Below are positions 1-64,000 of a stretch of 64,000 nucleotides of DNA, in pieces; within the stretch, counting starts at the first letter, position 1, and the number at the start of each line of letters is the position of its first letter. The position numbers were made by a program, and so were the translations under genes. The notes beneath the pieces were generated by a model. The model had not been told where the DNA came from and made no database searches. It saw nothing but the letters and a program-made list of their open reading frames with translations. The DNA is from an uncultured Lactobacillales bacterium (GTDB lineage: Bacteria; Pseudomonadota; Alphaproteobacteria; CAYJES01). The stretch covers positions 799 through 64,798 of the forward strand of contig CAYJES010000007.1 of NCBI GenBank assembly GCA_964369365.1. Direction: 5' to 3'.

Positions 1-2
1 CA

Positions 3-209
3 AGAAAAGCTAAAAGTCATTTCGAAGATAGAGATTTTAGCCCTTCAGATTTTGACAAAATAATTAAGCAAGAGGCTTTTCTTGATATGGAGCCTAAAAT
101 TGTTGTTGCTGGTGATGCAAAGCGTGATGAAATCATAAAAGAATATTTGCATGAAGGGAAAAAGCCAAAATTGAGTATGTATGATATGGTTCAGAAATTT
201 TCAAGATAG
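3..209 (+). CDS. 3' end of an unidentified protein-coding gene (partial, runs off the window start)
   Basis: Open frame from the window edge to TAG at 207-209. The translation (...DFSPSDFDKIIKQEAFLDMEPKIVVAGDAKRDEIIKEYLHEGKK...) is protein-like. It is followed by an intrinsic terminator hairpin. Confidence 0.35.
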   Translation, partial: RKAKSHFEDRDFSPSDFDKIIKQEAFLDMEPKIVVAGDAKRDEIIKEYLHEGKKPKLSMYDMVQKFSR

Positions 210-232
210 TTATGATAGATGAATTGTACTTT

Positions 233-270
233 AAAGGGCTTTTGGTTATAACTGAAAGCCTTTTATTTTA
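233..270 (+). terminator. Rho-independent terminator (copy A of a repeated hairpin module)
   Basis: aaagggcttt / aaagcctttt form a 10-bp stem with one G-U pair and a 12-nt loop. A T-rich tract (ttttattttat) follows. The hairpin lies directly after the stop of the upstream + strand CDS. Confidence 0.6.
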
Positions 271-336
271 TCTGAAACAATTATTAAACGTTCATAGTTG
301 GTTGTTCGCAGATTGCGCAGCGACCTGCGCCATAAA

Positions 337-366
337 AAACAGTCCTTTCAGGGCTGTTTTTTTATG
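337..366. terminator. Bidirectional hairpin terminator-like element
   Basis: aaaaaacagtcc-tttca-gggctgttttttt: a 7-bp stem with an A-run upstream and a T-run downstream. It is preceded by a GC-rich mini hairpin, gcgcag-cgac-ctgcgc, at 314-329. Confidence 0.4.
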
Positions 367-399
367 GGATATTGTGTGGTGAGAATTCGCAATCGAAGT

Positions 400-648
400 A
401 GGTTTTAAGTGCTAATGCATGCAAAAAACCGTGTGCGAGATGAAAGGACTCCCGCGATTTTATACAATCCCGCCGGGCAGGAGGGAAAAAATGGGTCCAG
501 TGAACCCATTTTTCCGACAGATGAAAATTTGTTAGTTTGCATATTTGCAAACGTTACAAGCCGAGTGACCGAAGCGATTTAACGAACAAAGAGAGTTTAT
601 AAGCAAGATGCCATAATGTACAAGACCGAATTTTATCGGTCTTTTTTT
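400..648 (+). ncRNA. Candidate small structured RNA of unknown class. GC-enriched intergenic segment ending in an intrinsic terminator.
   Basis: Local GC is clearly above the roughly 30 percent of flanking DNA. Perfect 10-bp hairpin aaaaatgggt-ccagtga-acccattttt at about 486-512. Palindrome gtttgca-tat-ttgcaaac at about 532-550. Canonical terminator gaccga-attttat-tcggtc plus T8 at 622-648. No convincing ORF: the 362..550 minus-strand ORF looks spurious. Confidence 0.2.
622..648 (+). terminator. Rho-independent terminator
   Basis: agaccga / tcggtct stem with a 7-nt loop, followed by 8 T. Confidence 0.6.
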
Positions 649-754
649 TATATTTACCGTACCTTTTGGTATGGTTGAATTGTTTTAACTTTAAAAATCG
701 AAAATTAAGTATTAATCAAATAACAATTCAACCTATACAATTATTCAAAAAAGA

Positions 755-783
755 TTGACAAAATGAGCAATTTAGGTTAATCT
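755..783 (+). promoter_or_regulatory. Putative sigma70-like promoter for the HAD-IIA gene
   Basis: TTGACA (755-760), 17-nt spacer, TAATCT (778-783). Confidence 0.25.
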
Positions 784-905
784 TAATTTAAGAATAGTAA
801 GTGTAAAATGTTTTTACTATATTAGACTTTAAATAAAGTGGAATTATAACATTTTGGGTAAAAAAGACTTACCAAAAGAAATGTTTACTACAGCAGGAGG
901 TTTTC

Positions 906-1880
906 ATGACAGAATTTAAAATGGAAAAAAATATTGATGGGTTGATAGAAAAGCATGATGCTTTTATTTTTGATGCTTTTGGTGTTTTTAATTTAAATGG
1001 CAAGCTTTCTAAAGATGCTATTGCTACTATGGAAAATATATTAAAAAAAGGAAAGCCACTTTATATTTTATCTAATTCCACTGCAGGTGTGGAAAAATCA
1101 GAAATAAGTTATAATAAAAAAGGACTAATTAAAGGCGTTCATTATACGGAATTAGTTACATCAGGCGAATTCGGTCATCAACAAATCTTAAAAGGCAATA
1201 TACCTGTAAAAGGAAAGAAAGTTTGGGTGTTAGGTGAAGCAAATGCTAGCAATTCAGATAGAATGCCAGAAGCTTTAAATAATACAGGAGCAATAATAGT
1301 AGATGACATTAAAGATGCTGATTTTGCATATTGTGGCATTCCTAGAATAAATGGTAAGGATTTAGAATATAACTCAAATACAGGATTAAGAGATAATGCT
1401 GAAAATTTCATGAGCGATCTTGCTGAATTAAAGGAAAAAAATATCCCTATGATTGGGTTTAATCCTGATTATTTTTCTTTTGAGAATGGCATGAAAGCTA
1501 TAAGACAAGGTGCTATAGTAGGTGCTTATGAAGAAATGGGCGGAGAAACAATAGTTTGTGGAAAGCCAGATGTAAAAATATATGAATATGTAATTGAAAA
1601 AATAAAAGATAATCACGGTATTACAGACTTAAAAAGTATAATGATGGTAGGAGATACTGCGCGTACTGATATTGATGGAGCTAATAAAGTAGGAATATCA
1701 AGTTGCTTGCTTTTAAGGTTTGGGGTTTCATATCTTGAATATGTCGGAGGAAGAGAATATAAAAAAGGTCAAAAAACTTCTAAAAAGATGTTTATGGATA
1801 ACTTAAAAAAGGAATTGGAAAAGAAAGGGATGAACCCTACATATATTGCAAAGGGAATAGCATCTAAAGGCAAAGGTTAG
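906..1880 (+). CDS. HAD-superfamily hydrolase, subfamily IIA-like
   Basis: N-terminal FIFDAFGV motif I, degenerate at the second Asp. C-terminal MMVGDTARTDIDGANKVG motif, typical of HAD-IIA (NagD-like) enzymes. The RBS aggagg lies 6 nt upstream. Confidence 0.6.
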   Translation: MTEFKMEKNIDGLIEKHDAFIFDAFGVFNLNGKLSKDAIATMENILKKGKPLYILSNSTAGVEKSEISYNKKGLIKGVHYTELVTSGEFGHQQILKGNIPVKGKKVWVLGEANASNSDRMPEALNNTGAIIVDDIKDADFAYCGIPRINGKDLEYNSNTGLRDNAENFMSDLAELKEKNIPMIGFNPDYFSFENGMKAIRQGAIVGAYEEMGGETIVCGKPDVKIYEYVIEKIKDNHGITDLKSIMMVGDTARTDIDGANKVGISSCLLLRFGVSYLEYVGGREYKKGQKTSKKMFMDNLKKELEKKGMNPTYIAKGIASKGKG

Positions 1881-1900
1881 CCAAAATTACTATTTATTTT

Positions 1901-1940
1901 AAAAGGCTTTTGGTTTTAGGACTGAAAGCCTTTTATTTTA
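1901..1940 (+). terminator. Rho-independent terminator (copy B of the repeated hairpin module)
   Basis: aaaaggcttt / aaagcctttt form a perfect 10-bp stem with a 14-nt loop, followed by ttttattttattt. It is about 88 percent identical over roughly 50 nt to the element at 228-283. Confidence 0.6.
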
Positions 1941-2110
1941 TTTGAAACATCAAGTAATTGGCGGTTATAATTAATAAAAAAAATAGTCGCATTATTTAAT
2001 TATTAAATAAAATCATACACTAAGAAAATAAAAACTAAATAAGTATTGATATCAGTAATTATAAATGATAGCCTTAAATGTGTTTAATTTTATAAAGGAG
2101 TTATTGTATT

Positions 2111-2470
2111 ATGGATTTTAATAAAATAGTAGATATTGTTAAATTGTGTTTAACTAAAAAATATGTGGATTTTAAAAGCAGAGGATCTAGATCCGAATTT
2201 TGGTATTTGCAATTGTTTTTAATTATAGCGTTAAATTTAATATCTTTTATTTTTGGGTCGATTGGTCTTCCAATGATATTGTTGCTTATTGTTAATATCG
2301 CACTATATATCCCAAGTTTATCAGCAGGTGTTCGCCGTTTGCATGATATTAATAAATCTGGTTGGTGGTTACTAATTGGTTTGATTCCTCTTGTAGGACT
2401 TATCGTTCTTATATACTTCTGGGTACAAAAAAGTGATGAAGGAAGCAATAACTTTGGAACTTTAGATTAA
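2111..2470 (+). CDS. DUF805 family inner-membrane protein (YhaH-like)
   Basis: SRSEFW ... GVRRLHDINKSGWW signature of DUF805. Three predicted TM segments. Confidence 0.6.
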   Translation: MDFNKIVDIVKLCLTKKYVDFKSRGSRSEFWYLQLFLIIALNLISFIFGSIGLPMILLLIVNIALYIPSLSAGVRRLHDINKSGWWLLIGLIPLVGLIVLIYFWVQKSDEGSNNFGTLD

Positions 2471-2494
2471 TCTATCAACTGATTATAAGTGTAA

Positions 2495-2525
2495 ATAGCA
2501 CCATGATTTTGGTGCTATTTTTTTT
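2495..2525. terminator. Bidirectional intrinsic terminator
   Basis: atagcacc-atgatttt-ggtgctat stem-loop followed by T8. It sits between the convergent DUF805 (+) and CAT (-) genes. Confidence 0.55.
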
Positions 2526-2540
2526 GTAATAGAGTAAGAG

Positions 2541-3182
2541 TTATAATTTTTCTGGATTTGTGAAAAAATCAGCAATTTTATTTACAAATTGTCCCATATG
2601 ATAGCCATCTATGAAAGTGTGATTGATTTGAAAGCTATAGCATAGGATTTTTTTGCCATCTATGTTTTCTACTTTGCCCCAATCAAGAATAGGCATAGAT
2701 TGATGAGATGATAGTTTGCCAAAGGTTCCCCCTGTATATGAAAACCACGGAATACAGCTAAGTGAAATAAGATTTGATTCTTGTTGATCTTTTTCATTTG
2801 GAATATTGCCATTTTTGATATTGCCAATAATTTCATTTGCAGACTTTAAAAATTCATTGAAAGTTTTTGAATATGGAATTTTAGCAGTTGCAAATTGATG
2901 ATGTTCATCTCCATCGATTGTTATATAAGTTGCGGCATCTATAACTTCCATATCAAAAAGTTTTTCATCAATTTCGCGATAACGAAATTCAGGAACTTCG
3001 TTAGAAGCTTTTAAAAAAACATAAAGGCAAATAATAAAAAATGAAAGATTATTTTCTTTGCAAAAGTTATAAGAATCGGTAACGTCTACTTGGATTGTTT
3101 TGCCATAAAGAGGGCAGTCAAATGTTTTGAAAAAATTATATAAATCTTTTCTGTGCCATGTATCGATGTCTATTTGTTTCAT
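2541..3182 (-). CDS. Chloramphenicol O-acetyltransferase family protein (CAT, type A)
   Basis: 213 aa. N-terminal IDIDTWHRKDLYNFF and C-terminal INHTFIDGYHMGQF (catalytic His region) match the classical CAT fold. Confidence 0.65.
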   Translation of the reverse strand: MKQIDIDTWHRKDLYNFFKTFDCPLYGKTIQVDVTDSYNFCKENNLSFFIICLYVFLKASNEVPEFRYREIDEKLFDMEVIDAATYITIDGDEHHQFATAKIPYSKTFNEFLKSANEIIGNIKNGNIPNEKDQQESNLISLSCIPWFSYTGGTFGKLSSHQSMPILDWGKVENIDGKKILCYSFQINHTFIDGYHMGQFVNKIADFFTNPEKL

Positions 3183-3204
3183 TTGGTTATCCTATATAAT
3201 TTGG

Positions 3205-3236
3205 AGTTAAAAAAAGCCAGTATAGTAACTGGCTTT
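3205..3236 (-). terminator. Intrinsic terminator downstream of the MCP gene
   Basis: aagccagt / actggctt 8-bp stem. On the minus strand it is followed by a T-run. Confidence 0.4.
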
Positions 3237-3251
3237 AATAAATACGTTGAC

Positions 3252-4964
3252 TTAGTTGCCAGATCTTAATTTGAACTCACTTACTAAGTTTTGTAAAACT
3301 TCAGCTTGAGAGGCCAGTTTTTCGCCGGTAACAGCGCTTTCGTTTGCTGTTGCTGTGTTCGAATTAACAACAGTTGTGATTTGTTCAATGTCAGCAATTG
3401 TTTTATCAACAGCCGCTGATTGAGAAACGGATGCTTCTGAAATTTTTTCGATAATTTCAACTACTGCATTTGCATCATTTAACAGCTTAGTTGTGATAGC
3501 AGCAGTTTTGTTCGCGATTTCAGATCCGCTTTGAACCGCATCTAGTGAGTTTTGAATTAAAACAGAAGTGCCTTTTGATGCTTCTTTTGTTTTTAGGGCA
3601 AGGGTTTTAACCTCATCAGCTACTACTGCGAATCCTTTACCTGCAACGCCAGCTCTTGCTGCTTCTATTGTTGCGTTTAACGCTAACATATTTGTTTGGG
3701 TGGCAATGTCTTCAATAGTTTGGATTATGTTTCCAATTTCTTGCGAACAATTGCTAATTTCATTCATTGCAACGATAACAGATTGCATTTGTTCATTATT
3801 GTTTTCCATTTCAATAGTAACAGCTTTAACCATTTCGTTAGCAATCCTTGCATTGTCTGCATTTTCGTTTGTTTGAATGGATATGTCATTTGTTGAAGCG
3901 GAAACTCTTTGCACCGAACTGGCTTGTTCTTCTGCCCCCTTAGTAAATGCTTGTGAATCTTTAGTTACTTGTTCAGATTCTGCGGTTACTCTCATTGCTA
4001 CATCTTTAATATTTGCAAGCATATTGTTGCTTGATGTTATCATTGATTGAAGACCAATAGAAACAGCATCTTTATCAGATTTAGCAGCAACATTAATGGT
4101 ATAATCTTTATTTGCAATTTTATCAGTTATTACTGCGTACTCTGATAACATATTTTTTAAGTTATTCATAGCAGTTGCGATTAATCCTAATTCATCATTT
4201 GTAAAAAGGTTGCTAGGAACTTCAGTATTAATATCGCCAGTGTTTACAATTTCAGAAACTTTATTAGAAAGCGAAACCAATTTTTCACTTATCCAGGTTG
4301 CTAGAATTTTTACCGCATATAAAAGGGCAAATACGCCAGCTACATTGACGATAATTCCGAACAGAACCACAAAAGCAACAATAAAATTATTTCTGGTCAT
4401 TGTGCCTTCCATTATTTCTGTTTCATCTTCTAGGAAGGTTGCCACGCTCTCAAAAAACTTATTAGCAACAGGAGTAACACTACGTAAAGCTTGCAGTGCC
4501 TTTAAATCTGTTTCTGGATTGTTGCCGCCAGCTATTTTGATGTCTGCTGATAAAATCATGCTTTCTTTGTATTGATTCTTGCTGATGATAATTTCTTTGA
4601 AAGTATCTTTTTTGTCGCCTGATAATCTTTTAACAAAATCATCCATGCTCGAATCCAATAAATCAAAGTAATCAATATATCTTTTATACAATCCATCGCG
4701 AAGTTCTGGGTTTTCTTGAAGAAGGATATCACGTCCAAGAACCCTGCACATATACATAGTTTTTATAATGTCGTTAAGTAATTTTGTGTTGTGAACGTTT
4801 TGGGAAAATACCCTTTGAGACATGGCATTCACAGTGGTTAATGATATTGTTGAAATTAATGCAATAACAACAATAACCGCAATTGTAATTATCCTGATTG
4901 GATAAAACTTTTTGCTCATAGAAACGTTTGGTAACCAGTCTTGATATTTTTTGTATGCTTGCAT
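3252..4964 (-). CDS. Methyl-accepting chemotaxis protein
   Basis: Two TM segments flank a periplasmic domain of about 150 aa. A HAMP region follows. The highly conserved MCP signalling domain is present (...[34 protein letters not shown]...). Confidence 0.85.
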
Positions 4965-5095
4965 AATGACACCTTTTTGGTATTGTTAATATAAAATTAA
5001 CACTATACTAAATTTTTAATTTTGACAATTGAAAAGTTTATAAAATAACTGTATGCTGATGAATATTTATATATAACTATTAGAGGATTATAATA

Positions 5096-5449
5096 ATGAG
5101 TAATGAGATACCAAATTGTCCAAAATGTGAAAGTGATTTAGTTTATCAAGACGGGGCTTTGTATGTTTGTCCTATTTGCGCGCATGAGTGGGGACTTGAC
5201 AGTTATGATGCAGATAGCGGCGATGAATTGAAAGTTGTTGATGCCAATGGAAATTTGTTGGTTGAAGGCGATAATGTCGTTGTTATTAAAGATTTAAAAG
5301 TAAAGGGAGCATCTAATCCTATAAAACAAGGGACAATTGTTAAAAATATCCACTTAATCGATGAGGCAGGGCATAATATTGCATGTAAAATATCAGGATT
5401 TGGAGCAATGAATCTTAAATCCGAATTTGTTAAAAAATCTGAAAAATAA
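5096..5449 (+). CDS. PhnA/YjdC family zinc-ribbon protein
   Basis: N-terminal CPKC...CPIC zinc ribbon plus a PhnA-like C-terminal domain. 117 aa. Confidence 0.6.
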
Positions 5450-5551
5450 AAATACTAAACAATATAGGGTCTGATATTCGAAAAAACGCTTGTAATTTTG
5501 TGTAAGATAATTATAATACCAAAATGTTTATTGTAAAGAAAGGATAAAAAC

Positions 5552-6052
5552 ATGAAAGATAAAATGATAAATTGTGCTAAAACTCATAAAAAATTGATAG
5601 TTGTTGCTGTAATTGCATTTTTGATAGGTGCTGTATGTGTTATGGCGTCTAAATGTATGTTAGGAAATGTTAGTGCTGTTGGTAAAGTTGCTGTTGTTGA
5701 TGTTCAACAAATTGTTGCAAAATCATCAGAAATCAACGAACTTAAAACTGAACAAGAAGAAGCTGTTAAAAAACTTCAAGCTTGGTTGGATACAGTAAAA
5801 ACAGAAGTTGAAAAACAAAAAACAGAAGTTTCTAAACAAGCTCTTATCGAAAAATACAATAAAGAGTTTGCAGAAAAAAAACAACAAATCAGAGAAGATT
5901 ATGCTACTAAATTGCAAAAAATCGATGCAAATATAACAGATGTTATAGAATCAGAAGCAAAATCTCTTGGGTACAGCCTTGTTGTGTCTAAAGGTGTTGT
6001 TTTGACTGGTGGTGCTGATATCACTGATGAAATTGCAAATAAAATTAAATAA
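5552..6052 (+). CDS. OmpH/Skp family periplasmic chaperone
   Basis: Signal/TM N-terminus. VAVVDVQQIV...KEF...KQQ coiled segment. C-terminal LVVSKGVVLTGGADITDEI, typical of Skp/OmpH. Confidence 0.6.
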   Translation: MKDKMINCAKTHKKLIVVAVIAFLIGAVCVMASKCMLGNVSAVGKVAVVDVQQIVAKSSEINELKTEQEEAVKKLQAWLDTVKTEVEKQKTEVSKQALIEKYNKEFAEKKQQIREDYATKLQKIDANITDVIESEAKSLGYSLVVSKGVVLTGGADITDEIANKIK

Positions 6053-6074
6053 TCGTTTGATTTTATCGAAAAAT

Positions 6075-6103
6075 AACCGCTGGAAACCCCAGCGGTTTTT
6101 TTT
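6075..6103 (+). terminator. Rho-independent terminator
   Basis: aaccgctgg-aaacc-ccagcggtt followed by T8. Confidence 0.7.
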
Positions 6104-6127
6104 ATAAGTTATATGTGATAAAAAGTA

Positions 6128-6156
6128 TTGACAAAAATAAAAGATTGTGGTAAATT
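6128..6156 (+). promoter_or_regulatory. Near-consensus sigma70 promoter
   Basis: TTGACA (6128-6133), exact 17-nt spacer, TAAATT (6151-6156). It lies 50 nt upstream of the 6206 ATG, which has an aggag RBS. Confidence 0.45.
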
Positions 6157-6205
6157 ATTTTAAATATTTATGCATTAACAATTTGATTTTGAAGGAGCTC
6201 TAAAA

Positions 6206-7321
6206 ATGACTAAAGTAAAAAAGGTTATTAATTTACAAAGTGGTGTAGAGGCCACAAAACCGAGAGATGAAAGTTTTGATTCTATTCAAAATGGAGTTCC
6301 TATTTACGCTGATAATTTGCTGGAAGCTTATACAAGGCAAATTGAGCCAAAAGACTTTTTAAAGATATGTCAGAAAAAGTATGCTGGCGGTGATATGCAC
6401 AAAATGACAAGTATGGAAGGTTTGATGTATATTTCTTCGCTTTCTGAAAACAATAAGAGCGATGAAGCAAAACAAATGCTTGTAGATTATGTAAAAGTTT
6501 ATGGAACTAAAGACATATTTAGATTCCCAAGAACTGTTGATATTGCAACAGAAATAAAAATTTCAGATAAAAATATTGAAAAGGCAAAAGTTGTTTATGC
6601 TCATCTTCAAAAAAATAGAGATGAAAAATTATTAGATAAAATGATAGAGGGTAAATCAGTTGCTATTGTTGGTAGTGCTCCTTTTGAAAAAGGAAAAGGC
6701 AATGGTCCAACAATAGATTCTTATGACATTTCAATCAGATTTAATAATTATGTTTTAAATGATGAACATAAAATTGACTATGGATCTAAAACGGATATTT
6801 TTGCAAGAAACACAATAAATGATGATGTAAAAGATAGGCCAAATGATAATTATGATTTGACCATTTTACAAGGTGATTTTAAGCGTGGACCGTTAATGTT
6901 TGAAGTAAAAGATGGTAAACAGATAGAGCATTTGGATTCTTGGCATAGAGATATTTTGGCAGGCAAAAACTATTATTCAATTGCCCCAGAAACTACTAAA
7001 AGTTTGAAGCAAGCATCAGGAATTTACCATTCTACTGCGGGTCTTGCTGTATTTTGGGATATTTTAAGATCTAAAAAAGGCCAAACAAATGATATAGCAG
7101 TTTATGGTCTAGGTCTAAGTAAAGAAGCTTCTGATAAATTTGCGGATCACTATTACGAAACAAGAAGCGCTGAAGATAGAGCAAAATATTCAAAAGGCCA
7201 TGATTTTGGTAAAGAAGCAGGGTTTATAGGTATGGTTATTGAAGATGCTGAAAAAGTGAAAAAGTACTTTAATCAAATAACTTCACCATTGGCAGTTTCT
7301 ATAGTAAAAGAAGGAAGATAA
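6206..7321 (+). CDS. Putative glycosyltransferase with a Cst-II/GT42-like (sialyltransferase-fold) core. Short paralog of the protein at 54900..56936.
   Basis: VAIVGSAPFEKGKGNG...IDSYDISIRFNNY resembles the Cst-II VIIAGNGPS...DVFRCNQFY nucleotide-sugar-binding N-terminus. A later HSTAGLAVFWDIL...VYGLGLS segment resembles Cst-II TSGVYMCAVAIALGYKEIYLSGIDF. The first roughly 120 aa (YTRQIEPKDFLKICQKKYAG...MYISSL) are shared with the paralog. Confidence 0.35.
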   Translation: MTKVKKVINLQSGVEATKPRDESFDSIQNGVPIYADNLLEAYTRQIEPKDFLKICQKKYAGGDMHKMTSMEGLMYISSLSENNKSDEAKQMLVDYVKVYGTKDIFRFPRTVDIATEIKISDKNIEKAKVVYAHLQKNRDEKLLDKMIEGKSVAIVGSAPFEKGKGNGPTIDSYDISIRFNNYVLNDEHKIDYGSKTDIFARNTINDDVKDRPNDNYDLTILQGDFKRGPLMFEVKDGKQIEHLDSWHRDILAGKNYYSIAPETTKSLKQASGIYHSTAGLAVFWDILRSKKGQTNDIAVYGLGLSKEASDKFADHYYETRSAEDRAKYSKGHDFGKEAGFIGMVIEDAEKVKKYFNQITSPLAVSIVKEGR

Positions 7322-7323
7322 AA

Positions 7324-7734
7324 ATGACAACGCTTGTTAATAATACTGTAAAAGTACAAGATAATAATTTGCAGTCAAAACCTAAATTTGTGAAAAATGT
7401 GGTGGCAGGAGTTGCTGTTGGCGCAGGTTTATCTATAATAGAAAAGTTAGATAATATAAGTTTGACTACTATGAATAATTTTGGAGATGTTATCACTGTT
7501 TTAACTTGTGGAGCAATGTTTTTAGCAATACCACAAATCACAAAAAATGCGGTGTTTGACATTACTAAGGGTAGAAAACCGCATAGAAGTATTTCTAATA
7601 CAGGGGGAATGTGCATTGGTTCTGGCGCAATGCTTGCGGTTGCTAATATTTCTAGTGGCGACACAGCGATAGGAGTGGGCGTTACCGTGATAGGGGCGCT
7701 TGTTCTTGCTAAGATGTATCAAAATACAAAATAA
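7324..7734 (+). CDS. Gly/Ala-rich small membrane protein (hypothetical)
   Basis: The ATG lies 2 nt after the upstream stop, suggesting translational coupling. Glycine-zipper-like hydrophobic segments. Confidence 0.4.
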   Translation: MTTLVNNTVKVQDNNLQSKPKFVKNVVAGVAVGAGLSIIEKLDNISLTTMNNFGDVITVLTCGAMFLAIPQITKNAVFDITKGRKPHRSISNTGGMCIGSGAMLAVANISSGDTAIGVGVTVIGALVLAKMYQNTK

Positions 7735-7755
7735 CTCTTTTAAAGGCATAAAAAA

Positions 7756-7781
7756 ACAGAGGTTATATCCTCTGTTTTTTT
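7756..7781. terminator. Bidirectional intrinsic terminator
   Basis: acagagg-ttatat-cctctgt followed by T7 and preceded by A7. Confidence 0.6.
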
Positions 7782-7798
7782 GTTTATAGTGAAAAGTA

Positions 7799-8185
7799 TT
7801 ACTTATCTTTTTTGCTAAGTTCTTTTTTGATTTCACCTAGACGCTCATAAATTCCAAACCAAACCATCAAAAGTTCGCAAGATATGCGTAAGGCAAGTAA
7901 TGCAAGTGGAATGTATAATAAAGTCATTAAGAAGTTACCGATACTACTGGCTGTTAAAAGCCAAATTAATGAGTATGCAAGTAATACAAATAAACCAATC
8001 CAATAAGCTGCTTTTATAGCGATTAATGCATAAGTTTTTTCAAAAGTTAGAAATTGGAAATAATCATATTTTTTAATTTTATCATCAAAAGATTTAACTT
8101 TTTCTGTGATTCCATCCCAATTGATAGCTTTGCGCGCAGATTGTTTTTTTTCTTTTTTTTCTTCTTTTTTTTCATTTTCGCTCAT
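7799..8185 (-). CDS. Small membrane protein with a Lys/Glu-rich N-terminus (hypothetical)
   Basis: 128 aa. Two predicted TM helices. The N-terminus is encoded by three T8 homopolymer tracts at 8144-8172. Confidence 0.4.
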   Translation of the reverse strand: MSENEKKEEKKEKKQSARKAINWDGITEKVKSFDDKIKKYDYFQFLTFEKTYALIAIKAAYWIGLFVLLAYSLIWLLTASSIGNFLMTLLYIPLALLALRISCELLMVWFGIYERLGEIKKELSKKDK

Positions 8186-8292
8186 ATTATATCTCCTATT
8201 ATAAATTTAGATTGGAATATAGTTAAAAATAGACTATAAAAATAAAAAGACAAGATTTTTTTAAAATAATATAAATGTAAGGAATTTTTAAA

Positions 8293-9762
8293 ATGACAGA
8301 ACAACATTCTGACCAATATTTGGCGAGGCTGGAAAAATTGAAATCGTTTGAAGAAATGGGCATAAACCCATATCCAAACATTTTTAAACCAGATGATAAT
8401 GCAGGCGAATTACAAGATAAATATAAAGATCTAGCAAATGAAGAAAAAACTTCTGATACTGTATTGATAGCGGGCAGAATTAAGTCTATTCGTAATTCTG
8501 GGATGTTTATTGATTTGCATGATAGCACTGGGAAAATCCAAGTATATAGTCACGAAAATAATTTGTCAGAAGATGAGCTTAAAAAGTTGAAACTACTTGA
8601 TTTGGGCGATATGATTGGTGTTAAAGGTGTGGTCAGAAGAACAAAAAGAGGCGAGCTTACCGTTGATAGTGCCCAAATTACAATCCTTGCAAAAACATTA
8701 TTGCCTTTGCCTGAAAAATTCCATGGTTTGACTGATGTTGAAACTAGATACCGTCAACGTTATTTGGATATGATAACCAATGACGAATCCAAAACAGTAC
8801 TGAGAAAACGTTTTGAATTAATTGGTCATATCAGAAGATTTATGGAAGATAAAAAGTTTTTAGAAGTGGAAACTCCTATGTTGCACCCGATTTTAGGGGG
8901 TGCTAATGCTAAGCCATTTATAACTCATCACAACAGTTTGGATATGGATTTATATTTAAGGATTGCGCCTGAATTATACCTTAAAAGATTAATAATTGGT
9001 GGCTTTGACAGAGTTTTTGAAATAGGAAGAACTTTTAGAAATGAAGGCATTTCAGTTCGTCATAATCCTGAATTTACTATGATGGAGTTGTATCAAGCTT
9101 ATGCTGATTATAACGATATGATGGAACTTGCTGAAACTCTTATCAAATCTATTATTGAAAAAAGTATTGGCGGATTGATGTTGGAAATTGATGATAAAAC
9201 GATTGATTTTGCAAAACCATTTACTAAAATTAAAATGCTTGATGCTGTGAAAGATGCTACTGGGGTTGACTTTATGGCTATTGAAAACGCTGAGGAAGCA
9301 AGAGCAAAAGCAAAAGAATTAAAAGTAGATGTGAAAGATACTGCATCTTGGGGTGATACTGTGCTTGCAGTGTTTGAAGACAGGATTGAACCTACTTTGA
9401 TAAACCCTACTATCGTTATGGATTATCCAATTGAAACATCTCCACTGACTAAGACACATCGTGATAACCCTAGATTATGCGAAAGATTTGAGTTGTTCAT
9501 AAATACTTGGGAAGTTGCAAATGCTTATTCAGAGCTTACTAACCCACTTACCCAAAAGGAAAGATTCGAAGATCAAGTAAAACAAAGAGAAGCAGGTGAT
9601 GGCGAAGCACAAATGATGGATGAAGATTATGTGACGGCGCTTAATTACGGGCTTATCCCTACTGGTGGTATGGGGTTTGGTGTGGATAGGTTGATGATGC
9701 TTGCAACTAGTTCGCTTTCAATTCGTGACGTAATTGCATTCCCTACATTAAGACATAAGTAA
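8293..9762 (+). CDS. lysS: Lysyl-tRNA synthetase, class II
   Basis: 489 aa. An OB-fold anticodon-binding N-domain plus a class II core ([17 protein letters not shown] motifs). Confidence 0.95.
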
Positions 9763-9777
9763 TAAGGAGAAATAAAT

Positions 9778-11028
9778 ATGAAGGATAATTTTGAATACCT
9801 AAAAGAACGTGGATATATTTATCAATCAACCCATGAAGAGCAAATCAGAGAAGCAATTAATGGAGATAAGCCAATAACGTTTTATCTAGGAATTGATCCA
9901 ACAGCAAGTACTCTTCATATAGGGCATTTCTTTTCTCTTATGATGTTTAGGCATTTTCAAGACATGGGGCACCGTGGAATTTTGTTAATAGGTGGCGCAA
10001 CCGCTATGGTTGGTGACCCTTCTGGCAGAAGTGATATGCGTAATATGATGAACGAAGAAACCGTTAATCAAAATTTAGAAGAAGTAAAAGCATTTGCTCG
10101 TAAGTTCATTAGAATGGATGGCGAAAATCCTGCAATTATCGTGAATAATGCCGATTGGATAAACAAGTTTACTTATATTGAATTTTTGCGCTATGTTGGT
10201 GAACATTTTAATGTTTCAAAAATGTTGTCTGCTGATGCTTACGCTAAAAGGATGGAATCGGGTGGACTTACTTTCCTTGAAATGGGGTATATGTTAATGC
10301 AGGCTTATGATTTTGTGCACCTAAACCGTGAACATGATTGTATTTTACAAATAGGCGGCAGCGACCAATGGGGTAATATCGTAGCAGGTGTTGATTTAAG
10401 TCGTAAATTTAATGTCCATAATGAAGGTAAGGCATCTTCTGATAGACCTGATACCTTTGGGATTACTTGTCCTTTACTTATGAATAAAGACGGTCAAAAA
10501 ATGGGTAAAACCGCAAGTGGAGCTTTATGGGTTACAAAAGAAAAAACCTCTCCTTATGAATTTTATCAATATTTTTACAATACGGATGATGCTGATACTG
10601 AAAAATTATTAAAATTGTTTACTAAAATTCCAACCTCTGAAATTGTTGAAATGTGCAAAAATGATATTGTAAATGCTAAAAAAACTATGGCATATGAAAC
10701 AACTAAACTTCTTCATGGCGAAGACGAAGCAAATAAAGCAGTAGAAGCAGCAAAAGCATTATTCGCAGGTGGAACAAATCTTGACGATGTGCCATCGGCT
10801 GAATACAAAAAAGCAGATGTTGATTCTGGGGTTAATGTTGTTGATTTTACAGTAGCGGTTGGATTATTTGATTCAAAAGGCGAAGCTAAGCGAATGATTG
10901 CTCAAGGCGGACTTTCAATTGATAGTGAAAAAATTGAAAATCCTGAAGCGCAAGTTAAAACAACAGATAAAGATTTTATCATGCTGCAAAAAGGTAAAAA
11001 AACATTTTTAAAAATAGTTTTGGTTTAA
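9778..11028 (+). CDS. tyrS: Tyrosyl-tRNA synthetase
   Basis: HIGH-type motif (LHIGHF). KMSKS-type motif (KMGKT). C-terminal S4-like domain. Confidence 0.9.
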   Translation: MKDNFEYLKERGYIYQSTHEEQIREAINGDKPITFYLGIDPTASTLHIGHFFSLMMFRHFQDMGHRGILLIGGATAMVGDPSGRSDMRNMMNEETVNQNLEEVKAFARKFIRMDGENPAIIVNNADWINKFTYIEFLRYVGEHFNVSKMLSADAYAKRMESGGLTFLEMGYMLMQAYDFVHLNREHDCILQIGGSDQWGNIVAGVDLSRKFNVHNEGKASSDRPDTFGITCPLLMNKDGQKMGKTASGALWVTKEKTSPYEFYQYFYNTDDADTEKLLKLFTKIPTSEIVEMCKNDIVNAKKTMAYETTKLLHGEDEANKAVEAAKALFAGGTNLDDVPSAEYKKADVDSGVNVVDFTVAVGLFDSKGEAKRMIAQGGLSIDSEKIENPEAQVKTTDKDFIMLQKGKKTFLKIVLV

Positions 11029-11062
11029 CATTTATTCCGAAGCTATACGTCAGGAGTAAGTT

Positions 11063-13726
11063 GTGGCGATAAAAGCCCTAATCCAAAATGCAAAAGGCTT
11101 TATGGCGTTATCAGAAGACGGCGAATTTTATGGTAATAACAGCTATGATGCTATTACAAAATTCGTCGGACTTGATACGCCATTAGTTTGTTATAGAAAA
11201 AGTTTTGCGAATCCATTGCCTGTATCTGCTTTGGACGTTCTTGAATTGTTTGCTTTTGTTCATCCTGGATGTTTTTGTGTGCCAAATATAAAGGGATTGT
11301 GTTCGTTTTTAAAAATATCAGAACCAGTTAATTCATATGAAGAAGCAGAAAGGTTGTTCCTAATTCTTGAAAAATTACTGGAACAAGCAGGACTTGACGA
11401 CAGTTGTTATAATATTGCAAAGCATATGGCAACAGGTGGTTGGTCTTTTGGTGGTATGGTGATGGAGAAGTTTGTCGGACGAACACCAAAATCACCAACA
11501 GTAATGTTATGGAACTATTTAGACGATTTAAAACCTAGCGTGCCTGTTAGTACTAGTGGTAGAAATTTAGAAATAACAGAAAGTGAAGTTTCAACAGAGC
11601 TAGAAAAAATCCTAAGCACTAAGAAAAATAAAGAAAAGCGTGAAGCTCAGTTTGATTATGCCAAATTCACAAGCCAGATGTTTAACCCACTTAACAAAAG
11701 TGATGAAATAAATTTATTACTATCAGAAGCTGGGACTGGGGTTGGAAAGACTTTGGGTTATCTTGCTCCTGCTTATTTGTGGGCAAAGAAAAATGATAGC
11801 TCGGTTTGGATAAGCACATATACAAAAGCCCTACAAAATCAAGTTTATAAAGAACTTGATGCGATATTTCCTAATCAAGAAGATAAAAAAGAAAATGTAG
11901 TAATAAGAAAAGGTCGTGAAAATTATCTATGTTTGCTCAATTACGAAGAAGGTTTGCGCAAAATTTCGCCTAATTATGTATTGATGGCGGGATTGATTGC
12001 TAGATATATTTATAAAACAAATGATGGAGATTTAAATGGACCTGATTTCCCAGGGTGGATAGAAGATTTAATCGGTTACGAAACGCTGGATACAATATGT
12101 GATAGAAGGGGAGAATGTATTTATGCAGGATGTCCTTACTTTAAAAAATGTTTTATTGAAAAAGTAATTGCAAAATCAAAAACTGCAAAAATAGTTGTAA
12201 CGAACCATGCTTTGCTAATGAACCTTGCACAAAAAGATAGAGACGAAAATGACTTAATGCCTTTTTATTATATATTTGATGAAGGACATCATATTTTTAA
12301 TGCATCAGATAATGCGTATAGCAGCGCGTTTAGCGTGCTGGAATGTTATGAAATGAGGCGCTGGGTACTGGGTGCTGAAAACCAAAAAACAAACAGCAGG
12401 ATGAAAGGGATAAAAAGAAGGTTTGAAGATTTAATTGCTATTTATCCGCAAATTACAAAAAATATTGATGAGCTTTGTTTGAAGTTTTCTAAATTCCCGA
12501 AAAGGGGCACTATTGCGAGAATTAAAAAAGATGAAAGTTCTGAAATAATAGAAGATTTTTTCAACAAAGCATTCAACCATATAAAAGCCAATTCGTATGA
12601 TAGGAATGCAAGTTATTCCCAGCAAGCAGATACTAGGATATCAGAAGATTTTTTAGATAATGTTGAAAGTGTTATAGGATTTTTGCAAAACCTTAAAGCA
12701 ATATCAGAAAAAGTTGCAAATGACTTGGATTCTGTTCTGGAAAAAAATATCAAAGATTTAGATACAAATCAAAAATCCAGACTTGATAATGCAATCAAGT
12801 CATTAAAAAATCGAATCATTAATCCTTTGGCTGTATGGATTATGATGTTGGTGGCTTTAAAAGAGGGTACGCCAGAAGGATATATAGATTTTTTTGAAAT
12901 AAATAGGGCAGATGACATCGATTATGATATAGCATTAAATCGGCATTTTGTTGATCCAACCATTCCTTTTGCATTGTCTATGAAAAATATTGCGAAGGGG
13001 ATTATGATAACTTCGGCCACTCTTAATGACAGCAGGGAAAGTGAAACATGGGATTTTGCCAACAAAAGAACAGGTGCAAATCATTTTGAAACTAGTCCTA
13101 AATATTTTAGGGCAATATCGCCTTTTGATTATAAAAATCTTAGTAAAGTTATAATTGTAAATGATGTTGACAAGACTCAGCTAAACCAAATTTCATCAGC
13201 CTATCGTGAATTGTTTTTGGCATCTTCTGGTGGTGCGCTTGGCGTATTCACAGCGATATCCAGACTTAAAATGGTTTATAAAAATTGCAAAAATATATTT
13301 TTAAGACAAGGAATGCCTTTGTTTTCCCAACACATTGATGACATTAATACTTCTTCTTTGATTGATATGTTTAAATATGAAAAGGATTCATGTTTATTTG
13401 GCACAGATGCAATCAGAGACGGTATAGATATTCCTGGAGAATCGTTAAGATTAATAGTGTTTGAACGTATCCCATGGCAAAGAGCAGATATTTTACACAA
13501 AGTAAGAAAATCCTATGAAAAAGATAAAAGCGGTTATGATTTATCACTTGCTAGGGCAAAGCTTGAACAAGGGTACGGTAGACTCATCAGAAAACACGAT
13601 GACAAAGGTATTTTTGTAATTCTTGAACGAGCAACCCCGTCAGCCCTATTGACTGCATTTCCAAAAGATGTGCCGGTGCAAAGAATTTCATTATCACACG
13701 CAATTAAATTGATTAATGAAAAATAA
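11063..13726 (+). CDS. DinG/Rad3-family ATP-dependent DNA helicase with an N-terminal extension of about 200 aa
   Basis: Walker A (EAGTGVGKTLGY) and a DEGH box (FDEGHHIF). GTG start with an aggag RBS at 11053-11057. Confidence 0.75.
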   Translation: MAIKALIQNAKGFMALSEDGEFYGNNSYDAITKFVGLDTPLVCYRKSFANPLPVSALDVLELFAFVHPGCFCVPNIKGLCSFLKISEPVNSYEEAERLFLILEKLLEQAGLDDSCYNIAKHMATGGWSFGGMVMEKFVGRTPKSPTVMLWNYLDDLKPSVPVSTSGRNLEITESEVSTELEKILSTKKNKEKREAQFDYAKFTSQMFNPLNKSDEINLLLSEAGTGVGKTLGYLAPAYLWAKKNDSSVWISTYTKALQNQVYKELDAIFPNQEDKKENVVIRKGRENYLCLLNYEEGLRKISPNYVLMAGLIARYIYKTNDGDLNGPDFPGWIEDLIGYETLDTICDRRGECIYAGCPYFKKCFIEKVIAKSKTAKIVVTNHALLMNLAQKDRDENDLMPFYYIFDEGHHIFNASDNAYSSAFSVLECYEMRRWVLGAENQKTNSRMKGIKRRFEDLIAIYPQITKNIDELCLKFSKFPKRGTIARIKKDESSEIIEDFFNKAFNHIKANSYDRNASYSQQADTRISEDFLDNVESVIGFLQNLKAISEKVANDLDSVLEKNIKDLDTNQKSRLDNAIKSLKNRIINPLAVWIMMLVALKEGTPEGYIDFFEINRADDIDYDIALNRHFVDPTIPFALSMKNIAKGIMITSATLNDSRESETWDFANKRTGANHFETSPKYFRAISPFDYKNLSKVIIVNDVDKTQLNQISSAYRELFLASSGGALGVFTAISRLKMVYKNCKNIFLRQGMPLFSQHIDDINTSSLIDMFKYEKDSCLFGTDAIRDGIDIPGESLRLIVFERIPWQRADILHKVRKSYEKDKSGYDLSLARAKLEQGYGRLIRKHDDKGIFVILERATPSALLTAFPKDVPVQRISLSHAIKLINEK

Positions 13727-13748
13727 TAGAAAATTATAAAAATAATTA

Positions 13749-13777
13749 TTGACATAAAATAAGAATCGTGTTATATT
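13749..13777 (+). promoter_or_regulatory. Consensus-like sigma70 promoter
   Basis: TTGACA (13749-13754), 17-nt spacer, TATATT (13772-13777). It lies about 60 nt upstream of the 13837 ATG. Confidence 0.45.
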
Positions 13778-13836
13778 GTATTTATTAAGGATATTTAAAA
13801 ATCTTAATATAAATCAACAAATCGTGGAGGATTATA

Positions 13837-14241
13837 ATGAGTGAAGAATACAATAACGCAATAAGAAATCAATTTGAAGACACTTTTATGGCAGCAGCTA
13901 AAAAAGGCGTTGATAAAAAATATGTTAAATCTCTAGAAAAAAAAGATATTGATGGTTTGTTTGATGAAGGCAAAAAAATTCTTAATCAAATAGAAAAAGC
14001 ATATAAAGTAGGTATGAGTCAAGAAGTTATAACTTCACTTGAAGGAAAACAAGGAATGGTAGCGGCATTTGCATTATTGCAATCGCACACAGGATATTAT
14101 GGTGGATATGATATGCATTATACTAAAGAAGAAGTTATGGGATGGTCTGTAAGTGGTGCTATGAGAAAAGCAAATTCAGAAGGATTACTTGTTTCTAAAC
14201 AAACAAAAAGACCATTAGATATTCAAAAAACAAGAGTATAA
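13837..14241 (+). CDS. Small hypothetical protein, tandem paralog 1
   Basis: 134 aa, no signal peptide. Clear similarity to the next ORF: N-terminal QFE..F...AK.G.D..Y.KSL.KKDI.GLF.EG.KI, central AFA.LQ, and C-terminal IQK.R. Confidence 0.5.
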   Translation: MSEEYNNAIRNQFEDTFMAAAKKGVDKKYVKSLEKKDIDGLFDEGKKILNQIEKAYKVGMSQEVITSLEGKQGMVAAFALLQSHTGYYGGYDMHYTKEEVMGWSVSGAMRKANSEGLLVSKQTKRPLDIQKTRV

Positions 14242-14258
14242 AAATTTATTTTTAAAAA

Positions 14259-14290
14259 AGCAGTATCAAGAAATTGGTACTGCTTTTTTT
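14259..14290 (+). terminator. Intrinsic terminator between the tandem paralogs
   Basis: agcagta-tcaagaaattgg-tactgct followed by T7. Only about 20 nt separate it from the next ATG. Confidence 0.55.
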
Positions 14291-14310
14291 GTGATAATGG
14301 GAAAAATAAG

Positions 14311-14712
14311 ATGAAAGAATTTAATGAAAAAATCTATAAGCAATTTGAAACGCTTTTTTTTGAGTCTGCTAAGAATGGTATTGATTATGCATATATGAAA
14401 TCATTGTTAAAAAAAGACATCAATGGTTTGTTCATAGAAGGTGGTAAAATTATAAAACAAACAAAAAAAGCTCATGAGCTTGGGGTGTTTATCGATGTTT
14501 TTGATGTTCTTGAATCAAGAAAGCTTATGATTCGTGCATTTGCAACGTTGCAAAATTATCAAGGATTTTGCTGTGAAAATAATATTTACATTAATAAAAA
14601 TGAATTTATAAGTTTGTCAGTTGAGAAAGCATTAAAAAAAGCTAAAGAATGTGGGGTTTTAGATATAAAACAGAAACGATTGCCTCCAAAAATTCAAAAA
14701 ATAAGAGAGTAG
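14311..14712 (+). CDS. Small hypothetical protein, tandem paralog 2
   Basis: 133 aa. Paralogous to 13837..14241 at roughly 30-35 percent identity, judged by eye. Confidence 0.5.
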   Translation: MKEFNEKIYKQFETLFFESAKNGIDYAYMKSLLKKDINGLFIEGGKIIKQTKKAHELGVFIDVFDVLESRKLMIRAFATLQNYQGFCCENNIYINKNEFISLSVEKALKKAKECGVLDIKQKRLPPKIQKIRE

Positions 14713-14725
14713 TTAATATTTTTGT

Positions 14726-16060
14726 TTATGATTGGATTATTTTTTTGCGTAAAAATGTCCATTTAGGGCATAATTTTATTGCTTCGTCTTTTGAAAGATT
14801 TATATCTTTATATGGTATTAAAACTTTTCGATTAAGTCCAGGAGACGCTTTTTCTACTTCTGTTCCGTTATCGACGAATTTTATTTTATCAACTTTATAT
14901 TTTATGATATCGAATTGGTATGGAGATATAATTTCAAGAATGTCGCCTCCAACATAAGGATTTCTTACTACAAAAGTTAAGCCTTCATCATTATAACCAT
15001 CTATATAACCACAAGTATGCCATTCGCCTTTACTTGCTGTATTAACATAATTTTGCGCGGTGTCATCTGGAATTCCATTATGAAATGCCATAGTGTAACC
15101 ACGGTTTTGTAAAGTTTCAAGCTCTGCCATAAAAGGAGCAGGATCAAAATTATCCTTATCCTTTAGCCAGCTGTCAATTGCGTGTCTGTAAGCTCTTGCT
15201 GCTATTGCGACATAATACTCACTTTTGTTTCTGCCTTCTATTTTAAGCGAATCTATGCCTATTTCAAGAAAGTCTGCAAGTCTTGGCATTAAGCACATGT
15301 CTTTTGAATTCATAATATACGAGCCATGTTCGTCTTCAAAAATTTCTAAAAACTGACCTTGTCTTTGCTCTTCTTCTAAGAAAAATTCCACCATTTCTTT
15401 ATTTTTTTCATCAAGTTCAAGTGGATATGACGAGCCATCAGCACGTTTTACGTGGAGTTTGTAATTCCAACGACAAGAATGTGCGCATGCTCCTTGATTA
15501 GCACTGCGGTTTGCCATGAATGCAGATAATAGACATCTGCCAGAATAACTCATGCACATAGCTCCATGAATAAAAGCCTCAAGTTCGATACCTGGGGATT
15601 TATCACGCATTTCTTTCATCTCAGCAAAAGAAACTTCACGAGCAAGAACAGCTCTTTCTGCTCCCATTTTTTTCCAAAAATCAAGAGTTAAGTAAGAACA
15701 AATATTTGCTTGAGTTGATATGTGAATAGGTAAAGTAGGTGCATTTTGTTTAACAAATTCCACCACTCCTGGGTCTGATACTATTACTCCATCTGGATTT
15801 ACACTCATAATTGTTTTTAAAAAATCAGGTAGTTTTTCAACATCTTTATTCTTAGTGAAAAGATTAAGAGCAAGATAAACTTTTTTACCGTTATTATGAG
15901 CGTATTTAATTCCTTCTACCAACTCTTCTAGTGTAAAACCTGAACGGGCGCGAAGCGAAAGGCTAGGGAGCCCAGCATAAACAGCGTCTGCTCCATACAA
16001 AAATGCAGTTTGCATTCTTGAAAATGAGCCAGCAGGGAGTAATAATTCAGGTTTATACAT
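14726..16060 (-). CDS. U32 family peptidase-like protein (YegQ/TrhP-like)
   Basis: N-terminal KPELLLPAGS...GADAVY TIM-barrel signature of the U32 family. Conserved Cys-rich region (CMSYSGRC...CAHSCRW). Confidence 0.75.
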   Translation of the reverse strand: MYKPELLLPAGSFSRMQTAFLYGADAVYAGLPSLSLRARSGFTLEELVEGIKYAHNNGKKVYLALNLFTKNKDVEKLPDFLKTIMSVNPDGVIVSDPGVVEFVKQNAPTLPIHISTQANICSYLTLDFWKKMGAERAVLAREVSFAEMKEMRDKSPGIELEAFIHGAMCMSYSGRCLLSAFMANRSANQGACAHSCRWNYKLHVKRADGSSYPLELDEKNKEMVEFFLEEEQRQGQFLEIFEDEHGSYIMNSKDMCLMPRLADFLEIGIDSLKIEGRNKSEYYVAIAARAYRHAIDSWLKDKDNFDPAPFMAELETLQNRGYTMAFHNGIPDDTAQNYVNTASKGEWHTCGYIDGYNDEGLTFVVRNPYVGGDILEIISPYQFDIIKYKVDKIKFVDNGTEVEKASPGLNRKVLIPYKDINLSKDEAIKLCPKWTFLRKKIIQS

Positions 16061-16064
16061 ATTT

Positions 16065-18491
16065 TTATGCCATTTCTAAATATTTTTGAACAAAGTTTTC
16101 TTCGCCAAATTCACGCATTAATTGTTCCGCTAATACAACGTGTTTACGACCAGAAGAATAAAGTTTTAGGTAAGGTCCAAGAGGTCCTAAGTTTACGTCC
16201 AAAATGACAGATTCACCGATAGCTGGACGAGATACCAAAATACCATATTTTAAATCTTTAAACTCTCTTCCGAAAATGAAATCTTTTTCACGTGGAGTTA
16301 GTCGCCAATTTTCATAATCTTCTTCCATACCTTGTGGATTTTTAAAGAAGATAACCGTTTGACACTGTCCCCTGATAACTTCGCCAAGTCCAAGGCTATC
16401 CACGATATTAGGTTGTTGGAAAGCGCATAGGAATGCTTGACGTTTTTTACGACCTTCTTGCAAACCTACGATAAAACTGTCCCTAAACATTGGGTGTTTT
16501 AACATCGGCGCAGTTTCATCAATCATAACCAAAGATGGATCACCAGTTGAGCTTGCTACTGTATTAATACGGTGCATAACATAGCTGATAACCGCTGGGG
16601 CTAGTAGTTCGTCTTCAAAAATATGGGTAAAGTCAAATGCCATAAATCTAGTGGTCATATCTAAATCATCGTTTGGTGAGTTAAATATACGTCCATATTG
16701 CTGGTCGTTAATCCAACGATAAAGCTCTCTTCTCATATGGCCTGTTGGTGAAAAACAGCTTTTATAAAGGTTTTTAAGAGTACGTTGGTTGAAATCTAAA
16801 TAATCAAAAGAGGTGGTAACCGCTCTTGCAATTTCACGTTCCGAATAAGAATCTGTTGCCATGGTAATAGATTTAATCCAACGACGTAAGAATGCCCTGT
16901 TTTCAGGAGTGTCTTGTGCTGATAATGGGTTAATAGCAGTTGCGTTTTTATCGCCATCAAAGTTTACATAAGCTCCTCCAATAGCTTTTGTAAAAATTTC
17001 AACACCTTTATGACGGTCAAAAAAGTATACACGGAGGTTGCTATGACGCATAGCTTGACCTGCTAAGAATGCTAGTAGTGTTGTTTTACCTTGACCAGTT
17101 GGACCAATAATCACAGCGTGGGCTACTGCTGCATCTTCTGTTGATACGTGGAATTGCCATTTATATGCTGTACCTGTTACAGTTCTGAATACTGCAATTG
17201 CCCCATCACCCCAGTCACTTTTTGCAAGTCCTTCTGTAGATGTTTCAAGACATAGCGCACAGCCAATCGCTCTTGATAAATATAAATAAGTTCTTGGATA
17301 TATTTCATAAGTTGGGAATTGGGCGAAGAATGAAGCTTCTGCTACCCAGCCATCTCTTACAGGAGTTACGCCATGAAGCCTAGTTAATCTTTCTACCTCA
17401 ATCTGTCCGAATTTTAACTCTTCCATACTTTCAGCAAAAACAAATAGTGTCATAGCGTACTCATGAATGGTTTGAGAACTTTCAGAAGCGCTATCCATTG
17501 CTTCTAGTACCATTGTAAATTGATCTGTGTTACCTTCTGCCACCGAAGTTGTAAATGATAATTGTCTTCTTCTGATTAAATCTGCTGCAGCCTTTGCTTT
17601 ATTTTTTGGTTTTATATTATGAAGCAGTGTTAATTCTACGTCTAATGATAGTAAATCAGCCACCATTTGTTCGTCAATATAATCCCCGCAAGAACGCATT
17701 CCCATAACAATGCCTAGTTTTTCATTCTCACCTGCAATAAATTTAATTAATCCCTTATCACCAGTAAAATGAATATAATCAGCAGTTAAAAGTCCGTTTA
17801 ATTCTGTTGTTTCTAAGTCGCCAACTTTAGGAGATGGTCTAGATAACGGACTTGCGATATTTGCAAATAAATGAAAAGGTGAAAGTTCTGGCGGAGAATT
17901 TTCATCCTCATACATTGGAGTCATGACAAATTCATCTAACATAGATTCAATAGCTATTATGCATTGTTCCAAATCTTTTTCTGCATTATCCCTATCAATA
18001 ACAGATAGAATAAGATGATGCTCATTTGTGTAAATCCTGTCTAAATTATCCTGCCATCTTTGGGCAACTTTTGATAGTAACTTATTTTCGAAACCAACAA
18101 GATTATCAACAGGAACACGTTTTCTTAAAGTTATAAATCTAGCAGTTATATTGCTTTCTGAAAGATTATCAACTACTCTCTTTTTTAAATCTAGTAAAAT
18201 TTCACGTTCTTTTGGGGCAAGTAGGGTCATGTCCTTGCCTTTTAGCTTGAACACCCTTACTATCGTATTGTCTTGGCATTCAATTGTCATTCCATCTTCT
18301 CTTAATCGTCTGAATGGAAGGAAGTCTGCTACCCTTGTTTCTCTTGGGCGGGGCAAGAAAAATGCACCTATTTTTGAAACTATTACTGCAATAAAAGCAG
18401 CTGCAGCACAAAACCCGATTATACCGATTGTTGTTTCAACTGTCGATATACTCTCAACAAATACAACATTTGCAAGTAAGCTAGGATCCAA
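16065..18491 (-). CDS. virB4: Type IV secretion system ATPase VirB4/TrbE family
   Basis: 808 aa. N-terminal TM segment. Walker A (GPTGQGKTT). Conserved VirB4 C-terminal ATPase domain. It overlaps the upstream virB3 stop. Confidence 0.85.
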   Translation of the reverse strand: MDPSLLANVVFVESISTVETTIGIIGFCAAAAFIAVIVSKIGAFFLPRPRETRVADFLPFRRLREDGMTIECQDNTIVRVFKLKGKDMTLLAPKEREILLDLKKRVVDNLSESNITARFITLRKRVPVDNLVGFENKLLSKVAQRWQDNLDRIYTNEHHLILSVIDRDNAEKDLEQCIIAIESMLDEFVMTPMYEDENSPPELSPFHLFANIASPLSRPSPKVGDLETTELNGLLTADYIHFTGDKGLIKFIAGENEKLGIVMGMRSCGDYIDEQMVADLLSLDVELTLLHNIKPKNKAKAAADLIRRRQLSFTTSVAEGNTDQFTMVLEAMDSASESSQTIHEYAMTLFVFAESMEELKFGQIEVERLTRLHGVTPVRDGWVAEASFFAQFPTYEIYPRTYLYLSRAIGCALCLETSTEGLAKSDWGDGAIAVFRTVTGTAYKWQFHVSTEDAAVAHAVIIGPTGQGKTTLLAFLAGQAMRHSNLRVYFFDRHKGVEIFTKAIGGAYVNFDGDKNATAINPLSAQDTPENRAFLRRWIKSITMATDSYSEREIARAVTTSFDYLDFNQRTLKNLYKSCFSPTGHMRRELYRWINDQQYGRIFNSPNDDLDMTTRFMAFDFTHIFEDELLAPAVISYVMHRINTVASSTGDPSLVMIDETAPMLKHPMFRDSFIVGLQEGRKKRQAFLCAFQQPNIVDSLGLGEVIRGQCQTVIFFKNPQGMEEDYENWRLTPREKDFIFGREFKDLKYGILVSRPAIGESVILDVNLGPLGPYLKLYSSGRKHVVLAEQLMREFGEENFVQKYLEMA

Positions 18492-18771
18492 GTTTCACTC
18501 CTTTTGTAGAATACATGTTTTTAGAGAATTTAGGCGATTTTCCTAATGATTTGAACATATTATCGATATGTGGTTCTTGAAATCCGTAAGAAGCAATTAT
18601 AAAATGACAAATAGCAATGCTTGCAACAAATACCAAAAAATTTATTTGAAATAATGCGAACACGATAAACATCACCGTCATTTGCAGTGACATATTAGCG
18701 ATGGCTGCAATTTGTGGCGCCCATAAAAAAGTTGGCGGCATAGCGACATTTCTGAATAAATCATCTCTCAT
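18481..18771 (-). CDS. virB3: Type IV secretion system protein VirB3
   Basis: 96 aa with an LF..V..PP-like N-terminus and hydrophobic helices. It overlaps the virB4 start by 11 nt. Confidence 0.6.
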   Translation of the reverse strand: MRDDLFRNVAMPPTFLWAPQIAAIANMSLQMTVMFIVFALFQINFLVFVASIAICHFIIASYGFQEPHIDNMFKSLGKSPKFSKNMYSTKGVKLGS

Positions 18772-18843
18772 AAGCTTTTACAATCTCCTTAAATTTTAAA
18801 ATATTATACAGTGTGTTTTGAAATAGGCAAATAAAAATGATGA

Positions 18844-19449
18844 TTATTTATTGTCTTTTTTTATGATATATATCATAGGGATTGAAAATAGTGAAATTAC
18901 ATTTTTAACAATAAAATTAAATACAAATATTTCCCAAACAATACCCCATGGCAATAAAAAAGCAAAGGCTCCTAGACAAAAGATAGTATTGTCAACAGGA
19001 ATGCTTATAGTGTTTGATGCAAGAACTCTGCCCCATTTATGCTTGCCTTTAAATTTATTTTGATATTTTTTATAGATGTAAGTGTCGATTAGCTCACTGA
19101 CTACTTGGGCAGCAATTGATGCGATTACCAGCCGCCAAATTGGCCCCATTACAGTATCAAAAAACACAGATTGTTCAGAAGAATCGCTTGCAGGAAAAAT
19201 TCCAATGAAAGCAAGATATAGGCTAAGCGCTAGATTGCAAAGAGCAGTATAAATAATAACTTTTACAGAAATTTTTTCTCCTGCCCCTTGATGCATCAAA
19301 TCACGAATAGTAAAGGTTAAGGGAAATAAAAATATTCCCATATCAACAGCGTATCCAGCAACAATGCCTATTTTAAGGCTGGAAATGTTCGATATAAGTT
19401 GTAGGGCAACATATAAAACTATGGGCCAAATAAAAATATTTCTATTCAT
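18844..19449 (-). CDS. Queuosine-precursor transporter, YhhQ/DUF165 (VUT) family
   Basis: About 200 aa polytopic membrane protein. Layout and motifs (FPLTFTIRDL..., LIDTYIY, SIPVDN) fit YhhQ-family proteins. Confidence 0.55.
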   Translation of the reverse strand: MNRNIFIWPIVLYVALQLISNISSLKIGIVAGYAVDMGIFLFPLTFTIRDLMHQGAGEKISVKVIIYTALCNLALSLYLAFIGIFPASDSSEQSVFFDTVMGPIWRLVIASIAAQVVSELIDTYIYKKYQNKFKGKHKWGRVLASNTISIPVDNTIFCLGAFAFLLPWGIVWEIFVFNFIVKNVISLFSIPMIYIIKKDNK

Positions 19450-19457
19450 TGATGCTT

Positions 19458-19670
19458 TTATTGATCTAAATCTTCTTCTAGCATTGACATGATGAAATCA
19501 AAAGAAACTTCGCCTTCATCTTCGTTTTGATAAACTACGCCTAAAAATTCGCCTTCTAAGAATACTTCATCAGGAGCTTCTGCTCCTTGGCCAGCTTGAA
19601 GTTTTACTGATGGGTTTGCAAAAACAGCTTGCATGTATTTTTCTACTTTTTTTCTGTTATCAGAGTTCAT
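19458..19670 (-). CDS. DUF3126 family small protein
   Basis: 70 aa. The motif EVFLEGEFLGVVYQNEDEGEVSFDF matches the alphaproteobacterial DUF3126 pattern. Confidence 0.5.
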   Translation of the reverse strand: MNSDNRKKVEKYMQAVFANPSVKLQAGQGAEAPDEVFLEGEFLGVVYQNEDEGEVSFDFIMSMLEEDLDQ

Positions 19671-19876
19671 TATATTTCTCCTAATTTAAATTATTAATAC
19701 CCTATTATGTTACGGAAATGATAACTTTACAAGTAAAATATTTGAAATGTCACTTATTTTATAAAGTATATTGTTGATAAAATTGGGGATATTTTGTGGA
19801 TAAATTTTTGCTTGCTTAGAGTCTGATTTACGTGATAAATTGCCTGATAATTAATATTAATTTTTAGGAAAATATA

Positions 19877-21133
19877 ATGAAAACTTTTTCTGCTTTTGAA
19901 AGAATGGTTGCATGGCGATATTTGCGTTCTAAACGTAAAGAAGGTTTTGTTTCTGTTATTACTATTTTTTCTTTGTTGGGGATTTGCCTTGGCGTTGCTA
20001 CACTTATTATTGTTATGAGTGTTATGAATGGATTTCGTCATGAACTTTTAAATAGAATTCTTGGGCTTAATGGACATATGGGGGTTTACGCTTCGTACGG
20101 TACTTTATTGGGTGATTATGATTTAATCGGGCAAAAAATAAAAACTGCTAAAAATGTTGTAGGTGTAATCCCAATAGCAGAAGGTCAAGTTATGGTTACC
20201 TCTCCTAGAGGTGGGGTGCAAGGCGGTATCTTAAGAGGTATGAGAGCAAATGATTTGGCTTTTCATAGGGTTATTATGCAATCGCTAAAGGGAATGAATT
20301 TGGATGATTTTGATCGTCCGGATACGATTGTTCTTGGCTATAAATTGGCGCAAAAGCTTGGGGCGCAAATAGGAGATGAAATAACTTTGGTTTCTCCACA
20401 AGGCAAAGCAACCGCTTTTGGTACAGTACCAAGAATGAAATCGTTTGAAATTGTTGGTACGTTTAATGTGGGTATGCAAGAATATGATGCCAGTTTTATG
20501 TATATGAATTTAATAAATGCGCAAAATTATCTGGGTTTTGGCGATACAGTTTCTAATTTAGAAATTTTTATAGATAATCCGGACGATGTCGAATCGGTAC
20601 GTAAGGTTCTTGCTCCTATTGTCGGGGCTGGTGGATCGGTTGTTGATTGGCAAAAATCAAATTCTTCATTCTTTAATGCAATTCAAGTAGAAAGGAATGT
20701 TATGTTCCTTATCCTTACTTTGATCATTATTGTCGCGGCATTTAATATTATTTCAAGTCTTATAATGCTTGTAAAAGATAAAGGTAGAGACATCGGAATA
20801 CTGAGGACTATGGGTGCTTCTCGTGGTATGATAATGAGGATATTTTTCTTGTCTGGGTCTTTGGTTGGTGTCGTTGGCACTGTAATTGGGGTTATACTAG
20901 GGCTTACTTTTTGTGCGAATATCGAATCGATACGTCAGTTTTTGGAGTCCTTAACTGGTACAGAATTATTCTCGGCAGAAATATATTTCCTATCTCAGCT
21001 TCCTGCTAGGGTGGAATTTGGCGAAGTGGTTAATGTTATTTTAATGGCTCTTGGTCTTTCTTTTGGGGCTACTATTTACCCTGCGTTGAGGGCTGCAAAA
21101 ATGGATCCAGTGGAGGCGTTACGATATGAATAA
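19877..21133 (+). CDS. lolE: Lipoprotein-releasing system permease LolC/E (FtsX family)
   Basis: 418 aa with 4 TM segments, a periplasmic MacB-like domain and a C-terminal FtsX domain. It overlaps lolD by 8 nt. Confidence 0.85.
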   Translation: MKTFSAFERMVAWRYLRSKRKEGFVSVITIFSLLGICLGVATLIIVMSVMNGFRHELLNRILGLNGHMGVYASYGTLLGDYDLIGQKIKTAKNVVGVIPIAEGQVMVTSPRGGVQGGILRGMRANDLAFHRVIMQSLKGMNLDDFDRPDTIVLGYKLAQKLGAQIGDEITLVSPQGKATAFGTVPRMKSFEIVGTFNVGMQEYDASFMYMNLINAQNYLGFGDTVSNLEIFIDNPDDVESVRKVLAPIVGAGGSVVDWQKSNSSFFNAIQVERNVMFLILTLIIIVAAFNIISSLIMLVKDKGRDIGILRTMGASRGMIMRIFFLSGSLVGVVGTVIGVILGLTFCANIESIRQFLESLTGTELFSAEIYFLSQLPARVEFGEVVNVILMALGLSFGATIYPALRAAKMDPVEALRYE

Positions 21134-21869
21134 AAAAACTGTTTTATCTTTAAAAGGAATTAAAAAGAACTTTGTCCAAGGTGATAGTACTCTTGAAGTT
21201 TTAAAAGAAGTTGATTTAGAAGTGAAGGCAGGCGAGATTGTTGCTTTGGTTGGACCTTCTGGTGCTGGTAAATCTACGTTATTGCATATAATGGGATTGT
21301 TGGAACGTCCTGATGAAGGCGAACTTATCTTAAATGATATTTCTTGTGAACATGCTGATGATGATACAAGAACAATGTACAGAAGAGATTATCTTGGATT
21401 TGTTTATCAATATCATAACTTACTACCTGAATTTTCGGCTCTTGAAAACGTGATGGTGCCTCAAATGATTGCTGGTTTTCCAAAAGATTCAATCGAAAAT
21501 AGAGCATTGTGGTTGATTGAAAAAATGGGATTAATGGACAGGGCTTCTCATAGACCATCTGAATTATCAGGTGGAGAGCAACAAAGAATTGCAATCGCAA
21601 GAGCTCTTATTCATGAACCAAGATTATTGTTAGCCGATGAGCCTACTGGTAATCTTGATCCCCAAACTTCTAAAATAGTTTTTAATGAGTTATTAAAAAT
21701 GGTTAGGGAAACTGGACTTGCCGCTATTGTTGCAACACATAATCCTGAGCTTGCGGCTAAGATGGATAGGAAAATAACCTTGCATGATGGTAAGTTAACA
21801 GAGTTAGGCGGAAGTTATACTCGTGCTAAAAAATTTGAAAGTAAACCTTTTTCAAGAACTAAGGTATAA
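21126..21869 (+). CDS. lolD: Lipoprotein-releasing system ATP-binding protein LolD
   Basis: Walker A (GPSGAGKST), ABC signature (LSGGEQQR), Walker B (LLLADEPT). Confidence 0.9.
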   Translation: MNKKTVLSLKGIKKNFVQGDSTLEVLKEVDLEVKAGEIVALVGPSGAGKSTLLHIMGLLERPDEGELILNDISCEHADDDTRTMYRRDYLGFVYQYHNLLPEFSALENVMVPQMIAGFPKDSIENRALWLIEKMGLMDRASHRPSELSGGEQQRIAIARALIHEPRLLLADEPTGNLDPQTSKIVFNELLKMVRETGLAAIVATHNPELAAKMDRKITLHDGKLTELGGSYTRAKKFESKPFSRTKV

Positions 21870-21872
21870 GAA

Positions 21873-24800
21873 ATGACTAATTTTATCCATTTAAGAGTAC
21901 ATTCTGGCTATTCATTGTTGGAAGGTGCAATTAAGGTAAAAGATTTATTAGAGTTATGTAAAAAATATAATATGCCAGCGGTTGCTATTACTGATACTGG
22001 GAATATGTTTAATGGTGCTGATTTTTCGGTTAATGCTTCAAAAGATGGTATTCAACCTATTTTAGGGGTGCAATTATGGATAAAAAGAAAACCAACAAGT
22101 ATTTATGAAAAAGAACCAGAAAAGGCAAGTCAACTTGTGCTATTGGTACAAAATCAACAAGGATATAATAACATTATTAAATTGGTATCTAAAAGTTTTT
22201 TAGATATGACTGCCACTACTGAACATCCTTTTATTTATCTGGAAGATTTAAAAGAATATTCAGAAGGTTTGATTGCGCTTAGTGGTGGGGTTACAGGTAT
22301 TATAGGTTCTTGTTTGCTTAGTAGAAATAAAGAAGATGCAGCTGAAAATACATTACTGTTAAAAGATATTTATGGTGATAGATTTTATATGGAAATCATG
22401 CGCCATGGTGATGATAAAGAAATGATGACAGAGGGTGATTTTCTTAATCTTGCGTATGAACATAACATTCCTTTGGTTGCAACAAATAATGCATTTTTTA
22501 TTGATAGAGATTTTTATGAAGCAAATGATGCGTTAATTTGTATTGCTGAAAAAAAATACGTTAGTGATGAAGATAGAGATAGGTTAACAGAAGAGCATTA
22601 TTTCAAATCAAGTGAAGAAATGATAGAATTATTTTCTGATTTACCAGAAGCAATCGAAAATACTGTAAAAATAGCAAAACGCTGCGGTTTTATGATTGAA
22701 AAAACTAGTGTAATGTTCCCGATTTATACAGCCGATGATATGGGTGATTTATCAGAATTTGAATTGATGAAAAAGAGGGCAGAATCTGGACTTGTTGAAA
22801 AATTTGGAAAAATGGGAGAAGTGGATAAAGAAGAATACGAAAAAAGATTGGAATATGAAATAAACATTATTAACCAAATGGGGTTTTGTGGTTATTTTTT
22901 AATCGTATCTGATTTTATTATGTATTCTAAACAAAATGGAATTCCGGTTGGTCCTGGTCGTGGTTCTGGGGCTGGATCTTTGGTTGCGTGGTGTTTAGGT
23001 ATTACCGATCTTGACCCACTTAGGTTCGGGCTTTTATTCGAACGTTTCCTTAATCCTGAACGTGTTTCGATGCCTGATTTTGATATCGACTTTTGCCAAG
23101 AAAAGCGCGAAAAAACTATTCAATATGTTCAAGAAAAATATGGATATGATAAAGTAGCACAAATCATTACTTACGGTAAATTACAAGCAAAAGCAGTAAT
23201 AAGAGATGTGGGAAGGGTGTTGCAAATTCCTTTTCCTGTGGTGGATAAATTTGCAAAAAAAATTCCTACTAAAAATCCTGATAATCCTAATAAGCCTGTT
23301 ACATTAAAAATGGCAGTGGATCTTGAACCTGAACTTGCACAAATGATTAATGAAGAAAGAGATATCAAAAAAATGTATGATATTTCACGCAAGTTAGAAG
23401 GTCTTTACAGAAATGCATCGACCCATGCTGCTGGAGTTGTGATTGGCCCAAGACCTCTTGATACTATCATTCCTTTATATAAAGATATTCGTTCGCCTAC
23501 TCCTGTTACTCAATTTGATATGAAATGGGTAGAAGACGTAGGGCTTATAAAATTCGACTTTTTAGGACTTAAAACTTTGACCGTTATTGATAAAGCGGTG
23601 CAATTAATTGAAAAAAATCATGGCGTGAAAATTGATATAGCTGATATTCCATTGGAGCAAAAAGAAGCATTTGAACTACTGCACAGCGCCCAAACATCTG
23701 GCGTGTTCCAGTTGGAGAGTGGTGGTATGCGTGATGTGTTAAGACAGGTAAAACCCGATAGTTTAGAAGAAATTACGGCTGTGGTTGCGCTTTATCGTCC
23801 CGGTCCTATGGCAAATATTCCAACCTATGCCAACAGAAAGTTTGGCAGAGAGCCAATCGAATCGATACATGAAAAGCTTGATGATTTGTTAAGCGAAACA
23901 TACGGCATTATCGTATATCAAGAACAGGTTATGGAAATTGCTAAAATTCTTGCTGGATACTCTTTGGGTGGATCGGATTTATTAAGGCGCGCCATGGGTA
24001 AAAAGAAAAAAGAAGAAATGGATGCGCAAAGAAAAGTCTTTGTAGATGGCTGTCTTAAAAATGAAATAAGCGAACAAAAAGCGACAGAAGTATTCAACTT
24101 GATGGAAAAATTTGCTGAGTACGGCTTCAATAAATCTCATGCTGCTGCTTATGCTTTGATTGCTTATCAAACCGCATATCTTAAGGCTTTGTATCCTGCA
24201 CCTTTTATGGCTGCTACTATGACTTTGGATATCAATAATACTGATAAGCTTGCTGAGTTTAAAGTTGAAATTGATAAAATGGGAATCGAAATTTTAACCC
24301 CAGATATAAATAAATCAGAAGTGGAATTTAGTGTTGAAAATGGCAAAATAAGATATGCTTTAGGGGCAATTAAAAACGTTGGTTCCGCTGCTATGCAATC
24401 CATTATTGATGAAAGAAACGAAAACGGAGAATTTAAATCATTAGAAGATTTCACAAACCGTTATGATGTTCATCAAGTAAACAGAAAATGTTTAGAGAAT
24501 ATGGCAAAAGCAGGGTGTTTTGATTCTTTGGAGTTAAATCGCAATAAAATTTTTCAAAATATAGATAGAATTATTAATGCAGGTAGTAATGCGTCTATGG
24601 ATAGGAAAAGTAATCAAATAAGTTTGTTCGGAGATGCGCCGGTTACAGATATAATCAAATTTGAAGCTTGCGAAGATTGGACGCAAATTGAAAGATTGCG
24701 ATTTGAACAAGACGCTCTTGGTTTTTATTTGTCTGCCCATCCGCTAGACGGAATTAATAGGGCGCTTAAAAGACTTAAGGTGACAAATCTTGTAGATATT

Positions 24801-25307
24801 GACGAAGTCGTAAAAGAAAAAGCAGGATATTATTCAGTGGCTGGAATTATTTCTGGGTCAAGAAGTGGGGTTACAAAAACAGGGAAAAAATACTTTATTG
24901 TATCGCTTGCAGATAAAACAGAATCCAAAGATTTCTTTATGTTTGGTGAGGCATTTGAAAAAAATAGAGATATGTTCGAATCGGAAAAAGTTTTGCTAGT
25001 TGAATTAAAAGGCGAAATGAAAGCCGATGACAGCGGTATAAGATACAGCATAATAAGCGTTGATGATTTGGAAAAAAGAAAAGCTGCTCTTAATGCTGAA
25101 TTTGAAATTACTATTAGCCATGATAAAGTAATTAATGAATTAAACAAGTTGCTAGATACTGTAAAAGGCGGCAAAAATGACGTGTTTATATGTTGTAATG
25201 CTTTGGGACATAAAGTAAATATGGAAATTGGAAAATATAATATCGATAAAGAATTGCGTTATAAAATATCAATTCTTGATGGTGTTGATAGCGTCGAAGA
25301 AGGCTGA
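21873..25307 (+). CDS. dnaE: DNA polymerase III alpha subunit
   Basis: 1144 aa. N-terminal PHP domain (HLRVHSGYSLLEG). Polymerase core motifs (PDFDIDF, GLLKFDFLGLKTL). OB-fold C-terminus. Confidence 0.95.
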   Translation: MTNFIHLRVHSGYSLLEGAIKVKDLLELCKKYNMPAVAITDTGNMFNGADFSVNASKDGIQPILGVQLWIKRKPTSIYEKEPEKASQLVLLVQNQQGYNNIIKLVSKSFLDMTATTEHPFIYLEDLKEYSEGLIALSGGVTGIIGSCLLSRNKEDAAENTLLLKDIYGDRFYMEIMRHGDDKEMMTEGDFLNLAYEHNIPLVATNNAFFIDRDFYEANDALICIAEKKYVSDEDRDRLTEEHYFKSSEEMIELFSDLPEAIENTVKIAKRCGFMIEKTSVMFPIYTADDMGDLSEFELMKKRAESGLVEKFGKMGEVDKEEYEKRLEYEINIINQMGFCGYFLIVSDFIMYSKQNGIPVGPGRGSGAGSLVAWCLGITDLDPLRFGLLFERFLNPERVSMPDFDIDFCQEKREKTIQYVQEKYGYDKVAQIITYGKLQAKAVIRDVGRVLQIPFPVVDKFAKKIPTKNPDNPNKPVTLKMAVDLEPELAQMINEERDIKKMYDISRKLEGLYRNASTHAAGVVIGPRPLDTIIPLYKDIRSPTPVTQFDMKWVEDVGLIKFDFLGLKTLTVIDKAVQLIEKNHGVKIDIADIPLEQKEAFELLHSAQTSGVFQLESGGMRDVLRQVKPDSLEEITAVVALYRPGPMANIPTYANRKFGREPIESIHEKLDDLLSETYGIIVYQEQVMEIAKILAGYSLGGSDLLRRAMGKKKKEEMDAQRKVFVDGCLKNEISEQKATEVFNLMEKFAEYGFNKSHAAAYALIAYQTAYLKALYPAPFMAATMTLDINNTDKLAEFKVEIDKMGIEILTPDINKSEVEFSVENGKIRYALGAIKNVGSAAMQSIIDERNENGEFKSLEDFTNRYDVHQVNRKCLENMAKAGCFDSLELNRNKIFQNIDRIINAGSNASMDRKSNQISLFGDAPVTDIIKFEACEDWTQIERLRFEQDALGFYLSAHPLDGINRALKRLKVTNLVDIDEVVKEKAGYYSVAGIISGSRSGVTKTGKKYFIVSLADKTESKDFFMFGEAFEKNRDMFESEKVLLVELKGEMKADDSGIRYSIISVDDLEKRKAALNAEFEITISHDKVINELNKLLDTVKGGKNDVFICCNALGHKVNMEIGKYNIDKELRYKISILDGVDSVEEG

Positions 25308-26231
25308 TAAAGATTGTTTGTCAGGATAAGCGATCAATAAAATTTCATAAAATAGAGTGTTATTTTCTTTTACGATTTTAAATTTGTAACCTAAGTCTAG
25401 TTTTTCAATAAAAGGCTTTATTTCAAAAAAATCTTCCCCTCTATGATAAAGAGATATCAATAAAATAGGTTTGTGTTTTTTTAATGTTTCAACTGCGCCT
25501 TTTATAACATTAAATTCAAATCCTTCGACATCTAACTTTAACAGACCTAAATTTAAATTGTTATCACTGGCAAAATCATCAATAGTTGTTATATTTGTTT
25601 CTTGAGTTGGCTTTGTTTTGTTTTTAGCGAGTAAGGTTGATCCTGGGCCTGCGATATTTATTGTTCCTGAACCTTTTTTATCACTAAGCGCCATACTAAT
25701 AACAGAAACATTATCCATATTATTCATTGCAATCGTTTCGTTTAAAAGTTTTTGATTTTTTATGGTTGGTTCAAAACAATAAATATGTTTTGGGCGATAT
25801 TCTGAAAAAACAAGGGCGCTGTCGCCTACGAATGCACCGCCATCAATGATGTCTTTATTTTTTATTTGTTCTCTGATTTTATGATTTAGAGATTTCAAAC
25901 CACAATGGTTGATAAAAACGTTGTCTTCATAACGTTTGCCAGCAATTTTGCCTTTGTACTTTTCTGGGAATGGTTTTTGATTAATTTCTTCATTGCTTAA
26001 ATAATCTTTTGGGTTAATAAAAAAATTATCGCCTAAGATATCATATGCTTTCATAAAAAGTTTGTATCGTTCAATAAACGTATTCACAGTGTTTGTAGAC
26101 TTTTCATCCAACCCAGAGATAAGCTCTTTTGTGCGAATTTCAATGTCGTTATTTTCGAAATAATTTTTAAAATCATCAATAAAAGATGCTATCATTTTAA
26201 AACGAAAAATTTGCCGTTCTGATGGGTGCAT
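25269..26231 (-). CDS. FkbM family SAM-dependent methyltransferase
   Basis: VIDGGAFVGDSALVF...CFEP...LLKLDVEGFEFNVIKGA FkbM signature. The stop overlaps the dnaE 3' end by 39 nt (convergent). Confidence 0.7.
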   Translation of the reverse strand: MHPSERQIFRFKMIASFIDDFKNYFENNDIEIRTKELISGLDEKSTNTVNTFIERYKLFMKAYDILGDNFFINPKDYLSNEEINQKPFPEKYKGKIAGKRYEDNVFINHCGLKSLNHKIREQIKNKDIIDGGAFVGDSALVFSEYRPKHIYCFEPTIKNQKLLNETIAMNNMDNVSVISMALSDKKGSGTINIAGPGSTLLAKNKTKPTQETNITTIDDFASDNNLNLGLLKLDVEGFEFNVIKGAVETLKKHKPILLISLYHRGEDFFEIKPFIEKLDLGYKFKIVKENNTLFYEILLIAYPDKQSLSAFFDAINTIKN

Positions 26232-27692
26232 TTACTCCTCCAATAGATGTTTTTCTAATACTTTTTTGATGGTTTGCATGGTTTTAACTCTTGCCCTTTT
26301 TTTGTTGTTAGTAGCAATAACAAACCAAGGAGCATATCCAGTATCGGTCAAACTTATCATATCAGAAAATGCTTCGTCGTAATTATCCCATTTATCACGA
26401 TTACGCCAATCTTCATCGGTGATTTTCCATTTTTTGTATTCGGTATCAGACCTTGCTTCGAATCTCTCTAGTTGTTCCTCTTTATCGATATACAACAAAA
26501 ATTTTATTACAATGTTATCCGAATCGGTTAGTTGCTTTTCAAATTCGTTAATTTCGTTATAACCTCTTAACCATGAACTTTCATCGCTGAAGCCTTCTAT
26601 TCTTTCCACCAATACTCTGCCGTACCAGCTTCTGTCAAATATGGTAAGAAGTTTTTGTTCGGAAAATTTGTTCCAAAATCTCCATAAATAATGGTGTTTT
26701 TTTTCATCTTCTGTTGGCGCAGATATTGGTATAATGCTGTATAATCTAGGGTTTAATGAAGAAGTTATCCTTAAAATAACCCCACCTTTGCCCGATGCGT
26801 CAGGTCCTTCGAAACATAAAATTACTTTTTTGCCCCTGTCTTCTGCTCTTGTGAAAAGTTCGTTTAATTCAGAACGTAACAATTTTATTTCTTTATCGTA
26901 TTCTTGGCGTGGTAATTTTTTTTCAAATTCTATCTCAGAAAAATCAACTTTCTTTTCAATTGGAATTATATTTTCTTTTGATAATTCTGGTGGTTTATAA
27001 AAATTACCAGATTTTATTATGTCGTCAATGTTGTTGCAAAAATTTTTTAAAGTGGTTGAAACTCTTTCGCTTCTGGTGTTATCGTTTATTATATTCCATG
27101 GCGCATATTCTTTATGAGTTTTATCAATAATATCGCTTAACGTTTCTTTTAATTCATCATAGTGTTTAAAGCTGTCGTAATCGTATTCCATCATTTTCCA
27201 ACGTAATTCTTTGTCTTCTTCAAGATAATTAAGATATTTTTCCGTGTGTTTTTTTGAAATATCAAGCCAGTATTTTAAAATGATATAACCATTGTCAGCC
27301 AAAGTTTTTTCAAATTCTTTAATTTCATTTATTTTGTTTTCGTATTCTTCTGATGAAATTTTTTTGTATGCTCTGTCGGTTAGGGGTTCTGTGTACCATG
27401 AACTAAGATAAACGCCAAGTTGTCCTGCACTAGGCAAATCCCTCCAAAACCTTCTGTACGGATTATCATTAGGAGGTAATTTTTTATCATATGCATTTTG
27501 TAAAATATTCCTTGCATTCATCCAGCTCCATAAATGGTTGAAGCTTGAATTTCTGCCGCTGCCTGAAAGCCCAGCAAGAACCATAATTACAGGAAGATTG
27601 TTTTTTGCAATATGAAGTTGCGTTTTTAATAAACAAGTCCTGATTTTGTCTTCATCTTCTTCATTAAAATCTACATAAAATAATTCGCTCAT
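26232..27692 (-). CDS. ppk2: Two-domain polyphosphate kinase 2 family protein (PAP/PPK2-like). The N-domain P-loop is degenerate.
   Basis: 486 aa with two PPK2 repeats. The C-terminal repeat has an intact Walker A (FEGPDASGKGG). The N-terminal repeat has a degenerate one (LAGLSGSGRNS). Confidence 0.8.
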   Translation of the reverse strand: MSELFYVDFNEEDEDKIRTCLLKTQLHIAKNNLPVIMVLAGLSGSGRNSSFNHLWSWMNARNILQNAYDKKLPPNDNPYRRFWRDLPSAGQLGVYLSSWYTEPLTDRAYKKISSEEYENKINEIKEFEKTLADNGYIILKYWLDISKKHTEKYLNYLEEDKELRWKMMEYDYDSFKHYDELKETLSDIIDKTHKEYAPWNIINDNTRSERVSTTLKNFCNNIDDIIKSGNFYKPPELSKENIIPIEKKVDFSEIEFEKKLPRQEYDKEIKLLRSELNELFTRAEDRGKKVILCFEGPDASGKGGVILRITSSLNPRLYSIIPISAPTEDEKKHHYLWRFWNKFSEQKLLTIFDRSWYGRVLVERIEGFSDESSWLRGYNEINEFEKQLTDSDNIVIKFLLYIDKEEQLERFEARSDTEYKKWKITDEDWRNRDKWDNYDEAFSDMISLTDTGYAPWFVIATNNKKRARVKTMQTIKKVLEKHLLEE

Positions 27693-29788
27693 TTTAATTG
27701 TTTAACCTCTCGTTTAAGTCTTGCTGTTCTGCCAGAACCGTATAATGACGGGTTTTCCATAAAAAATTCTTGGGCGCAAAATCCGCCAGATTTTACTGTT
27801 TCTCTATTGTAATTCATCTCACTATCAAGTATCCATGAATTAGCGTTATCTTTTATATTAGCATACATGATTTGCGTTAAAATTTGCTTTTTAACTTTTG
27901 TTTTTTCAATTGGAATTAATGTTTCAACTCTTTTTATCATATTTCTACGCATTAAATCTGCTGATGAAATATATACTTTTGCACTTTGCGAAGGAAATTT
28001 TTTGCCGTTGCCAAAACAATAAATTCTAGAATGTTCTAAAAATCTTCCTACTATACTTTTCACTGTAATGTTTTCGGATAAACCTTTTATTCCTGGGCGC
28101 AAAGAGCATATTCCACGAATTATAAGTTTTATTTTTACACCTGCTTTTGATGCTTTATAAAGTGCATCTATGACCACATCATCCATAAGAGAGTTTGCTT
28201 TTGCCATTATTGTTGCTGGCCTTCCAGTATTCGCGAATTCAATTTCTTTTTCAATTAATCTTATTAATTCATCGCGTAAGTCAAAAGGAGCAGTAATTAG
28301 TTTTTTAAATGGTTTTAATTCTTTTTTTGTTTCTAAAAAATCAAAAACATTATCAGCATCATTTCCTAAATCTTCATCATCTGTGAAAAATGATAAGTCG
28401 GTGTAAATGTTGGCAGTAATAGGGTTATAGTTGCCTGTGCCATAATGAACATATGATTTAATTTTGTTTTTTTGTTTTCGCCTGATCAATGATATTTTGC
28501 TGTGGAATTTATATTTTGGATGTCCGAAAATAACTTTTACTCCATGACTTTCCATGATTTTAGCCCAACCTAGATTAGCTTCTTCGTCAAAACGAGCGCG
28601 AAGTTCGATGTATGCTGTAACATCTTTGCCATTCTTAGCCGCATCCATCAATGCATACATAATAGGGGATTCTTTATTTGTTCTGTATATAGTTTGTTTA
28701 ATAGAAATTACATCATCATCATTTGCGGCTTGTTTTAAAAAATTTACAACTATTTCATATGATTCATATGGATGATGAACAAGAATGTCACCTGATTCAA
28801 TAGCTTTGAAATAATCGTTATCAAATTTTTTAACCCGTTCAGATTTTCTTGGGGCGTAATCTTTGAATAATAGTTTTTTCTTAAATGGATAGATGATTTG
28901 CCCTAAATGTCTGTATGCTAAAAAATCTGAAAAAGTTATGTCATTATCATCAAGTTTTAATTTCTTTTTTAACAATTCTATTCCGGTTTTGCTTGAACTT
29001 GAATGGATGTCAAGCAGAGTTAATTTGCCTTGTTTGCGCTTTTTAAGAGCTTCTTCAAACCATGCAATCATATCTTCAGCTTTTTCATCAAAGGCTATTA
29101 AAGTGTCTCTTATTACCGAGAAGGTGGCTAGGTGATTTGTTTGCTTGCTGTTAAATACTTTACTTGCGAATAATAAAATTAAATCCTCTACAGGAATTAA
29201 AGAAATTTTATTTTTATTGTTTGCAATAGTTACAAATCTTTTTGTTCTTTTCGGCAGCGATATAATAGAGTTTACGCCTTCTACCTCAAATAACAAATTA
29301 ATGCTGAGGTTTTCAAGAAATGGAAAATCATTATCAATTTTATTTAAAATTATAGTAGGCAAAATATCATCTATAAAAACTTTTTTCAAAATTGAAATGT
29401 CTTTTTTCTTAAGCTCGTCTTTTGATAAAATGTGAAAATTGGTTTTTGATAGCTCTTTTTTTATTTCAGAAAATGATGCATATTGTTTTTTTTGTAATTG
29501 GATTATATAGGGATAACAAAGCTTTATTTGCTCTTTAAAGCTAAGTCCATCAATCGATACATTTTCTTCATCAACTCTTTTTTCTTTTAATGATGCGAAC
29601 CTAACCATGCAAAATTCATCTAAATTAGAGCCAGAAATGCTTAAAAATCGCAATCTTTCAAGCAAGGGAAGCGTATTCTTTAGACTTTCTTCTAAGACTC
29701 TTTCATGAAATTTAAGCAGTGATAACTCTCGGTTGAAAAACCGCTTTGGCGAATATGCAAGATCTTTTTGTAAAAATTTAAATTCCAT
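27689..29788 (-). CDS. ppk: Polyphosphate kinase 1
   Basis: 699 aa. N-domain RFLSISGSNLDEF. Phospho-His region KFHSK. Two PLD-like C-domains. It overlaps the ppk2 start by 4 nt. Confidence 0.9.
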   Translation of the reverse strand: MEFKFLQKDLAYSPKRFFNRELSLLKFHERVLEESLKNTLPLLERLRFLSISGSNLDEFCMVRFASLKEKRVDEENVSIDGLSFKEQIKLCYPYIIQLQKKQYASFSEIKKELSKTNFHILSKDELKKKDISILKKVFIDDILPTIILNKIDNDFPFLENLSINLLFEVEGVNSIISLPKRTKRFVTIANNKNKISLIPVEDLILLFASKVFNSKQTNHLATFSVIRDTLIAFDEKAEDMIAWFEEALKKRKQGKLTLLDIHSSSSKTGIELLKKKLKLDDNDITFSDFLAYRHLGQIIYPFKKKLLFKDYAPRKSERVKKFDNDYFKAIESGDILVHHPYESYEIVVNFLKQAANDDDVISIKQTIYRTNKESPIMYALMDAAKNGKDVTAYIELRARFDEEANLGWAKIMESHGVKVIFGHPKYKFHSKISLIRRKQKNKIKSYVHYGTGNYNPITANIYTDLSFFTDDEDLGNDADNVFDFLETKKELKPFKKLITAPFDLRDELIRLIEKEIEFANTGRPATIMAKANSLMDDVVIDALYKASKAGVKIKLIIRGICSLRPGIKGLSENITVKSIVGRFLEHSRIYCFGNGKKFPSQSAKVYISSADLMRRNMIKRVETLIPIEKTKVKKQILTQIMYANIKDNANSWILDSEMNYNRETVKSGGFCAQEFFMENPSLYGSGRTARLKREVKQLK

Positions 29789-29857
29789 TTTGATTTATTT
29801 TTTTTCTGGTTTATACTATTTTGAAATAGTATAACTTATTTTCAAAGGAGAATCTAG

Positions 29858-30370
29858 ATGTCTAAAAAAATATATATTATTCGCCATGCAAAAGCTGAAA
29901 AAGGCGGAAAAGGACTTGACGATTTTTCAAGAAAAATTACCCCTAAAGGTAAAAAGCAGTGTAAAGAGCTTGGGGCTTATATAAAAAAGAATAAAATAAA
30001 ACCTGATTTGATTTTATGTTCTCCTGCCAAACGTTGTAGACAAACGTTAGATGGCATACAAAAATCGTTTGAAAAAGCGGATATTGTATATGATGAAAAA
30101 ATTTATGAAGCTAACCCTAAAAATCTGCTTAGGATGTTGCAATATATTGATGATAAATATGAAAATGTGATTTTAATTGGGCATAATCCTTCAATTCTGA
30201 CCTTGTCTGCAGCCCTTTCAAATACTCTTGAAAGCAATATAAAAGATTTAAAAAGAATGTTAAACAGATTTCCTACTTCTGCTATGGCTTGTTTTACATC
30301 AGACATTGATGCTTGGCGTGATGTCGCTGTTGATAGCTTGAAATTAGCATCATTTGTTAGGACTAAATAA
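29858..30370 (+). CDS. Histidine phosphatase superfamily protein (SixA-like phosphohistidine phosphatase)
   Basis: YIIRHAKAE...G and a later LIGHNP motif. Confidence 0.6.
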   Translation: MSKKIYIIRHAKAEKGGKGLDDFSRKITPKGKKQCKELGAYIKKNKIKPDLILCSPAKRCRQTLDGIQKSFEKADIVYDEKIYEANPKNLLRMLQYIDDKYENVILIGHNPSILTLSAALSNTLESNIKDLKRMLNRFPTSAMACFTSDIDAWRDVAVDSLKLASFVRTK

Positions 30371-30373
30371 AAT

Positions 30374-31498
30374 ATGAAATATATATTTATTACTTTTATA
30401 ATTATCCTTTCTTCTACATCTTTTGCGAAGAAAAATCTAAATTCTCTTGGAAAATTTTATTATGAAGAAAAGTTTGATAAAAAATTCGGTGCAACAACTG
30501 CAATAATAGAAAGCAACTTAAAAGATCTTTCAAGTATTGGTGATAAAAATGCGGATTATATGCTTGGAATGCTTTATACTCAAAATGATAATTATAAACA
30601 AGCTTTTGAATATTTCGCAAAAGCATGCGAAAAAAATGATGCAAAATCTTGCAATAATGCAGGATTTATAAAACATCACAATCTTGAAAAACTAAAAGAA
30701 CTGGAAGATGAAAAAGCTTCTCAATATTATAAAAAAGCGATTGAATTAAATGACAACTATGCCCTATTTAATATGGCAAGATACTATATAAGAAAAAAGG
30801 ATTATTTTAATAGTTATCTTTATTATGAAATTGTAAAAGAAAGATTTGATGATAAGTTGACAAGACAGATAACAATTCTTAATAAAGATAGGATGTATGC
30901 AAATATTTCTCAAATAGAAAAAGAATATTTGAAATATTATTATCCTGTCTATCTTGAAAAAATAGCAGGTAAAAAAATCATAGGAAATAGAAAAATAAAC
31001 CCTAATTTGCCAATCCCTTCGGACGTTTCTAAGATTAAACATAACGAAAAATTTATTAAATATAAAGAAGAAGTTCCTAAAAACACAAAACTTTTAATGA
31101 TAAAGTGGATGCCTGAAAAAAACGACTTTATTGATATTCCAATTTCAATTGTTACTGAAGATATTTCAAGTAACGAAGCCCTAGCAAGCCTGACTTATCG
31201 TTATCATATACCTGCTGTGATAACTTTTACACTTACCTCTAAAAAAACAATATTGCCTGTTTTGTTGGGTGATGAATTAAAAGTGTATATTTATGCAGGA
31301 ACTAAGCATGAAAAAAATGATGAATGGGAAATAAAAAATGTAAGTCCTATGATGTCATTGAGTATAAATAAAAAAATAGAATATGATGGAGAATGGCAAA
31401 TTTTCACCCTTTCTCCTCAGATAAAAAGTGATATAAAAGTTAAATTTTTAAACAAAATGACAAATAAAACATTGGATTTAGAAATGTTAACGAAATAG
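30374..31498 (+). CDS. Secreted Sel1/TPR-like repeat protein with a beta-rich C-terminal region (hypothetical)
   Basis: Signal peptide. Sel1-like repeats (ADYMLGMLYTQNDNYKQAFEYFAKACEKNDAKSCNNAGFI...). It begins 4 nt after the sixA-like stop. Confidence 0.5.
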   Translation: MKYIFITFIIILSSTSFAKKNLNSLGKFYYEEKFDKKFGATTAIIESNLKDLSSIGDKNADYMLGMLYTQNDNYKQAFEYFAKACEKNDAKSCNNAGFIKHHNLEKLKELEDEKASQYYKKAIELNDNYALFNMARYYIRKKDYFNSYLYYEIVKERFDDKLTRQITILNKDRMYANISQIEKEYLKYYYPVYLEKIAGKKIIGNRKINPNLPIPSDVSKIKHNEKFIKYKEEVPKNTKLLMIKWMPEKNDFIDIPISIVTEDISSNEALASLTYRYHIPAVITFTLTSKKTILPVLLGDELKVYIYAGTKHEKNDEWEIKNVSPMMSLSINKKIEYDGEWQIFTLSPQIKSDIKVKFLNKMTNKTLDLEMLTK

Positions 31499-31542
31499 TA
31501 TTAATTTTGTGGCATCATAAGGCAGGATTTTGTATTTATTAG

Positions 31543-32463
31543 ATGGATTTATTAAGGAGCAACTTTATTATGGTAAAGTATTTTATATTAGCATTAATAG
31601 CGCTTTGTTCGAGCAACGTGAAGGCTCAAGAATTAACTTTAGAGCAAGAAGGAATTCAGTATGAAGATATTTGTTCTGGAGGTATGAGTGTTTCTGAACT
31701 TTTAGAAAAATCAGAAAAATTAAAATCTTCTGATGTTGATAATAGTGACTTTTTTTCAACAAATTGCTTGTTGCTTGCTGCTCATAAAAATGACAGTAAA
31801 GCTCAATATCTGTTAAGTGAAACATACAAGGTTGGTTATGGAATACCTGCAAATACTTCATATGCATATAAATGGGCAAGGATTGCAGCTTTTAACGGCT
31901 ATGAAATAAGCGAAGGTGATTTCGAAAAAATGGAAGCAGAAATGGATATTGATGACATAAAAAGAGTTGACGGCGAAGTTAAAAGTTATGTCGCATTTCA
32001 AGAAAAAATGACCAAAACAAGTGGTTCAGACGTGAAAAATATGCTGATAAATTCAGGTAATTTTGATAACGTAACGCAAGATCAATTAGCTGCAATAGAA
32101 GCAGTTTATAGTAAAATAGAATCGTTATTTAATAATGATAATGTAGAAAGTTTAGGAAATGCAGCAAAAGATTTTGTTTCTTCATCATCAACTACTAGAT
32201 TGCAACAAAATCCGCAAACAGCGAGTACAAGAAATGTTGATAGCAGAACTAATCGCCAAGAACAAGATCGCATGATGGAAGAAGAAAGAATGCGCGAACG
32301 TGAGGCAATAGAACGGGAACGAGAAGAAATTGAACGCAGACGCGAGCAAGAAATGGAAAGAATGAGTGAACGTGAAACGGAAGAAAGAGAAGTTAGGGCA
32401 TCAAGAGGAATAGATTTTTATAACGATCCATATAATCCGGAATTTAACCCTCCACCAAGATAA
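31543..32463 (+). CDS. Secreted Sel1-repeat protein with an Arg/Glu-rich low-complexity C-terminal tail
   Basis: Signal peptide. Sel1 repeat (AQYLLSETYKVGYGIPANTSYAYKWARIAAFNGY). C-terminal REQDRMMEEERMREREAIEREREEIERRREQEMERMSERETEEREVR. Confidence 0.55.
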   Translation: MDLLRSNFIMVKYFILALIALCSSNVKAQELTLEQEGIQYEDICSGGMSVSELLEKSEKLKSSDVDNSDFFSTNCLLLAAHKNDSKAQYLLSETYKVGYGIPANTSYAYKWARIAAFNGYEISEGDFEKMEAEMDIDDIKRVDGEVKSYVAFQEKMTKTSGSDVKNMLINSGNFDNVTQDQLAAIEAVYSKIESLFNNDNVESLGNAAKDFVSSSSTTRLQQNPQTASTRNVDSRTNRQEQDRMMEEERMREREAIEREREEIERRREQEMERMSERETEEREVRASRGIDFYNDPYNPEFNPPPR

Positions 32464-32482
32464 GAAGTAGAGTTAAAATAAA

Positions 32483-32510
32483 AAAGGAAGATATAAAATC
32501 TTCCTTTTTT
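32483..32510. terminator. Bidirectional intrinsic terminator
   Basis: aaaaaggaagat-ataaa-atcttcctttttt. Confidence 0.6.
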
Positions 32511-32519
32511 ATTTGAGGT

Positions 32520-33284
32520 TTATTTTTTTTCGTATTTTTTCTTTTCTTTATTGAAAATAACAATTCCGAAAGGAATGGTTATAAGGTATATAGATCCAAT
32601 AATAGCTGCACATAACCATGGTTCAGTAATAAGTATTCCTGCGATAAGAGCGGTTACAGCCATAATAGGAAGAATATATTTAACTTCTATCTTTAGTTTT
32701 TTAATTGATATGGTTGGAATTGTGCTGACCATTAAAAATCCGCAAACAGCAAGGAATGTTCCAACAACAGCAGGGTTTTGGAATGAAACAAAACCATATT
32801 GATAGAAAAGAAATGGAACAAGAACAGTCATGGCGCCACCAGGAGCAGGAAGTCCGGTAAAGAAGTTTTGCCAATAAGGAAGTGGTTCATCATCATCTAA
32901 CATGGTATTGAATCTTGCCAACCTAATCGCTCCACAAAGGGCAAAAAACAACGCAAGAAACCATCCTAAGCCTTTTACGTCTTGCATAGACCATAGGTAT
33001 AAGAAAAATCCAGGTGCAACGCCAAAGCTGACAAAATCAGAAAGTGAATCAAGTTCTGCACCAAATTTTGTAGTTCCATTTAACATTCTTGCAACGCGGC
33101 CATCAAGACCGTCTAGTATTGCAGCAATGAAAATAGATATAACGGCAATATCCCAACGTTCTTGGATGCTATAATTTATAGAGCTTATCCCAAAAGACAT
33201 AGCCGCCAAAGTCACAAGATTTGGTGCAATTCGGTTAAAAGGGATTTCTTTAATTTTTTTCTTAGTAACTGTTATAATAGCCAA
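32520..33284 (-). CDS. pssA: CDP-diacylglycerol--serine O-phosphatidyltransferase
   Basis: CDP-alcohol phosphatidyltransferase motif DGLDGRVAR...G.ELDSLSD. Polytopic membrane protein. Confidence 0.85.
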   Translation of the reverse strand: MAIITVTKKKIKEIPFNRIAPNLVTLAAMSFGISSINYSIQERWDIAVISIFIAAILDGLDGRVARMLNGTTKFGAELDSLSDFVSFGVAPGFFLYLWSMQDVKGLGWFLALFFALCGAIRLARFNTMLDDDEPLPYWQNFFTGLPAPGGAMTVLVPFLFYQYGFVSFQNPAVVGTFLAVCGFLMVSTIPTISIKKLKIEVKYILPIMAVTALIAGILITEPWLCAAIIGSIYLITIPFGIVIFNKEKKKYEKK

Positions 33285-33300
33285 TTTAGCCTCCTATTGA

Positions 33301-33984
33301 TTAAAATTTTGCAAGTATAGTTTCGCCACCAACAGTTGTTTGGCCTTTTTTCACTTTTAGTTTGACACCTTCAGGAATATATACGTCAACTCTGCTGCCG
33401 AAACGGATAATGCCGTATTTATCAGCAGTTGCAACTTTATCGCCTTCTTCAATTTCGCAAAGAATGCGACGAGCGATGAGTCCTGCAATTTGAACAAACG
33501 CAACTTTTTGTTTGTTATTTGTTTCCATAAGAACAAGTTGTCTTTCGTTGTGTTCACTTGCTTTGTCAAATTCTGCATTAATGAATTTTCCAGGAACATA
33601 AATTGTTTTTTTGATTTCGCCTGATATTGGAACGCGGTTTACGTGAACATTAAATACGCTCATGAATATGCTTACTTTTTGGAATTTTTGATTACCTTCT
33701 TCAAATTCTTTTGGTAAAGTTGTTGTTGTAATGTCGCAAATAGTGCCATCAGCAGGTGCGATTACAAGATTTTCCCCTTCTGGAGTTACTCTTTGTGGGT
33801 CACGGAAAAAAGCATAAACACAAAGGGTAAGAAGCAGTAAAAATATTCCAACAGGAACATATATAGCTAAGGCAATAATAGCAATTACGCCAGCAATAAT
33901 AGTGAATTTAATACCTTCAGGGTGGATAGGAGGAAAAGTTTGTTCTATCCATGATTTAGATTTATTATTTTTGTTTTTAGCCAT
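33301..33984 (-). CDS. psd: Phosphatidylserine decarboxylase proenzyme
   Basis: 227 aa. N-terminal TM segment. LVIAPADG... C-terminal RFGSRVDVYIP (GS(R/T) self-cleavage region). Confidence 0.85.
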   Translation of the reverse strand: MAKNKNNKSKSWIEQTFPPIHPEGIKFTIIAGVIAIIALAIYVPVGIFLLLLTLCVYAFFRDPQRVTPEGENLVIAPADGTICDITTTTLPKEFEEGNQKFQKVSIFMSVFNVHVNRVPISGEIKKTIYVPGKFINAEFDKASEHNERQLVLMETNNKQKVAFVQIAGLIARRILCEIEEGDKVATADKYGIIRFGSRVDVYIPEGVKLKVKKGQTTVGGETILAKF

Positions 33985-34002
33985 TTTTTATTGCTCCTAG
34001 TT

Positions 34003-34178
34003 TTAATTACTTTGTTTAATTTCTTCGTCAGTAAAGACAGATTGGTTGTTTTTTATTTCGTTAATTTTATTAATTTCTGTTTCATCAAGAGGGATTTTGA
34101 TATCTTCATAAGATAGAGCAAAAATAAACCCAGCAATGATAATAAGCAATGTTAATAATATTAAAATTTTTTTATTCA
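34003..34178 (-). CDS. Small membrane-anchored or secreted protein of about 58 aa (hypothetical). Coordinates approximate.
   Basis: Read by eye: MNKKILILLTLLIIIAGFIFALSYEDIKIPLDETEINKINEIKNNQSVFTDEEIKQSN. It lies immediately upstream of psd-pssA and is co-oriented with them. It falls below the ORF-track length cutoff. Confidence 0.25.
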
Positions 34179-34306
34179 TGGGTAAAAATTACATGAAATT
34201 ATCCCAAATAGCAAGGATTTTAATAGGATTAAATTATTTTTGTAAAAATTTGTTGCGTTTAGTTTAATAATGTAGTATAAAGTCGGTTAAGTTTTTATTT
34301 TGTCAT

Positions 34307-34393
34307 GCGGATGTGGCGGAATAGGTAGACGCAGCAGACTTAAAATCTGCTGAGAGTAATCTCGTGCCGGTTCAAGTCCGGCCTTCCGCACCA
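34307..34393 (+). tRNA. tRNA-Leu (anticodon UAA)
   Basis: 87 nt. Acceptor stem gcggatg / cttccgc with one mismatch. Anticodon loop cTTAAaa. Long variable arm. T-arm gccgg-ttcaagt-ccggc. Encoded 3' CCA. Confidence 0.85.
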
Positions 34394-34409
34394 TTATAAA
34401 AATTTATAA

Positions 34410-34430
34410 CCACCCTCGGGTGGTTTTTTT
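34410..34430 (+). terminator. Rho-independent terminator after the tRNA-Leu
   Basis: ccacc-ctcg-ggtgg followed by T7. Confidence 0.6.
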
Positions 34431-34520
34431 ATGTCTTGTTATTTTGTAAGTCTTGTTTTGTTATAAATTAAGATATGGTTTAAATTACAAATAAAAACGA
34501 TAGTAAAAAGTAATAGGAAG

Positions 34521-36596
34521 TTATCCACCTCTGAAAACTTTGATATTGCTGTCTTGATTAAATAGGTATAAAAGGTTTCTTAAGGCAAGTCCTCTATCAC
34601 TTTTGAAATGTGAATCAGTATCAATGCAAATGGTTGCGTCTTTGCGTGCAGTTTCAAGTAAGCCTCTGTCTTCTATGAAATCGGCAATTTTAAATTCAGG
34701 AAGTCCGCTTTGTTTGGTGCCTAGTAATTCGCCTGCACCCCTTAATTCTAAATCTTTTTCAGCTATTTTAAATCCGTCAGTGGTTTCTCTTATTGTTTTT
34801 AGTCGCTTCATTGCGGTTTCTGTTAAATTGTCGCTGTACATTAAAATTAGATGTGAATCTTTTTCGTTTCTGCCTATTCTACCGCGTAGTTGGTGCAGTT
34901 GGGCAAGACCAAACCTTTCCGCGTGTTCAATTACCATAACCGTTGCTTTTTTAACGTCTACGCCAACTTCTACCACTGTTGTTGCAACTAAAATATCAAT
35001 ATTGCCAGTATCGAATTGTTCCATAACAGCATCTTTTTCGCCAGATTTCATTTTTCCGTGGACAAGACCAACTTTATCGCCAAAATATTTTTGTAAGTCT
35101 ATAAATCTATCTTTTGCAGCGGCAAGGTCTGATTTTTCGGTTTCTTCTACCAATGGGCAAATCCAATAAACCTTATTTCCAGCGGAAATTACACGAGAAA
35201 GTCCTGATACAACTTCGTTAATTTTGCTGATTGGCATGGTGGCGGTTTTTATTTCTTTCCTGCCAACTGGTTTTTCATCAATAATAGAACAATCCATATC
35301 GCCATATGCAGTCATAATTAAGGTTCTAGGGATAGGAGTTGCGCTCATTGCTAAAATATCTGGGTTATGACCTTTTTCTGCTAAACGTAATCTTTGTTCG
35401 ACGCCGAATCGATGTTGTTCATCAATGATGATTAATTTTAAATCTTTATATATAACGTCAGCTTGAAATAGGGCGTGAGTACCTATTATTATACTTGCCT
35501 CGCCTGAATTTATTTTTTCAAGAATGACTGTGCGAGCTTTGCCTTTATCCCTGCCGGTTATGATGGTTGCATTAATGCCGATTTTTTCAGAAAATTCAGA
35601 GATAGTTTCAAAATGTTGACGGGTAAGTATTTCAGTAGGAGTCATAATCGCCACTTGATAACCTTGTTCAATAGCATTTAAGGCAGAAAATAACGCAACT
35701 ATGGTTTTGCCACTGCCAACGTCTCCTTGTAAAAGGCGTAACATACGAAATTCGCTTGCCATGTCGGATTTTATTTCTTTTATAACTTTGATTTGGGCAT
35801 CGGTTAATTTAAAAGGTAAAGTATTGTATAGTTTTTTAGCAAGAGAGCCATCGCCATTAATTGCGGTGCCTTTTTGTTTTTTCATGTGGGCACGAGCAGA
35901 AGCAAGGGTTAGTTGGTTGGCAAGTAATTCATCATAAGCCAATCTTGTTTTTGCAATTCCTGAAATATCCTCAGGAGTTTTCGGAAAATGCACGGTGTTA
36001 AGCGCAGTTTTAAAATTTGGGAATTTTTTTTCAGATATTAATGCTTTATCCAGCCATTCTGGCATGTCTGGCACCATATCGACTGCTTCTTTTATATAAT
36101 TTTGCATCATTCTGTTTGAAATGCCTGCGGTCAAAGGATAAATAGGCTCTATGATTGGAATTTTATCCCTATCCTTTAAATGAAAAATATAATCAGGGTG
36201 GGTCATTTGTAATTTTTGCCCGAATTGTTCCAATTTACCACTGATTATTTTTCTTTCTCCTTCTGGGAAATTTTTGCTAAGGTAACTTGATTGATAGTTA
36301 AAAAATACTAGCTCTATCATAACTCCATTATTTTCTGCCATTATTTTATATGGTGATTTTCTGGAATGATTGGGATAATGTTTTAATATATCAATGGTTG
36401 TTATAATTATTTCACCAATATTTGCATCTTTTATGTTATTATATGGGCGGCGCACAGTTATGGAATTTGGCAGGTGCCATAATAAATCGACCACACGTGA
36501 AATGCCTATTTTTTCATAGGCCTTTGCTGATTTTGCTCCGATGCCTTTTAGGGTTGATAGCGGGGCAAATAATGAATTTAAAATTTGTGGTCGCAT
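34521..36596 (-). CDS. recG: ATP-dependent DNA helicase RecG
   Basis: 691 aa. Wedge domain plus a superfamily 2 helicase core ([15 protein letters not shown]). Confidence 0.95.
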
Positions 36597-36652
36597 TTTG
36601 TTTTATTTTTTTATTTTATCTTTTATATAAATAATATATCTTTTATACAATT

Positions 36653-39600
36653 ATGAAAACACTAAAAAATATTATATCAGGACTTGGGGAAAAAGGCACG
36701 ATATGTGAAGTCGTTCTTGGGTTTTCTCCTTTTGTTGTTGCTGAAATAGCTAAAAATAAAGGAAAATCTTTATTTATTACTGCTGATGAAAAAAATCAAA
36801 AACAAGCGGTTGCGATGTTTAATCATTTTTATCCTGAACTTTCGATTATGGAATTTAATGCATGGGATACCGTTCCTTATGATAGAGCTTCTCCTAAATC
36901 TGAAATTATGGCAAACAGAATAAAAGTTATGCTAGAAGGCGGTAATGCTGATATTATTGTGGCTAGTGTTGGTGCCGTCCTTACCAAAATGCCACCGAAA
37001 TCTGAATTTTTAAAACGGTCGCTGGTGGTTTCTAAAAAAACAAATACAACTATTTCTGAATTAATTTCTTTTTTTAATGATAATGGTTATAACCAAGTCG
37101 AACAAGTGTTGGAAAAAGGCGAATATGCTTTAAGAGGCGGGATATTAGATGTTTATATTTCATCATACGAATTCCCAGTGAGGATAGATTTTTTCGGAGA
37201 TGATATCGAAACAATTAAAATATTTGATCCTTTTACTCAAAAAAGCATTAAAGAAATTGAAGAATTTTCTATCTTGCCTAGTTCAGAGATTATTTTAAAT
37301 AAAGAAACAATAGAATTATTTCGCCATAATTATCGTGATTTGTTTGGTGCAGTTATAAAATCAGATACGTTATATGAAAGTATTTCAAATGGGGTAAGAT
37401 ATAACGGAATGGAACATTGGTTGCCATTGTTTTATGGCGAACTTGGGACTGTGTTTGATTATTTTCCTAACCATACCATTATTTGCGATAATGAAATTAA
37501 TAATTACCGCAAAAACTTTATAGACCAGGTTTCAGAATATTATAATGCAAGGCAAATTAGTGTAGAAAAAGCATTTGATAACGATATTTATAATCCTGTG
37601 CCAATCGAATCGTTATATGTATCAGAAGATGCATGGTTTAAATTAACAGAATCCAAAAAAGTATATGATTTTTATGCGTATAAAATACCTAATGATGATG
37701 TAGCTTTCGTATCAGGTATTGTTGGTGAGCGTTTTAACAACAAAGAAGTGGATAGTTATGACAGGTTGAAAAATTATATATCAGCGAAAACGAATCCTGT
37801 TGTTTGTTTTACATCTAGCGGCGCAATGGATAGAGGTATAAAGATTTTATCCGAAAAAGGAATAAAAGTTAAATCGATTGTTATGCCTATTAATAATGGA
37901 TTTTCTTCACCTGATATTACTTTGATAAGTGAAGAAGATATTTTTGGCGAAAAGCTGGTTAAATCGGCACCTAAGAAATTAAAAGAAAATTTCATCGCTG
38001 ATATTTCAATGATTAATATAGGCGATTTGGTGGTTCACATCGATCATGGTATAGGGCGTTATGATGGGCTTTTAGCGATAGAGGCTGGTGGGACAGTTAA
38101 TGATTGTTTGAAAATTATTTACGATGGTGGCGATAAATTATTTGTTCCAGTTGAAAATATCGATGTATTAAGTAGGTATGGAAATAAAGAAGAAAACGTA
38201 GCTTTAAACAAGCTAGGTGGGTCAAGTTGGCAAGCTAAAAAGGCTAAATTAAAACAACGAATCCGAGAAATAGCAGCCGAGCTTATGAAAATTGCAGCAT
38301 TAAGGCATTTAAAAAAAGCGCCAATTGTAAATGTTAATGAAGGTTTATATGATGAATTTTGCGCTAGGTTCCCATATATAGAAACAAATGACCAGCTAAA
38401 TGCGATAAAAGATGTTACAAGCGATTTATTAAAAGGCGAGCCAATGGACAGATTGGTTTGTGGCGATGTTGGTTTCGGTAAAACAGAGGTCGCACTACGC
38501 GCTGCGTTCATGGCAATTGCAGCAGGGGTGCAGGTGGCAATTGTCGTGCCTACTACTTTGCTTGCGCGCCAACATTATGAATTGTTTTTAAAAAGGTTCG
38601 AAGGTTTTGGTTTTGAAATAGCAGGTCTTTCTAGGCTAGTTACAAAAAAGAATGCAGATGATATTAAAAAAAGATTGGCAAGTGGCGAAGTTAAATTAGT
38701 AGTGGGAACGCATGCTTTGCTTTCTAAGGATATTAATTTCGCAAATCTAGGGCTTATTATTATTGATGAAGAGCAACATTTTGGTGTAGCTCATAAAGAA
38801 AAATTAAAAACATTAAAAGATAATGTCCATGTTCTTACGTTAACCGCGACACCTATTCCTAGAACGTTGCAAATGTCATTGACTGGGATTAGGGATTTAA
38901 GTCTTATCACCACTCCTCCGATTGATAGGCTTGCTACAAAAACTTTTGTAAGTCCTTATGATTCTGTTATTGCAAGGGAAGCACTTATTCGCGAAAAAAA
39001 TAGAGGAGGGCAAAGTTTTTTTGTTTGTCCTAAAATTTCAGATATTAAAACGGTAAAAGAAAAACTAGATAAACTTGTCCCTGAATTAAAGGTTGTCATA
39101 GCTCACGGACAAATGCCAGCAAGCACATTAGAACAAATAATGCAAGATTTCTTAGATAGGAAGTTTGATGTGTTGTTATCAACTACTATTATCGAATCGG
39201 GTCTTGATATTCCTTTTGTAAATACGATTATTATTTATAGGGCTGATATGTTTGGGCTTTCACAACTTTATCAATTACGCGGAAGAGTGGGCAGGTCTAA
39301 GCAACTTGGTTATGCTTATTTGATGATTCCTCCTAATCGAATTTTATCTGATAATTCGCAAAAAAGACTGGCAGTAATGCAAAGTTTGGATAGTTTAGGC
39401 AGTGGATTTATGATTGCGTCGCATGATATGGATATAAGAGGCGCTGGAAACTTGCTAGGCGATGAACAATCTGGTCATATTAAAGAGGTAGGGGTGGAAC
39501 TTTACCAATCAATGTTAGAAGAGGCAATCGCAGCAATAAAATCTGGGGTAAGTGAAGAAGAAATTACTGAAAAATTCAGCCCACAAATTTCTTTGGGATT

Positions 39601-40015
39601 ATCTGTGTTCATTCCTGAAACTTATGTAAAAGATTTAAATTTGCGCTTGTCCTTATATCAGCGAATCGCAAACAGCGAAATGGAAGAACTAGATGAATTA
39701 AAATCAGAATTTATCGATAGGTTTGGTGATATCCCAGAAGAAGTGCAAAACTTGTTTAATGTGGTGGAAATAAAATCGTTATGCAGAAAAGTTAATGTAG
39801 ATAGGGTAGAGGCTGGAAAGGGCGGTGTAACAATAGGATTTTATAAAAATAACTTTAAAAATCCTGAAAAGTTGATAGAATTTATATCAAGACAGCTTGG
39901 AACGGCTAAAATTCGCCCTGATGAAAAAATAGTATTTATCAGAAATTTTGATAATATTGACATTAGAGTATCTGGGGTTAAAAAGATTATTCAACAACTT
40001 GTAGAGTTATTATAA
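36653..40015 (+). CDS. mfd: Transcription-repair coupling factor
   Basis: 1120 aa. UvrB-homology N-terminus, RNAP-interaction domain, SF2 translocase (GDVGFGKTEVA, DEEQHFG), TRG motif. Confidence 0.95.
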   Translation: MKTLKNIISGLGEKGTICEVVLGFSPFVVAEIAKNKGKSLFITADEKNQKQAVAMFNHFYPELSIMEFNAWDTVPYDRASPKSEIMANRIKVMLEGGNADIIVASVGAVLTKMPPKSEFLKRSLVVSKKTNTTISELISFFNDNGYNQVEQVLEKGEYALRGGILDVYISSYEFPVRIDFFGDDIETIKIFDPFTQKSIKEIEEFSILPSSEIILNKETIELFRHNYRDLFGAVIKSDTLYESISNGVRYNGMEHWLPLFYGELGTVFDYFPNHTIICDNEINNYRKNFIDQVSEYYNARQISVEKAFDNDIYNPVPIESLYVSEDAWFKLTESKKVYDFYAYKIPNDDVAFVSGIVGERFNNKEVDSYDRLKNYISAKTNPVVCFTSSGAMDRGIKILSEKGIKVKSIVMPINNGFSSPDITLISEEDIFGEKLVKSAPKKLKENFIADISMINIGDLVVHIDHGIGRYDGLLAIEAGGTVNDCLKIIYDGGDKLFVPVENIDVLSRYGNKEENVALNKLGGSSWQAKKAKLKQRIREIAAELMKIAALRHLKKAPIVNVNEGLYDEFCARFPYIETNDQLNAIKDVTSDLLKGEPMDRLVCGDVGFGKTEVALRAAFMAIAAGVQVAIVVPTTLLARQHYELFLKRFEGFGFEIAGLSRLVTKKNADDIKKRLASGEVKLVVGTHALLSKDINFANLGLIIIDEEQHFGVAHKEKLKTLKDNVHVLTLTATPIPRTLQMSLTGIRDLSLITTPPIDRLATKTFVSPYDSVIAREALIREKNRGGQSFFVCPKISDIKTVKEKLDKLVPELKVVIAHGQMPASTLEQIMQDFLDRKFDVLLSTTIIESGLDIPFVNTIIIYRADMFGLSQLYQLRGRVGRSKQLGYAYLMIPPNRILSDNSQKRLAVMQSLDSLGSGFMIASHDMDIRGAGNLLGDEQSGHIKEVGVELYQSMLEEAIAAIKSGVSEEEITEKFSPQISLGLSVFIPETYVKDLNLRLSLYQRIANSEMEELDELKSEFIDRFGDIPEEVQNLFNVVEIKSLCRKVNVDRVEAGKGGVTIGFYKNNFKNPEKLIEFISRQLGTAKIRPDEKIVFIRNFDNIDIRVSGVKKIIQQLVELL

Positions 40016-40016
40016 A

Positions 40017-40787
40017 ATGGAAAAAAATAGGTTTGTAGATTTATTTAAAAACTATGCCAATAAAGGCAAATCAGACGATACTTCTGTAAAGCCTGGATTT
40101 TCATCTATTACAAATAAAAAAAGTGATGAAGAGCTTGCACATGCGATTTCGATGCGAGTTGGTATTTCTTACATTACAGAAGATAAATCAATTGTTGAAA
40201 AAATAATTGTTATAAGGCGAATCCTTAATCAAGGTAATGATTTAATTTTAAATGCTCTTGATGAACAAGAAGGTCAACCTAGGATGTTTTATGCGTCTCG
40301 TATCAAGAGAATTACAGATATTACAACTGGTGAACATTATGGTAATGCAAAAGATTTTATTATGACTCATGCTGCAGTTGGGGATATGCACCGTACATCA
40401 GACATCAGTGATAATTTCAACCGCGTTATAAACAGGGTCAGGAGCGAAGTTACGGCCTTAGTATTTCTTGCCAGTGTTGATGGGCATTACATGGACAGCC
40501 AGAAACGTATGATAGTTGATTATATAGCGTTAAGAAATAATGATGTTCATCACAGCCAAAATGAAATTATGCGTTATATAGAACGGTTGCATCCTGATTT
40601 AGAAAGTTTTTATGATGCAATTGATGATATTTCAAATCAAAACCCAGCAGTAATACAAATTTTTATGGAACGATTTGTTCAACTTGTATTTGCTGATGGG
40701 TTTGTTAATGACAAAGAAAGAATGGCTCTGGCCGAACTTGTCCAAACTTTCAAAGAAGATGGAATTGATTTAAAAATATCCGTATAG
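40017..40787 (+). CDS. Hypothetical protein with a possible TerB-like (tellurite-resistance / DjlA N-terminal-like) C-terminal domain
   Basis: The ATG lies 2 nt after the mfd stop. The C-terminal half (ALVFLASVDGHYMDSQKRMIVDYI...FVQLVFADGFVNDKERMALAELV) resembles the TerB helical repeat. Confidence 0.35.
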   Translation: MEKNRFVDLFKNYANKGKSDDTSVKPGFSSITNKKSDEELAHAISMRVGISYITEDKSIVEKIIVIRRILNQGNDLILNALDEQEGQPRMFYASRIKRITDITTGEHYGNAKDFIMTHAAVGDMHRTSDISDNFNRVINRVRSEVTALVFLASVDGHYMDSQKRMIVDYIALRNNDVHHSQNEIMRYIERLHPDLESFYDAIDDISNQNPAVIQIFMERFVQLVFADGFVNDKERMALAELVQTFKEDGIDLKISV

Positions 40788-40789
40788 AA

Positions 40790-41299
40790 TTATTCAGAAA
40801 TTTTAAGTTCTCTTGCTCTGGTCAAAATCGCATTTTCAATTTTTGTTGCAATTTCATTATTAGCAGTTGTTTTGCCCCATTTTCCAGAAGAACCCTTTAT
40901 TTCTTTAAATGCAGATACTTTTATCCCATTAGCTTTTAATGCAGAAGACAAGATAGTAATATTTAATTTGTATCGTTCTTTTGAATTTCCATTAGGAGTG
41001 TACCAGTCTGTAAGAATAACTCCACCAAATGGATCAGCTGATTCTAAAGGCATAAATGAAATAGTATCAAGACTTGCGCGCCATAAATAGCTGTTTATTT
41101 TAAGTCCTGATTCATTTTCTTTTTCACCAACATTACCAAAAGAAATTCCTTCTGGACCAAAAAGACCTTCTGGTTTTTCACTTGGTTTGCCGTATTGTCC
41201 AGGTCTGATTTCTTCTGGGTACTCTGCTTTACCTTCCCATTTAGAACAAGCCGAAACACTAACAAGTGCAAAAAATAATAAGGCGATATTCTTTTTCAT
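40790..41299 (-). CDS. DUF3576-like lipoprotein
   Basis: Lipoprotein signal (LVSVSAC). YLWRASLDTISFMPLESADPFGGVILTDWY region, typical of alphaproteobacterial DUF3576. Confidence 0.45.
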   Translation of the reverse strand: MKKNIALLFFALVSVSACSKWEGKAEYPEEIRPGQYGKPSEKPEGLFGPEGISFGNVGEKENESGLKINSYLWRASLDTISFMPLESADPFGGVILTDWYTPNGNSKERYKLNITILSSALKANGIKVSAFKEIKGSSGKWGKTTANNEIATKIENAILTRARELKISE

Positions 41300-41400
41300 T
41301 ATAGACTCCTTAACAAAATAGTTTTATATTTTGCGATAATACGCCGAAATTGATGAAAATAAAAGTTAAAAATTGAAATATTGCAAATTAAATATAAAAA

Positions 41401-41877
41401 ATGACAAGAATAGATGAAAGATACGCTTTCTTAGCAAGCGAAGAAAAACATAAACAAATTTCTTTATGGTTTGATAAGGCTATTAAAACTCGCCCTAATA
41501 TAGAAAAAATTGATATAGATAGGTTAATTAAAATATATGGATATGATATTTTAACTTTTGCATTATTAGGCGACAGCCCGCTTAAAAACCCATTAGCAGA
41601 TAATTTTGATGGGGCATTAGATGGTGCGTGGCGGACTATTAATAAAATTTGGGCGTTTAGATTGTTTGTAAAAAATTATAAAAATGTAAAAAAAGTTGAA
41701 ATAGAAAATAATAAGCCTATTCATAAAATAATAGCAGAAATTCACAGTATAAATATAAAACTTTACAATGAATTTGATGAAGAAAAGTATTTTTATATGA
41801 TTTCTTTGATATCTGAAATAACTCCTAATTTTGCGTTGGAGCTAAATGATTTTTTAAAAGCTAATATCTTGTCATAA
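41401..41877 (+). CDS. Hypothetical protein
   Basis: 158-aa ORF with no recognisable motif. Confidence 0.3.
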   Translation: MTRIDERYAFLASEEKHKQISLWFDKAIKTRPNIEKIDIDRLIKIYGYDILTFALLGDSPLKNPLADNFDGALDGAWRTINKIWAFRLFVKNYKNVKKVEIENNKPIHKIIAEIHSINIKLYNEFDEEKYFYMISLISEITPNFALELNDFLKANILS

Positions 41878-42586
41878 ATTCGAAATATGGTTCAAGAAAA
41901 TCAATATTTTTTAAATAAATAGCAATAATAGAAGCGGTTATAATTGCTGGGCCATAAGGGCCAGTTCTGTTTTTTCTGATGATTGCTCCTATTGTGAAAA
42001 ATACAAAAGAAATTAAAATTGCAAGTCCTAGATATTGAAGACCTAGCCAAGCGCCAAGTCCTGCAAGAATTTTAATATCTCCTCCACCAATAGTGTCTTT
42101 TTTGAAAAATGAAACAAGGCAAGATGAAATAACAGGAATAAAATATCCAAACAAAGCACCAATTGCACTTTGTTCAGGGGGTATCATGTCTGAGAAGCAA
42201 GCAAAAGCGAATCCAAATAATAAAAGAGGAACTGTTAAAACATCAGGTAGTAACATAACTCTTTTATCTATTTCACCCAAAACCAATAACATCCAAACAA
42301 AAGATGTCATCCAAAAATAATTTTCAGTAAAGTTGTCGGTTAAAAAATAAAGAGAGCAAACGGATACCGCCCCATAAAATAAGGATAAAGCAATGTATTT
42401 GAAATATAGAGATAACCATTTTTTGCTGTGTTTTGAATTTTGATAGATTTTAGTTTTGCGCGGACAAAGTAGGTATGCAAGAGCAGTTCCTGCATCTTCT
42501 GGGAAAATTTTAATAAGTCTGCGCGCGGCTAAGGGTACTATAAACCCAATAAAAAAACTCGTAATCATAATAAAATAATATATCAA
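41861..42586 (-). CDS. A24 family prepilin peptidase
   Basis: Polytopic membrane protein. GGGDIKILAGLGAWLG motif and a conserved Asp region (LGEIDKRVMLLPD). Confidence 0.65.
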   Translation of the reverse strand: MIYYFIMITSFFIGFIVPLAARRLIKIFPEDAGTALAYLLCPRKTKIYQNSKHSKKWLSLYFKYIALSLFYGAVSVCSLYFLTDNFTENYFWMTSFVWMLLVLGEIDKRVMLLPDVLTVPLLLFGFAFACFSDMIPPEQSAIGALFGYFIPVISSCLVSFFKKDTIGGGDIKILAGLGAWLGLQYLGLAILISFVFFTIGAIIRKNRTGPYGPAIITASIIAIYLKNIDFLEPYFEFMTRY

Positions 42587-42611
42587 TCCTTAATAAATAA
42601 CAATAATTTTA

Positions 42612-42983
42612 TTATTTATTGCGTTTAAGGGTGATGATAAGGGCGCCTTCGCCACCTTGGTTTGACGGGGCTTGTTTAATTTGGGATACAAAAGGTTCGA
42701 AAGTTTTTTCCATAAGCCATCTTTTGACTTTTGCCTTAAAGCTTTGAGGGTTTGGGCTGTTGCCTGTTATGATTAATACCATTCTGCTGTCCTGAGCAAA
42801 ATTTTTAGCAAGAAAAGTTTTTATAACGTGATATCCTTCATCCAAAGTAAAACCGTGTAAATCCAGTATGGTTGGGTAGCTTTCATCATGAAGTTGCGGA
42901 GGACGTTTAGGACATTTTTCGCTAAGAGTTGCAATGTATTCTTGCCATAAATCCATATCGTTTGGAATAGGGTAGTTCGTCAT
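42612..42983 (-). CDS. Smr domain protein
   Basis: LDLHGFTLDEGYHVIKTFL...LIITGNS Smr signature. Confidence 0.7.
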   Translation of the reverse strand: MTNYPIPNDMDLWQEYIATLSEKCPKRPPQLHDESYPTILDLHGFTLDEGYHVIKTFLAKNFAQDSRMVLIITGNSPNPQSFKAKVKRWLMEKTFEPFVSQIKQAPSNQGGEGALIITLKRNK

Positions 42984-43603
42984 CGTAAATCCAAATCATC
43001 AAAATTAAATTCATCAAGATTTTCTTCGCCTTCTTCTAGCATTTCTTCATCAAATTCTTCTGGAATTGGTTCTGGTTTTGGAAGTTGAGGTAACAAAGGC
43101 GCAGGAGTCAATGCAGATATTGTCATTAAATCTGAAAAATGAAGCGAGGCAAATGATTTCCAATCTCCTTTAGGTGACTTGCATCCAATGTTTGTAGATT
43201 TTACAAGTTTTAGTGTGATTTCTCCAAAATGCCAAAGGTATTGGAAATTGTAATAATTACGCATCATTAAAGTGTAAACCCTTTGTAGTAACATTTTTTC
43301 AGCCCATGGTTTGAAAAAACATAAATAAGAAAATACAGACATTAATATAGCAATCAATCCAAAAATGATGTTGCTAGCGATCAAAATAGTCAAACTTAGC
43401 ACTATCATAACAAGTAGAGGGATAAAATTTTCCATCACATTATAAACAGGGGAATATTTTTTGTTGAAACTTGCGATGTTGATGTTCATGCTACATCTGC
43501 CGTTTTCTATTGCTTTTTTAATTGCACGGTATTGCAATTTTTCAGCCTTGTTCGGTGGTGGAATTTTTACATCATTAACACGGTTAAGGATTTGTAATAA
43601 CAT
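42980..43603 (-). CDS. Membrane protein with an acidic C-terminal tail (hypothetical)
   Basis: Two TM helices. C-terminal EEFDEEMLEEGEENLDEFNFDDLDL. It lies between mltA and smr and is co-oriented with them. Confidence 0.35.
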   Translation of the reverse strand: MLLQILNRVNDVKIPPPNKAEKLQYRAIKKAIENGRCSMNINIASFNKKYSPVYNVMENFIPLLVMIVLSLTILIASNIIFGLIAILMSVFSYLCFFKPWAEKMLLQRVYTLMMRNYYNFQYLWHFGEITLKLVKSTNIGCKSPKGDWKSFASLHFSDLMTISALTPAPLLPQLPKPEPIPEEFDEEMLEEGEENLDEFNFDDLDLR

Positions 43604-44842
43604 TTACTTATCCTCTTTATTTTTTTCAAGCTTTCCTGAGGTGAAATGGTTTTCTTTTGGTAATAAAACGTAATATTCGCCTTTTCTTTTCATTCTTCCT
43701 GCTTGATTAAAAGCTTCGTCACCTTCGCCCCAGAAAAAATCGCCTCTTACCGCACCATTTATTGCCCCACCTGTGTCTTGGGCTATCATTAATCGTTGTA
43801 ATGGTTTTTTATCCGAATCCATTGTGTCAAGCCAAATAGGAACACCATAAGAAATAAATTTTGTATCAATTGCAAGTGAACGTCGTGGAGTTAAAGGCAC
43901 GCCTTGACCGCCCACAGGTTCGGTGGTAAGTTCGTGAAAGAATATATACCTTGGGTTTTTCCACATCAACTCTTTTGCTTTTTTAGGGTTTTCTTTTAGC
44001 CATTTTTTTATAGAAGGCATAGAATAATCGCCACTTTTAATAAGCTTTTCTTTTATCATCAAGCTTCCAATTCCTACAAACTTATGGCCGTTAAATCCAG
44101 CGAATCCTATTGTTTTTTTAACTCCGTCAGGGAATATTACTTTGCCAGATCCTTGAATGTGAAGAATAAAGCTGTCTACTGCGTCATCGATCCAGACCAA
44201 AACGTCTGCGTTCATATCATTACTGTCGATTGCTTTTCGAGCGTGGTATGGTTCAAGTTTGTTGTTCTTTACAAGTCCTATGATTTTACAATTTTTGCAG
44301 TTAGGATAAAATTTAGCAACATCTACTTCTACAATATCTTTTGGTTTTGCATAAATAGGCACGTCATATTTTTTAGTTTTTACTCTAGAACCCTTTAAAA
44401 GTGGGATGTAATAACCTGTGAAAAGACCTTTTGCCTCGCCATTAAAGGTTACTTTATAAGGAAGGAAATTATTTCTGATAAACCTTCTGAACGCTGGGTT
44501 AGTTGAATAATCGATGTTGTTTAATTCATCGCATACTTTTACCCATTGTTCGTTATCGGCATAGTATGATAAGTTTCGGCGTTTTACGACTGAGCATGAT
44601 TTTAACATTGCTTCTTTTGCATTTATCACATTGTCGTCTTTAAAGCCTGGAAGTTCGTCAAAGCTGGCTGGGATAAGGTGAAATCCTTGTTTTTTTTCCT
44701 CGACAATGACTTCTTCTTTATGAAGTAGGACAGAAAGTACAAAAATTATCATTATAACTAATGATAATCCAGCGAAGCTCCATCTTTTTTTAATTCTAAA
44801 AGATGGAAGTTGTTTGTTTTTGTTTTTCTTTTTCTTAGCCAC
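43604..44842 (-). CDS. mltA: Membrane-bound lytic murein transglycosylase A
   Basis: 412 aa. MltA plus 3D-domain architecture. Conserved position after the Tim44-like gene. Confidence 0.8.
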   Translation of the reverse strand: MAKKKKNKNKQLPSFRIKKRWSFAGLSLVIMIIFVLSVLLHKEEVIVEEKKQGFHLIPASFDELPGFKDDNVINAKEAMLKSCSVVKRRNLSYYADNEQWVKVCDELNNIDYSTNPAFRRFIRNNFLPYKVTFNGEAKGLFTGYYIPLLKGSRVKTKKYDVPIYAKPKDIVEVDVAKFYPNCKNCKIIGLVKNNKLEPYHARKAIDSNDMNADVLVWIDDAVDSFILHIQGSGKVIFPDGVKKTIGFAGFNGHKFVGIGSLMIKEKLIKSGDYSMPSIKKWLKENPKKAKELMWKNPRYIFFHELTTEPVGGQGVPLTPRRSLAIDTKFISYGVPIWLDTMDSDKKPLQRLMIAQDTGGAINGAVRGDFFWGEGDEAFNQAGRMKRKGEYYVLLPKENHFTSGKLEKNKEDK

Positions 44843-45518
44843 TTTTTGCCGCTACCATTATCCAATTAGGGTTTGATGATTCAATGTTCCTTACAAAAGT
44901 CCATAAATCGTTAACTTTATTAATAAAGGAATCGCTGCCACTTATAACGTTTCCGTCTTTGTCTTTTAAAACATTTACTTGTTCGGTTGCAAAATTCACT
45001 TGAACTTTTGCAAAGTTGTTTTCAATGCTTGCATCTTTTATTTCTGAATCAACGAACCTGATTATTTCAAATTCAAAAGTTTGTTCTTGTTTATTCCTTT
45101 CGTCAACAATGCTTTCATAGCTATGATAAACATTATCGCTGACCAATTCTTTCATTTCTTTTACTTCGCCTTTTGCAAATGCAGAAGTGATTATTTCAAA
45201 CGCAGATTTTGCTCCTTGTAAAAATGACGCAGGTTCAAAGTCTGGGAAAGCTTTTTTAAATGCAGATAATTTGTCATTTAAAGAAGAATCAGATTTAATT
45301 TTTTCCTCTATTTCCATTGCGAATTTTTCTGCTGCTATTTCTGGAGCTGATTTTGGCTCTGGAATTATAATTTCTGCGTTTTTTATTTCTGGATTGTTAG
45401 GCGCGGGAGGTTTTATATCATTGTCTGGGCGCGTGCCAAGGACACTGTGTAATCTATATATAATTACCCCAGCAATAATTGCTAAAAATATTAATTCATA
45501 AATATTTGTACTTTCCAT
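44835..45518 (-). CDS. Tim44-like domain protein
   Basis: N-terminal TM segment plus a C-terminal Tim44-like domain. Conserved alphaproteobacterial secB-divergent neighbour. Confidence 0.7.
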   Translation of the reverse strand: MESTNIYELIFLAIIAGVIIYRLHSVLGTRPDNDIKPPAPNNPEIKNAEIIIPEPKSAPEIAAEKFAMEIEEKIKSDSSLNDKLSAFKKAFPDFEPASFLQGAKSAFEIITSAFAKGEVKEMKELVSDNVYHSYESIVDERNKQEQTFEFEIIRFVDSEIKDASIENNFAKVQVNFATEQVNVLKDKDGNVISGSDSFINKVNDLWTFVRNIESSNPNWIMVAAKSG

Positions 45519-45610
45519 TATCTTTCTCTTGATTCTGATTAACTTTACATCTATATATAATGCTAATATTAAATTTATGCAACCTTATATTATTGTTTAG
45601 GAGATATATA

Positions 45611-46111
45611 ATGACTGAAAATAAAAACGAAACAGCTGGTAATGAACAAAAAGCTATGCCTCCACTTGTGATAACATCGCAATTCATTAAAGATCTTTCT
45701 TTTGAAGCACCTGAATTGCCGGGAGCTTTGGTCGGACTTAAAGAAGCTCCATCACTTGATATCGGCGTGGATATTAAAGCAAATCAAATTAAAGGCAATG
45801 CTTTTGAAGTAGTTCTTAAAATTAAAGCAGAAGCAAAAAGCTCTGAGCCTAAAACTTTATTTGTATGCGAACTTGCGTATGGCGCTGTTGCTCATATTAA
45901 CGTGCCACAAGAACATGTAGAAGGAATTTTAATGGTAGAAGTGCCAAGATTGATTTTCCCATTTGCAAGACAAATTATTGCTGAATTATCGCAAAATACT
46001 GGTCTTCCTCCTGTTGTGCTTACACCTATTGATTTTTTGACGCTATACCGTGCAAAAATGGAACATGCAGCAGCGGCAACAGAAGAAAAATCAAATTCGA
46101 CTTTAAATTAA
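45611..46111 (+). CDS. secB: Protein-export chaperone SecB
   Basis: LVITSQFIKDLSFEAPELP SecB signature. Start moved to the ATG at 45611 (MTENKN), which has an aggag RBS. The ORF-track start at 45560 has no RBS. Confidence 0.8.
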   Translation: MTENKNETAGNEQKAMPPLVITSQFIKDLSFEAPELPGALVGLKEAPSLDIGVDIKANQIKGNAFEVVLKIKAEAKSSEPKTLFVCELAYGAVAHINVPQEHVEGILMVEVPRLIFPFARQIIAELSQNTGLPPVVLTPIDFLTLYRAKMEHAAAATEEKSNSTLN

Positions 46112-46121
46112 GAAATATTTT

Positions 46122-46775
46122 ATGAAAAAACTTATCATATTTGATTGCGATGGCGTGTTGTTAGACAGCGAATGGTTAGCTTGTTCCATTTCCGCTAAAT
46201 ATATTACAGAGATTGGTTATAATATTTCAACAGACGAATATCTTGACGCTTATATGGGAAAAACATCAACCTTTATCTTAAAAGATTTAGAAGATAAAGG
46301 GGTTGATATGGAAAAGTACGCCAAAAAACCATTCAAACTTGATAATCCAGAATTTGTAAATAATCTTAAAGCAATTTATTATTCAAAAGAATTGTTAGAG
46401 AATTTGAAATGTGAATATTGTATCGGCTCTAGTAGCTCTATGTTAAGACTTCGTACTACGTTAGAGATGACCGGATTGCTTTCATATTTTGAAGGAAAAA
46501 TTTTTAGTGCTGAGACGGTTGGAAAATCTAAGCCTGCTCCTGATGTATTTTTATATGCTGCAGAAAAAATGGGGTATCAACCAAAAGATTGCATTGTGAT
46601 AGAAGACAGTATTTATGGGGTGCAAGCTGCTAAATCTGCTAAAATGGATGTTTATGGATTTACTGGTGCCACTCATATGAATGATAATCGTTCACAAAAA
46701 TTAATAGATGAAGGTGTTATTCGTAATTTTTCAACTATGCAAGAATTAGAGAATTTTATTTCTCAATTATCCTAG
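46122..46775 (+). CDS. HAD-IA family hydrolase (beta-phosphoglucomutase-like)
   Basis: IIFDCDGVLLDSE motif I. Later S/T and K...EDS motifs. Confidence 0.75.
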   Translation: MKKLIIFDCDGVLLDSEWLACSISAKYITEIGYNISTDEYLDAYMGKTSTFILKDLEDKGVDMEKYAKKPFKLDNPEFVNNLKAIYYSKELLENLKCEYCIGSSSSMLRLRTTLEMTGLLSYFEGKIFSAETVGKSKPAPDVFLYAAEKMGYQPKDCIVIEDSIYGVQAAKSAKMDVYGFTGATHMNDNRSQKLIDEGVIRNFSTMQELENFISQLS

Positions 46776-46842
46776 TTTGTTTGGGGGTAAAATTGTGGAT
46801 AAGTTATGAATAACTATTTTCACTTTATAAAAAATAAAAAAA

Positions 46843-46880
46843 GACTTCGAATCTATAAACGAATCGAAGTCTTTTTTTTA
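46843..46880. terminator. Bidirectional intrinsic terminator
   Basis: gacttcgaatc-tataaac-gaatcgaagtc, flanked by an A-run and a T-run. Confidence 0.6.
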
Positions 46881-46891
46881 ATGCTTTTTTA

Positions 46892-47113
46892 CTAGTTTAA
46901 AGAAACAGTCATAAAGTTGTTTTGCCTAGCGATTTCTTTAGCAATATCACGTTCAGCAGCATAACCTATAGCTTCACCGTGTGAAGAATGTATAGTCCAC
47001 ACAGGAAGGCTGTCCTTTGTTGATTTTTTAAGGTATGCAACCCTTTCTGTCTCAAACAAATAAAGACTGTTGCTTAATCTTAAATCTTCTTCTTTTATGA
47101 CTTTTACTGACAT
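46892..47113 (-). CDS. Small protein, DUF1150-like, co-operonic with hsp20
   Basis: 73 aa. In alphaproteobacteria a DUF1150 gene typically follows the small-HSP gene in this arrangement. Confidence 0.4.
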   Translation of the reverse strand: MSVKVIKEEDLRLSNSLYLFETERVAYLKKSTKDSLPVWTIHSSHGEAIGYAAERDIAKEIARQNNFMTVSLN

Positions 47114-47123
47114 TTTAAATCCT

Positions 47124-47543
47124 TTATTCCTCGGTTTCTATCTTAATAGGTGTCATTTTAACCTCGGGTTTGATTCTTTCAAGATTTATTTTAAGTAATC
47201 CACAACTTAATTTTGCGTTAATAAGTTCCATGCCGTCAGCAAGTAAAAATACTTTTTGAAATTGTCTGGTTGCAATTCCTTTATGAAGGAAAATAGAATC
47301 CGTTTTTTCTTTATTTTCAATTTTGCCCTTTATAACAAGTTGATTGTTTTCAATATAGGCATTAATGTCATCTTCGCAAAAACCTGCGACCGCTATTGTT
47401 ATTACTAAATTTGACTCCCCAATTTGTTCAATGTTATATGGGGGATAATTATCATCAGATGATTTTGATAATTCTTCAAACATCGAATCCAATTGATCAA
47501 ACCCTAGCATAAATGGTCGATTAAATAATGTAAGACGTGACAT
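47124..47543 (-). CDS. Hsp20/alpha-crystallin family small heat-shock protein
   Basis: PPYNIEQIGE...ITIAVAGF...VKGK alpha-crystallin domain. Confidence 0.8.
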   Translation of the reverse strand: MSRLTLFNRPFMLGFDQLDSMFEELSKSSDDNYPPYNIEQIGESNLVITIAVAGFCEDDINAYIENNQLVIKGKIENKEKTDSIFLHKGIATRQFQKVFLLADGMELINAKLSCGLLKINLERIKPEVKMTPIKIETEE

Positions 47544-47596
47544 GTTCCTGTCTCCTTTTTTATTTTAATTATAATAAAGAGATAGGTATGAAAATA

Positions 47597-49246
47597 CTAT
47601 TTGTCAATCTTGCTATCAAAAAATTTGTTAAGAGTAAATACTCGATTAAAACCAGCAGTTTTGTTTTTTGAATCTTTTACTGCTTTATCTTCTCTTATTG
47701 TTCGTTCTGACTTTTCGATAGATAAAGAAGTTTTCATTTCTGATCTAATAGTGCTATCATTTTCTTTAGGTGTAACAAATTCATAGTTTTTATTCATTAA
47801 TGATTTAATTGTTGCCATTAATTGTTTTGGGTAATCAACAGGATATTTTATGAAATCTTTGAACGGAATCATATTAACAAGTTTTGATACGTTAATGTTT
47901 TTTAATTTTCCTTTGATAGATTCTGGCATTTCTTTTATCAATTCCGGAACTTTCTTTGTGCTATCTTTTTGGGCTTCAAAATCTTGAATCCCATCGATTA
48001 ATAATAATCCTTTTAAAATAGCCATCCTGTCTAAATCCCCAGTTTCTATAATTCCTTTGAATGCATTATGCAAATCAGGGTGGCTGTCATCTCTTGCATG
48101 GAATGTAGACGCAAAAGCGATATCATATAACTCTTTATCTGTTTTGTTGCAAATGCCAGCTTTATTCATTTCTTCAATTGCACCTTTGAAATCTTCCATT
48201 TGGGTAAGGCCTTTTAAAGAATATAAATGCCCTTGTTTTGCAGCATCAACCAACGCCATAGCATGCCCATGTGCAATAGCCATAATATTCAATTGAAAAT
48301 CATTTATAAAGTTTTCGTCCTCGTTTAATGAAGATGTTTTTTGGTTAAATAAAAAGTTTTTAGCATGGATTTGAGAAATTACAGTAAAATCTACGTATCT
48401 TTGATCATCAACATAAGTCATGCCGTAGTCTGTTTTTGTTGCATCAACATTAATAACAGCATCATTTGTAGGGACATATGCACTAAGATAATTGCTATCT
48501 GTTTCTTCTTCTATAATATTTATAACAGGCACGCCATGTTTATATAAATTACGAAGCGCTTCATCATGTTCAGGATTGTTTCTTATTCTGTTTAAAGATT
48601 GTTCAAATAATCCTTTGTCACCACCCATAAAATCTTTAATAATGTCGTTTTTAAGCCCAGTAATAGCAGGAATAGGCATGTCTGGGGAAAGGGTTTCAAT
48701 AGCTACTTTTGCTGGTAATTCAATGTTTATGTTGTCGTGAAGCGCAGAAAAACTTCCTGAAAGAGCCCCTACAAGTAAAAAACCACCAACCAAACCAAGC
48801 ATTTTTTTCTTATGCTTTTGCATAAAGCTTTCATCTAATCCTTTTGCTTTTGCTCCAGATGTTAAAACTTTGCCTTTTAATGTGGTTGCAAGAACATCTA
48901 TTACATTTTCTTTATCTGTAGATTGTGGTTCTATGCCTTTATTTGTATATTTGCCTTTATATAAATCAATAATGTTAATAGCATCAGGGTGTTTTGATGG
49001 TGATAAGAATTTTTTATCACCTTTTACTCTGTCATGATTTAGAATTTTAGATAATGCTTCTGATAAAGCTGGGGTTGTTTTTTTATAGTTTAAAGCAAAT
49101 ATAACCAAAGCAGATTTGTGTCTTTTTGATGCATAAATGTTTACAGATGCATCATCAATTCCCTTTAATACTCCGTCTAAATTACCATTTTCGCAAGCTG
49201 TAAAAAAGTTTTCAGTTGTGTGATCTGAATAGTTGTGAGCGCTCAT
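47597..49246 (-). CDS. Large orphan protein with a central TM helix (hypothetical; candidate secreted or effector-like)
   Basis: Start placed at MSAHNYS (49246), which has an aggaga RBS. The ORF track extends to 49294. Possible single ankyrin-like N-terminal unit. TM helix MLGLVGGFLLVGALSGSFSAL. Lys-rich C-terminus. Confidence 0.45.
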   Translation of the reverse strand: MSAHNYSDHTTENFFTACENGNLDGVLKGIDDASVNIYASKRHKSALVIFALNYKKTTPALSEALSKILNHDRVKGDKKFLSPSKHPDAINIIDLYKGKYTNKGIEPQSTDKENVIDVLATTLKGKVLTSGAKAKGLDESFMQKHKKKMLGLVGGFLLVGALSGSFSALHDNINIELPAKVAIETLSPDMPIPAITGLKNDIIKDFMGGDKGLFEQSLNRIRNNPEHDEALRNLYKHGVPVINIIEEETDSNYLSAYVPTNDAVINVDATKTDYGMTYVDDQRYVDFTVISQIHAKNFLFNQKTSSLNEDENFINDFQLNIMAIAHGHAMALVDAAKQGHLYSLKGLTQMEDFKGAIEEMNKAGICNKTDKELYDIAFASTFHARDDSHPDLHNAFKGIIETGDLDRMAILKGLLLIDGIQDFEAQKDSTKKVPELIKEMPESIKGKLKNINVSKLVNMIPFKDFIKYPVDYPKQLMATIKSLMNKNYEFVTPKENDSTIRSEMKTSLSIEKSERTIREDKAVKDSKNKTAGFNRVFTLNKFFDSKIDK

Positions 49247-49328
49247 AAAAATATCTCCTGATATATATAATTTTTTATAGTTGTATTCTAACAAAAATTA
49301 TCACTTTTGTCAACTTATTTGTTGTTTT

Positions 49329-52956
<3,628 letters not shown>

Positions 52957-52957
52957 A

Positions 52958-53719
52958 TTATAACCCTAGACCTTTTGCCTTTATCATATCATAAGCCATT
53001 TTATACCATTGGCTGTTTGAAAAATTGTGTCCTAAAACAGCTGCGGTTTTAAGGGCATCGTCATGCATTTTTAAAGCAATGTAGATTTCAACTAAACGAT
53101 ATAAAGCTTCTGGTGTGTGTGAAGAAGTTTGATAGGTGTCTACAACAACATTAAAACGGTTCATTGCACCAATATATTCGTTACGGTTTAAATAATATCT
53201 GCCTACATTCATTTCTTTGCCAGCAAGATGATCTTGGGTTAAATCATATTTTAACTTTGCATCATTTGCATAAAGAGAAGTAGGGAATCGCATATAAACT
53301 TCTTTCAAAGCTTCTCTTGCGTTTGTGGTTGCGTTTTGGTCGCGTTCAATGTCCGATATTTGTTCGTAATAACATAAAGCTTTTAAATAATATGCGTATG
53401 GCACTTCGCTGCTGCCTGGGTGAAGTTCTAAAAATCTATCCAAAGCAAGAATTGCATCATCATATTCTTGATCTTGATACGATGCTTCACCAGCTAAAAG
53501 TTGAGCTTTATTAGCGTATTCAGAATATGGATATAGTCTTTCGACTTCATCAAATAGTTTAGCTGCCGTTTTATATTGTCTGGCCTCTAATGCATTTTCT
53601 GCTTTTGTAAATAATTCTCTTGCCGGAGCATCTTTATTATTAACCAACTCGTCTTTAGGGGAAGAAGAGCATGAGATTAAAAATACAGAAAAAAAGCCAA
53701 TAAGTAATAATTTTAACAT
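52958..53719 (-). CDS. bamD: Outer membrane protein assembly factor BamD
   Basis: Lipoprotein signal (ISCS) plus TPR repeats. Conserved position upstream of recN. Confidence 0.8.
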   Translation of the reverse strand: MLKLLLIGFFSVFLISCSSSPKDELVNNKDAPARELFTKAENALEARQYKTAAKLFDEVERLYPYSEYANKAQLLAGEASYQDQEYDDAILALDRFLELHPGSSEVPYAYYLKALCYYEQISDIERDQNATTNAREALKEVYMRFPTSLYANDAKLKYDLTQDHLAGKEMNVGRYYLNRNEYIGAMNRFNVVVDTYQTSSHTPEALYRLVEIYIALKMHDDALKTAAVLGHNFSNSQWYKMAYDMIKAKGLGL

Positions 53720-53776
53720 AATAATACCTGTCCTAATAAATTTTTAACAATAAAAGATAATAGCACAAAATATTTT

Positions 53777-54742
53777 TTATTCACATAAAACTTTTGCTTC
53801 TTGGTAATTTTTTCCTAAAACCATTTCGTTCATGTCAATGATTTCATAGTTTTCAGGGTTAGAAAAAAGTTCTTTTAATGCGAGGTTGCTAAGCATATGA
53901 CCTGATTTATGACCTTTATACTTTCCAATTAAAGTATATCCTGCAGAATACAAATCGCCAATAGCATCAGTGATTTTATGTTTTATAAATTCATCTTCGT
54001 AACGAAGGCCTTCTTTATTTAAAATTTCCATACCGTCGATAACAATACCAGTTTTAAGGCTGCCGCCTTTTATAAGTCCGTTTTGGCGTAAATATTCAAC
54101 TTCTTGTAATAAGCAAAAAGTGCGGGCTTGGCAAATTTCAGTTTTAAAAGATTTTAAATCAAGTTGATATGATAGTTTTTTATCTGCTGCTATTGTATTT
54201 GGATAATCTAGATAAAAATCAAACTCTAATCCAGATTTAGCAGGTTCGAGAGTTACATAAGTGTCATTATGTTCCACTTTTATAGGTTTTAATATTTTTA
54301 CAGCTTTTCTTGGGGCGTTTTGTTCTTTTATTCCTGCGCATTCTATTAAAAATAAAAATGGAGAAGCACTACCATCTAATATAGGAAGTTCAGGACCAGA
54401 CACCTCTACAATGGCATTAGTTATACCCATAGCATGAAAAGATGCCATTAAATGTTCAATAGTTGAAACAGTAACGCCTTCTTCGTTCGAAAGACAAGTG
54501 CACATTCTTGTGTCTGAAACATTTGAATATAAAGCTTGAACAACATTATCTTTATTTAAAACATCTGATCTAATAAAACGAATCCCAGTATCGACATTAG
54601 CTGGTTTCAAAGTTAAAGAAATTCGAGCCCCAGAATGAAGCCCCACCCCAGTACAAGCAACAGTATCAGCTAAAGTTTTTTGTGCATATACAAAAGTACT
54701 AGAATTACCATTAGATTCCATAAAATTATCGTTCCTAAACAT
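53777..54742 (-). CDS. lpxC: UDP-3-O-acyl-N-acetylglucosamine deacetylase
   Basis: TGVGLHSG...ISLTLKPA N-terminus. Conserved HKxxD and SGH motifs. The true start may be the internal Met 7 codons downstream. Confidence 0.9.
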   Translation of the reverse strand: MFRNDNFMESNGNSSTFVYAQKTLADTVACTGVGLHSGARISLTLKPANVDTGIRFIRSDVLNKDNVVQALYSNVSDTRMCTCLSNEEGVTVSTIEHLMASFHAMGITNAIVEVSGPELPILDGSASPFLFLIECAGIKEQNAPRKAVKILKPIKVEHNDTYVTLEPAKSGLEFDFYLDYPNTIAADKKLSYQLDLKSFKTEICQARTFCLLQEVEYLRQNGLIKGGSLKTGIVIDGMEILNKEGLRYEDEFIKHKITDAIGDLYSAGYTLIGKYKGHKSGHMLSNLALKELFSNPENYEIIDMNEMVLGKNYQEAKVLCE

Positions 54743-54899
54743 GCTATTATCCTATATTTCATTTCTGTAATTGGTTAATACTATACCAGAATGTTATTAT
54801 TTGCGAATCAATCATTGTTTCGGTTTGTTACAAAAAATATTAGTTAAAATTTAATTGTTTTACCTGTAAACTGAATAAATAATATGGAGGACTAAAATT

Positions 54900-56936
54900 A
54901 TGGTAAAAATTTTTACAAGTGGTGAAACAATATCAAATTCTTCTCATGAACAATATGAAAGTATTCAATGTGGGATTTTTATAGGTGCTGAAAGTTTATT
55001 ACAAGCATATATAAGGCAAATTGATCCAAAAGAGTTTCTTAAAATATGTGAAAGAAATTTTGCAGGCAAATCAATAAATGAAATCCCAAGCATGGATGCT
55101 TTGATGTATATTTCGTCTCTTATTGACAATAAAAAGGATTTTTTGGCAGAAAAAATGCTGTCTGAATATATTAAAACTTATGATACAAGGGATATTTTCA
55201 GATTTTATAAAGTAACAAAACTTGCAAGCCAAAAAGGTATTTTAGATGATAATATCGAAAAAGCTTTATATGTTTATGGCGAACTTAAAAATGCAAGAAA
55301 TGAAGGCCTGCTTGCAAAAATGCTTGAAGGCAAAAAAATAGCAATAGTAGGTAGCGCCCCATCTGAAATTGGGAAAGGTCATGGTGAAGAAATAGATAGT
55401 TATGACCATTGTATTAGGTTTAATAATTTTAAAATTTTACCCGAGCACGAGGTCGATTATGGTTCGAAAATTGACATATGGGCCAGAAATACGGTAAATG
55501 AAGATGTTGTTGATAGAAAAGATGAAGACTTTTCAATAATAATATTACAATCTGATTTTGAATTTGGGCCTGTAATGTATGACCATATGGATATTATGTA
55601 TCGTGATTTAAAGCAAGGTAAAAAATACTATTCTATTGAAATGGCGACAATAAAAGAATTAAAAATAGCTTCTAGAGTATATCCTATTTCTGCTGGATTT
55701 ACTGTGTTTGGAGAGATATTAAGAATTAAAAAAGGTGATACTTCATCATTTGGATTGTTTGGTTTTGCTCTTGATGATGAGGCAGCAAGTAAATTTGGAG
55801 ACCATTATTTTGAAGTAAGAAATGAAGATGAAATAAAAAATGATTTAATAGGATGTTTTTTCACTGAAGAAGCTGGATTTATGGCTTACGCACTTAAAAA
55901 ATCACAAGAATTAAGTCGTATATGGGAAAGAAGAAATGCTGTTATTGTAAATAATCCAAAACAAAAAGGAGCTGGAGATGGGGTTATAGCAATATGTGAA
56001 GCGTTAAGACGACATATCCCAGATTTAGAATATAACTTTGTTGAGACAGCTGATGAAGTAACAGAAAAGCCATATATAGTTTGGAGTGTTGGTCCTGATA
56101 CTACTGATATTGCAATGGAAATCATAAAAAAACACAATCCTGATTTTGTGTTTGGTATGAAAGACCCATATGATGATGCTGATGTTGAAGAATATGTATT
56201 ATATAGTAAAATTATAGATACAATGGGAACTTTACAAACAGCTAAAGTAAATGTAGCACGTCCTGATTTAGTTTACTTTCCAGATTTTCCTCCATTTTCT
56301 ATGACTAAATATGGGCTTGGGCAATTTAAGTATGCTCCTGTCTTAGATATTTTTAATCCTGATTTATTGATTTCAATTGGTGGAGCTGATCCTTATACAA
56401 ACCGTGATGTAGTAGAAGGAGATATTGATAATTTATTAAAATTAGCTCAAAATTTTAAAGAAAATATCGGTGGAAAAGTTGCATTTTTAACTAGTAATAG
56501 AACAAATGATAAGGTGATAGAATATCTTAAATCTAAAAAAGATAAACAAGACGCTTTGTCTGATTTTAAAAGTGCAACGCTATATTATGATGATAAAGAA
56601 TTTAAAGATTTAAAAAGTGTTTATCAAGCATTTATAATAAACAGTAATTATTTTGTTCAAACAGATGATAGTTTATCAATGATGGCAGAATTAACGGTGA
56701 GAGAGGGTAAATTAGTAATATATCAAACATTAGGAACTGACAGCTCAACTCAACGTAGAATTAATGTTGCAAATTCTGTTGTTGAATCTGGAAATGCTAT
56801 AATTGTAGATGAAAATATTATAAATTCAGATGATAAAAATGAAATATTCAAAAAAGTAGAAAATTCAAAATCGTTAGAAGGAGTGATAGATAGAAAAATA
56901 GCAAGGATGTTGTACGATATAACAAAAATTAAATAA
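54900..56936 (+). CDS. Two-domain putative glycosyltransferase: Cst-II/GT42-like N-terminal module (paralog of 6206..7321) fused to an ELM1/DUF1022-like GT-B-like C-terminal module
   Basis: The N-terminal 370 aa align with the 6206 ORF (KKIAIVGSAPSEIGKGHGEEIDSYDHCIRFNNF...VDYGSKIDIWARNT). The C-terminal part (ISIGGADPYTNRD...KVAFLTSNRTNDK...QTDDSLSMMAELTVREGKLVIYQ) resembles ELM1-family proteins. Confidence 0.35.
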   Translation: MVKIFTSGETISNSSHEQYESIQCGIFIGAESLLQAYIRQIDPKEFLKICERNFAGKSINEIPSMDALMYISSLIDNKKDFLAEKMLSEYIKTYDTRDIFRFYKVTKLASQKGILDDNIEKALYVYGELKNARNEGLLAKMLEGKKIAIVGSAPSEIGKGHGEEIDSYDHCIRFNNFKILPEHEVDYGSKIDIWARNTVNEDVVDRKDEDFSIIILQSDFEFGPVMYDHMDIMYRDLKQGKKYYSIEMATIKELKIASRVYPISAGFTVFGEILRIKKGDTSSFGLFGFALDDEAASKFGDHYFEVRNEDEIKNDLIGCFFTEEAGFMAYALKKSQELSRIWERRNAVIVNNPKQKGAGDGVIAICEALRRHIPDLEYNFVETADEVTEKPYIVWSVGPDTTDIAMEIIKKHNPDFVFGMKDPYDDADVEEYVLYSKIIDTMGTLQTAKVNVARPDLVYFPDFPPFSMTKYGLGQFKYAPVLDIFNPDLLISIGGADPYTNRDVVEGDIDNLLKLAQNFKENIGGKVAFLTSNRTNDKVIEYLKSKKDKQDALSDFKSATLYYDDKEFKDLKSVYQAFIINSNYFVQTDDSLSMMAELTVREGKLVIYQTLGTDSSTQRRINVANSVVESGNAIIVDENIINSDDKNEIFKKVENSKSLEGVIDRKIARMLYDITKIK

Positions 56937-56943
56937 AAAAATA

Positions 56944-56978
56944 AAGAGCAGACTTTTTTTTAAGTCTGCTCTTTTTCT
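56944..56978. terminator. Bidirectional intrinsic terminator
   Basis: Perfect 11-bp stem aagagcagact / agtctgctctt with a T-rich loop and flanking A- and T-runs. Confidence 0.65.
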
Positions 56979-56992
56979 TTATTGATTGCGTG

Positions 56993-57655
56993 TTATTCGA
57001 CGCTGCTTTTTTCAAGGGCATCAATAATAATATCTGCACAAATATTAAAGTCGTCAATTTTTTCAGTATTAATAACTAAGTCAAAGTTTGTAGGATCATT
57101 AAGTCTGGAACCAAACACATTCCATACGAATTTTCCACTGGCAGTTGTTTCTGTTTTGTAAATTTCAATTGCTTCATCCTTGTTACAATTTTCTTTATCC
57201 ATAATTCTTTTTATACAAGTTTCAATAGGGGCAATAATCCTTACTCTTATATCTGCTAAATCTTTTAATGCTACATGAGAACCCCTGCCGATTAATATAG
57301 AATCAGAAGAGCGAGCTAGTGCTTGGATAACATTTGTTAAATGCCTTCTTATTGTGTCGTGAGAAAGCTCTCCGCCTCCAAAAATGCGATATAACCAAAA
57401 ATCTTTCGAATCGCCTGTAACATCTGTGATAATCGAAAAAGCATCTTTGTCAGTGCCAGTAAATTCAGCAAGACTAGTTACGATAGAGCGTTCAAAAATT
57501 TTAAGATGAAGGCGTTCAGCTAAAATATCAGCAATTTCACTGCCGCCACTGCCCGGAACTTTGGAAATAGTAACAATTTTGCGTTTTTTAATTTCGTCGC
57601 CAACAGCTCCTTGAGCTCTTAAATCATCTATAAGTTTTTGAATATCTTTTTCCAT
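56993..57655 (-). CDS. Cytidylate kinase-like family protein (Cytidylate_kin2-type P-loop protein)
   Basis: IVTISKVPGSGGSEIADILAERL N-terminus. LIGRGSHVAL. C-terminal FDLVINT. Confidence 0.5.
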   Translation of the reverse strand: MEKDIQKLIDDLRAQGAVGDEIKKRKIVTISKVPGSGGSEIADILAERLHLKIFERSIVTSLAEFTGTDKDAFSIITDVTGDSKDFWLYRIFGGGELSHDTIRRHLTNVIQALARSSDSILIGRGSHVALKDLADIRVRIIAPIETCIKRIMDKENCNKDEAIEIYKTETTASGKFVWNVFGSRLNDPTNFDLVINTEKIDDFNICADIIIDALEKSSVE

Positions 57656-57705
57656 ATAATACTTCCTTTTTGTTTAATGGTTGCTATTTATTTTAAACAG
57701 TACCA

Positions 57706-59172
57706 TTATTGCATAAATTTATCAAGAATTAAAGTGTTAAGTAAATAAACGCCAAAACCGGTTGCGTTGTAAGGGTTCATAGGATTGGTTTTTGCTTCGC
57801 TGTAAGCAACCCCAGCAATATCAAGATGTGCCCATTTCGTATTTTCTTTGATAAATTTTTTAAGGAATGTTGCAGCTGTTATGCTGCCTGCATTTCCGGC
57901 TTTCCCCATATGTTTAAAGTCAGCAATTTCTGATTTAAGTTGATTTTCGTACGATTTGTTAAATGGGAATTGCCATACTTTTTCATTACATTTTATCCCA
58001 GCTTTATAAAGCCCGTCCGCTAACTTTTCATCATTTGAAAACATGCCTGCATATTCATTGCCAAGAGCTACGACGATAGCACCGGTTAAAGTAGCCATAT
58101 TAATAACAGCCTTAGGTTTAAATTCTTGGGCAAACCATAAAGCATCTGCCAGAACAAGCCTGCCTTCTGCATCTGTATTAATTACTTCTACTGTTTTTCC
58201 TGAATATGAAGTTATAACATCATCTGGACGGTATGCATTGCCTGCTATTGAATTTTCAACCATCGGTACTATACCTATTACGTTAACGGGCGCTTTTTGA
58301 ATAGCTAAGGCTTCGATTGCTCCGATTACGCCTGCTCCACCTGCCATGTCCTGTTTCATACTAAGCATTGAAGTGCCAGGTTTAATACATAATCCGCCGC
58401 TATCAAAGCACAATCCTTTTCCAACCAAAGCAATAGGAGCATCAGATTTATTCTTTGCTCCTTGATAATGAATTACTGCCATTTTAGGGCGATTTTCGGA
58501 TGCTTTACCTACTGTTAGAATTAGGTTCATTTTCTTTTGTTTCATTTTTGCTTCGTCAAAAATTTCAATTTTTACACCAAGCTTTTTCATAATATCTTGA
58601 GTGCGTTTTGCAAATTCAGCAGGAGTTAAAACATTTGGCGGTTCTGATACAAAATCACGAGCAGTATAGATGCCTTTTGCAATAGCATCTAATTTTTTAA
58701 AATCTTTTCTAGCGCTTGTTATATTGTTTGGAATGATAGTAATTTTTTTAAGTGTATCTTTTGGTTTTTCTGTTTTATATTTTTCAAATTTATAAGAACT
58801 GAGTAGCGCTCCAAATCCAAGATGAGCAGGGGATACAGTAATTTCATCGGCAATTATAGTTACTTCTGTTTCTTTTGTATTAAGTAAAGCTTTTACAATC
58901 ATTGCGCCCGTGCGCTCTAATGTTCTAGTGCTAACTGATTTTTTATCGCCAAGACCTACGCATATTAATCTTGACGCATCGATTCCAGCAGGAGAAAGTA
59001 TAGAAAAAATTTCGCCATTATTTCCTTCGAATTTAGAATTTTTAATGGCTTTTGTAATTGCTCCTTTAGTTTCCTTATCAAACTGTTTAGCTGATTTTGT
59101 TAATGCGTTTTTTGCAAATGAAAAAACTATGACGCTACCTTTTGTGTAATTTTGAGAAAATTCAATTTTCAT
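57706..59172 (-). CDS. pepA: Leucyl aminopeptidase (M17)
   Basis: NTDAEGRL signature. Conserved metal-binding Lys, Asp and Glu context. Confidence 0.9.
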   Translation of the reverse strand: MKIEFSQNYTKGSVIVFSFAKNALTKSAKQFDKETKGAITKAIKNSKFEGNNGEIFSILSPAGIDASRLICVGLGDKKSVSTRTLERTGAMIVKALLNTKETEVTIIADEITVSPAHLGFGALLSSYKFEKYKTEKPKDTLKKITIIPNNITSARKDFKKLDAIAKGIYTARDFVSEPPNVLTPAEFAKRTQDIMKKLGVKIEIFDEAKMKQKKMNLILTVGKASENRPKMAVIHYQGAKNKSDAPIALVGKGLCFDSGGLCIKPGTSMLSMKQDMAGGAGVIGAIEALAIQKAPVNVIGIVPMVENSIAGNAYRPDDVITSYSGKTVEVINTDAEGRLVLADALWFAQEFKPKAVINMATLTGAIVVALGNEYAGMFSNDEKLADGLYKAGIKCNEKVWQFPFNKSYENQLKSEIADFKHMGKAGNAGSITAATFLKKFIKENTKWAHLDIAGVAYSEAKTNPMNPYNATGFGVYLLNTLILDKFMQ

Positions 59173-59252
59173 GATGTTTTGCCTTTAACTAAAAATAAAT
59201 AATACTATATTACAATTTACAACGAATATATTTTTGTGCAAGGAATAAAATA

Positions 59253-60239
59253 ATGGAGACTAAGAAAAAAAAGGGCTTGCATTTTGCTTATCTTCTAAAT
59301 GGTGAAGGTGGCGGGTATGAACTTGATATAAAAGGCGTAAACGACTGGGATCCAGAAGACGGTGTCTTGTGGGCGCATTTTGATTTAAACGAAAGAAAGA
59401 CTCATGAATGGCTTGCTGATAAAAGCGGGCTTGATGAATTCGCAGTAGAAGCATTGATAGATGAAGAAAAGCCAAGGCCAAGATGCTTGCAAATTGGTGA
59501 TGGCTTAGTTATAATTTTTAGAGCAATCAATCACAATCCAGGCGCAGAAATTGACGATATGTTGGTGCTTAGGATGTGGGTTGATGAAGGCAGAATTATA
59601 ACGATAAGTAAATCAAAATTGCTTGCGACTAAATATATTCAAAGGAAAATAGCATCCGGAATAGGCCCAATTGATTCTGTATCGATGATAGATGAACTAG
59701 CAGAATGTATTATGGATAGGATGAGCGAGGCTGTATCTGATATTGATGAATTTTTGGAAAAAATCGAAGATAGCATCATAGCAGATGAAGAAGATGAAGA
59801 TATGATGGGTCAAGTATCAGAAGTGCGCCGTCAATTATCAACTATTAAAAGATATGTCTATCCACAAAGAGAAGCCATGGAAAATATTCCTAGAAAACTT
59901 GTGCCATGGATGGATAAAAACGATAGGAATAAACTGCGTGAATCTGCTTATCGCTTGACTAGAATTTTGGAAGATATTGAAAATTTACGAGAACGTGCTT
60001 CGATTAATATTGATGAGCTTAACGCGTCGATGAGTCAGGACGCACAACGCAATATGTATATGATTTCGGTGCTGGCTGCGTTTTTCTTGCCACTTACTTT
60101 TATAACTGGTTTGTTGGGGATTAACGTAGGCGGAATTCCTTTTGCTGGGCATGAATATGGCTTTGTCGCGGTTTGTGGAATTATTGCGTTGCTTTCGTTC
60201 ATTCTTATAACCATATTTAAAAAACTTAAATGGTTGTAA
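59253..60239 (+). CDS. CorA-family divalent cation transporter, ZntB-like
   Basis: Cytoplasmic N-domain plus two C-terminal TM helices. GINVGGIPF motif matches the ZntB-type GxN variant. Confidence 0.75.
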   Translation: METKKKKGLHFAYLLNGEGGGYELDIKGVNDWDPEDGVLWAHFDLNERKTHEWLADKSGLDEFAVEALIDEEKPRPRCLQIGDGLVIIFRAINHNPGAEIDDMLVLRMWVDEGRIITISKSKLLATKYIQRKIASGIGPIDSVSMIDELAECIMDRMSEAVSDIDEFLEKIEDSIIADEEDEDMMGQVSEVRRQLSTIKRYVYPQREAMENIPRKLVPWMDKNDRNKLRESAYRLTRILEDIENLRERASINIDELNASMSQDAQRNMYMISVLAAFFLPLTFITGLLGINVGGIPFAGHEYGFVAVCGIIALLSFILITIFKKLKWL

Positions 60240-60298
60240 TGAATTTATGTATAATTTTTTTATTGAATCCTTTTGAAAATTATGTTAAATTGTTTTTT

Positions 60299-60982
60299 AT
60301 GAAAAAAGGAATGAAACAGAATTTATTTTATATAAAAACCAGCATGTTTGCTATGGTTTCTGCTGTTCTTGTACTTGTACTCCTCGCTGCGTAGGCAGCA
60401 TATATAATATACCCCAAAACTATATAACTAATGATGAAAAACCCTAATAATAAATTAAGGAATAACGAAATGAATATAAATATAAAAGAAATGACAAATT
60501 TAATAGTAGACGCAGCAAAAAAAGGCGCAATAGTTGAACCAATCGCACATATAACGAAAGAAATTGCAAAAAAAATAACTAAACGTGCCACTAAACAAAT
60601 TTCTGAGATACAACACAATTGCCCAGAACGTAAAGCATTAATATTTTCTAATTATAAAAAAATAATTCAAGGATTGGCATATGAAGAATCAAGTAATAGG
60701 GCTGTTCATGAATTGCCAAGAAAAGATAAATTAAGGATTGTTGCACATGAATATATTGCAGCAGCTGTGAAAGTGGTTGATGAAAATGATTATAAATTCA
60801 AAAAAGTCAACGGTGAAAAGGTATTGATATTAAAACCTAATAAGGAGCAATATAAAGGGGCTATTAACTTTAATGAATTTTCACAAACAGAAATAAGAGA
60901 AGAAATCCAAAAATTTACATCTCCTGCTTCTAATAGAGTTTACTGGGTTGTGATGAGCGGACTTTTTGGTCATCAAAGATAG
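60299..60982 (+). pseudogene. Probable nonsense-disrupted secreted-protein gene. A signal-peptide mini-ORF lies in frame with the 183-aa ORF at 60431..60982.
   Basis: From the ATG at 60299 the frame reads MKKGMKQNLFYIKTSMFAMVSAVLVLVLLAA, then TAG, then AAYIIYPKTI, then TAA, then L-MMKNPNN..., which is the ORF-track 183-aa protein. All are in the same frame. The 183-aa body could also be expressed on its own from the ATG at 60431. Confidence 0.35.
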
Positions 60983-61130
60983 TATTTTAGTGTTGTTGCT
61001 TGGCTCACATCTACATAGCTGGTAACTAATTAATAGTTTAATTCTAAACCCCTAGGTTGTGAGCTTATGCATATCCTTGTTTTTTTATTTTCATTAATTA
61101 CTTTTAAACTGAAAGTATTGCATTATATGG

Positions 61131-61175
61131 TATAATATAATATAATATAATATAATATAATATAATATAATATAA
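61131..61175. repeat. Perfect (TATAA)x9 pentanucleotide microsatellite in the promoter region of the Pmp-like gene
   Basis: tataa repeated 9 times, then tatat. A TTGCAT -35-like hexamer lies at 61118-61123. Each unit junction creates a TATAAT -10 hexamer. Confidence 0.9.
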
Positions 61176-61214
61176 TATATCTATATATGCATAAAAAATT
61201 GAGGGAGAACATCT

Positions 61215-64000
61215 ATGACCACATTAAATAAAAACTTCAAATTAAAGCAAACAAAAAAATGTTTGCTAAGGGTGTTATCCGTGTTTGTGGCGCTTTTTAG
61301 CACTATATTTTTGACTTCAATCCCGGCCTATTCATTTGAAATTGACTCAGATGAAATTGTCTATGGTGGTGCTATTATGACGGTAAACTCTAATTTAAAT
61401 ATCATTGGTGGTGTCGATAAAGCCACTACTCTAACCCTTTCAAACAATACTTCTGACACATCTGGAGGAGCTATGTATGTTCGTAATGATTTTTATAAAT
61501 ATGATCCTATGCCAATAGCAACGGTTAATATTAATGGATATTTTAAATTAATGAGCAATATTTCCTATTCTTTCGGCGGAGGGATGTATTTTTACTGTGG
61601 CAATTCTGCAGATGTAGTAACTATGAAAGTTAATATAGCAAATGATAGTAATATAATAGGATTAAAAAACTATGGTGCTCGAAGTTATTGGTATGGTGGA
61701 GGCGCGGTTATGGCTTTTGCAGGATTAATAGATGTTGATATTGATGGGGTTATGACATTTACAGAAAATCGCACCAATGGATCAGGAGGAGCGCTGCTTT
61801 TCTATTTTGATAGGGGGTATGGTAAACAAATTATTGATTTTAAAAGCACAAGTAATATAACTGGCGTTGGTAATTATAGTAGCCGTGGCGGTGGAACGAT
61901 GGTATTTCATGTAACAAGAGGTGATAGAGAGCAAGAAGTTAATTTTAAAGGAATGATGAAATATGAAAATAACTCTTCTAGCGAGAAAGGTAGTGCGTTT
62001 TACTTTTGGATTGACCAAGAAAGATCAAAACCAGTAAAGCAAACTGTTGATTTTGGCGGCACTATGGAATTTATTAATAATGGCAGAGGAATTAATAGAT
62101 ACGGGGATGATATAATAACCAAAAGAGGAGGAGCAATTTTTATGTGGGCTAGAGGAGATGATAGGATGGCGGAAACGAATGCTAGTTTCACTGGCAACAT
62201 GAAATTTGAAGGAAACGTTGCTGAATATGCTGGAGGGGCGATATATGTTGGGGTTATGTATTCACCTAAATCGGTGAATGTTGATTTTGGAGGTACTATG
62301 GAATTTATTAATAATGAAGTGCTACTATCCAGCTCTAGCCTTCATTCTGATAAATACGGAGGTGGTGCAATTGCTATGAGAAGAGAAGGAGGCAGTGGAT
62401 CTGTAAATGCTAATTTTAGCGGGAGTATGGTGCTAACTGGCAATAAATCAGTACTTGTAAGGACGGATGCTATTTATGATAGATATGACAATGTTGGAGG
62501 TGGGGCTCTATTTTTTGATAAATGTAGTGATATTAATTTTATTGGCACTATGTATTTGGGTGTAAATGCATTAGGAAAAACAGTTGACGACGAGGGAAAT
62601 TCACTTGGTAATATTGATCCGCATAGAGGAGGGGCAATGTATTTTAGTTATTGTAGTGAGATTAATTTTGAGGGAGAACTGAAGTTAATTGGTAATAAAA
62701 CAACACTAATAAGTGATGGTTATGGCGGAGGAGCTATATTTTTTAATGCATGTAGTGAGATTAATTTTAAAGGAGTTATGGAGTTAACTGAAAATACTGC
62801 TAGCTATGATGGAGGAGCAATGTATTTTGATAATTGCTCTAATGTTGATTTCGGAGTTGATAGCGATTTAACGTTCATAAAAAACAAAGCTCATAAACTG
62901 TCATTTTTGTCAAACTACGGTAATGGCGGAGCTATCTTTTTTAGATCTTCTTCGGGCACTCGAACAATAAATTTTAATGGAAAAATGGAGTTGATTGAAA
63001 ATAAAACGTATAGTGACGGTGGTGCGATGTCATTCGAAAATACTAATTCAGCTAAAATAAATGTTTATTTTAATGTAGGTAGTGATACTGATGTAATCCG
63101 TAATGATGGAAATTATGGTGCAGGACTTAATTTTACAGAATGTAGCGATGTTAGGTTTGCCGGTGATCTTTTGTTGGATGGAAACACTTCTGAAAGTAGT
63201 TCATCTATGGAGGTTTCAAGTTTTATAGGAGGGGGTGCGATGTTTAATAATTGCGCTAACGTGTATTTTGATGAGGGTGACTCATCGACAATAACAACTG
63301 TTATAAATAACACTGCGAGTTCAGGTGGCGGGTTAAATTTTACAAGCACATCAAATATTTTCATTAATGGAAAAATGTTAGTTGATAACAATGAGGCGAC
63401 TAAGAAGGATAGTGGTGGTGGAGGATTTGCATTTTGGTCTGCGGAGAATGTGCAAATAAATGGAGATATTAAAGTAACAAATAATTTTGTTAATGGTGCT
63501 GGGGCAGGATTACTGTTTAATGAATGTTCAGTTGTAACAATTGCGGGCAAATTGGATATTTCTAATAATAACGTAGATATTGCAGGTAGTGGCGGTGCAG
63601 GAATTACTATGAAAGATAATGGTACTGTAAATATATATGGCATAATAAATATAAATGACAACCATGCGGACAATCCTACTAATATTACTGGTGGATATGG
63701 CGGTGGATTATCTGTTATAAATTCAGAAAATTTAGCTTTTGGTGGGTATTTTAATTCTGGGGTAGCTACAAAGGTTGATGGATCATCGATTTCTGTAAAT
63801 AATAACACTGCTGGTGTTCATGGTGCCGGTCTTTATATTCAAGAAGTTCACAATGTTCACTTTTTAGGTGGAAGTCGTAGTGGAGAAATCGGAATAAATG
63901 GAGGATTAACTGTGTCTGGAAACGAGGCGCAAGGAACCGGAGGTGGAATAACAATATTAAATAATAATGGAATTTCTGGTGAGTATAATATTTATTTCGC
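61215..64000 (+). CDS. Pmp-like (polymorphic membrane protein repeat) autotransporter passenger. The 5' part is shown here. It continues beyond the window.
   Basis: RBS gagggag 7 nt upstream of the ATG at 61215. Signal peptide (LLRVLSVFVALFSTIFLTSIPAYSF). More than 20 repeats of roughly 25-30 aa carry GGA[IMVL]xF motifs (GGAMYF, GGGAIFF, GGALLF) and FxxN motifs (FKGVMELTEN, FEGELKLIGN). The frame is open to the last base. Confidence 0.75.
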   Translation, partial: MTTLNKNFKLKQTKKCLLRVLSVFVALFSTIFLTSIPAYSFEIDSDEIVYGGAIMTVNSNLNIIGGVDKATTLTLSNNTSDTSGGAMYVRNDFYKYDPMPIATVNINGYFKLMSNISYSFGGGMYFYCGNSADVVTMKVNIANDSNIIGLKNYGARSYWYGGGAVMAFAGLIDVDIDGVMTFTENRTNGSGGALLFYFDRGYGKQIIDFKSTSNITGVGNYSSRGGGTMVFHVTRGDREQEVNFKGMMKYENNSSSEKGSAFYFWIDQERSKPVKQTVDFGGTMEFINNGRGINRYGDDIITKRGGAIFMWARGDDRMAETNASFTGNMKFEGNVAEYAGGAIYVGVMYSPKSVNVDFGGTMEFINNEVLLSSSSLHSDKYGGGAIAMRREGGSGSVNANFSGSMVLTGNKSVLVRTDAIYDRYDNVGGGALFFDKCSDINFIGTMYLGVNALGKTVDDEGNSLGNIDPHRGGAMYFSYCSEINFEGELKLIGNKTTLISDGYGGGAIFFNACSEINFKGVMELTENTASYDGGAMYFDNCSNVDFGVDSDLTFIKNKAHKLSFLSNYGNGGAIFFRSSSGTRTINFNGKMELIENKTYSDGGAMSFENTNSAKINVYFNVGSDTDVIRNDGNYGAGLNFTECSDVRFAGDLLLDGNTSESSSSMEVSSFIGGGAMFNNCANVYFDEGDSSTITTVINNTASSGGGLNFTSTSNIFINGKMLVDNNEATKKDSGGGGFAFWSAENVQINGDIKVTNNFVNGAGAGLLFNECSVVTIAGKLDISNNNVDIAGSGGAGITMKDNGTVNIYGIININDNHADNPTNITGGYGGGLSVINSENLAFGGYFNSGVATKVDGSSISVNNNTAGVHGAGLYIQEVHNVHFLGGSRSGEIGINGGLTVSGNEAQGTGGGITILNNNGISGEYNIYF

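Follow-up and report, generated by a model that had tools for sequence, protein, structure and literature searches.

A GT29-type glycosyltransferase and its paralogue fused to an ELM1-type module in a 64-kb stretch of bacterial DNA

The 64-kb stretch of DNA that was analysed (referred to as the window) contains two related open reading frames on the forward strand, at 6206..7321 and 54900..56936, which encode proteins of 371 and 678 amino acids and whose limits agree exactly with those given in the initial annotation. BLASTP aligned 348 residues of the two products at 46% identity and 67% positives (E = 1e-107), far above chance, and the common domain that had been put at about 370 residues was thereby confirmed. 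The previously described motif IVGSAPS...G..IDSYD..IRFNN occurs in both copies. Beyond the common domain, the 678-aa protein continues for about 333 residues (about 300 had been estimated), which include the SMMAEL...IYQ stretch. Each copy is the closest relative of the other (46–47% identity), with no more than 38% identity to anything else found, indicating that both were derived from a duplication inside the lineage. A third copy of either module was not detected in the window by tblastn. Signal peptides and transmembrane segments are absent from both proteins, as is the Cys pair that forms the disulfide in Golgi enzymes, whose positions are occupied by Val and Ile/Phe. These properties fit a cytoplasmic location of both proteins. 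The features of the two loci are compiled in Table 1.

Table 1. Coordinates of the features discussed in the text
Feature	Position	Strand	Remarks
skp/OmpH-like periplasmic chaperone gene	5552..6052	+	Pfam OmpH 40 bits, cut-off 32.4; upstream of 371-aa gene, terminator between
Hairpin terminator	6075-6097		Upstream of promoter-like site
Promoter-like site	6128..6156	+	TTGACA-17 nt-TAAATT, upstream TG
Ribosome-binding site GAAGGAG	6191-6197		Before 371-aa gene
371-aa gene	6206..7321	+	Residues ~38-147 all-helical, TPR-like; ~148-346 GT29-type catalytic domain; no transmembrane segment
Sialylmotif L, 371-aa protein	6659..6796	+	Residues 152-197, VAIVGSAPFEKGKGNGPTIDSYDISIRFNN...DYGSKTD; predicted CMP-sugar binding core; aligned with ST3Gal-I, ST6GalNAc-II, ST6Gal-I
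Sialylmotif S, 371-aa protein	7028..7111	+	Residues 275-302, HSTAG...VYGLGL; aligned with p(S/T)tG...YGF of ST3Gal-I, ST6GalNAc-II
Sialylmotif III, 371-aa protein	7148..7159	+	H315-Y-Y-E318; aligned with HYWE (ST3Gal-I), HYFE (ST6GalNAc-II)
Sialylmotif VS, 371-aa protein	7199..7216	+	H332-D-F-G-K-E337; aligned with vHdgdfE of ST3Gal-I; H332 predicted catalytic base
Small membrane protein gene, 136 aa	7324..7734	+	Three hydrophobic segments, 10% Gly; downstream of 371-aa gene
VirB4/CagE-type gene	16065..18491		
96-aa ORF, presumably VirB3-like	18481..18771		Just upstream of VirB4/CagE-type gene
bamD	52958..53719		Pfam YfiO/BamD 162 bits; just beyond lpxC
lpxC (lipid A biosynthesis)	53777..54742	-	Pfam LpxC 327 bits; divergent neighbour of 678-aa gene
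678-aa gene, N-terminal module	54900..55934	+	Residues 1-345; TPR-like helical region and GT29-type domain
Cys319 codon TGT	55854..55856	+	Position of GT29 catalytic His; VS motif reads G-C-F-F-T-E-E
678-aa gene, C-terminal module	55935..56936	+	Residues 346-678; ELM1/KdoT-type (PF06258) GT-B glycosyltransferase domain
T531-S-N-R-T535	56490..56504	+	Candidate equivalent of KdoT SRRT donor-binding motif
Cytidylate-kinase-like gene	56993..57655	-	Pfam Cytidylate_kin2 130 bits; convergent with 678-aa gene

The common domain had initially been assigned to the Cst-II-type sialyltransferases of family GT42. Our comparisons placed it in family GT29 instead. The Pfam model PF00777 (Glyco_transf_29, cut-off 23) matched the 371-aa protein with 41.4 bits and the 678-aa protein with 23.5 bits, and the family profile matched ST3Gal-I at E 1.9e-20. 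The domain displays the GT-A-variant sialyltransferase fold; Cst-I and Cst-II of Campylobacter jejuni possess a related fold and a similar CMP-binding N-terminal core. However, no GT42 family of Pfam was matched at E <= 1, no GT42 chain was obtained at E <= 1 with either the single sequence or the family profile as query, and the nearest structural neighbour was not a GT42 enzyme. Pfam, family-profile, and structure comparisons thus favour GT29, and we rejected the assignment of the domain as a GT42 lipooligosaccharide sialyltransferase, which retains next to no probability. An MptE-like domain (PF01973), as present in the Maf flagellin nonulosonate transferases, was not matched in either protein.

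Sialylmotifs L and S align in register with those of ST3Gal-I and ST6GalNAc-II, and their core residues, invariant across 151 relatives, are kept in both copies, except that the VGN of motif L has Ser instead of Asn. In the 371-aa protein, the (nearly) invariant residues are A153, V155, G156, G167, I170, D171, D174, R178, N180, D191, Y192, and G193 of motif L, and the invariant ones G279 and G301 of motif S. Ser157 occupies the family Asn position (Asn in 140 of the 151 relatives), as does a Ser in the longer copy, so that the 371-aa protein, too, may bind its donor atypically. Motif III reads HYYE (315-318) in the 371-aa protein and HYFE (302-305) in the 678-aa protein, its His being shared by 134 of the 151 relatives; in motif VS, the His is conserved in 138 and the Glu in 141. 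In GT29 enzymes, the His of motif VS acts as catalytic base (PMC10225777). It is kept as H332 in the 371-aa protein, whereas the 678-aa protein has Cys319 at this position.

Bacterial GT29 proteins were described in 2018 (Petit et al. 2018, Sci Rep, PMC5811610), bear the RefSeq name 'glycosyltransferase family 29 protein', and are found mostly in Alphaproteobacteria, in polysaccharide loci (PMC5811610). The two window proteins share with them PF00777, all four sialylmotifs, and the absence of a transmembrane anchor and a disulfide Cys pair. As the lack of these Cys residues and of Golgi topology has been reported for all bacterial GT29 proteins (PMC5811610), it separates the bacterial from the eukaryotic branch and does not exclude membership in GT29. 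In contrast to other bacterial members, the window copies carry Ser for Asn in VGN, one of them combines the missing catalytic His with an ELM1-type fusion, and at the identities given above they form a small branch of their own. Only 14–19% identity was observed to the animal enzymes (ST3Gal-I, 2WNB/2WNF; ST6GalNAc-II, 6APJ; ST6Gal-I, 4JS1; ST8Sia-III, 5BO8), from which the window proteins further differ by lacking the Golgi type-II topology and the conserved disulfide, by their extra TPR-like N-terminal region, and by a donor that is probably not CMP-Neu5Ac. Plant RCKT1/MGP2 is a putative inverting CMP-beta-Kdo transferase for rhamnogalacturonan-II (PMC11288761) and hence a GT29 member with evidence for Kdo, not sialic acid, as the transferred sugar, indicating that GT29 members can use donors other than CMP-Neu5Ac. 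This enzyme differs from the window proteins by its location in the Golgi and by pectin as its substrate.

Among the 151 family domains, a Cys in the column of the catalytic His occurs exclusively in the 678-aa protein. Its codon, TGT, was read directly from the DNA and differs from a His codon at two bases; one sequencing error is therefore an unlikely source. The exchange of the catalytic base, together with a Pfam score that barely passes the cut-off (23.5 vs 23), raises the tentative but sizeable possibility that the GT29 module of this protein is an inactive pseudo-enzyme. The 678-aa protein would then be an enzyme of the KdoT type, active through its ELM1-type module alone, in which the GT29 domain has been reused for binding or as a scaffold. 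However, the other conserved positions, those of motifs L, S, and III as well as Glu324 of motif VS, are all retained at 46% identity to the intact copy, which argues for continued selection on the nucleotide-sugar site, and a thiolate or a neighbouring residue could serve as the base. A loss of activity in this module would refine the explanation favoured below and is not an exclusive rival to it.

The likeness of the additional C-terminal part to the GT-B proteins of the ELM1 family, proposed in the initial annotation, was supported by a borderline Pfam match and by a GT-B fold with two Rossmann-like domains. The match to PF06258 (threshold 27) is marginal and partial: the score was 25.6 bits with the complete protein and 27.7 bits with residues 346-678 as the query, and only model positions 145-243 of 304 were covered. 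Two relatives of the module, P0158 and P0155, reached 46.0 and 36.7 bits against the same model. We conclude that the C-terminal module has a GT-B fold and is probably a member of the ELM1 family. Within PF06258, KdoT of A. baumannii (A1S_2903), earlier annotated as ELM1-like, and its Rickettsia homologue are CMP-Kdo:Kdo2-lipid A KdoIII transferases, the R. rickettsii homologue complementing the mutant (JBC 2025, PMC12856342). The SRRT motif is invariant across all published KdoT homologues; its R180 is required and R179 is dispensable (PMC12856342).

The sequence T-S-N-R-T of the 678-aa protein would be the equivalent of SRRT. In the model, this loop follows strand 527-530 and precedes helix 537-546, the pattern T-S-x-R-T is invariant in the subfamily (T186, S187, R189, and T190 of the C-terminal module alignment), and the motif is located at a similar distance from the domain start as in KdoT (188-189 vs 179-180). 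The first Arg of SRRT is replaced by Asn (N533), while the required Arg is apparently kept. Taken together, the module resembles KdoT in its probable PF06258 membership, in the GT-B fold, in an S-x-R-T loop at a similar position with a candidate for the required second Arg, and in its association with LPS and Kdo genes, since lpxC lies by the fused gene and kdsB, encoding CMP-Kdo synthetase (NF003952, 203 bits, cut-off 193), is two genes away from P0158, the closest of the relatives found (48% identity). The KdoT family is also present in an alphaproteobacterium, Rickettsia. In contrast to the standalone KdoT, the module is part of a fusion, its Pfam match is marginal and partial, and its activity is putative. 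PF06258 further comprises outer-core proteins of A. baumannii (GtrOC1, 14, 19, and 22) with as yet unassigned donors; with the marginal Pfam match, this implies that a KdoT-like activity of the C-terminal module is not guaranteed.

The two genes had been regarded as orphan glycosyltransferases. An exhaustive profile search, however, yielded 2,654 cluster representatives, many of which are fused to glycosyltransferase modules or encoded in polysaccharide loci. A word-index search returned one homologue only and missed the 678-aa protein itself, which is in the collection. Fusion partners among the relatives of the GT29 domain were GT2, GT8, DUF4422, GT4, MptE-like, and pyruvyl-transferase modules. 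The gene of a Gastranaerophilaceae homologue is flanked by GT2, GT8, and KpsC/KpsS-type (PF05159) genes, that of relative P0006 adjoins a GT2 gene, and a Pseudosulfitobacter 'glycosyltransferase family 29 protein' is encoded in a polysaccharide cluster. This family context points to a role in glycan assembly.

The claim that the fusion of a GT29 and an ELM1-type module is novel stood in the searches performed, in which the GT29 side was represented by the best 150 of 2,654 profile matches. None of these 150 contained the C-terminal module (phmmer, E <= 10). Conversely, all six relatives of the C-terminal module are standalone proteins, except P0158, which is fused to an unrelated module of ~270 aa. 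No second fusion was obtained from genome contigs with the GT29-domain alignment, from metagenome contigs with the ELM1-domain alignment, or from plasmids by tblastn with the whole 678-aa protein, and on the short contigs examined no GT29 gene was located next to the standalone ELM1-like relatives. The 678-aa protein combines known modules in a new architecture. The E. coli K6 capsule GT29-GT107 protein, proposed to make poly-Kdo (bioRxiv 10.1101/2025.08.07.669119; Nat Microbiol 2026, PMC13171606), likewise joins a GT29 module to a module of a Kdo-transferase family, with a CMP-activated ulosonic acid proposed for both. It differs in its partner, the KpsC-type, retaining beta-Kdo transferase GT107, and in its location in a capsule locus.

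With regard to the gene neighbourhoods, the 371-aa gene follows a skp/OmpH-like gene and a terminator. A near-consensus promoter had been claimed for it, and a TTGACA-17 nt-TAAATT site does occur after this terminator; however, 13 such sites were found in the AT-rich region as against 11.1 expected by chance from shuffled sequence, so that only its position speaks for the promoter. The TAA of the 371-aa gene (7319-7321) lies 2 nt ahead of the ATG of the gene for the 136-aa membrane protein, whose Shine-Dalgarno sequence GAAGGAAG is located inside the end of the upstream reading frame. Given the 2-nt gap, the two genes are probably co-transcribed. The 136-aa protein, like every other protein of the window that was checked, forms a singleton cluster, without a match in Pfam and with only sub-threshold matches in NCBIfam (E >= 0.09).

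It had also been proposed that neither gene belongs to an LPS locus. In line with this, no multi-gene glycan cluster occurs at either gene, but the 678-aa gene is separated by only 157 bp from the divergent lpxC and is close to bamD. In a small AT-rich genome, this adjacency is weak evidence for a role in LPS synthesis. The product of the convergent cytidylate-kinase-like gene reached 56 bits against the NCBIfam (d)CMP kinase model, which is below the cut-off. CMP is a by-product of CMP-sugar transferases, and a functional link between this gene and the 678-aa gene would be speculative.

From these data we infer which donor and acceptor are used and how each module acts. Both proteins are probably cytoplasmic transferases of a CMP-activated ulosonic acid, probably Kdo, that act on LPS or a surface glycan. 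They would be soluble, inverting glycosyltransferases of the bacterial branch of CAZy GT29, each consisting of a TPR-like helical N-terminal region followed by a GT-A-variant domain that would bind a CMP-activated 2-keto-3-deoxy (ulosonic) sugar. CMP-Kdo is the most likely donor, with a CMP-nonulosonic acid as the alternative; the sugar would most likely be attached to the organism's own LPS core or to another of its surface glycans. As no biochemically characterised member of the bacterial GT29 clade was found in the literature searched, the donor assignment is an extrapolation. By analogy with A. baumannii KdoT and the Rickettsia homologue, for which this reaction has been demonstrated, the ELM1/KdoT-type module of the 678-aa protein would probably use CMP-Kdo to add a Kdo residue to the Kdo2-lipid A inner core. 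Its GT29 module, with Cys319 in place of the catalytic His, would then either extend the same glycan by an altered mechanism or function as a non-catalytic module that binds the substrate or holds the enzyme. The 371-aa protein, judged by its full catalytic set, should be an active transferase and would be co-expressed with the small membrane protein.

Alternatively, both proteins might transfer nonulosonic acids (sialic, pseudaminic, or legionaminic acid) to the capsule or the O-antigen. A surface protein, for instance flagellin, would be a further possible acceptor, bound by the TPR-like N-terminal region in the manner of FlmG. We consider such a nonulosonate transfer rather unlikely: the catalytic domain of FlmG is GT-B and that of Maf is MptE-like, neither of which matches here, no nonulosonate synthesis or flagellin gene was seen in the 64-kb window, and a connection with Kdo and LPS is indicated by the family of the fusion partner, by the kdsB gene near P0158, and by the lpxC gene beside the fused gene.

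The initial annotation had suggested that the proteins could modify host glycoconjugates or a surface protein. GT29 is best known from eukaryotes, the window has a GC content of 33% and carries a VirB4/CagE-type gene with the putative VirB3-like reading frame, so that eukaryote-like, possibly host-derived glycosyltransferases might be secreted, for instance via a type IV system encoded in the window, and sialylate or otherwise alter host glycoconjugates. We regard this as highly improbable, as the nearest relatives are all bacterial and typically encoded in polysaccharide loci or fused to glycosyltransferase modules, a signal peptide is absent, the fusion partner comes from a family of LPS-core enzymes, and, in the published phylogeny, bacterial GT29 proteins branch basal to the eukaryotic ones and are not descended from them (PMC5811610). 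The bacterial relatives and the low identity to the animal enzymes also led us to reject a recent transfer from a eukaryote. The fusion to a KdoT-type domain indicates that both proteins most likely help to build the outer sugar coat of the cell and do not modify the host.

A more specific version of the preferred ulosonic-acid transferase function, which we consider unlikely but worth stating, takes the 678-aa protein as a 'Rosetta stone' that ties bacterial GT29 to KdoT-type Kdo transfer. This protein and its intact 371-aa paralogue would jointly extend the lipid A inner core by an unusual branch of ulosonic acids, either a Kdo oligomer or Kdo-nonulosonate, with the GT29 module of the 678-aa protein working via Cys319, by substrate-assisted catalysis, or as a non-catalytic domain that holds the acceptor. 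If this were true, bacterial GT29 would be assigned a function for the first time, and the family would gain a new mechanistic variant. If both proteins are ordinary LPS-core transferases, the result is a routine annotation in an under-sampled lineage.

Bacterial GT29 proteins have been known since 2018, with no experimentally assigned function in the literature searched, and they play a key part in the argument for a proteobacterial origin of the eukaryotic sialyltransferases. That the KdoT family transfers Kdo from CMP-Kdo to the LPS inner core was demonstrated only in late 2025. The fusion of both families leads to the cheaply testable hypothesis that the bacterial GT29 clade uses CMP-Kdo-type donors in the synthesis of LPS or surface glycans, and the occurrence of an intact paralogue and a fused copy without the catalytic His in the same genome provides a built-in comparison for loss or change of the GT29 mechanism.

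The gene content of the window suggests an AT-rich alphaproteobacterium as its source. Besides the bamD-lpxC arrangement and the GC content of 33%, this assignment is based on a gene for a Tim44-like domain protein (Pfam), followed by genes that, from their translations, we take to encode SecB, RecN, and LigA. The window contains one tRNA as its only RNA gene.

The two open reading frames that the initial annotation had described as paralogues were confirmed in position and length (Table). The encoded proteins share 46% identity over 348 aligned residues (E = 1e-107), and the long copy carries 333 extra residues at its C-terminus. Each copy is the closest relative of the other, at 46–47% identity compared to at most 38% to anything else found, a pattern that marks them, on sequence grounds, as paralogues that arose by duplication within this lineage. 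No third copy of either module was found within the 64-kb window. The short copy is preceded by a skp/OmpH-like gene, and its stop codon is followed after 2 nt by the start of a gene for a 136-aa protein that has three hydrophobic segments; a Shine-Dalgarno sequence for this gene is placed inside the short-copy reading frame. A promoter-like site corresponding to the near-consensus promoter proposed for the short copy is well placed: a complete -35 hexamer, separated by a 17-nt spacer from a TG-TAAATT -10 element, is located after a hairpin terminator and before the ribosome-binding site. However, promoter-like matches in this region are no commoner than in shuffled sequence, and it is therefore the position alone that argues for a promoter.

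The shared domain had been assigned a sialyltransferase fold of the GT42/Cst-II type. The fold proved right, but the family is GT29. Glyco_transf_29 (PF00777) matched the short copy with 41.4 bits and the long copy with 23.5 bits, both above the curated cut-off of 23, and was the sole Pfam family on this domain at E <= 1; the only other match, to PF06258, falls in the C-terminal half of the 678-aa protein. Single-sequence searches of the PDB yielded weak matches, all of them GT29 enzymes. While a word-index homology search returned one relative of the domain, an exhaustive profile search with a limit of E <= 1e-3 obtained 2,654 representatives of protein clusters, 196 of them at E <= 1e-30. 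A profile built from 82 of these matches recovered structures of four GT29 classes, namely porcine ST3Gal-I (E = 1.9e-20), ST6GalNAc-II (4e-18), ST6Gal-I (5e-16) and ST8Sia-III (1e-15), and no GT42 chain at E <= 1. In the profile alignment with the GT29 enzymes all four sialylmotifs were in register: motif L (VAIVGSAP...IDSYD.SIRFNN...DYGSKTD), motif S (STAG...YGLG), motif III (H315-Y-Y-E) and motif VS (H332-x4-E337). Comparison of the domain with GT29 structures gave values of 15.0, 13.7, 13.3 and 12.5, compared to 9.2 for an MptE-like kinase, 8.5 for the GT42 enzyme Cst-I and 7.0 for Maf. The case of an unrelated fold, such as an MptE-like one, which would have refuted the original assignment, does not apply.

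The two copies differ at the VS-motif His, the catalytic base of GT29 enzymes (PMC10225777), which is conserved in the short copy (H332) but replaced by Cys319 in the long one. Among 151 family domains, this column holds His in 138, Leu and Pro in two each and a gap in eight, mostly truncated sequences; the sole Cys is that of the 678-aa copy, and its TGT codon would need two substitutions to encode His. Since the other conserved positions of the long-copy module are all intact, the module would be either inactive yet substrate-binding, or dependent on an altered mechanism. Within the VGN of motif L, both copies carry Ser where 140 of the 151 relatives have Asn.

The reading of the extra C-terminal domain as ELM1-like was supported, though by a marginal family match. 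Residues 346–678 alone scored 27.7 bits to PF06258 (Mito_fiss_Elm1), just over the cut-off of 27, compared to 25.6 bits for the whole protein. Relatives of this module are standalone proteins of 325–361 aa (39–43% identity) and a 595-aa protein, P0158 (48% identity). A precomputed PF06258 annotation was present on four of five relatives (standalone ones and P0158); upon rescanning, P0158 scored 46 bits and the relatives P0155 and P0154 36.7 and 22.4 bits, the last below the cut-off. The PF06258 enzyme KdoT is an inverting GT-B transferase with an SRRT motif invariant among homologues, the second Arg of which (R180) is required; the Acinetobacter baumannii kdoT mutant was complemented by the Rickettsia rickettsii homologue (PMC12856342). 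In the subfamily of the C-terminal module, T-S-x-R-T is invariant and reads S532-N533-R534-T535 in the fused protein. It is located in the loop that follows strand one of the second Rossmann half, at a distance from the domain start comparable to that of SRRT in KdoT, and is a candidate equivalent of SRRT, as judged from motif and position. PF06258 proteins need not all be Kdo transferases, since several members encoded in the A. baumannii outer-core locus have unknown donors (PMC10327509).

The fused gene has lpxC as its divergent neighbour, 157 bp away, with bamD adjoining lpxC. A cytidylate-kinase-like gene (PF13189) lies on its other side. Since CMP-sugar transferases release CMP, the two genes could conceivably be linked in function, although their proximity may be coincidental. 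The gene for P0158 is situated two genes from kdsB (CMP-Kdo synthetase; above the NCBIfam cut-off). Fusion to GT2, GT8, DUF4422, GT4, MptE-like or pyruvyl-transferase modules is common among relatives of the GT29 module. One, in a Gastranaerophilaceae MAG, is encoded between GT2, GT8 and KpsC/KpsS-type genes, another alongside a GT2 gene, and a third, named 'glycosyltransferase family 29 protein' in RefSeq, in a polysaccharide cluster carried by a plasmid of Pseudosulfitobacter.

From the observed family, fold, motifs and neighbourhoods we infer donor, acceptor and activity: with moderate confidence, both proteins would be cytoplasmic inverting CMP-ulosonic-acid transferases with the LPS core or a surface glycan of the bacterium itself as acceptor. 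The most parsimonious choice of sugar is Kdo, as an LPS-making organism must already make CMP-Kdo. The plant GT29 protein RCKT1 has been implicated as a CMP-beta-Kdo transferase (PMC11288761), and poly-Kdo synthesis has been proposed for a GT29-GT107 protein of Escherichia coli K6 (bioRxiv 10.1101/2025.08.07.669119; PMC13171606). The KdoT-type module of the fused protein probably puts Kdo on the inner core, and the His-less GT29 module would either extend this product or hold it in place. The short copy, with its intact motifs, probably has transferase activity and would be co-expressed with the small membrane protein. Transfer of a nonulosonate to a glycan or flagellin is a less likely alternative; no genes for nonulosonate synthesis were seen in the window, which covers 64 kb of the genome. 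The earlier suggestion that the enzymes could modify host glycoconjugates found no support, and a secreted effector modifying the host appears highly improbable.

Bacterial GT29 proteins, ELM1/KdoT-type transferases and multi-module glycosyltransferases including GT29 are already published. New is the architecture joining the two known modules, which was not found elsewhere: it was absent from the best 150 of the 2,654 GT29-profile matches and from every relative of the C-terminal module that could be detected, and scans of genomes, metagenomes and plasmids, each with one module or the whole protein, gave no second example. The word-index search never returned the 678-aa protein, although it is in the collection, even with its own C-terminal half as query; negatives from that search therefore do not equal absence. 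The main value of the fusion is a testable functional link for a biochemically uncharacterised bacterial GT29 clade, with one intact and one His-less module as a natural pair in the same genome.

Table. Positions of the two transferase genes and of further features in the window.
Feature	Position	Strand	Remarks
Short copy, 371 aa	6206..7321	+	
Tandem pair of small paralogous ORFs (134 aa; 133 aa)	13837..14241, 14311..14712	+	similar N-terminal sequences
VirB4/CagE-type type IV secretion ATPase gene, 808 aa	16065..18771 (with neighbour ORF)	-	Pfam CagE_TrbE_VirB
FkbM-family methyltransferase gene, two-domain PPK2 gene and 699-aa ORF	25269..29788	-	Pfam Methyltransf_21; PPK2 by Pfam
565-aa ORF	47597..49294	-	between small heat-shock-like ORFs and ligA
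Long copy (fused gene), 678 aa	54900..56936	+	
Cys319 codon of long copy	55854-55856		
Cytidylate-kinase-like gene	56993..57655	-	convergent with fused gene; NCBIfam (d)CMP kinase score below cut-off

P0158 (L007:360-3771, Logan SRR22455133 contig) consists of an N-terminal domain of the ELM1-type subfamily and an unrelated C-terminal module of ~270 aa without a Pfam or NCBIfam match; the subfamily thus recombines with different partner modules. Its gene adjoins a histidine-phosphatase gene and the kdsB region. In the Gastranaerophilaceae cluster (L002:4518-13186, JAVBNU010000064.1), nearly every glycosyltransferase carries a ~25-aa basic motif, (I/V)FS(I/V)KN..xHK...(I/L)G(I/L)K(I/F)K(I/V)(K/R), at a protein terminus or between modules. 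It occurs as SIFSIKNENFHKVLTIGGIKFKIRNK at the N-terminus of a GT29-like protein, as RMFSLKNQGHHKIIRTFGLKIKVKRKK inside a 720-aa GT2, as ILGIKIKINKK at the end of a 361-aa GT2, and also at the N-terminus of the protein P0002. The motif, found in neither window copy, may serve these proteins as a common tag in membrane association or in the assembly of complexes.

The window has a GC content of 33%. BamD-LpxC and the VirB4-type gene have Pfam support, as has a Tim44-like domain protein gene adjoining a gene read by eye as SecB; RecN and LigA genes were likewise apparent by eye from ORF translations. Taken together, GC content, gene order and these genes suggest an AT-rich alphaproteobacterium of an under-sampled lineage; the proteins checked are all singleton clusters. 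The VirB4/CagE-type gene is overlapped on its upstream side by a 96-aa, apparently VirB3-like ORF, which suggests a type IV secretion system in this organism; no further genes of such a system are visible nearby. The 565-aa ORF had no Pfam match at E <= 1e-4. The clearly similar N-terminal sequences of the tandem small ORFs include …NQFEDTFMAAAKKGVDKKYVKSLEKKDIDGLF… and …KQFETLFFESAKNGIDYAYMKSLLKKDINGLF…. The FkbM gene is located directly downstream of the PPK2 gene and the 699-aa ORF (PPK1 by eye only), an unusual trio. FkbM methyltransferases often have sugar substrates in glycan clusters, and one is also present in the Pseudosulfitobacter GT29 cluster.

Follow-up and report, generated by a model that had tools for sequence, protein, structure and literature searches.

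The gene under study, 54900..56936, lies in a 64,000-nt stretch of DNA that was analysed as a whole (the window). The features of the locus, and of a related gene elsewhere in the window, were as follows.

54900..56936, plus strand: coding sequence with an ATG start, encoding a two-module glycosyltransferase-like protein of 678 aa (ORF list)
54886..54890, plus strand: Shine-Dalgarno sequence GGAGG, with the ATG 9 nt downstream (direct sequence reading)
56943..56974, both strands: bidirectional intrinsic terminator hairpin with a 13-bp stem and a 6-nt loop (scan and folding)
53777..54742, minus strand: lpxC, lipid A biosynthesis (recognised from its translation)
56993..57655, minus strand: cytidylate-kinase-like gene, the convergent downstream neighbour
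6206..7321, plus strand: short paralog (P0005, 371 aa), a GT29-like domain alone that keeps the motif-VS His (tblastn)

The translation of 53777..54742 is presumably LpxC (UDP-3-O-acyl-GlcNAc deacetylase). This gene and 54900..56936 diverge from one 157-bp intergenic region, and bamD comes next beyond lpxC. The paralog directly follows skp/ompH (5552..6052). Because lpxC, bamD, and skp are housekeeping genes, their proximity could be coincidental. No kdsA/B, waaA, neuA/B, or other core-glycan gene was found in the 64-kb window. An Rfam scan of the window revealed one tRNA only and no rRNA.

The stem of the terminator hairpin was perfect, preceded by an A-run and followed by a T-run, and the hairpin is common to 54900..56936 and the convergent gene. 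The scan found 3 terminator-like sites in the region (0.4 expected) and called this one on both strands; its folding energy was -19.1 kcal/mol (z -5.3) on the plus strand and -22.9 kcal/mol (z -8.0) on the minus strand. 54900..56936 is a single-gene unit, because the genes on either side both run on the other strand, leaving it with no co-directional neighbour. A strong bidirectional terminator and a monocistronic gene had been proposed in an earlier, sequence-only reading of this DNA, and both were borne out.

When the 678-aa protein was compared with the window by tblastn, residues 5-344 matched the paralog (46-48% identity, E 2.6e-96), and residues 345-678 had no other match within the window. 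The gene is evidently a second, extended copy of a family member, as the sequence-only reading had stated, and the added module comprises residues ~345-678. The protein thus contains two homology blocks that do not overlap. A full-length search for relatives returned 4 proteins only, and NCBIfam had no model for either module. The protein was identical to P0001, a singleton cluster in a 5.8-billion-protein collection. Exact look-up of this protein and of the paralog retrieved no recorded contig that encodes either. No transmembrane segment was indicated in it (maximal Kyte-Doolittle value for a 19-residue window, 1.1).

GT29-like N-terminal module and Cys319

Enzymes of the bacterial GT29-like family are inverting and are predicted to use CMP-activated ulosonic acids (such as sialic acid, other nonulosonic acids, or Kdo). 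Three features were assigned in the N-terminal module.

55017..55334, plus strand: helical N-terminal subdomain, residues ~40-145, common to the bacterial GT29-like family (AF2 and conservation)
55335..55928, plus strand: GT29-like catalytic region, residues ~146-343 (PF00777, family HMM, PDB profile alignment)
55854..55856, plus strand: codon TGT for Cys319, at the position of the GT29 catalytic-base His (direct codon reading)

In the full-length AF2 model, residues ~40-145 were all-helical (pLDDT ~85-95), and they carry the family-conserved L68, Y70, L74, A83, L87, and Y90. For residues ~146-343, a shallow alignment led to a poor model (pLDDT 35-70). Pfam gave a borderline PF00777 (Glyco_transf_29) match on residues 145-197 (23.5 bits; cut-off 23). 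The same profile scored 41.4 bits on the paralog and up to 77 bits on relatives, and matched all 43 long relatives. An HMM built from 145 relatives scored 261.7 bits on the N-module and 255.4 on the paralog, a comparison that slightly favours the target since the relatives were picked by similarity to it. The numbers of deviations at conserved columns were equal in the two proteins. The N-module is evidently not decaying overall, because its HMM score is as good as that of the paralog; global degeneration of the domain was rejected on these two grounds.

A 60-sequence family profile searched against the PDB retrieved 8 GT29 chains, and these were the only structures found. The best match, porcine ST3Gal-I (pST3Gal-I; 2WML; E 3.5e-19), aligned over 190 residues, motif by motif. 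The domain had earlier been labelled GT42/Cst-II-like. That label was rejected, because there was no PF06002 match at E ≤ 10 and no Cst-I/II PDB chain at E ≤ 1; the domain is GT29-like instead. Sialylmotif L, which binds the CMP-sugar, is IAIVGSAPSEIGKGHGEEIDSYDHCIRFNN (residues 147-176; nt 55338-55427); it aligns to motif L of ST3Gal-I and ST6Gal-I and retains G151, G162, I165, D166, R173, and N175. The motif S remnant is YPISAG at 261-266 (family motif P-[ST]-[ST]-G), in which G266 is kept and the family Pro (84%) is Ile263. Motif III is DHYFE at 301-305, of which H302-Y303-F304-E305 aligns to HYWE (His302) of pST3Gal-I; the motif III His contacts the CMP phosphate (PMC4202792). The motif VS region is GCFFTEE at 318-324, and the Glu of the H-x4-E motif is kept as E324.

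The His of this last motif is the proposed GT29 catalytic base (PMC4202792; PMC8433944). It was present in 138 of 141 aligned family representatives, and Cys was found in the target only. Cys319 aligned to His319 of pST3Gal-I (HMMER alignment). The paralog keeps the His (HDFGKE), and conversion of TGT to CAY takes two substitutions. With Cys319, the N-domain may have lost its activity or have a changed one. A single engineered His mutation turned ST3Gal1 into a glycan-binding module (PMC12274613). The His-to-Cys swap, together with a His-bearing paralog in the same genome, offers a comparison for whether sialyltransferase folds can turn into glycan-binding modules.

The sequence-only reading had predicted a bifunctional enzyme that adds two sugars. 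For true bifunctionality, both modules would be active and would add two consecutive sugars, with Cys319 or a substrate-assisted mechanism replacing the His base. To our knowledge, no glycosyltransferase uses Cys as a general base; the base His is nearly constant in the aligned relatives, and the motif S Pro is also lost (P263I). However, the N-module is otherwise conserved like the paralog, with motif L, H302-Y303, and E324 kept. Proteins that join a GT29-like domain to a GT2, GT4, GT8, or DUF4422 domain are common and represent the usual design of sequential glycosyltransferases, and KdoT, a characterised ELM1-like transferase, apparently works without an essential enzyme base (PMC12856342). 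Cys at the GT29 base position weakens the prediction, and we consider true bifunctionality unlikely.

Gene neighbourhoods point to the donor of the N-domain. Among 64 GTDB loci with N-domain relatives, 21 had a CTP_transf_3 cytidylyltransferase match to the L004 reference within 10 kb, and 15 had a NeuB match within the same distance. The relative P0003 is flanked by NeuB and a GT52/CMP-sugar synthetase cluster. By guilt by association, we infer that the N-domain would transfer from a CMP-activated ulosonic acid. No demonstrated activity for any bacterial GT29-like protein was found in the literature searched.

ELM1/KdoT-like C-terminal module

55932..56933, plus strand: ELM1/KdoT-like GT-B module, residues ~345-678 (AF2, Foldseek, PF06258, alignment)

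The AF2 model of the C-module (pLDDT 91.2; pTM 0.88) showed two Rossmann-like domains, i.e., a GT-B fold. Foldseek comparison of the model with the PDB gave 64 matches at E ≤ 1e-3, and the 50 listed were overwhelmingly GT-B glycosyltransferases or epimerases (E 4e-7 to 1e-4), with epimerases first and glycosyltransferases following. The four best were the UDP-GlcNAc 2-epimerases 5enz, 1v4v, 3ot5, and 4nes (E 4e-7 to 5e-6; TM ~0.5). PF06258 (Mito_fiss_Elm1) matched residues 487-597 with 25.6 bits in the full protein and 27.6 bits in the C-half alone (cut-off 27). The C-terminal region is therefore ordered, with GT-B and ELM1 similarity, rather than disordered and unrelated to either. These findings uphold the sequence-only reading in its view of a two-domain protein whose C-terminal domain is ELM1/DUF1022-like with a GT-B fold.

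Profile searches with 2-sequence and then 7-sequence alignments added five stand-alone relatives and then nothing new, and the C-module subfamily stands at ~7 sequences. PF06258 matched 7 of the 7 members (18.7-50.6 bits; best E 2e-13), and the cut-off was reached by 5 of them, the C-half of the target counted. In every member, the match spanned profile positions ~123-282 of 304, the donor-binding half; the acceptor-binding half showed no PF06258 similarity in any member. The module stands alone in five relatives (325-361 aa), and the sixth carries a different extension. Both halves thus occur as separate genes, since the paralog, like many relatives, carries the N-domain on its own. No match to the C-module was obtained in GTDB genome representatives (profile search) or in plasmids (tblastn), and its profile gave nothing meaningful against PDB sequences. 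A JGI metagenome scan with the C-module returned only the contig of P0007, which was already known.

The 7-sequence alignment had 47 invariant columns at 38-47% identity. Three conserved loops were GGADPYT (494-500), TSNRT (531-535; nt 56490-56504), and TDDSLSMMAE (588-597; nt 56661-56690). In TSNRT, the S, R, and T were invariant in all 7 members, and the position of the first Arg was occupied by N, P, or G. This S-x-R-T motif, which comes after strand 2 of the C-domain, probably corresponds to the SRRT motif of KdoT, as judged by that location and by coordinates in the profile. P0002, the closest C-module relative, adjoins kdsB, which encodes CMP-Kdo synthetase (NF003952; 203 bits; cut-off 193); the two genes are convergent and not co-transcribed. 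Together with the divergent lpxC at the present locus, this context would be consistent with CMP-Kdo-dependent transfer by the C-module, as we infer from the neighbouring genes.

Two other roles for the C-module were considered. It could be a non-catalytic adaptor or regulatory domain that tethers or regulates the GT29-like domain, in the manner of plant ELM1, which serves to recruit a dynamin-related protein and for which no enzymatic function is known (work cited in PMC10936431). The acceptor-side half without a PF06258 match would fit such a role. However, the 47 invariant positions lie mostly in loops after β-strands in both Rossmann halves, the pattern of a ligand cleft; stand-alone C-modules exist without a GT29 partner nearby, and the catalytic residue that is missing belongs to the N-domain rather than to the C-domain. 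The regulatory module that the sequence-only reading had offered as an option for the C-half is unlikely for a further reason, since CMP-Kdo transfer has been proven for KdoT, an ELM1-like protein from a bacterium (PMC12856342). We regard the adaptor role as very unlikely.

The C-module could also be a GT-B-fold nucleotide-sugar 2-epimerase or hydrolysing epimerase (WecB/NeuC-like) that supplies precursor to the GT29-like module. The four best Foldseek matches agree with this possibility, and ELM1-family proteins are often annotated as nucleoside-diphosphate-sugar epimerases; however, that annotation was judged incorrect by Kenyon et al. (PMC4172580). Identity to the epimerases was 8-14%, glycosyltransferases were nearly equal to them in the Foldseek list, and the sequence profiles gave PF06258, not Epimerase_2. 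The sole characterised member of the ELM1-like family is a transferase (PMC12856342). An epimerase at this position is likewise very improbable.

Domain fusion and proposed function

Among the best 150 N-domain relatives, 43 were at least 500 aa long and multi-domain. A GT-B (GT4-type) partner was present in 16 of these 43, and a PF06258 partner in none. No protein among the 150 best matches in 1.84 billion representatives matched both halves. The pairing of GT29-like and ELM1-like domains is unique to the 678-aa protein in the databases searched; the design is otherwise that of an ordinary multi-domain glycosyltransferase. The earlier description of the fusion as unusual thus holds for the ELM1-like partner but not for fusion as such. 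No GT29-like gene was found at the stand-alone C-module loci and no C-module at the 64 GT29-like loci; in a Rosetta-stone test with HMMs over all fetched loci, both modules occurred together in the window only. Because no other fetched locus pairs a GT29-like gene with a C-module, the fusion lacks conserved-neighbourhood support. It was seen in one contig only, as a singleton protein, and in no independent assembly.

Similarity to the N-family ended at about residue 344 and similarity to the C-family began at 347, within ~3 residues of each other, giving an in-frame junction with essentially no linker; in the AF2 model, a helix extended to residue 342, and residues 345-350 formed the opening strand of the C-module. 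An assembly or sequencing artefact that joined two adjacent genes is very unlikely, since there was no out-of-frame stretch, no stop codon, and no internal start codon near residue 345, although the other C-module relatives all begin where residue ~346 aligns and GC3 is lower in the C-half (0.129) than in the N-half (0.171).

On the basis of their PF00777 and PF06258 matches, both halves come from families that use CMP-activated keto-acid sugars. The reading that we favour, with about even confidence, is a soluble or peripheral cytoplasmic two-module glycosyltransferase for an envelope glycan, most likely the LPS/LOS core, in which the C-module is likely active and the N-module is altered or non-catalytic. 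Module 1 (residues ~40-343) would be a member of the bacterial GT29-like family, with CMP-activated ulosonic acids as donors. It keeps the putative donor-binding motifs L and III, with Cys in place of the base His, and would probably have either altered chemistry or a non-catalytic role in binding a substrate or product and positioning the acceptor. The His-bearing paralog would supply conventional GT29-type activity. Module 2 (residues ~345-678) would be a divergent ELM1/KdoT-like GT-B enzyme whose donor-binding half resembles the CMP-Kdo transferase family. It is likely an active transferase, with the invariant G-G-x-D-P-Y, S-x-R-T, and T-D-D-S-L-S-M-x-x-E kept; the first two as loops and the third as a helix start are predicted to lie along the second Rossmann sheet, at its C-terminal edge.

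A more specific version is a long shot. The protein could be the founding example of a tandem CMP-ulosonic-acid transferase for an unconventional lipid A inner core, in which the KdoT-like module adds Kdo or a Kdo-like sugar and the GT29-like module is a product-binding "reader" or a thiol-dependent enzyme. If so, the low-GC alphaproteobacterium host would build its inner core with a dedicated tandem enzyme whose reader hands over the acceptor. One polypeptide beside lpxC ties the bacterial GT29-like and ELM1-like families together and provides each of them with a hypothesis open to testing: the CMP-keto-acid sugars and lipid A/core acceptors of KdoT-type enzymes may also serve the bacterial GT29-like family, and the divergent ELM1-like subfamily, with its different acceptor-binding half, may extend "split Kdo transfer" to other bacteria. 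The practical impact is modest, given a singleton from one contig and the fact that multi-domain glycosyltransferases are commonplace.

Comparison with known systems

The closest characterised counterpart of the C-module is KdoT (A1S_2903/GtrOC1) of Acinetobacter baumannii, an ELM1-like PF06258 CMP-Kdo transferase of the LOS inner core. Studies in 2024-2025 established that it places a third Kdo on the LOS inner core without relying on WaaA; R180 is required and R179 dispensable, and a Rickettsia homolog complements (PMC12856342; PMC10936431). This family prototype moves Kdo from CMP-Kdo onto Kdo2-lipid IVA, and KdoT homologs are described as sharing an invariant SRRT motif (PMC12856342). In Acinetobacter, Mito_fiss_Elm1 proteins are also the predicted GtrOC glycosyltransferases encoded at LOS outer-core loci (PMC4172580).

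Like KdoT, the C-module is a GT-B protein of ~330 aa without a transmembrane segment, PF06258 covers its donor-binding Rossmann half, and its gene has a link to LPS genes through its neighbourhood. Its S-x-R-T comes after strand 2 of the C-terminal domain; provided that the alignment is correct, the module would retain the essential Arg of KdoT (R180) and lack the dispensable one (R179), having SNRT for SRRT. Unlike KdoT, it gives a borderline PF06258 match (27.6 bits), has an N-terminal acceptor-binding half without detectable similarity, belongs to a very small separate subfamily (~7 sequences), and is joined to a 345-aa GT29-like domain.

The N-module resembles the bacterial GT29-like family (Petit et al. 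2018, PMC5811610) and porcine ST3Gal-I (2WML/2WNB) in motif L, HYFE, and the motif-VS Glu, and it shares with the bacterial family relatives that adjoin NeuB and CMP-sugar synthetase genes. It differs from GT29 enzymes in having Cys319 for the motif-VS His and Ile for the motif-S Pro, and from eukaryotic GT29 in being cytoplasmic, with a helical N-terminal subdomain in place of the Golgi membrane stem. GT42 belongs to the same broad fold class as GT29 (GT-A variant 2) and likewise has a CMP-sialic acid donor and a His base (PMC5811610); however, the N-module showed no sequence-level relation to the GT42 enzymes Cst-I/Cst-II of Campylobacter jejuni, as judged by PF06002 and by profile search for Cst structures.

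In combining a GT29-like domain with a second glycosyltransferase fold, the protein resembles P0024, P0033, and P0043 (GT4-type GT-B), P0015 (GT2), and P0016 (GT8 plus DUF4422). Unlike the other long multi-domain GT29-like proteins (43), it alone has a PF06258 partner. Eukaryotes are thought to have inherited both GT29, now in the Golgi, and plant mitochondrial ELM1 from alphaproteobacteria.

Gene arrangement and surroundings

Features of the target gene and its paralog (window positions)
54900 to 56936, + strand: coding sequence of the two-module protein (the target), ATG start, 678 aa
9 nt upstream of the target ATG, + strand: GGAGG, read from the sequence
6206 to 7321, + strand: paralog of the target, 371 aa, found by tblastn with the target over the whole window
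56943 to 56974, both strands: bidirectional terminator hairpin 3' of the target stop, perfect 13-bp stem, 6-nt loop

In tblastn of the whole window, the paralog (46% identity to target residues 5-344, E 2.6e-96) was the sole other matching locus, and nothing elsewhere resembled residues 345-678. Thus, the target is a second, extended copy, as the sequence-only reading had proposed. The terminator scan called the hairpin, which is preceded by an A-run and followed by a T-run, on both strands; folding energy was -19.1 kcal/mol (+ strand) and -22.9 kcal/mol (- strand), and 0 of 200 shuffles folded as well. The target is divergent from its upstream neighbour, which we take from its translated sequence to be lpxC (53777-54742, - strand); bamD, recN and ligA follow. 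Downstream are a cytidylate-kinase-like gene (56993-57655, - strand) and then pepA. Because both flanking genes are on the opposite strand, the target must be transcribed alone; the strong bidirectional terminator and monocistronic unit described from the sequence were therefore confirmed.

The cytidylate-kinase-like gene (PF13189, 130 bits) converges on the target, and the terminator hairpin is common to both. CMP is the leaving group in GT29-type reactions and in those of the type catalyzed by KdoT (A1S_2903, the ELM1-like CMP-Kdo transferase of the Acinetobacter baumannii LOS inner core), so a functional link through CMP recycling is conceivable; the two genes are not co-transcribed. The paralog lies directly 3' of skp/ompH (5552-6052); after it come two small hydrophobic ORFs (7324-7734, + strand; 7799-8185, - strand). 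GC and GC3 of the target were 0.296 and 0.150, vs. 0.334 ± 0.027 and 0.229 ± 0.037 for window ORFs of at least 150 aa; GC3 was 0.129 in the C-half and intermediate (0.183) in the paralog. Foreign origin or low expression may explain the unusually low values of the target.

The window is a stretch of ordinary chromosome of a low-GC (33%), Gram-negative bacterium, with alphaproteobacterial hallmarks (ligA-recN-bamD-lpxC, DUF3576, Tim44-like plus MltA, mfd/recG, lolCD-dnaE). Within it, no glycan genes were found, whether kds, waa, neu or others. At 25269-29788 (- strand), an FkbM-type methyltransferase ORF on the opposite strand overlaps the dnaE 3' end by 39 nt, and adjacent PPK2 and PPK1 polyphosphate kinase genes come next. 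At 16065-18491 (- strand), a gene for a VirB4/TrbE-like type IV secretion ATPase (PF03135, 51.8 bits) stands alone; no other T4SS genes were recognised among the scanned ORFs neighbouring it. Two adjacent ORFs at 30374-32463 (+ strand) gave weak TPR and Sel1 repeat matches only; the window's lowest GC (0.261) belongs to the first of them. Host-associated bacteria often encode repeat proteins of this sort.

The GT29-like N-domain and Cys319

The N-domain had been labelled GT42-like (Cst-II-like), a label rejected here and corrected to GT29. GT42 (PF06002) had no Pfam match in the target even at E<=10; PF00777 (Glyco_transf_29) matched residues 145-197 with 23.5 bits (paralog, 41.4 bits). A profile (A6) from 60 single-domain N-domain relatives, searched against PDB, matched GT29 crystal structures only, namely porcine ST3Gal-I (3.5e-19) followed by ST6GalNAc-II, ST8Sia-III and ST6Gal-I, and no Cst-I/II chains. 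In the A6-ST3Gal-I alignment, the family motifs fall on sialylmotifs L, S, III and VS; Petit et al. 2018 (PMC5811610) had already described bacterial GT29 sequences that carry all four. Across the bacterial GT29-like family, residues ~40-145 are conserved as a helical subdomain, which AlphaFold2 modelled confidently.

MAFFT alignment of 147 family segments placed 141 sequences at the motif-VS position, of which 138 have His. The target has Cys319, the sole Cys among them; the paralog retains the His (HDFGKE). The HMMER alignment maps this column to chain residue 274 of 2WML, which with the construct offset of 45 corresponds to His319 of porcine ST3Gal-I; the conserved target residues H302 and E324 likewise map to His302 and Glu324. 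In the porcine enzyme, His319 has been described as the catalytic base and His302 as the CMP-phosphate ligand (PMC4202792), and general bases of GT29 enzymes are histidines (PMC8433944). The Cys319 codon (TGT, 55854-55856) is two substitutions from a His codon, so that a single miscalled base cannot explain it, and target residues 306-345 contain no His at all. Cys319 casts doubt on the earlier suggestion of an enzyme that adds two sugars: the two domains are present, but the N-domain lacks the catalytic-base His. A fully bifunctional enzyme with both modules active is therefore unlikely.

The motif-S Pro (84% conserved in the family) is Ile263 in the target. Overall decay of the N-domain was rejected: an HMM of the other 145 relatives scored 261.7 bits for this domain vs. 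255.4 for the paralog, and the two have equal numbers of deviations at conserved columns. The best description of the N-domain, judged from its sequence, is that it is well maintained but has an altered catalytic residue. In ST3Gal1, the H302A substitution alone gives a glycan-binding protein that is specific yet inactive (PMC12274613); by analogy with this precedent, such an N-domain could plausibly serve in binding.

The ELM1-like C-module and its fusion

Word-indexed and exhaustive searches found the following C-module relatives only:
P0002: 595 aa, 48% identical, C-module at the N-terminus, then an unrelated 260-aa extension
P0006 to P0010: 325-361 aa, 39-43% identical, five stand-alone C-module proteins

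GTDB genome representatives yielded no C-module relative and JGI metagenomes one. As to whether the halves exist as separate genes, the C-module does so in the five stand-alone proteins. Forty-seven positions are invariant across the seven sequences (among them SVGPD, GMKDP, DTMGT, GGxDPY, TSxRT and TDDSLSxxxE), and all seven matched PF06258 (Mito_fiss_Elm1; E 2e-13 to 1e-3); the target C-half alone scored 27.6 bits (cut-off 27). Coverage in every match was limited to profile positions ~123-282 of 304, the second Rossmann half. AlphaFold2 with the seven-sequence alignment gave two alpha/beta domains plus a C-terminal helix (pLDDT 91.2, pTM 0.88). Of the 64 PDB matches that Foldseek gave for this model at E<=1e-3, the best were GT-B enzymes with TM ~0.5 (UDP-GlcNAc 2-epimerases, MshA, TreT, TarL, GT9 heptosyltransferases, PglA, MurG). 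These findings bear out an ELM1/DUF1022-like, GT-B-like module; a disordered C-terminus dissimilar to ELM1 and GT-B folds was not what the confident model and its matches revealed.

A purely regulatory C-module is very improbable. That it is epimerase-like is likewise very improbable: Kenyon et al. 2014 considered the 'sugar epimerase' annotation wrong for the Mito_fiss_Elm1 proteins GtrOC1, 14, 19 and 22, which they listed as predicted glycosyltransferases encoded in the outer-core loci of Acinetobacter LOS (PMC4172580). Foldseek ranks 10 and 18 were Tetrahymena respiratory megacomplex/complex I subunits (8gym_T1 and 8b6f_A0; E ~3e-5, low TM). These matches are curious, given that ELM1 of plants resides in the mitochondrial outer membrane.

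Run exhaustively on 1.84 billion representatives, phmmer gave 718 relatives of the target at E<=1e-3; among the matches listed, all but six C-module matches cover target residues ~60-330, and no protein matched both halves. Forty-three of the best 150 N-domain relatives have at least 500 aa, and all 43 contain PF00777 and further domains.

Partner domains in the 43 long relatives
Glycos_transf_1 (GT4-type GT-B): 16
DUF4422: 12
GT2: 11
GT8: 4
MptE-like: 4
PF06258: 0

The fusion itself had been called unusual. This holds for the ELM1-like partner, which on sequence evidence appears so far unique to the target, but not for the pairing of GT29-like and GT-B domains, a common design (16/43). An assembly artefact, which the singleton status of the target might favour, is highly improbable given an in-frame junction that leaves practically no linker (N-family similarity to ~residue 344, C-family similarity from 347).

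In the metagenomic contig of stand-alone P0009 (L006 1-4187), the order along one strand is recN-pepA-[ELM1-like], with 6 bp between pepA and the ELM1-like gene; in the window, recN and pepA lie on either side of the target, both within 5 kb. This partial synteny suggests that the ELM1-like gene was in the recN/pepA neighbourhood before fusion, the ancestral position of the C-module gene. P0002 (L002 360-3771) is convergent with kdsB (NF003952, 203 bits, cut-off 193), which encodes CMP-Kdo synthetase, and a histidine phosphatase. Its 260-aa extension had no Pfam or NCBIfam match; together with the N-terminal GT29-like part of the target, it indicates that the ELM1-like module has acquired fusion partners at either end, which differ between lineages. 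The distant N-domain relative P0003 is in a polysaccharide locus (L004 9111-17874). NeuB lies on one side of it and, on the other, a cluster that comprises a GT52-like gene, a pyruvyl transferase and a CMP-sugar synthetase/phosphatase fusion (cytidylyltransferase plus KDN-9-P/KdsC-type phosphatase); this gene set suggests a glycan with Kdn or other nonulosonate. Of 64 GTDB loci of the N-domain family, NeuB was matched within 10 kb in 15 and a cytidylyltransferase (L004 reference) in 21. Among the loci searched, only the window has both modules at one locus.

Proposed mechanism and comparison with KdoT

Both modules are assigned by similarity to families with CMP-activated 2-keto-3-deoxy acid sugar donors. 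The target has no transmembrane segment, in agreement with cytoplasmic-face enzymes of core assembly. We propose that the C-module would be an active, KdoT-like transferase with CMP-Kdo or a related donor, its divergent N-terminal half specifying a distinct acceptor. The GT29-like module would still bind a CMP-sugar or an ulosonic-acid-bearing product and, without its base, would act as a positioning module or perform altered chemistry; the His-containing paralog would supply standard GT29-type transfer. We give this mechanism as a whole about an even chance of being right. The target is a multi-domain glycosyltransferase of known design, in which the ELM1-like partner is the new part. Its interest is that it couples two poorly characterised bacterial families, each with eukaryotic descendants, and that it offers a natural variant of a catalytic residue, for which the intact paralog is a control.

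Deletion of A1S_2903 ('ELM1-like fission protein') cuts the core back to Kdo2 (PMC10936431). KdoT was modelled as an inverting GT-B enzyme, can be substituted by a Rickettsia homolog, and needs a conserved SRRT motif in which R180 is required and R179 dispensable (PMC12856342). Profile coordinates and topology suggest that this motif corresponds to target TSNRT (residues 531-535), located after the second strand of the C-terminal Rossmann domain in the AlphaFold2 model. The S, second Arg and Thr of SxRT are kept in all seven subfamily members, and variation occurs only at the first Arg position, in agreement with the KdoT requirements. If this correspondence is right, the target, with SNRT in place of SRRT, would have a counterpart of essential R180 and none of dispensable R179, a difference that fits the KdoT mutagenesis.

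Follow-up and report, generated by a model that had tools for sequence, protein, structure and literature searches.

We describe a perfect (TATAA)9.8 simple sequence repeat (SSR) at 61131-61179 (+ strand) of a 64-kb stretch of DNA from an uncultured alphaproteobacterium (the whole of which we call the window), and show that it sits in a 232-bp intergenic region directly upstream of a gene for a Pmp-repeat protein. Because the repeat itself constitutes the -10 hexamers of the candidate promoters, and the -35-like boxes lie 5' of it, the -35/-10 spacing is insensitive to the number of repeat units. Our preferred reading, advanced tentatively, is that the tract is a slippage-prone SSR in the promoter and 5' leader of a secreted, beta-helix-like Pmp-repeat protein gene, and that it may grade expression in the manner of hmw1A and uspA2. 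The tract as a mutable expression dial is credible but unproven.

Analysis of the window by TRF, an SSR census, hexamer mapping and simulation each single out this tract. TRF reports a single array of period 5, with 9.8 copies and 100% matches, whose score of 98 is the best in the window. A first-pass annotation of this DNA had described a perfect 45-bp pentanucleotide repeat; the perfection and the unit stand, while the length by TRF is 49 bp, that is, (TATAA)9 followed by TATA. Its observation that every unit junction reads TATAAT is borne out by nine overlapping consensus -10 hexamers, which start at 61131+5k for k=0 to 8, and it was also right that an SSR of this length is rare. In 100 Markov-3 simulations the longest perfect period-5 run averaged 14.5 bp and reached at most 18 bp, and the runner-up perfect SSR in the window measures 12 bp, leaving the tract as the sole such SSR in 64 kb. 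The pure A/T run at this site, at 50 bp, is double the window's second longest (25 bp). No homopolymer within the 64 kb exceeds 8 nt; A/T homopolymers of lengths 5 to 9 number 452, 222, 84, 23 and 0, respectively, a fall-off that points to a natural cap, not to an artefact of truncation. No stable DNA hairpin is formed by the tract, its predicted hairpin being less stable than those of shuffled sequences. Taken together, a perfect SSR far beyond chance and background, lying in the promoter or leader of a gene whose product is predicted to be at the surface, supports the view that the tract is non-random and intrinsically slippage-prone and that its site is a classic contingency-locus context. 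Since all 9.8 units are pure, slippage turnover is probably ongoing.

The downstream gene begins at an ATG at position 61215, 36 bp past the end of the tract, and the window includes its 5' part (61215-64000, + strand); the product is a protein of 1053 aa or more (P0004) with a signal-peptide-like N-terminus. The gene extends past the window's end and probably past that of the contig; the 1053 aa available end without a beta-barrel domain, the gene probably being cut by the contig end, and the autotransporter named in the first-pass annotation is to that extent a putative one. Chlam_PMP repeats are present in the ORF (PF02415, 33.4 bits against a cut-off of 20.6), TIGR01376 scores 18.9 against a cut-off of 15, and GGA[ILVM] occurs 14 times, spaced 30-45 aa apart, where 0.3 occurrences are expected. 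Multiple GGA(I/L/V) motifs together with a Pfam Chlam_PMP match above threshold mark P0004 as a Pmp-repeat protein, in agreement with the earlier description of the product as Pmp-like. An excess of FxxN motifs paired with GGAI, a further mark of the family, was not found in P0004, FxxN being no more frequent than in shuffles (7 vs 7.3), nor was homology of P0004 to the chlamydial Pmps detected beyond the repeat. P0004 has only 27 weak, repeat-level matches among 1.84 billion representatives (best E 7e-18, 34% identity), and none of the seven weak relatives scanned carries an autotransporter barrel. An AF2 model of P0004 is all-beta at low confidence (pLDDT 53), and a Foldseek search with that model returned nothing significant, the top match being Fap2. 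Within the window, P0004 is the only Pmp-repeat protein and the only product recognisable as a large secreted repeat protein; the window, about 87% of which is coding, also encodes MCP, VirB4, PPK1 and PPK2, a content that does not bear out the reduced genome presumed in the first-pass annotation.

No other strain or close relative was found in the collections. At 90% identity each of the proteins checked forms a singleton cluster, exact-product look-ups with the 183-aa protein encoded upstream of the tract, CorA, P0001 and P0004 retrieved no record, and homologue searches with the 183-aa and Pmp-like proteins retrieved only the queries themselves. LAP homologues led to three contigs from the nearest relatives (65-71% LAP identity), all of which keep cmk-pepA-corA. 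Conservation lends no support to our reading, because none of these three contigs has an SSR or a homologue of either the 183-aa gene or the Pmp-like gene. Two scans of species-representative genomes, with the Pmp N-terminus and with a clade CorA alignment, gave no match, the source genome likewise going unmatched, and a search of JGI metagenomes with the 183-aa protein was also negative. No second copy of the locus appeared in the genome and metagenome scans. TGN(TATAA)8 matched at least 120 contigs elsewhere, but these are uninformative, because most are low-coding contigs of eukaryote type in which (TATGA)n and (TATAA)n form compound microsatellites, and among the few that are gene-dense no comparable bacterial promoter context is seen.

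The promoter scan places the best consensus promoter of the region at the edge of the tract. This candidate (P1) has a perfect extended -10, TGgTATAAT (61128-61136, + strand), composed of the left flank and the first repeat unit, and is scored by the scan at 10/12 with the TG present; a -35-like CTGAAA (61109-61114, + strand; 4/6 match) precedes it at a 16-bp spacer. An alternative candidate (P2) would pair the TTGCAT box (61118-61123, + strand) with the third TATAAT (61141-61146) across a spacer of 17 bp. This is the -35-like box to which the first-pass annotation had drawn attention; it is indeed present at that position, but only three of its six bases agree with TTGACA. A Shine-Dalgarno-like GAGGGAG (61201-61207, + strand) lies 7 nt ahead of the ATG. 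Promoter-like matches in the region do not exceed those in shuffles (10 vs 7.4), the E. coli sigma70 consensus being applied here to an alphaproteobacterium. Across the window the extended -10 TGNTATAAT occurs 11 times where 7.5 are expected, a count that shows no enrichment and does not indicate a genome-wide promoter type, and a one-mismatch CtrA-box match near the -35 belongs to a motif whose count is below chance (52 vs 71 expected).

The tract contains all nine TATAAT hexamers but neither of the -35-like boxes, both of which are situated 5' of it. When we varied the tract in silico from 0 to 15 units, CTGAAA-16-TGgTATAAT stayed constant at n>=1 and TTGCAT-17-TATAAT did so at n>=3; each unit shifted only the ATG, by 5 bp relative to this fixed promoter geometry. 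Gain or loss of units alters nothing but the count of -10 hexamers and the distance from left flank to right flank, that is, from promoter to ribosome binding site (RBS). The central proposal of the first-pass annotation, that slippage would change the -35/-10 spacing, is contradicted by this constancy for both P1 and P2, and the tract does not occupy the position between -35 and -10 that characterizes promoter-spacer switches of the hifA/B, porA and vlp type. If the extended -10 or TTGCAT-17-TATAAT is taken as the predicted promoter, motifs that are not statistically enriched, the SSR instead falls between promoter and start codon, and the fallback offered by the same annotation, a change in the transcript leader, is viable.

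The 232-bp intergenic region is bounded on its 5' side by a co-directional orphan gene of 183 aa (60431-60982, + strand), for which no homologue was found. No canonical terminator follows that gene, and the hairpin there is not significant. The leader RNA folds weakly (z = -1.8), and no known RNA element was found at the locus. Modelled accessibility of the RBS is 0.43 for n=2-16 and is unaffected by unit number, so that one of the ways in which leader length could act on expression lacks support.

According to our preferred reading, the promoter would be fixed at the 5' edge of the tract by the extended -10 and the CTGAAA upstream of it, and transcription would start at about position 61143, within the repeat, and the remaining units would become part of the transcript as a (UAUAA)n leader some 72 nt long. 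Unit number would then set the count of consensus -10 hexamers downstream of the start site, and these hexamers could hold sigma70, leading to promoter-proximal pausing, or could compete for RNA polymerase. It would also set the distance and helical phase between elements of the left flank and the RBS, ATG and palindrome of the right flank. The predicted outcome is a graded, heritable and reversible variation in expression without an on/off spacer switch. The identity of the promoter, the start site, hypermutability in this organism and any effect on expression are each steps that we infer. A more specific form of this model, which we regard as improbable, holds that the tract is a mutable -10 array and a tunable sigma70 trap, such that slippage would step the expression of the surface protein through repeat-encoded pausing. 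RNA polymerase starting at the fixed extended -10 would encounter a variable number of TATAAT hexamers, each of which could re-engage sigma70 and make the complex pause or abort, or could draw in competing polymerases. To our knowledge, such a repeat-encoded pausing rheostat is undescribed for any contingency locus.

One possible alternative, which we consider rather unlikely but take seriously, is that the tract is a neutral by-product, in which a TATAAT and an adjacent ATAAT seeded slippage and any variation in length would leave expression essentially unchanged. Expansion would be tolerated because both edges of the tract keep a promoter-competent geometry at any length; the constancy of the 5' edge over unit number fits this explanation, as would a similar constancy presumed at the 3' edge, and so do the independence of RBS accessibility from n and the lack of a conserved counterpart in relatives. 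Furthermore, a single such locus is visible, and consequently no genome-wide pattern of SSRs at surface genes can be shown. Against neutrality, SSRs and long homopolymers are strongly depleted in the rest of the window, suggesting that such tracts are normally purged, and the lone exception falls exactly at the promoter of the sole Pmp-repeat secreted-protein gene. It is also unlikely that 5-50 bp of added sigma-binding hexamers between promoter and RBS would be fully silent (PMC7876045, PMC2424069).

Two palindromes that flank the tract raise the possibility of a phasing switch, to which we give little credence. A 10-mer on the left, TTATGCATAT (61065-61074), contains the core TATGCATA and is a candidate operator half, and its perfect inverted partner ATATGCATAA (61185-61194) lies between the repeat and the RBS; the cores, at 61066-73 and 61186-93, are exactly 120 bp apart across the tract. 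A dimeric regulator bound to this pair could loop the promoter, and as a 5-bp unit is about half a helical turn, alleles would alternate between loop-competent and loop-incompetent forms. In support of this, the spacing of 11.43 helical turns would become 10.95 or 11.90 turns upon a change of one unit, and a precedent exists in nadA, where NadR operators flank a TAAA repeat (PMC3899988). Two of the four TATGCATA copies in the 64 kb flank the repeat, and the probability that two of four random sites fall within 150 bp is 0.028, though the observation was made post hoc. The motif is moreover short and AT-rich, its total in the window is not above chance (4 vs 2.5 expected), the other two copies lie outside obvious promoter positions, and the regulator is a hypothetical one.

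We likewise doubt that the tract is a static structural element, an easily melted or flexible 50-bp block of pure A/T, rich in TpA, whose length is effectively fixed and whose repetitiveness is incidental. Such a block might serve as a supercoiling-sensitive promoter, as an UP-like element for a downstream start or as a nucleation site for an AT-binding silencer. That the window's longest pure A/T run, by twofold, lies directly at the promoter is consistent with this idea, and the last TATAAT (61171-76) could serve as a -10 with AT-rich DNA upstream. However, a functional AT block needs no perfect 5-bp periodicity, the purity across 9.8 units points to slippage dynamics over compositional selection, and the hexamers at the 3' edge have neither a -35 nor a TG partner.

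Very improbable is an on/off switch in which unit number would set the spacing between TTGCAT and its -10, as happens in hifA/hifB or porA: there is good documentation of spacer-SSR switches (PMC3899988), and TTGCAT does lie 17 bp upstream of a TATAAT, but the repeat supplies the -10 and not the spacer, the hexamers of P2 and P1 persist at n>=3 and n>=1, and the box is a poor match to consensus. Only a functional -10 located 3' of the tract could rescue this model, and no hexamer with both A2 and T6 stands there at a usable distance from the RBS. Equally hard to credit is an artefact, either a mis-joined eukaryotic microsatellite or a repeat collapsed or expanded through assembly or host contamination, for although (TATAA)n of at least eight units is common in low-coding, eukaryote-like metagenome contigs, often at contig ends, the present tract is internal to its contig, is flanked by bacterial genes at distances of no more than 150 bp and of 36 bp, is followed by an RBS and signal peptide in register, and shows continuous GC content across the junction.

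SSR contingency behaviour is best known in Neisseria, Haemophilus, Moraxella, Campylobacter, Helicobacter and the mycoplasmas, and we know of no documented SSR-based variation in this uncultured alphaproteobacterial lineage. If the tract varies and tunes expression, such behaviour would extend to a deep-branching branch of the Alphaproteobacteria, and the orphan Pmp-repeat protein would be marked as an antigen that faces the host or the environment and is subject to fluctuating selection. Our analysis also carries a general caution, that an SSR supplying -10 hexamers cannot act via promoter spacing; any effect must therefore arise from -10 copy number or inter-flank distance.

Several known systems share part of this arrangement. 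Like the (TA)n of hifA/hifB, the poly-G of N. meningitidis porA and the poly-A of M. hyorhinis vlp, the tract is an SSR in a sigma70-type promoter, here a candidate one, whose gene is predicted to specify a surface structure, and like that of hif it is composed of A and T only (PMC3899988; PMC2651432). In those systems, however, the SSR is the -35/-10 spacer and unit number sets the spacing, whereas here it is an array of -10 hexamers and the spacing is constant. The (TAAA)n repeat of N. meningitidis nadA is also AT-rich and heteropolymeric, and it changes the number of, or the spacing between, flanking regulator sites, including those for IHF and NadR (PMC3899988). The TATGCATA pair would permit the same logic, although the nadA repeat lies upstream of the -35 and its regulators are known, whereas the flanking sites described here are candidates. 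Genes of the chlamydial pmpG family also combine Pmp repeats with slippage-prone tracts (PMC4488443), but those are homopolymeric poly-G tracts within the coding sequence that act on/off by frameshift, in contrast to a pentanucleotide upstream of the gene in an alphaproteobacterium.

With regard to pausing, sigma70-dependent pauses are caused by -10-like sequences within the initially transcribed region (PMC7876045), and with P1 as the promoter as many as seven such hexamers would lie downstream of the start site on the non-template strand, as at lambda PR' and at E. coli pause sites genome-wide. The known cases involve one -10-like element, not an array, and are uncoupled from a mutable repeat. 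A pentanucleotide tract, (GACGA)4, shows a high mutation rate (PMC2651432). The surface-protein genes uspA2 and uspA1 of M. catarrhalis resemble the present locus in carrying repeats within the 5' UTR or a short way ahead of the start codon. As summarised in PMC4679880, citing Attia & Hansen 2006 and Lafontaine 2001, an (AGAT)n repeat in the 5' UTR of uspA2 and a poly-G tract that precedes the uspA1 start codon by 30 nt tune expression through copy number (6-23). The uspA repeats are a tetranucleotide and a homopolymer clear of core promoter elements, and the start sites were mapped, whereas here the start site is predicted. In H. influenzae hmw1A and hmw2A, 7-bp units lie upstream of the genes in numbers of 9-28, varying between and within strains (PMC2424069; PMC2651432), and more units give less transcript in a graded, not on/off, fashion (PMC2424069). 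HMW is a two-partner-secretion protein of a gammaproteobacterium, its 7-bp unit is not a -10 hexamer, and both polymorphism and the effect on expression have been demonstrated for it. What the two loci would share is a heteropolymeric SSR that separates the promoter region, here a predicted one, from the start codon of a large secreted protein, which in the case of hmw is a beta-helical adhesin.

The 232-bp intergenic region between the gene at 60431-60982 and the open reading frame (ORF) starting at 61215 holds a pentanucleotide repeat, (TATAA)9 plus TATA (61131-61179; 49 bp, 9.8 copies, 100% identity), with the top TRF score in the window. This confirms the perfect TATAA microsatellite that the first-pass annotation described before a Pmp-like gene, together with its TATAAT at every unit junction: nine consensus -10 hexamers start at 61131+5k. 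GAGGGAG (61201-61207) precedes the ATG at 61215. The tract exceeds chance expectation; the longest period-5 run in 100 Markov-order-3 simulations averaged 14.5 bp and never passed 18 bp, the second-longest perfect SSR within the 64 kb is 12 bp, and the pure A/T block at the tract (50 bp) is twice the next longest. At periods 1-4, SSRs in the window are shorter than in the simulations, suggesting selection against slippage-prone tracts in the lineage; the longest homopolymer is 8 nt versus ~13 simulated, and no G/C run is longer than 5. A/T homopolymers of length 5, 6, 7, 8 and 9 number 452, 222, 84, 23 and 0, a smooth, steepening fall-off that is not a truncation artefact. Slippage-prone tracts are thus avoided in this segment, the present one being the sole exception. 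Second in the window for repetitive low complexity is an imperfect T-rich tract at 8144-8179, in which three T8 runs have C or CTTC between them; a lysyl-tRNA-synthetase-like ORF (8293-9762) begins ~115 bp downstream.

The long ORF with its ATG at 61215 is co-directional with the gene directly upstream of the tract (60431-60982, plus strand), an orphan of 183 aa with no family match and no homologue in 5.8 billion proteins or the JGI metagenomes, and extends past the window end. On the source contig its product is P0004 (1053 aa), and the only family that P0004 matches is the Chlam_PMP repeat (PF02415 at 33 bits, cut-off 20.6; TIGR01376). GGA[ILVM] occurs 14 times, spaced 30-45 residues, where 0.3 are expected, and FxxN, the second Pmp hallmark, is not enriched in P0004 (7 vs 7.3). 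Judged by inspection only, the N-terminus, MTTLNKNFKLKQTKK-CLLRVLSVFVALFSTIFLTSIPAYS/FE, resembles a Sec signal peptide. No barrel or stop-proximal domain was found at the end of P0004, whose length places the contig end ~370 bp past the window, so that the Pmp-like gene appears to be truncated there. HMMER, run exhaustively over 1.84 billion representatives, gave only 27 weak, repeat-level matches (best E 7e-18, 34% identity). Of seven among the top matches that were scanned with Pfam, six carry Pmp repeats (three of them with Beta_helix as well) and the seventh matches nothing; an autotransporter barrel was found in none. A single-sequence AF2 model is all-beta with periodic short strands, at low confidence (pLDDT 53); Foldseek found nothing significant with it, and its non-significant list comprises mostly beta-helix passengers and tailspikes, with Fap2 on top.

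The window (32% GC, ~87% coding) encodes an MCP, VirB4, PPK1, PPK2, DnaE, RecG, Mfd, LigA, RecN, LpxC, BamD, a Tim44-like protein and DUF3576, and every protein tested from it is a singleton at 90% identity. Leucyl aminopeptidase has its nearest relatives (65-71% identity) in GCA_964368695.1, GCA_964370055.1 and GCA_028748545.1; the remaining matches are at ≤50% identity, and the named ones are all Alphaproteobacteria. The cmk-pepA-corA block is kept in 3/3 relatives (CorA 73-84% identical), and these three showed no SSR and, beyond corA, no homologue of the 183-aa or Pmp-like genes; further copies of the locus were found neither in species-representative genomes nor in the metagenome scan. 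A single A/T run longer than 8 nt occurs on the relatives' contigs (9 nt, in L003). Elsewhere in the window, a VirB4-family type IV secretion ATPase (16065-18491, minus strand) is an isolated T4SS component: it has a U32 peptidase and a Vut_1 transporter as neighbours, and no VirB3/VirB6-like genes next to it. The ORF at 6206-7321 (plus strand) matches glycosyltransferase family 29 (sialyltransferase-like), which is chiefly eukaryotic and viral, and could reflect host mimicry or horizontal acquisition. Two large ORFs, 54900-56936 (plus; 678 aa) and 47597-49294 (minus; 565 aa), have absent or sub-threshold family matches (ELM1-like, 25.6 bits; cut-off 27) and encode lineage-specific proteins. 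Exact CtrA-type boxes, TTAA-N7-TTAAC, lie at 4985-5001, 2138-2154, 776-791 and 21029-21044; the first, palindromic on both strands, is ~21 bp upstream of the start (4964, minus strand) of the gene for the methyl-accepting chemotaxis protein (MCP), as would fit CtrA regulation of chemotaxis genes in Alphaproteobacteria. One-mismatch matches to the motif show no enrichment in the window (52 vs 71 expected).

The best consensus promoter of the region pairs CTGAAA (61109-14) across 16 bp with TGgTATAAT (61128-36), a perfect extended -10 built from the left flank and the first unit. A second option pairs TTGCAT (61118-61123) across 17 bp with TATAAT (61141-46); TTGCAT, previously put forward as a -35-like box, is indeed present but matches TTGACA at only 3/6 positions. 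Scored against the E. coli consensus in what is an alphaproteobacterium, promoter-like matches in the region are not in excess of shuffles (10 vs 7.4), nor is TGNTATAAT enriched in the window (11 vs 7.5). When the region was rebuilt in silico with 0-15 units, the CTGAAA/TGgTATAAT pair was constant at n (unit number) ≥1 and the TTGCAT/TATAAT pair at n≥3, because the tract itself contains the -10 hexamers and the -35-like boxes precede it on the 5' side; for this reason, a promoter on the last TATAAT would be likewise invariant. The proposal of the first-pass annotation that unit gain or loss changes -35/-10 spacing is therefore geometrically impossible, and slippage can alter only how many -10 hexamers there are and how far apart, or in what helical phase, the elements of the two flanks lie. 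Its alternative, an altered transcript leader, survives; promoter-to-ATG distance shifts 5 bp per unit.

RNA structure is an unlikely link between n and expression, since the leader folds weakly and modelled SD/AUG accessibility is the same at n = 2-16. No stable DNA hairpin was found in the tract and no Rfam element at the locus. By analogy, the most plausible routes are sigma70 pausing and a graded repeat-number effect. Hexamers resembling a -10 in the initially transcribed region hold sigma70 and cause promoter-proximal pausing (PMC7876045), as up to seven TATAAT hexamers downstream of the start site might do here. Transcript level is graded with the number of 7-bp repeats at hmw1A/hmw2A (PMC2424069) and with that of the AGAT leader repeat of uspA2 (PMC4679880); n could act similarly at this tract.

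The tract is perfectly pure and stands alone in a background poor in SSRs, which favours active slippage over pure chance, and it is a textbook-looking candidate contingency locus. Our best explanation, a promoter/leader SSR tuning expression of the Pmp-repeat gene, is held tentatively. That the tract is a neutral by-product, we regard as somewhat less likely. A minor rival is an operator pair whose helical phase each unit would flip, a logic resembling that of nadA/NadR (PMC3899988). The candidate sites are perfect inverted 10-mers, TTATGCATAT and ATATGCATAA (61065-61074 and 61185-61194), with the tract between; their core palindrome, TATGCATA, has only 4 copies in 64 kb, two of which flank the tract exactly 120 bp apart (P ~0.03, post hoc), or 11.43 helical turns, against 10.95 with one unit fewer and 11.90 with one more. 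Host contamination is excluded by bacterial genes directly on both sides of the tract.

The motif is not unique, as at least 120 JGI metagenome contigs carry TGN(TATAA)8. In most of those listed, coding density is low and (TATGA)n/(TATAA)n arrays are compound, and contigs terminating at the tract are frequent, which points to eukaryote-type microsatellites; the few gene-dense ones listed show no parallel bacterial promoter context. A few sample series are rich in such long arrays (contigs L004-L123), which probably represent microsatellites of eukaryotic hosts that break assemblies. The metagenome occurrences are neutral as to function at the present locus.

The locus is probably a new case of a known kind, a promoter/leader SSR preceding the gene of a surface protein, with one unusual trait: each repeat unit doubles as a -10 hexamer.

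Follow-up and report, generated by a model that had tools for sequence, protein, structure and literature searches.

The open reading frame that starts at position 61215 of the 64-kb stretch of DNA analysed here (the window) is a genuine gene for a large secreted β-helix protein made of Pmp repeats of the chlamydial type. The overall explanation that we consider best, and to which we give an even chance, is that the product is an exported Pmp β-helix serving as the passenger of an autotransporter, with transcription that probably starts at a TATAA tract upstream of the gene.

Reading frame and repeat architecture

The features of the gene and its upstream region are listed in Table 1. As the earlier note had stated, the frame is still open at the end of the window, 928 codons without a stop from the ATG at 61215; an in-frame TGA at 61200–61202 precedes this ATG in the sequence. 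The product on record (P0001; 1053 aa) is a singleton from a 66,616-nt NCBI contig. It is 100% identical to the 928-aa window translation and continues for 125 aa beyond it, with coding that reaches at least window-equivalent position 64373. The codon score of the frame is 0.25, which is inside the gene-like range (0.37 ± 0.11 for real genes, with a 5th percentile of 0.194). Three antisense ORFs had been dismissed as artefacts of the repeat gene, and this judgement holds: all three lie inside the family-supported sense frame, their codon scores are low and a Pfam scan matched no family to any of them. No paralogue of the gene was found elsewhere in the 64-kb window.

Table 1. Features of the Pmp-repeat gene and its upstream region (window coordinates)
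Feature	Coordinates	Strand	Basis and details
Sigma-70-like promoter candidate	61109..61136	+	Consensus scan, 10/12 matches, TG before −10
Perfect pentanucleotide SSR, (TATAA)x9.8	61131..61179		TRF, 100% matches, score 98
Shine–Dalgarno-like GAGGGAG	61201..61207	+	7 nt before ATG; read from sequence
Pmp-repeat protein ORF, window part	61215..64000	+	ATG start, 928 codons, open at window end
Signal-peptide-like N-terminus, aa 1–40	61215..61334	+	Hydropathy profile; Lys-rich n-region, core 16–38
Pmp repeat region, aa 51–928	61365..64000	+	GGA[IM][YF]F ... [IV]NFxGxMxLxxN rungs; motif map
Antisense shadow ORFs, two shorter	61782–62018 and 62000–62200	antisense	Codon scores negative (−0.31, −0.14)
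Antisense shadow ORF, 231 aa	63113..63808	−	No Pfam family; codon score 0.143

The protein has a Gly/Asn/Ser-rich composition and its Pmp repeats, which are present well beyond chance, extend to about residue 1020 of P0001. Matches to a GGA-type 6-mer pattern number 17 in this ORF, compared with one in the remaining six-frame translation of the window, and all nine matches to the extended pattern [IV][NDT][FI]xGx[MLIV]x[FLVI]xxN in the six-frame translation fall inside it. Anchoring on GG[AG]-type motifs delimits 26 units, two of which are of double or triple length, which amounts to about 28–29 rungs, or about 26–28 by the motif map and unit list. The units are typically 26–46 aa long with a median near 34, so that the repeats described in the earlier note stand, but not the length of 25–30 residues given for them. 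At the DNA level the copies have diverged to 60–95% identity in the repeat search.

The Pmp type of the repeats, which had been read from motifs, was borne out by profile scans. PF02415 (Chlam_PMP) scores 30.3 bits with the 928 aa of the window, 33.4 bits with all 1053 aa and 48.4 bits with residues 305–634 alone, over the curated whole-protein cut-off of 20.6 bits, and TIGR01376 scores 18.9 over its cut-off of 15. The rungs also carry the paired GGA(I,L,V)-like and FxxN-like motifs that, together with such scores, define membership of PF02415 and TIGR01376. Such repeats had been regarded as uncommon outside Chlamydiae, a view contradicted by published surveys, in which the chlamydial share of PF02415 proteins is below one third (PMC11166332) and non-chlamydial species with PF02415 number more than 100 (PMC10715098), and by the relatives found here, which include Rickettsiales MAG proteins and a brown-alga protein. 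The Pmp-repeat protein is a new and fairly ordinary member of a widespread family.

N-terminus, predicted fold and relatives

The N-terminus is consistent with a Sec signal peptide, as the earlier note had proposed. Its Lys-rich n-region precedes a core (residues 16–38) that is the sole hydrophobic segment of the protein in the hydropathy profile, and a putative cleavage site (AYS↓FE) follows from the −3/−1 rule; the N-terminus is devoid of a lipobox. The protein is strongly predicted to fold as a long right-handed parallel β-helix, in agreement with the β-helical passenger suggested previously. AF2 models are all-β solenoids with three short strands per rung (full-length model, pTM 0.61; 401-aa segment, pLDDT 68.7 and pTM 0.78). 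Although the Foldseek matches to the PDB are not significant (best E 0.1 and 0.013), the neighbours are almost all right-handed β-helices, among them the autotransporter passengers Fap2, TibA, Ag43, Hbp and UpaB. The top match of the full-length model, likewise not significant (E 0.1, TM 0.18), is Fap2 of Fusobacterium nucleatum (PDB 9qe7), a type Va adhesin with a very long β-helical passenger for host-cell binding. A sequence search of the PDB matched no chain.

The best named matches of the host DnaE are Rhodospirillales-type Alphaproteobacteria (49–53% identity), and the best reference genomes among the matches listed are also Alphaproteobacteria, at 55% or less. These values agree with the alphaproteobacterial background given earlier and point to a deep uncultured lineage of this class, far from named genera. 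The lineage also carries chemotaxis and VirB4-type genes.

On sequence comparison the Pmp-repeat protein is an orphan. Among 1.84 billion representatives, P0001 has 26 non-self matches (E ≤ 1e-3), the best at 34% identity, and none of these was identified as a chlamydial protein; scans of genome contigs and metagenome contigs found no relative of the gene. When 16 relatives were scanned against Pfam at full length, PF03797 was not matched, and this had led to the reading that no relative has a barrel. This reading was overturned by scans of the C-termini alone, the only setting in which the barrel was visible in P0006 (91 bits) and P0163 (122 bits). P0006 is the best homologue (E 6.8e-18; a 2607-aa JGI metagenome protein annotated as ‘predicted outer membrane repeat protein’) and P0163 (1725 aa) belongs to the cluster of match P0015. 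Both have the same rung motifs as P0001, to which they are related at the repeat level only (25–34% identity), and they are examples of Pmp-type repeats as autotransporter passengers outside Chlamydiae. They differ from P0001 in having a post-repeat region of several hundred residues as well as PF03797, neither of which is seen in P0001, and in P0006 there is in addition a weak OmpA match below threshold (E 0.15), without a counterpart in P0001. Alignments of P0001 with the barrel-bearing relatives contain 20–25% gaps at 25–26% identity. PF07548 is also absent from the non-chlamydial relatives.

Two Rickettsiales MAG proteins, MDR2077843.1 (P0008) and MDR2077396.1 (P0027), place Pmp repeats in an alphaproteobacterial order. 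Their rungs are very regular, and they match P0001 at about 30% identity over short stretches. P0008 resembles P0001 in having a signal peptide and no detectable barrel. Downstream of the repeats both proteins have an ‘F.GN...LYD.I’ module, which P0001 lacks; a by-eye likeness of the P0001 C-terminus to the start of such a module in four relatives (‘F.GN...NAIYL...LYD.I’) was rejected when an HMM of the module gave no match.

Chlamydial Pmps consist of a signal peptide, a repeat region of 9–25 rungs, a middle region and a barrel (PMC10715098). The protein described here has in common with them the signal-like N-terminus, the paired GGA(I,L,V)- and FxxN-type motifs in each rung (about 30 aa in the chlamydial proteins) and the predicted long, regular right-handed β-helix, and its gene, like pmpG with its poly-G tracts (PMC4488443), is associated with a simple repeat. 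The chlamydial repeat is an in-frame homopolymer, whereas the present one is a promoter-proximal pentanucleotide. Further differences are the GGAM/GGGM-YF motif variants, the number of rungs (at least 26–28, compared with 9–25 in C. trachomatis Pmps; PMC10715098) and the alphaproteobacterial host. The chlamydial proteins combine PF02415 with PF07548 and PF03797; neither the middle domain, with its Rung-0 Asp, nor the barrel is found in the 1053 aa on record, although a C-terminus beyond the record could contain such a middle domain. Chlamydial Pmps in the strict sense are further marked by close relationship or a chlamydial host, and neither applies here.

The C-terminus and the autotransporter question

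The putative Sec signal peptide (from hydropathy) and the predicted β-helical passenger are two features of type Va autotransporters, and these, together with the repeats, uphold the earlier description of an autotransporter-like surface protein in part. The barrel does not follow within the record: extension past the window added 125 aa of product, yet neither the PF03797 barrel nor the PF07548 middle domain was found in the 1053 aa, including the C-terminal 184 aa scanned alone, and no α-helical linker was found in the same sequence. In P0001 the repeats stop only about 30 aa before the C-terminus, and in each of the five bacterial relatives with an assessable C-terminus at least 150 aa of non-repeat sequence follow the last rung, as would fit a P0001 product that was cut off early. 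We consider it an even call whether the protein is the passenger of a type Va autotransporter adhesin whose post-repeat region and barrel lie beyond the available sequence. Such a protein would be exported by the Sec pathway with a signal peptide of ∼40 aa, followed by a stack of about 28 Pmp-type rungs. In each rung a buried GGA[IM]YF motif would pair with an [IV]NFxG...N motif, building the long right-handed parallel β-helix. A 12-stranded PF03797 barrel, beyond the available sequence, would be inserted by BAM and the passenger would be threaded outward, folding from its C-terminal end. The β-helix would then extend outward from the cell and serve in adhesion or host contact, like the chlamydial Pmps and Fusobacterium Fap2.

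The main competing explanation, which we hold to be possible at somewhat less than an even chance, is that the ORF is complete at 1053 aa and encodes a barrel-less, Sec-exported Pmp β-helix that is periplasmic or reaches the surface or medium by another route; type II secretion and a separately encoded partner are candidate routes. The absence of PF03797 and PF07548 from every part of the 1053 aa agrees with it, as does the end of the protein, where the last rungs are degenerate (GNSGALYL, ASPITMTS) and the last 21 aa are a coil with two Cys, perhaps a cap. The HMM of the relatives' post-repeat module finds no match at this end, which counts against the autotransporter reading. Barrel-less PF02415 proteins are common (PMC10715098), and among the relatives no barrel was found on C-terminal scans of P0008 (1284 aa) and P0025, while P0020 has a C-terminal FlgD_ig domain in its place. 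On the other side, the best homologue (P0006) and a second relative (P0163) are true autotransporters, the post-repeat region present in every judged relative is missing, and no alternative export signal was found in P0001. An argument from the contig offset also bears on the question. An ORF at the left edge of the window (3–209) has a gene-like codon score (0.405), and no protein of the collection matched it, by exact look-up or by shared words. The absence of this coding ORF from the collection is a hint, and no more, that the contig may start near window position 1; about 2.2 kb of contig would then lie beyond residue 1053, with a real stop codon closing the ORF. The argument would favour completeness only as far as two assumptions are right, one on the cutting of the window and the other on the storage of short edge genes.

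The same offset would leave room for a decaying or split autotransporter gene, in which a premature stop, a frameshift or an assembly indel at codon 1053 separates the repeats from a middle region and barrel encoded in the ∼2.2 kb downstream. With window position 1 as the first base of the contig, some 2,240 nt would remain downstream of the ORF, enough for the 500–550 aa of post-repeat sequence and barrel seen in P0163 and P0006, and P0008 resembles such a truncated form; the 3.2-kb ORF is otherwise intact, however, with normal codon usage, and we judge this explanation distinctly unlikely. It is very unlikely that the β-helix is an enzyme scaffold of the polysaccharide lyase, glycosidase or epimerase type and not an adhesin. 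Many of the Foldseek neighbours are indeed PL6/K1 lyases, polygalacturonases, AlgE epimerases and phage depolymerases, but these matches are non-significant and reflect a common solenoid fold, no enzyme family was matched in Pfam or NCBIfam, and no inserted catalytic loops were identified in the monotonous Pmp rungs.

The TATAA tract upstream of the gene

The tract is the only strong SSR in the 64 kb, where the second-best tandem repeat has a TRF score of 54 compared with 98, and it was also recovered as a family (D3) in the repeat search. It ends 36 nt upstream of the ATG and presents TATAAT hexamers every 5 bp. The candidate promoter consists of a −35-like CTGAAA (61109–61114), a 16-nt spacer and a TG-extended −10 element, TGGTATAAT (61128–61136), whose hexamer is the first unit of the tract. 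The earlier placing of an SSR at a promoter-like site is thus accurate as to position. Promoter-like sites in the region number two, compared with 3.1 expected from shuffles, and the candidate is a consensus match only. A long perfect tract in the promoter, 5′ region or reading frame is one of two marks of contingency loci, the other being a tract length that differs among cells or strains and alters expression; (TATAA)x9.8 is such a tract by its perfection and position.

RNA polymerase probably uses the TG-extended −10 that the first TATAA unit provides, and the other units would become part of the leader transcript or may serve as further −10 boxes. By analogy with known loci, expression could then be tuned or switched when slipped-strand events add or remove 5-bp units. 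To our knowledge, a ‘sliding −10’ rheostat of this kind, with a TATAAT −10 box restored by each unit, is undescribed for known contingency loci. The 7-bp repeats of Haemophilus influenzae hmw1A/hmw2A are the nearest likeness, in that they, like the TATAA tract, separate the promoter of a gene for a large secreted adhesin from its start codon; the hmw unit is 7 bp, whereas the TATAA unit is 5 bp and itself a −10 box, and HMW1A is a two-partner-secretion protein and not a Pmp-repeat protein. At the hmw1A promoter a longer tract is accompanied by less adhesin expression, an inverse relation (bioRxiv 10.1101/744037). A further analogy, with the repeats of NadA, was set aside because PMC3960869 says nothing on them.

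There is a roughly equal chance that the tract does not act as a switch; it would then be an AT-rich microsatellite present by accident, or a fixed promoter or UP-like element, and the gene would be under constitutive or ordinary regulation. The genome has a G+C content of about 32%, the promoter scan was no richer than the shuffles and, from the sequence, changes in unit number leave the spacing between the −35 and the first −10 unaltered, all of which favour an incidental tract. Its uniqueness in 64 kb as a 49-nt perfect pentanucleotide argues against this, and so does its site, between a promoter-like box and the ribosome-binding site of a surface-protein gene, where contingency SSRs are classically located. 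The combination of a ‘sliding −10’ rheostat with an ORF that ends at residue 1053 and encodes a barrel-less, Sec-exported β-helix using a surface route other than type Va, in a Gram-negative alphaproteobacterium, is unlikely as a whole.

Current understanding is not overturned by the Pmp-repeat gene. The relatives reveal a pitfall, in that strong PF03797 domains of long, repetitive proteins went undetected by hmmscan at full length; ‘no barrel’ calls therefore need separate C-terminal scans. The TATAA tract would offer a handy natural marker, through counts of its units in single reads, with which to test whether an SSR tunes expression in an organism that has not been cultured. If the protein is an autotransporter adhesin, it would be a highly divergent addition to the Pmp-type passengers, with 26–28 rungs or more and a deep uncultured alphaproteobacterial host, and would support the Pmp rung as a general building block of surface β-helices rather than a chlamydial speciality.

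Gene boundaries, repeats and predicted fold

The Pmp-repeat gene is a real, well-delimited gene that codes for a Sec-exported Pmp-repeat β-helix protein. An in-frame stop codon and a Shine–Dalgarno sequence precede its ATG, and the reading frame is still open at the end of the window, as the earlier note had reported. With GG[AG]-type motifs as anchors, the repeat region divides into 26 units, of which two are multiple (∼28 rungs in all), with the per-unit pattern GGA[IM][YF]F ... [IV]NFxGxMxLxxN. The GGA/FxxN signatures described in that note are borne out: the ORF contains 17 matches to the GGA-type hexapeptide pattern versus one in the remaining six-frame space of the window, and all nine window matches to the extended FxxN-type pattern fall inside the ORF. 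Its repeat length of 25–30 residues was a little short, with units typically spanning 26–46 aa (median ∼34). The protein belongs to the PF02415/TIGR01376 repeat class, with PF02415 scores of 30.3 bits for the window part, 33.4 for the full product and 48.4 for residues 305–634 alone (curated cutoff 20.6) and a TIGR01376 score of 18.9 (cutoff 15). The sole hydrophobic segment (residues 16–38), flanked by a Lys-rich start and AYS|FE, agrees with the signal peptide previously noted. The three antisense ORFs, already suspected to be artefacts, are shadows of the gene because they contain no Pfam family and have poor codon scores (0.14, −0.31 and −0.14 versus 0.37 ± 0.11 for genes).

Features of the window
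Feature	Position	Strand	Remarks
Left-edge stretch	1-905		the one long stretch, besides the tRNA-Leu region, where no ORF reaches 100 aa
Left-edge ORF	3-209		68 codons; no collection protein has its words; ∼700 nt that follow: no convincing ORF, only weak sub-threshold Rfam matches
ORF	2541-3182	-	chloramphenicol acetyltransferase family match (PF00302, E 6.7e-25)
Methyl-accepting chemotaxis protein gene	3252-4964	-	
VirB4/CagE-family type IV secretion ATPase gene	16065-18491	-	TIGR00929 364 bits, under 643 cutoff
lolC/E-like, lolD-like, dnaE	19877-25307		
ORF	47597-49294	-	565 aa; no Pfam/NCBIfam family
ORF adjoining lpxC	54900-56936	+	678 aa; no NCBIfam family; GT29 (sialyltransferase) marginal, 23.5 bits versus cutoff 23; ELM1 sub-threshold
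ORF directly upstream of Pmp-repeat gene	60431-60982	+	183 aa; no Pfam/NCBIfam family
Inverted repeat GCTCACA ... TGTGAGC	61003-61064		7-nt arms 48 nt apart
T-rich run	61080-61091		
(TATAA)x9.8 tract	61131-61179		perfect; TRF score 98
In-frame TGA	61200-61202	+	5' of Pmp-repeat ATG
Shine-Dalgarno GAGGGAG	7 nt before ATG 61215	+	
Pmp-repeat ORF	61215..64000	+	ATG at 61215; no stop through base 64000; 928 codons

The predicted β-helix fold is well supported when the models and fold lists are combined with what has been published on Pmp rungs (PMC10715098). Single-sequence AF2 models of the whole product (pLDDT 53, pTM 0.61) and of residues 428–828 (pLDDT 68.7, pTM 0.78) are both all-β; each rung has three short strands, and confidence is low in the loops. 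Foldseek gave no significant match in the PDB (best E 0.1 and 0.013, respectively); its non-significant matches are almost wholly right-handed parallel β-helices, including the autotransporter passengers Fap2, TibA, Ag43, Hbp and UpaB, the adhesin PfbA, lyases and tailspikes. No PDB chain matching by sequence was found.

The TATAA tract

A conspicuous, mismatch-free TATAA microsatellite precedes the gene at its candidate promoter; the TRF runner-up tandem repeat in the 64 kb scores 54, versus 98 for this tract. The first TATAA unit plus the preceding TGG forms TGGTATAAT, a TG-extended −10 that the promoter scan paired with CTGAAA at 16-nt spacing (10 of 12 matches). Promoter-like sites around the tract are no more numerous than in shuffles, so that the site is a consistent reading rather than functional evidence. 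Use of this −10 would place most of the tract in the transcribed leader, and a change in unit number would then alter the leader length and the count of downstream TATAAT boxes while keeping the −35/−10 spacing. The tract is plausible as an SSR expression switch. Such control of adhesin genes is already well known: for the 7-bp hmw1A promoter repeats, longer tracts go with lower adhesin expression (bioRxiv 10.1101/744037), and pmpG, which bears a poly-G tract, is another example (PMC4488443). Between the upstream ORF and the candidate promoter lies the inverted repeat, with the T-rich run after it; it may act as a terminator or as a regulatory structure.

Relatives, the gene end and the barrel

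P0001, the product on record, was the single protein retrieved by a word-index search among 5.8 billion; it is 1053 aa long and 100% identical over the 928 aa in the window, and thus extends 125 aa past it. P0001 is a singleton from a 66,616-nt NCBI contig. Its repeats reach to ∼30 residues from the C-terminal end, and neither the autotransporter barrel (PF03797) nor the Pmp middle domain (PF07548) was found in it, whether the whole protein or just its last 184 aa was scanned.

The protein is a sequence orphan. Exhaustive phmmer searching of 1.84 billion representatives gave 27 proteins at E ≤ 1e-3, including P0001 itself; the best non-self match is P0006, a JGI metagenome protein of 2607 aa (E 6.8e-18, 34% identity). 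Similarity to relatives is at the repeat level only (25–26% identity with 20–25% gaps over ∼1000 columns). Full-length Pfam scans of 16 matches placed PF02415 in 14 and a barrel in none. The view that no relative has a barrel was overturned by reading the sequences and rescanning the C-termini of P0006 and P0163 (1725 aa): full-length hmmscan at E ≤ 0.001–0.01 had missed PF03797 in both, and C-terminal pieces of 420–660 aa scanned alone gave 91 bits in P0006 (residues ∼2165–2413) and 122 bits in P0163 (residues ∼1440–1690). The closest relative is therefore a Pmp-repeat autotransporter. Full-length scans of long repetitive proteins can miss strong domains, which is a trap for any 'no barrel' call.

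Autotransporter status for the Pmp-repeat protein itself is about an even bet. The chance that P0001 is truncated by the contig end is close to one half; this would require the window to start ∼2,242 nt into the contig. In each of the five bacterial relatives whose C-terminus could be judged, the last rung is followed by 150 aa or more of non-repeat sequence, a hint towards truncation, yet the left-edge ORF hints otherwise: its codon usage is gene-like (0.405) but the protein collection, which has every other contig gene looked up, does not contain it, and this is easiest explained by a contig start near window position 1. That the ORF is instead complete at 1053 aa is a lesser but serious prospect, and a split gene, with the ORF separated from its remainder, is improbable. 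An HMM built from the relatives' post-repeat module gave no match to the P0001 C-terminus, which leaves without support the idea that P0001 breaks off where this module begins.

Host lineage and spread of Pmp-type repeats

The window (G+C ∼32%, ORFs of at least 100 aa covering ∼89%) carries lpxC, ligA, recN, pepA, a ZntB/CorA-type transporter gene, dnaE, mfd, recG, lysS, tyrS and ppk1, and also codes for a VirB4-family ATPase and a methyl-accepting chemotaxis protein, the latter notable in an alphaproteobacterium of this G+C. The VirB4/CagE-family gene adjoins TrhP-like U32 peptidase and Vut_1 transporter genes, with no obvious virB operon. The 678-aa ORF precedes the Pmp-repeat gene by four genes and may encode a surface-glycan glycosyltransferase.

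DnaE has three NCBI relatives at 68–73% identity, one from the sister genome GCA_964368695.1 (contig CAYJCO010000004.1; 73%), where the same lolC/E-like and lolD-like genes precede dnaE. The next-best matches are from Alphaproteobacteria at 49–53% (Caenispirillum, Kiloniella, Pelagibius, Fodinicurvata and Magnetospirillum); among the reference-genome matches listed, the best are Alphaproteobacteria at no more than 55%, and the non-alphaproteobacterial ones mostly lie at 40–44%. The alphaproteobacterial background proposed earlier is thus supported, and the host is without a close named relative. At 90% identity, every one of its housekeeping proteins is a singleton, and its closest relatives are all short-contig NCBI assemblies without annotation.

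The protein works in the manner of the repeat region in chlamydial Pmps and in Pmp-repeat autotransporters from outside Chlamydiae. Chlamydial Pmps sensu stricto have PF07548, whereas P0001 lacks it and is not close to them; it is therefore not a strict chlamydial-type Pmp. The rarity outside Chlamydiae asserted in the earlier note is contradicted by published surveys: chlamydial proteins make up less than one third of PF02415 proteins and almost 200 are non-bacterial (PMC11166332), and carriers include more than 100 non-chlamydial species, with GGGM variants like those here (PMC10715098). The gene resides in an uncultured alphaproteobacterium, and its repeat type is already known elsewhere. 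Among the other P0001 matches are two proteins from one Rickettsiales MAG (MDR2077843.1 and MDR2077396.1), one from a brown alga and several sequences of eukaryotic appearance. Of the 26 non-self matches, many are of this last kind (P0007, P0010, P0011, P0013, P0021, P0023, P0024 and P0031), with megabase contigs and Cys-rich or cytoplasmic-tail-like C-termini, one being annotated as Sphacelaria rigidula; they show a wide spread of Pmp-type rungs outside bacteria.
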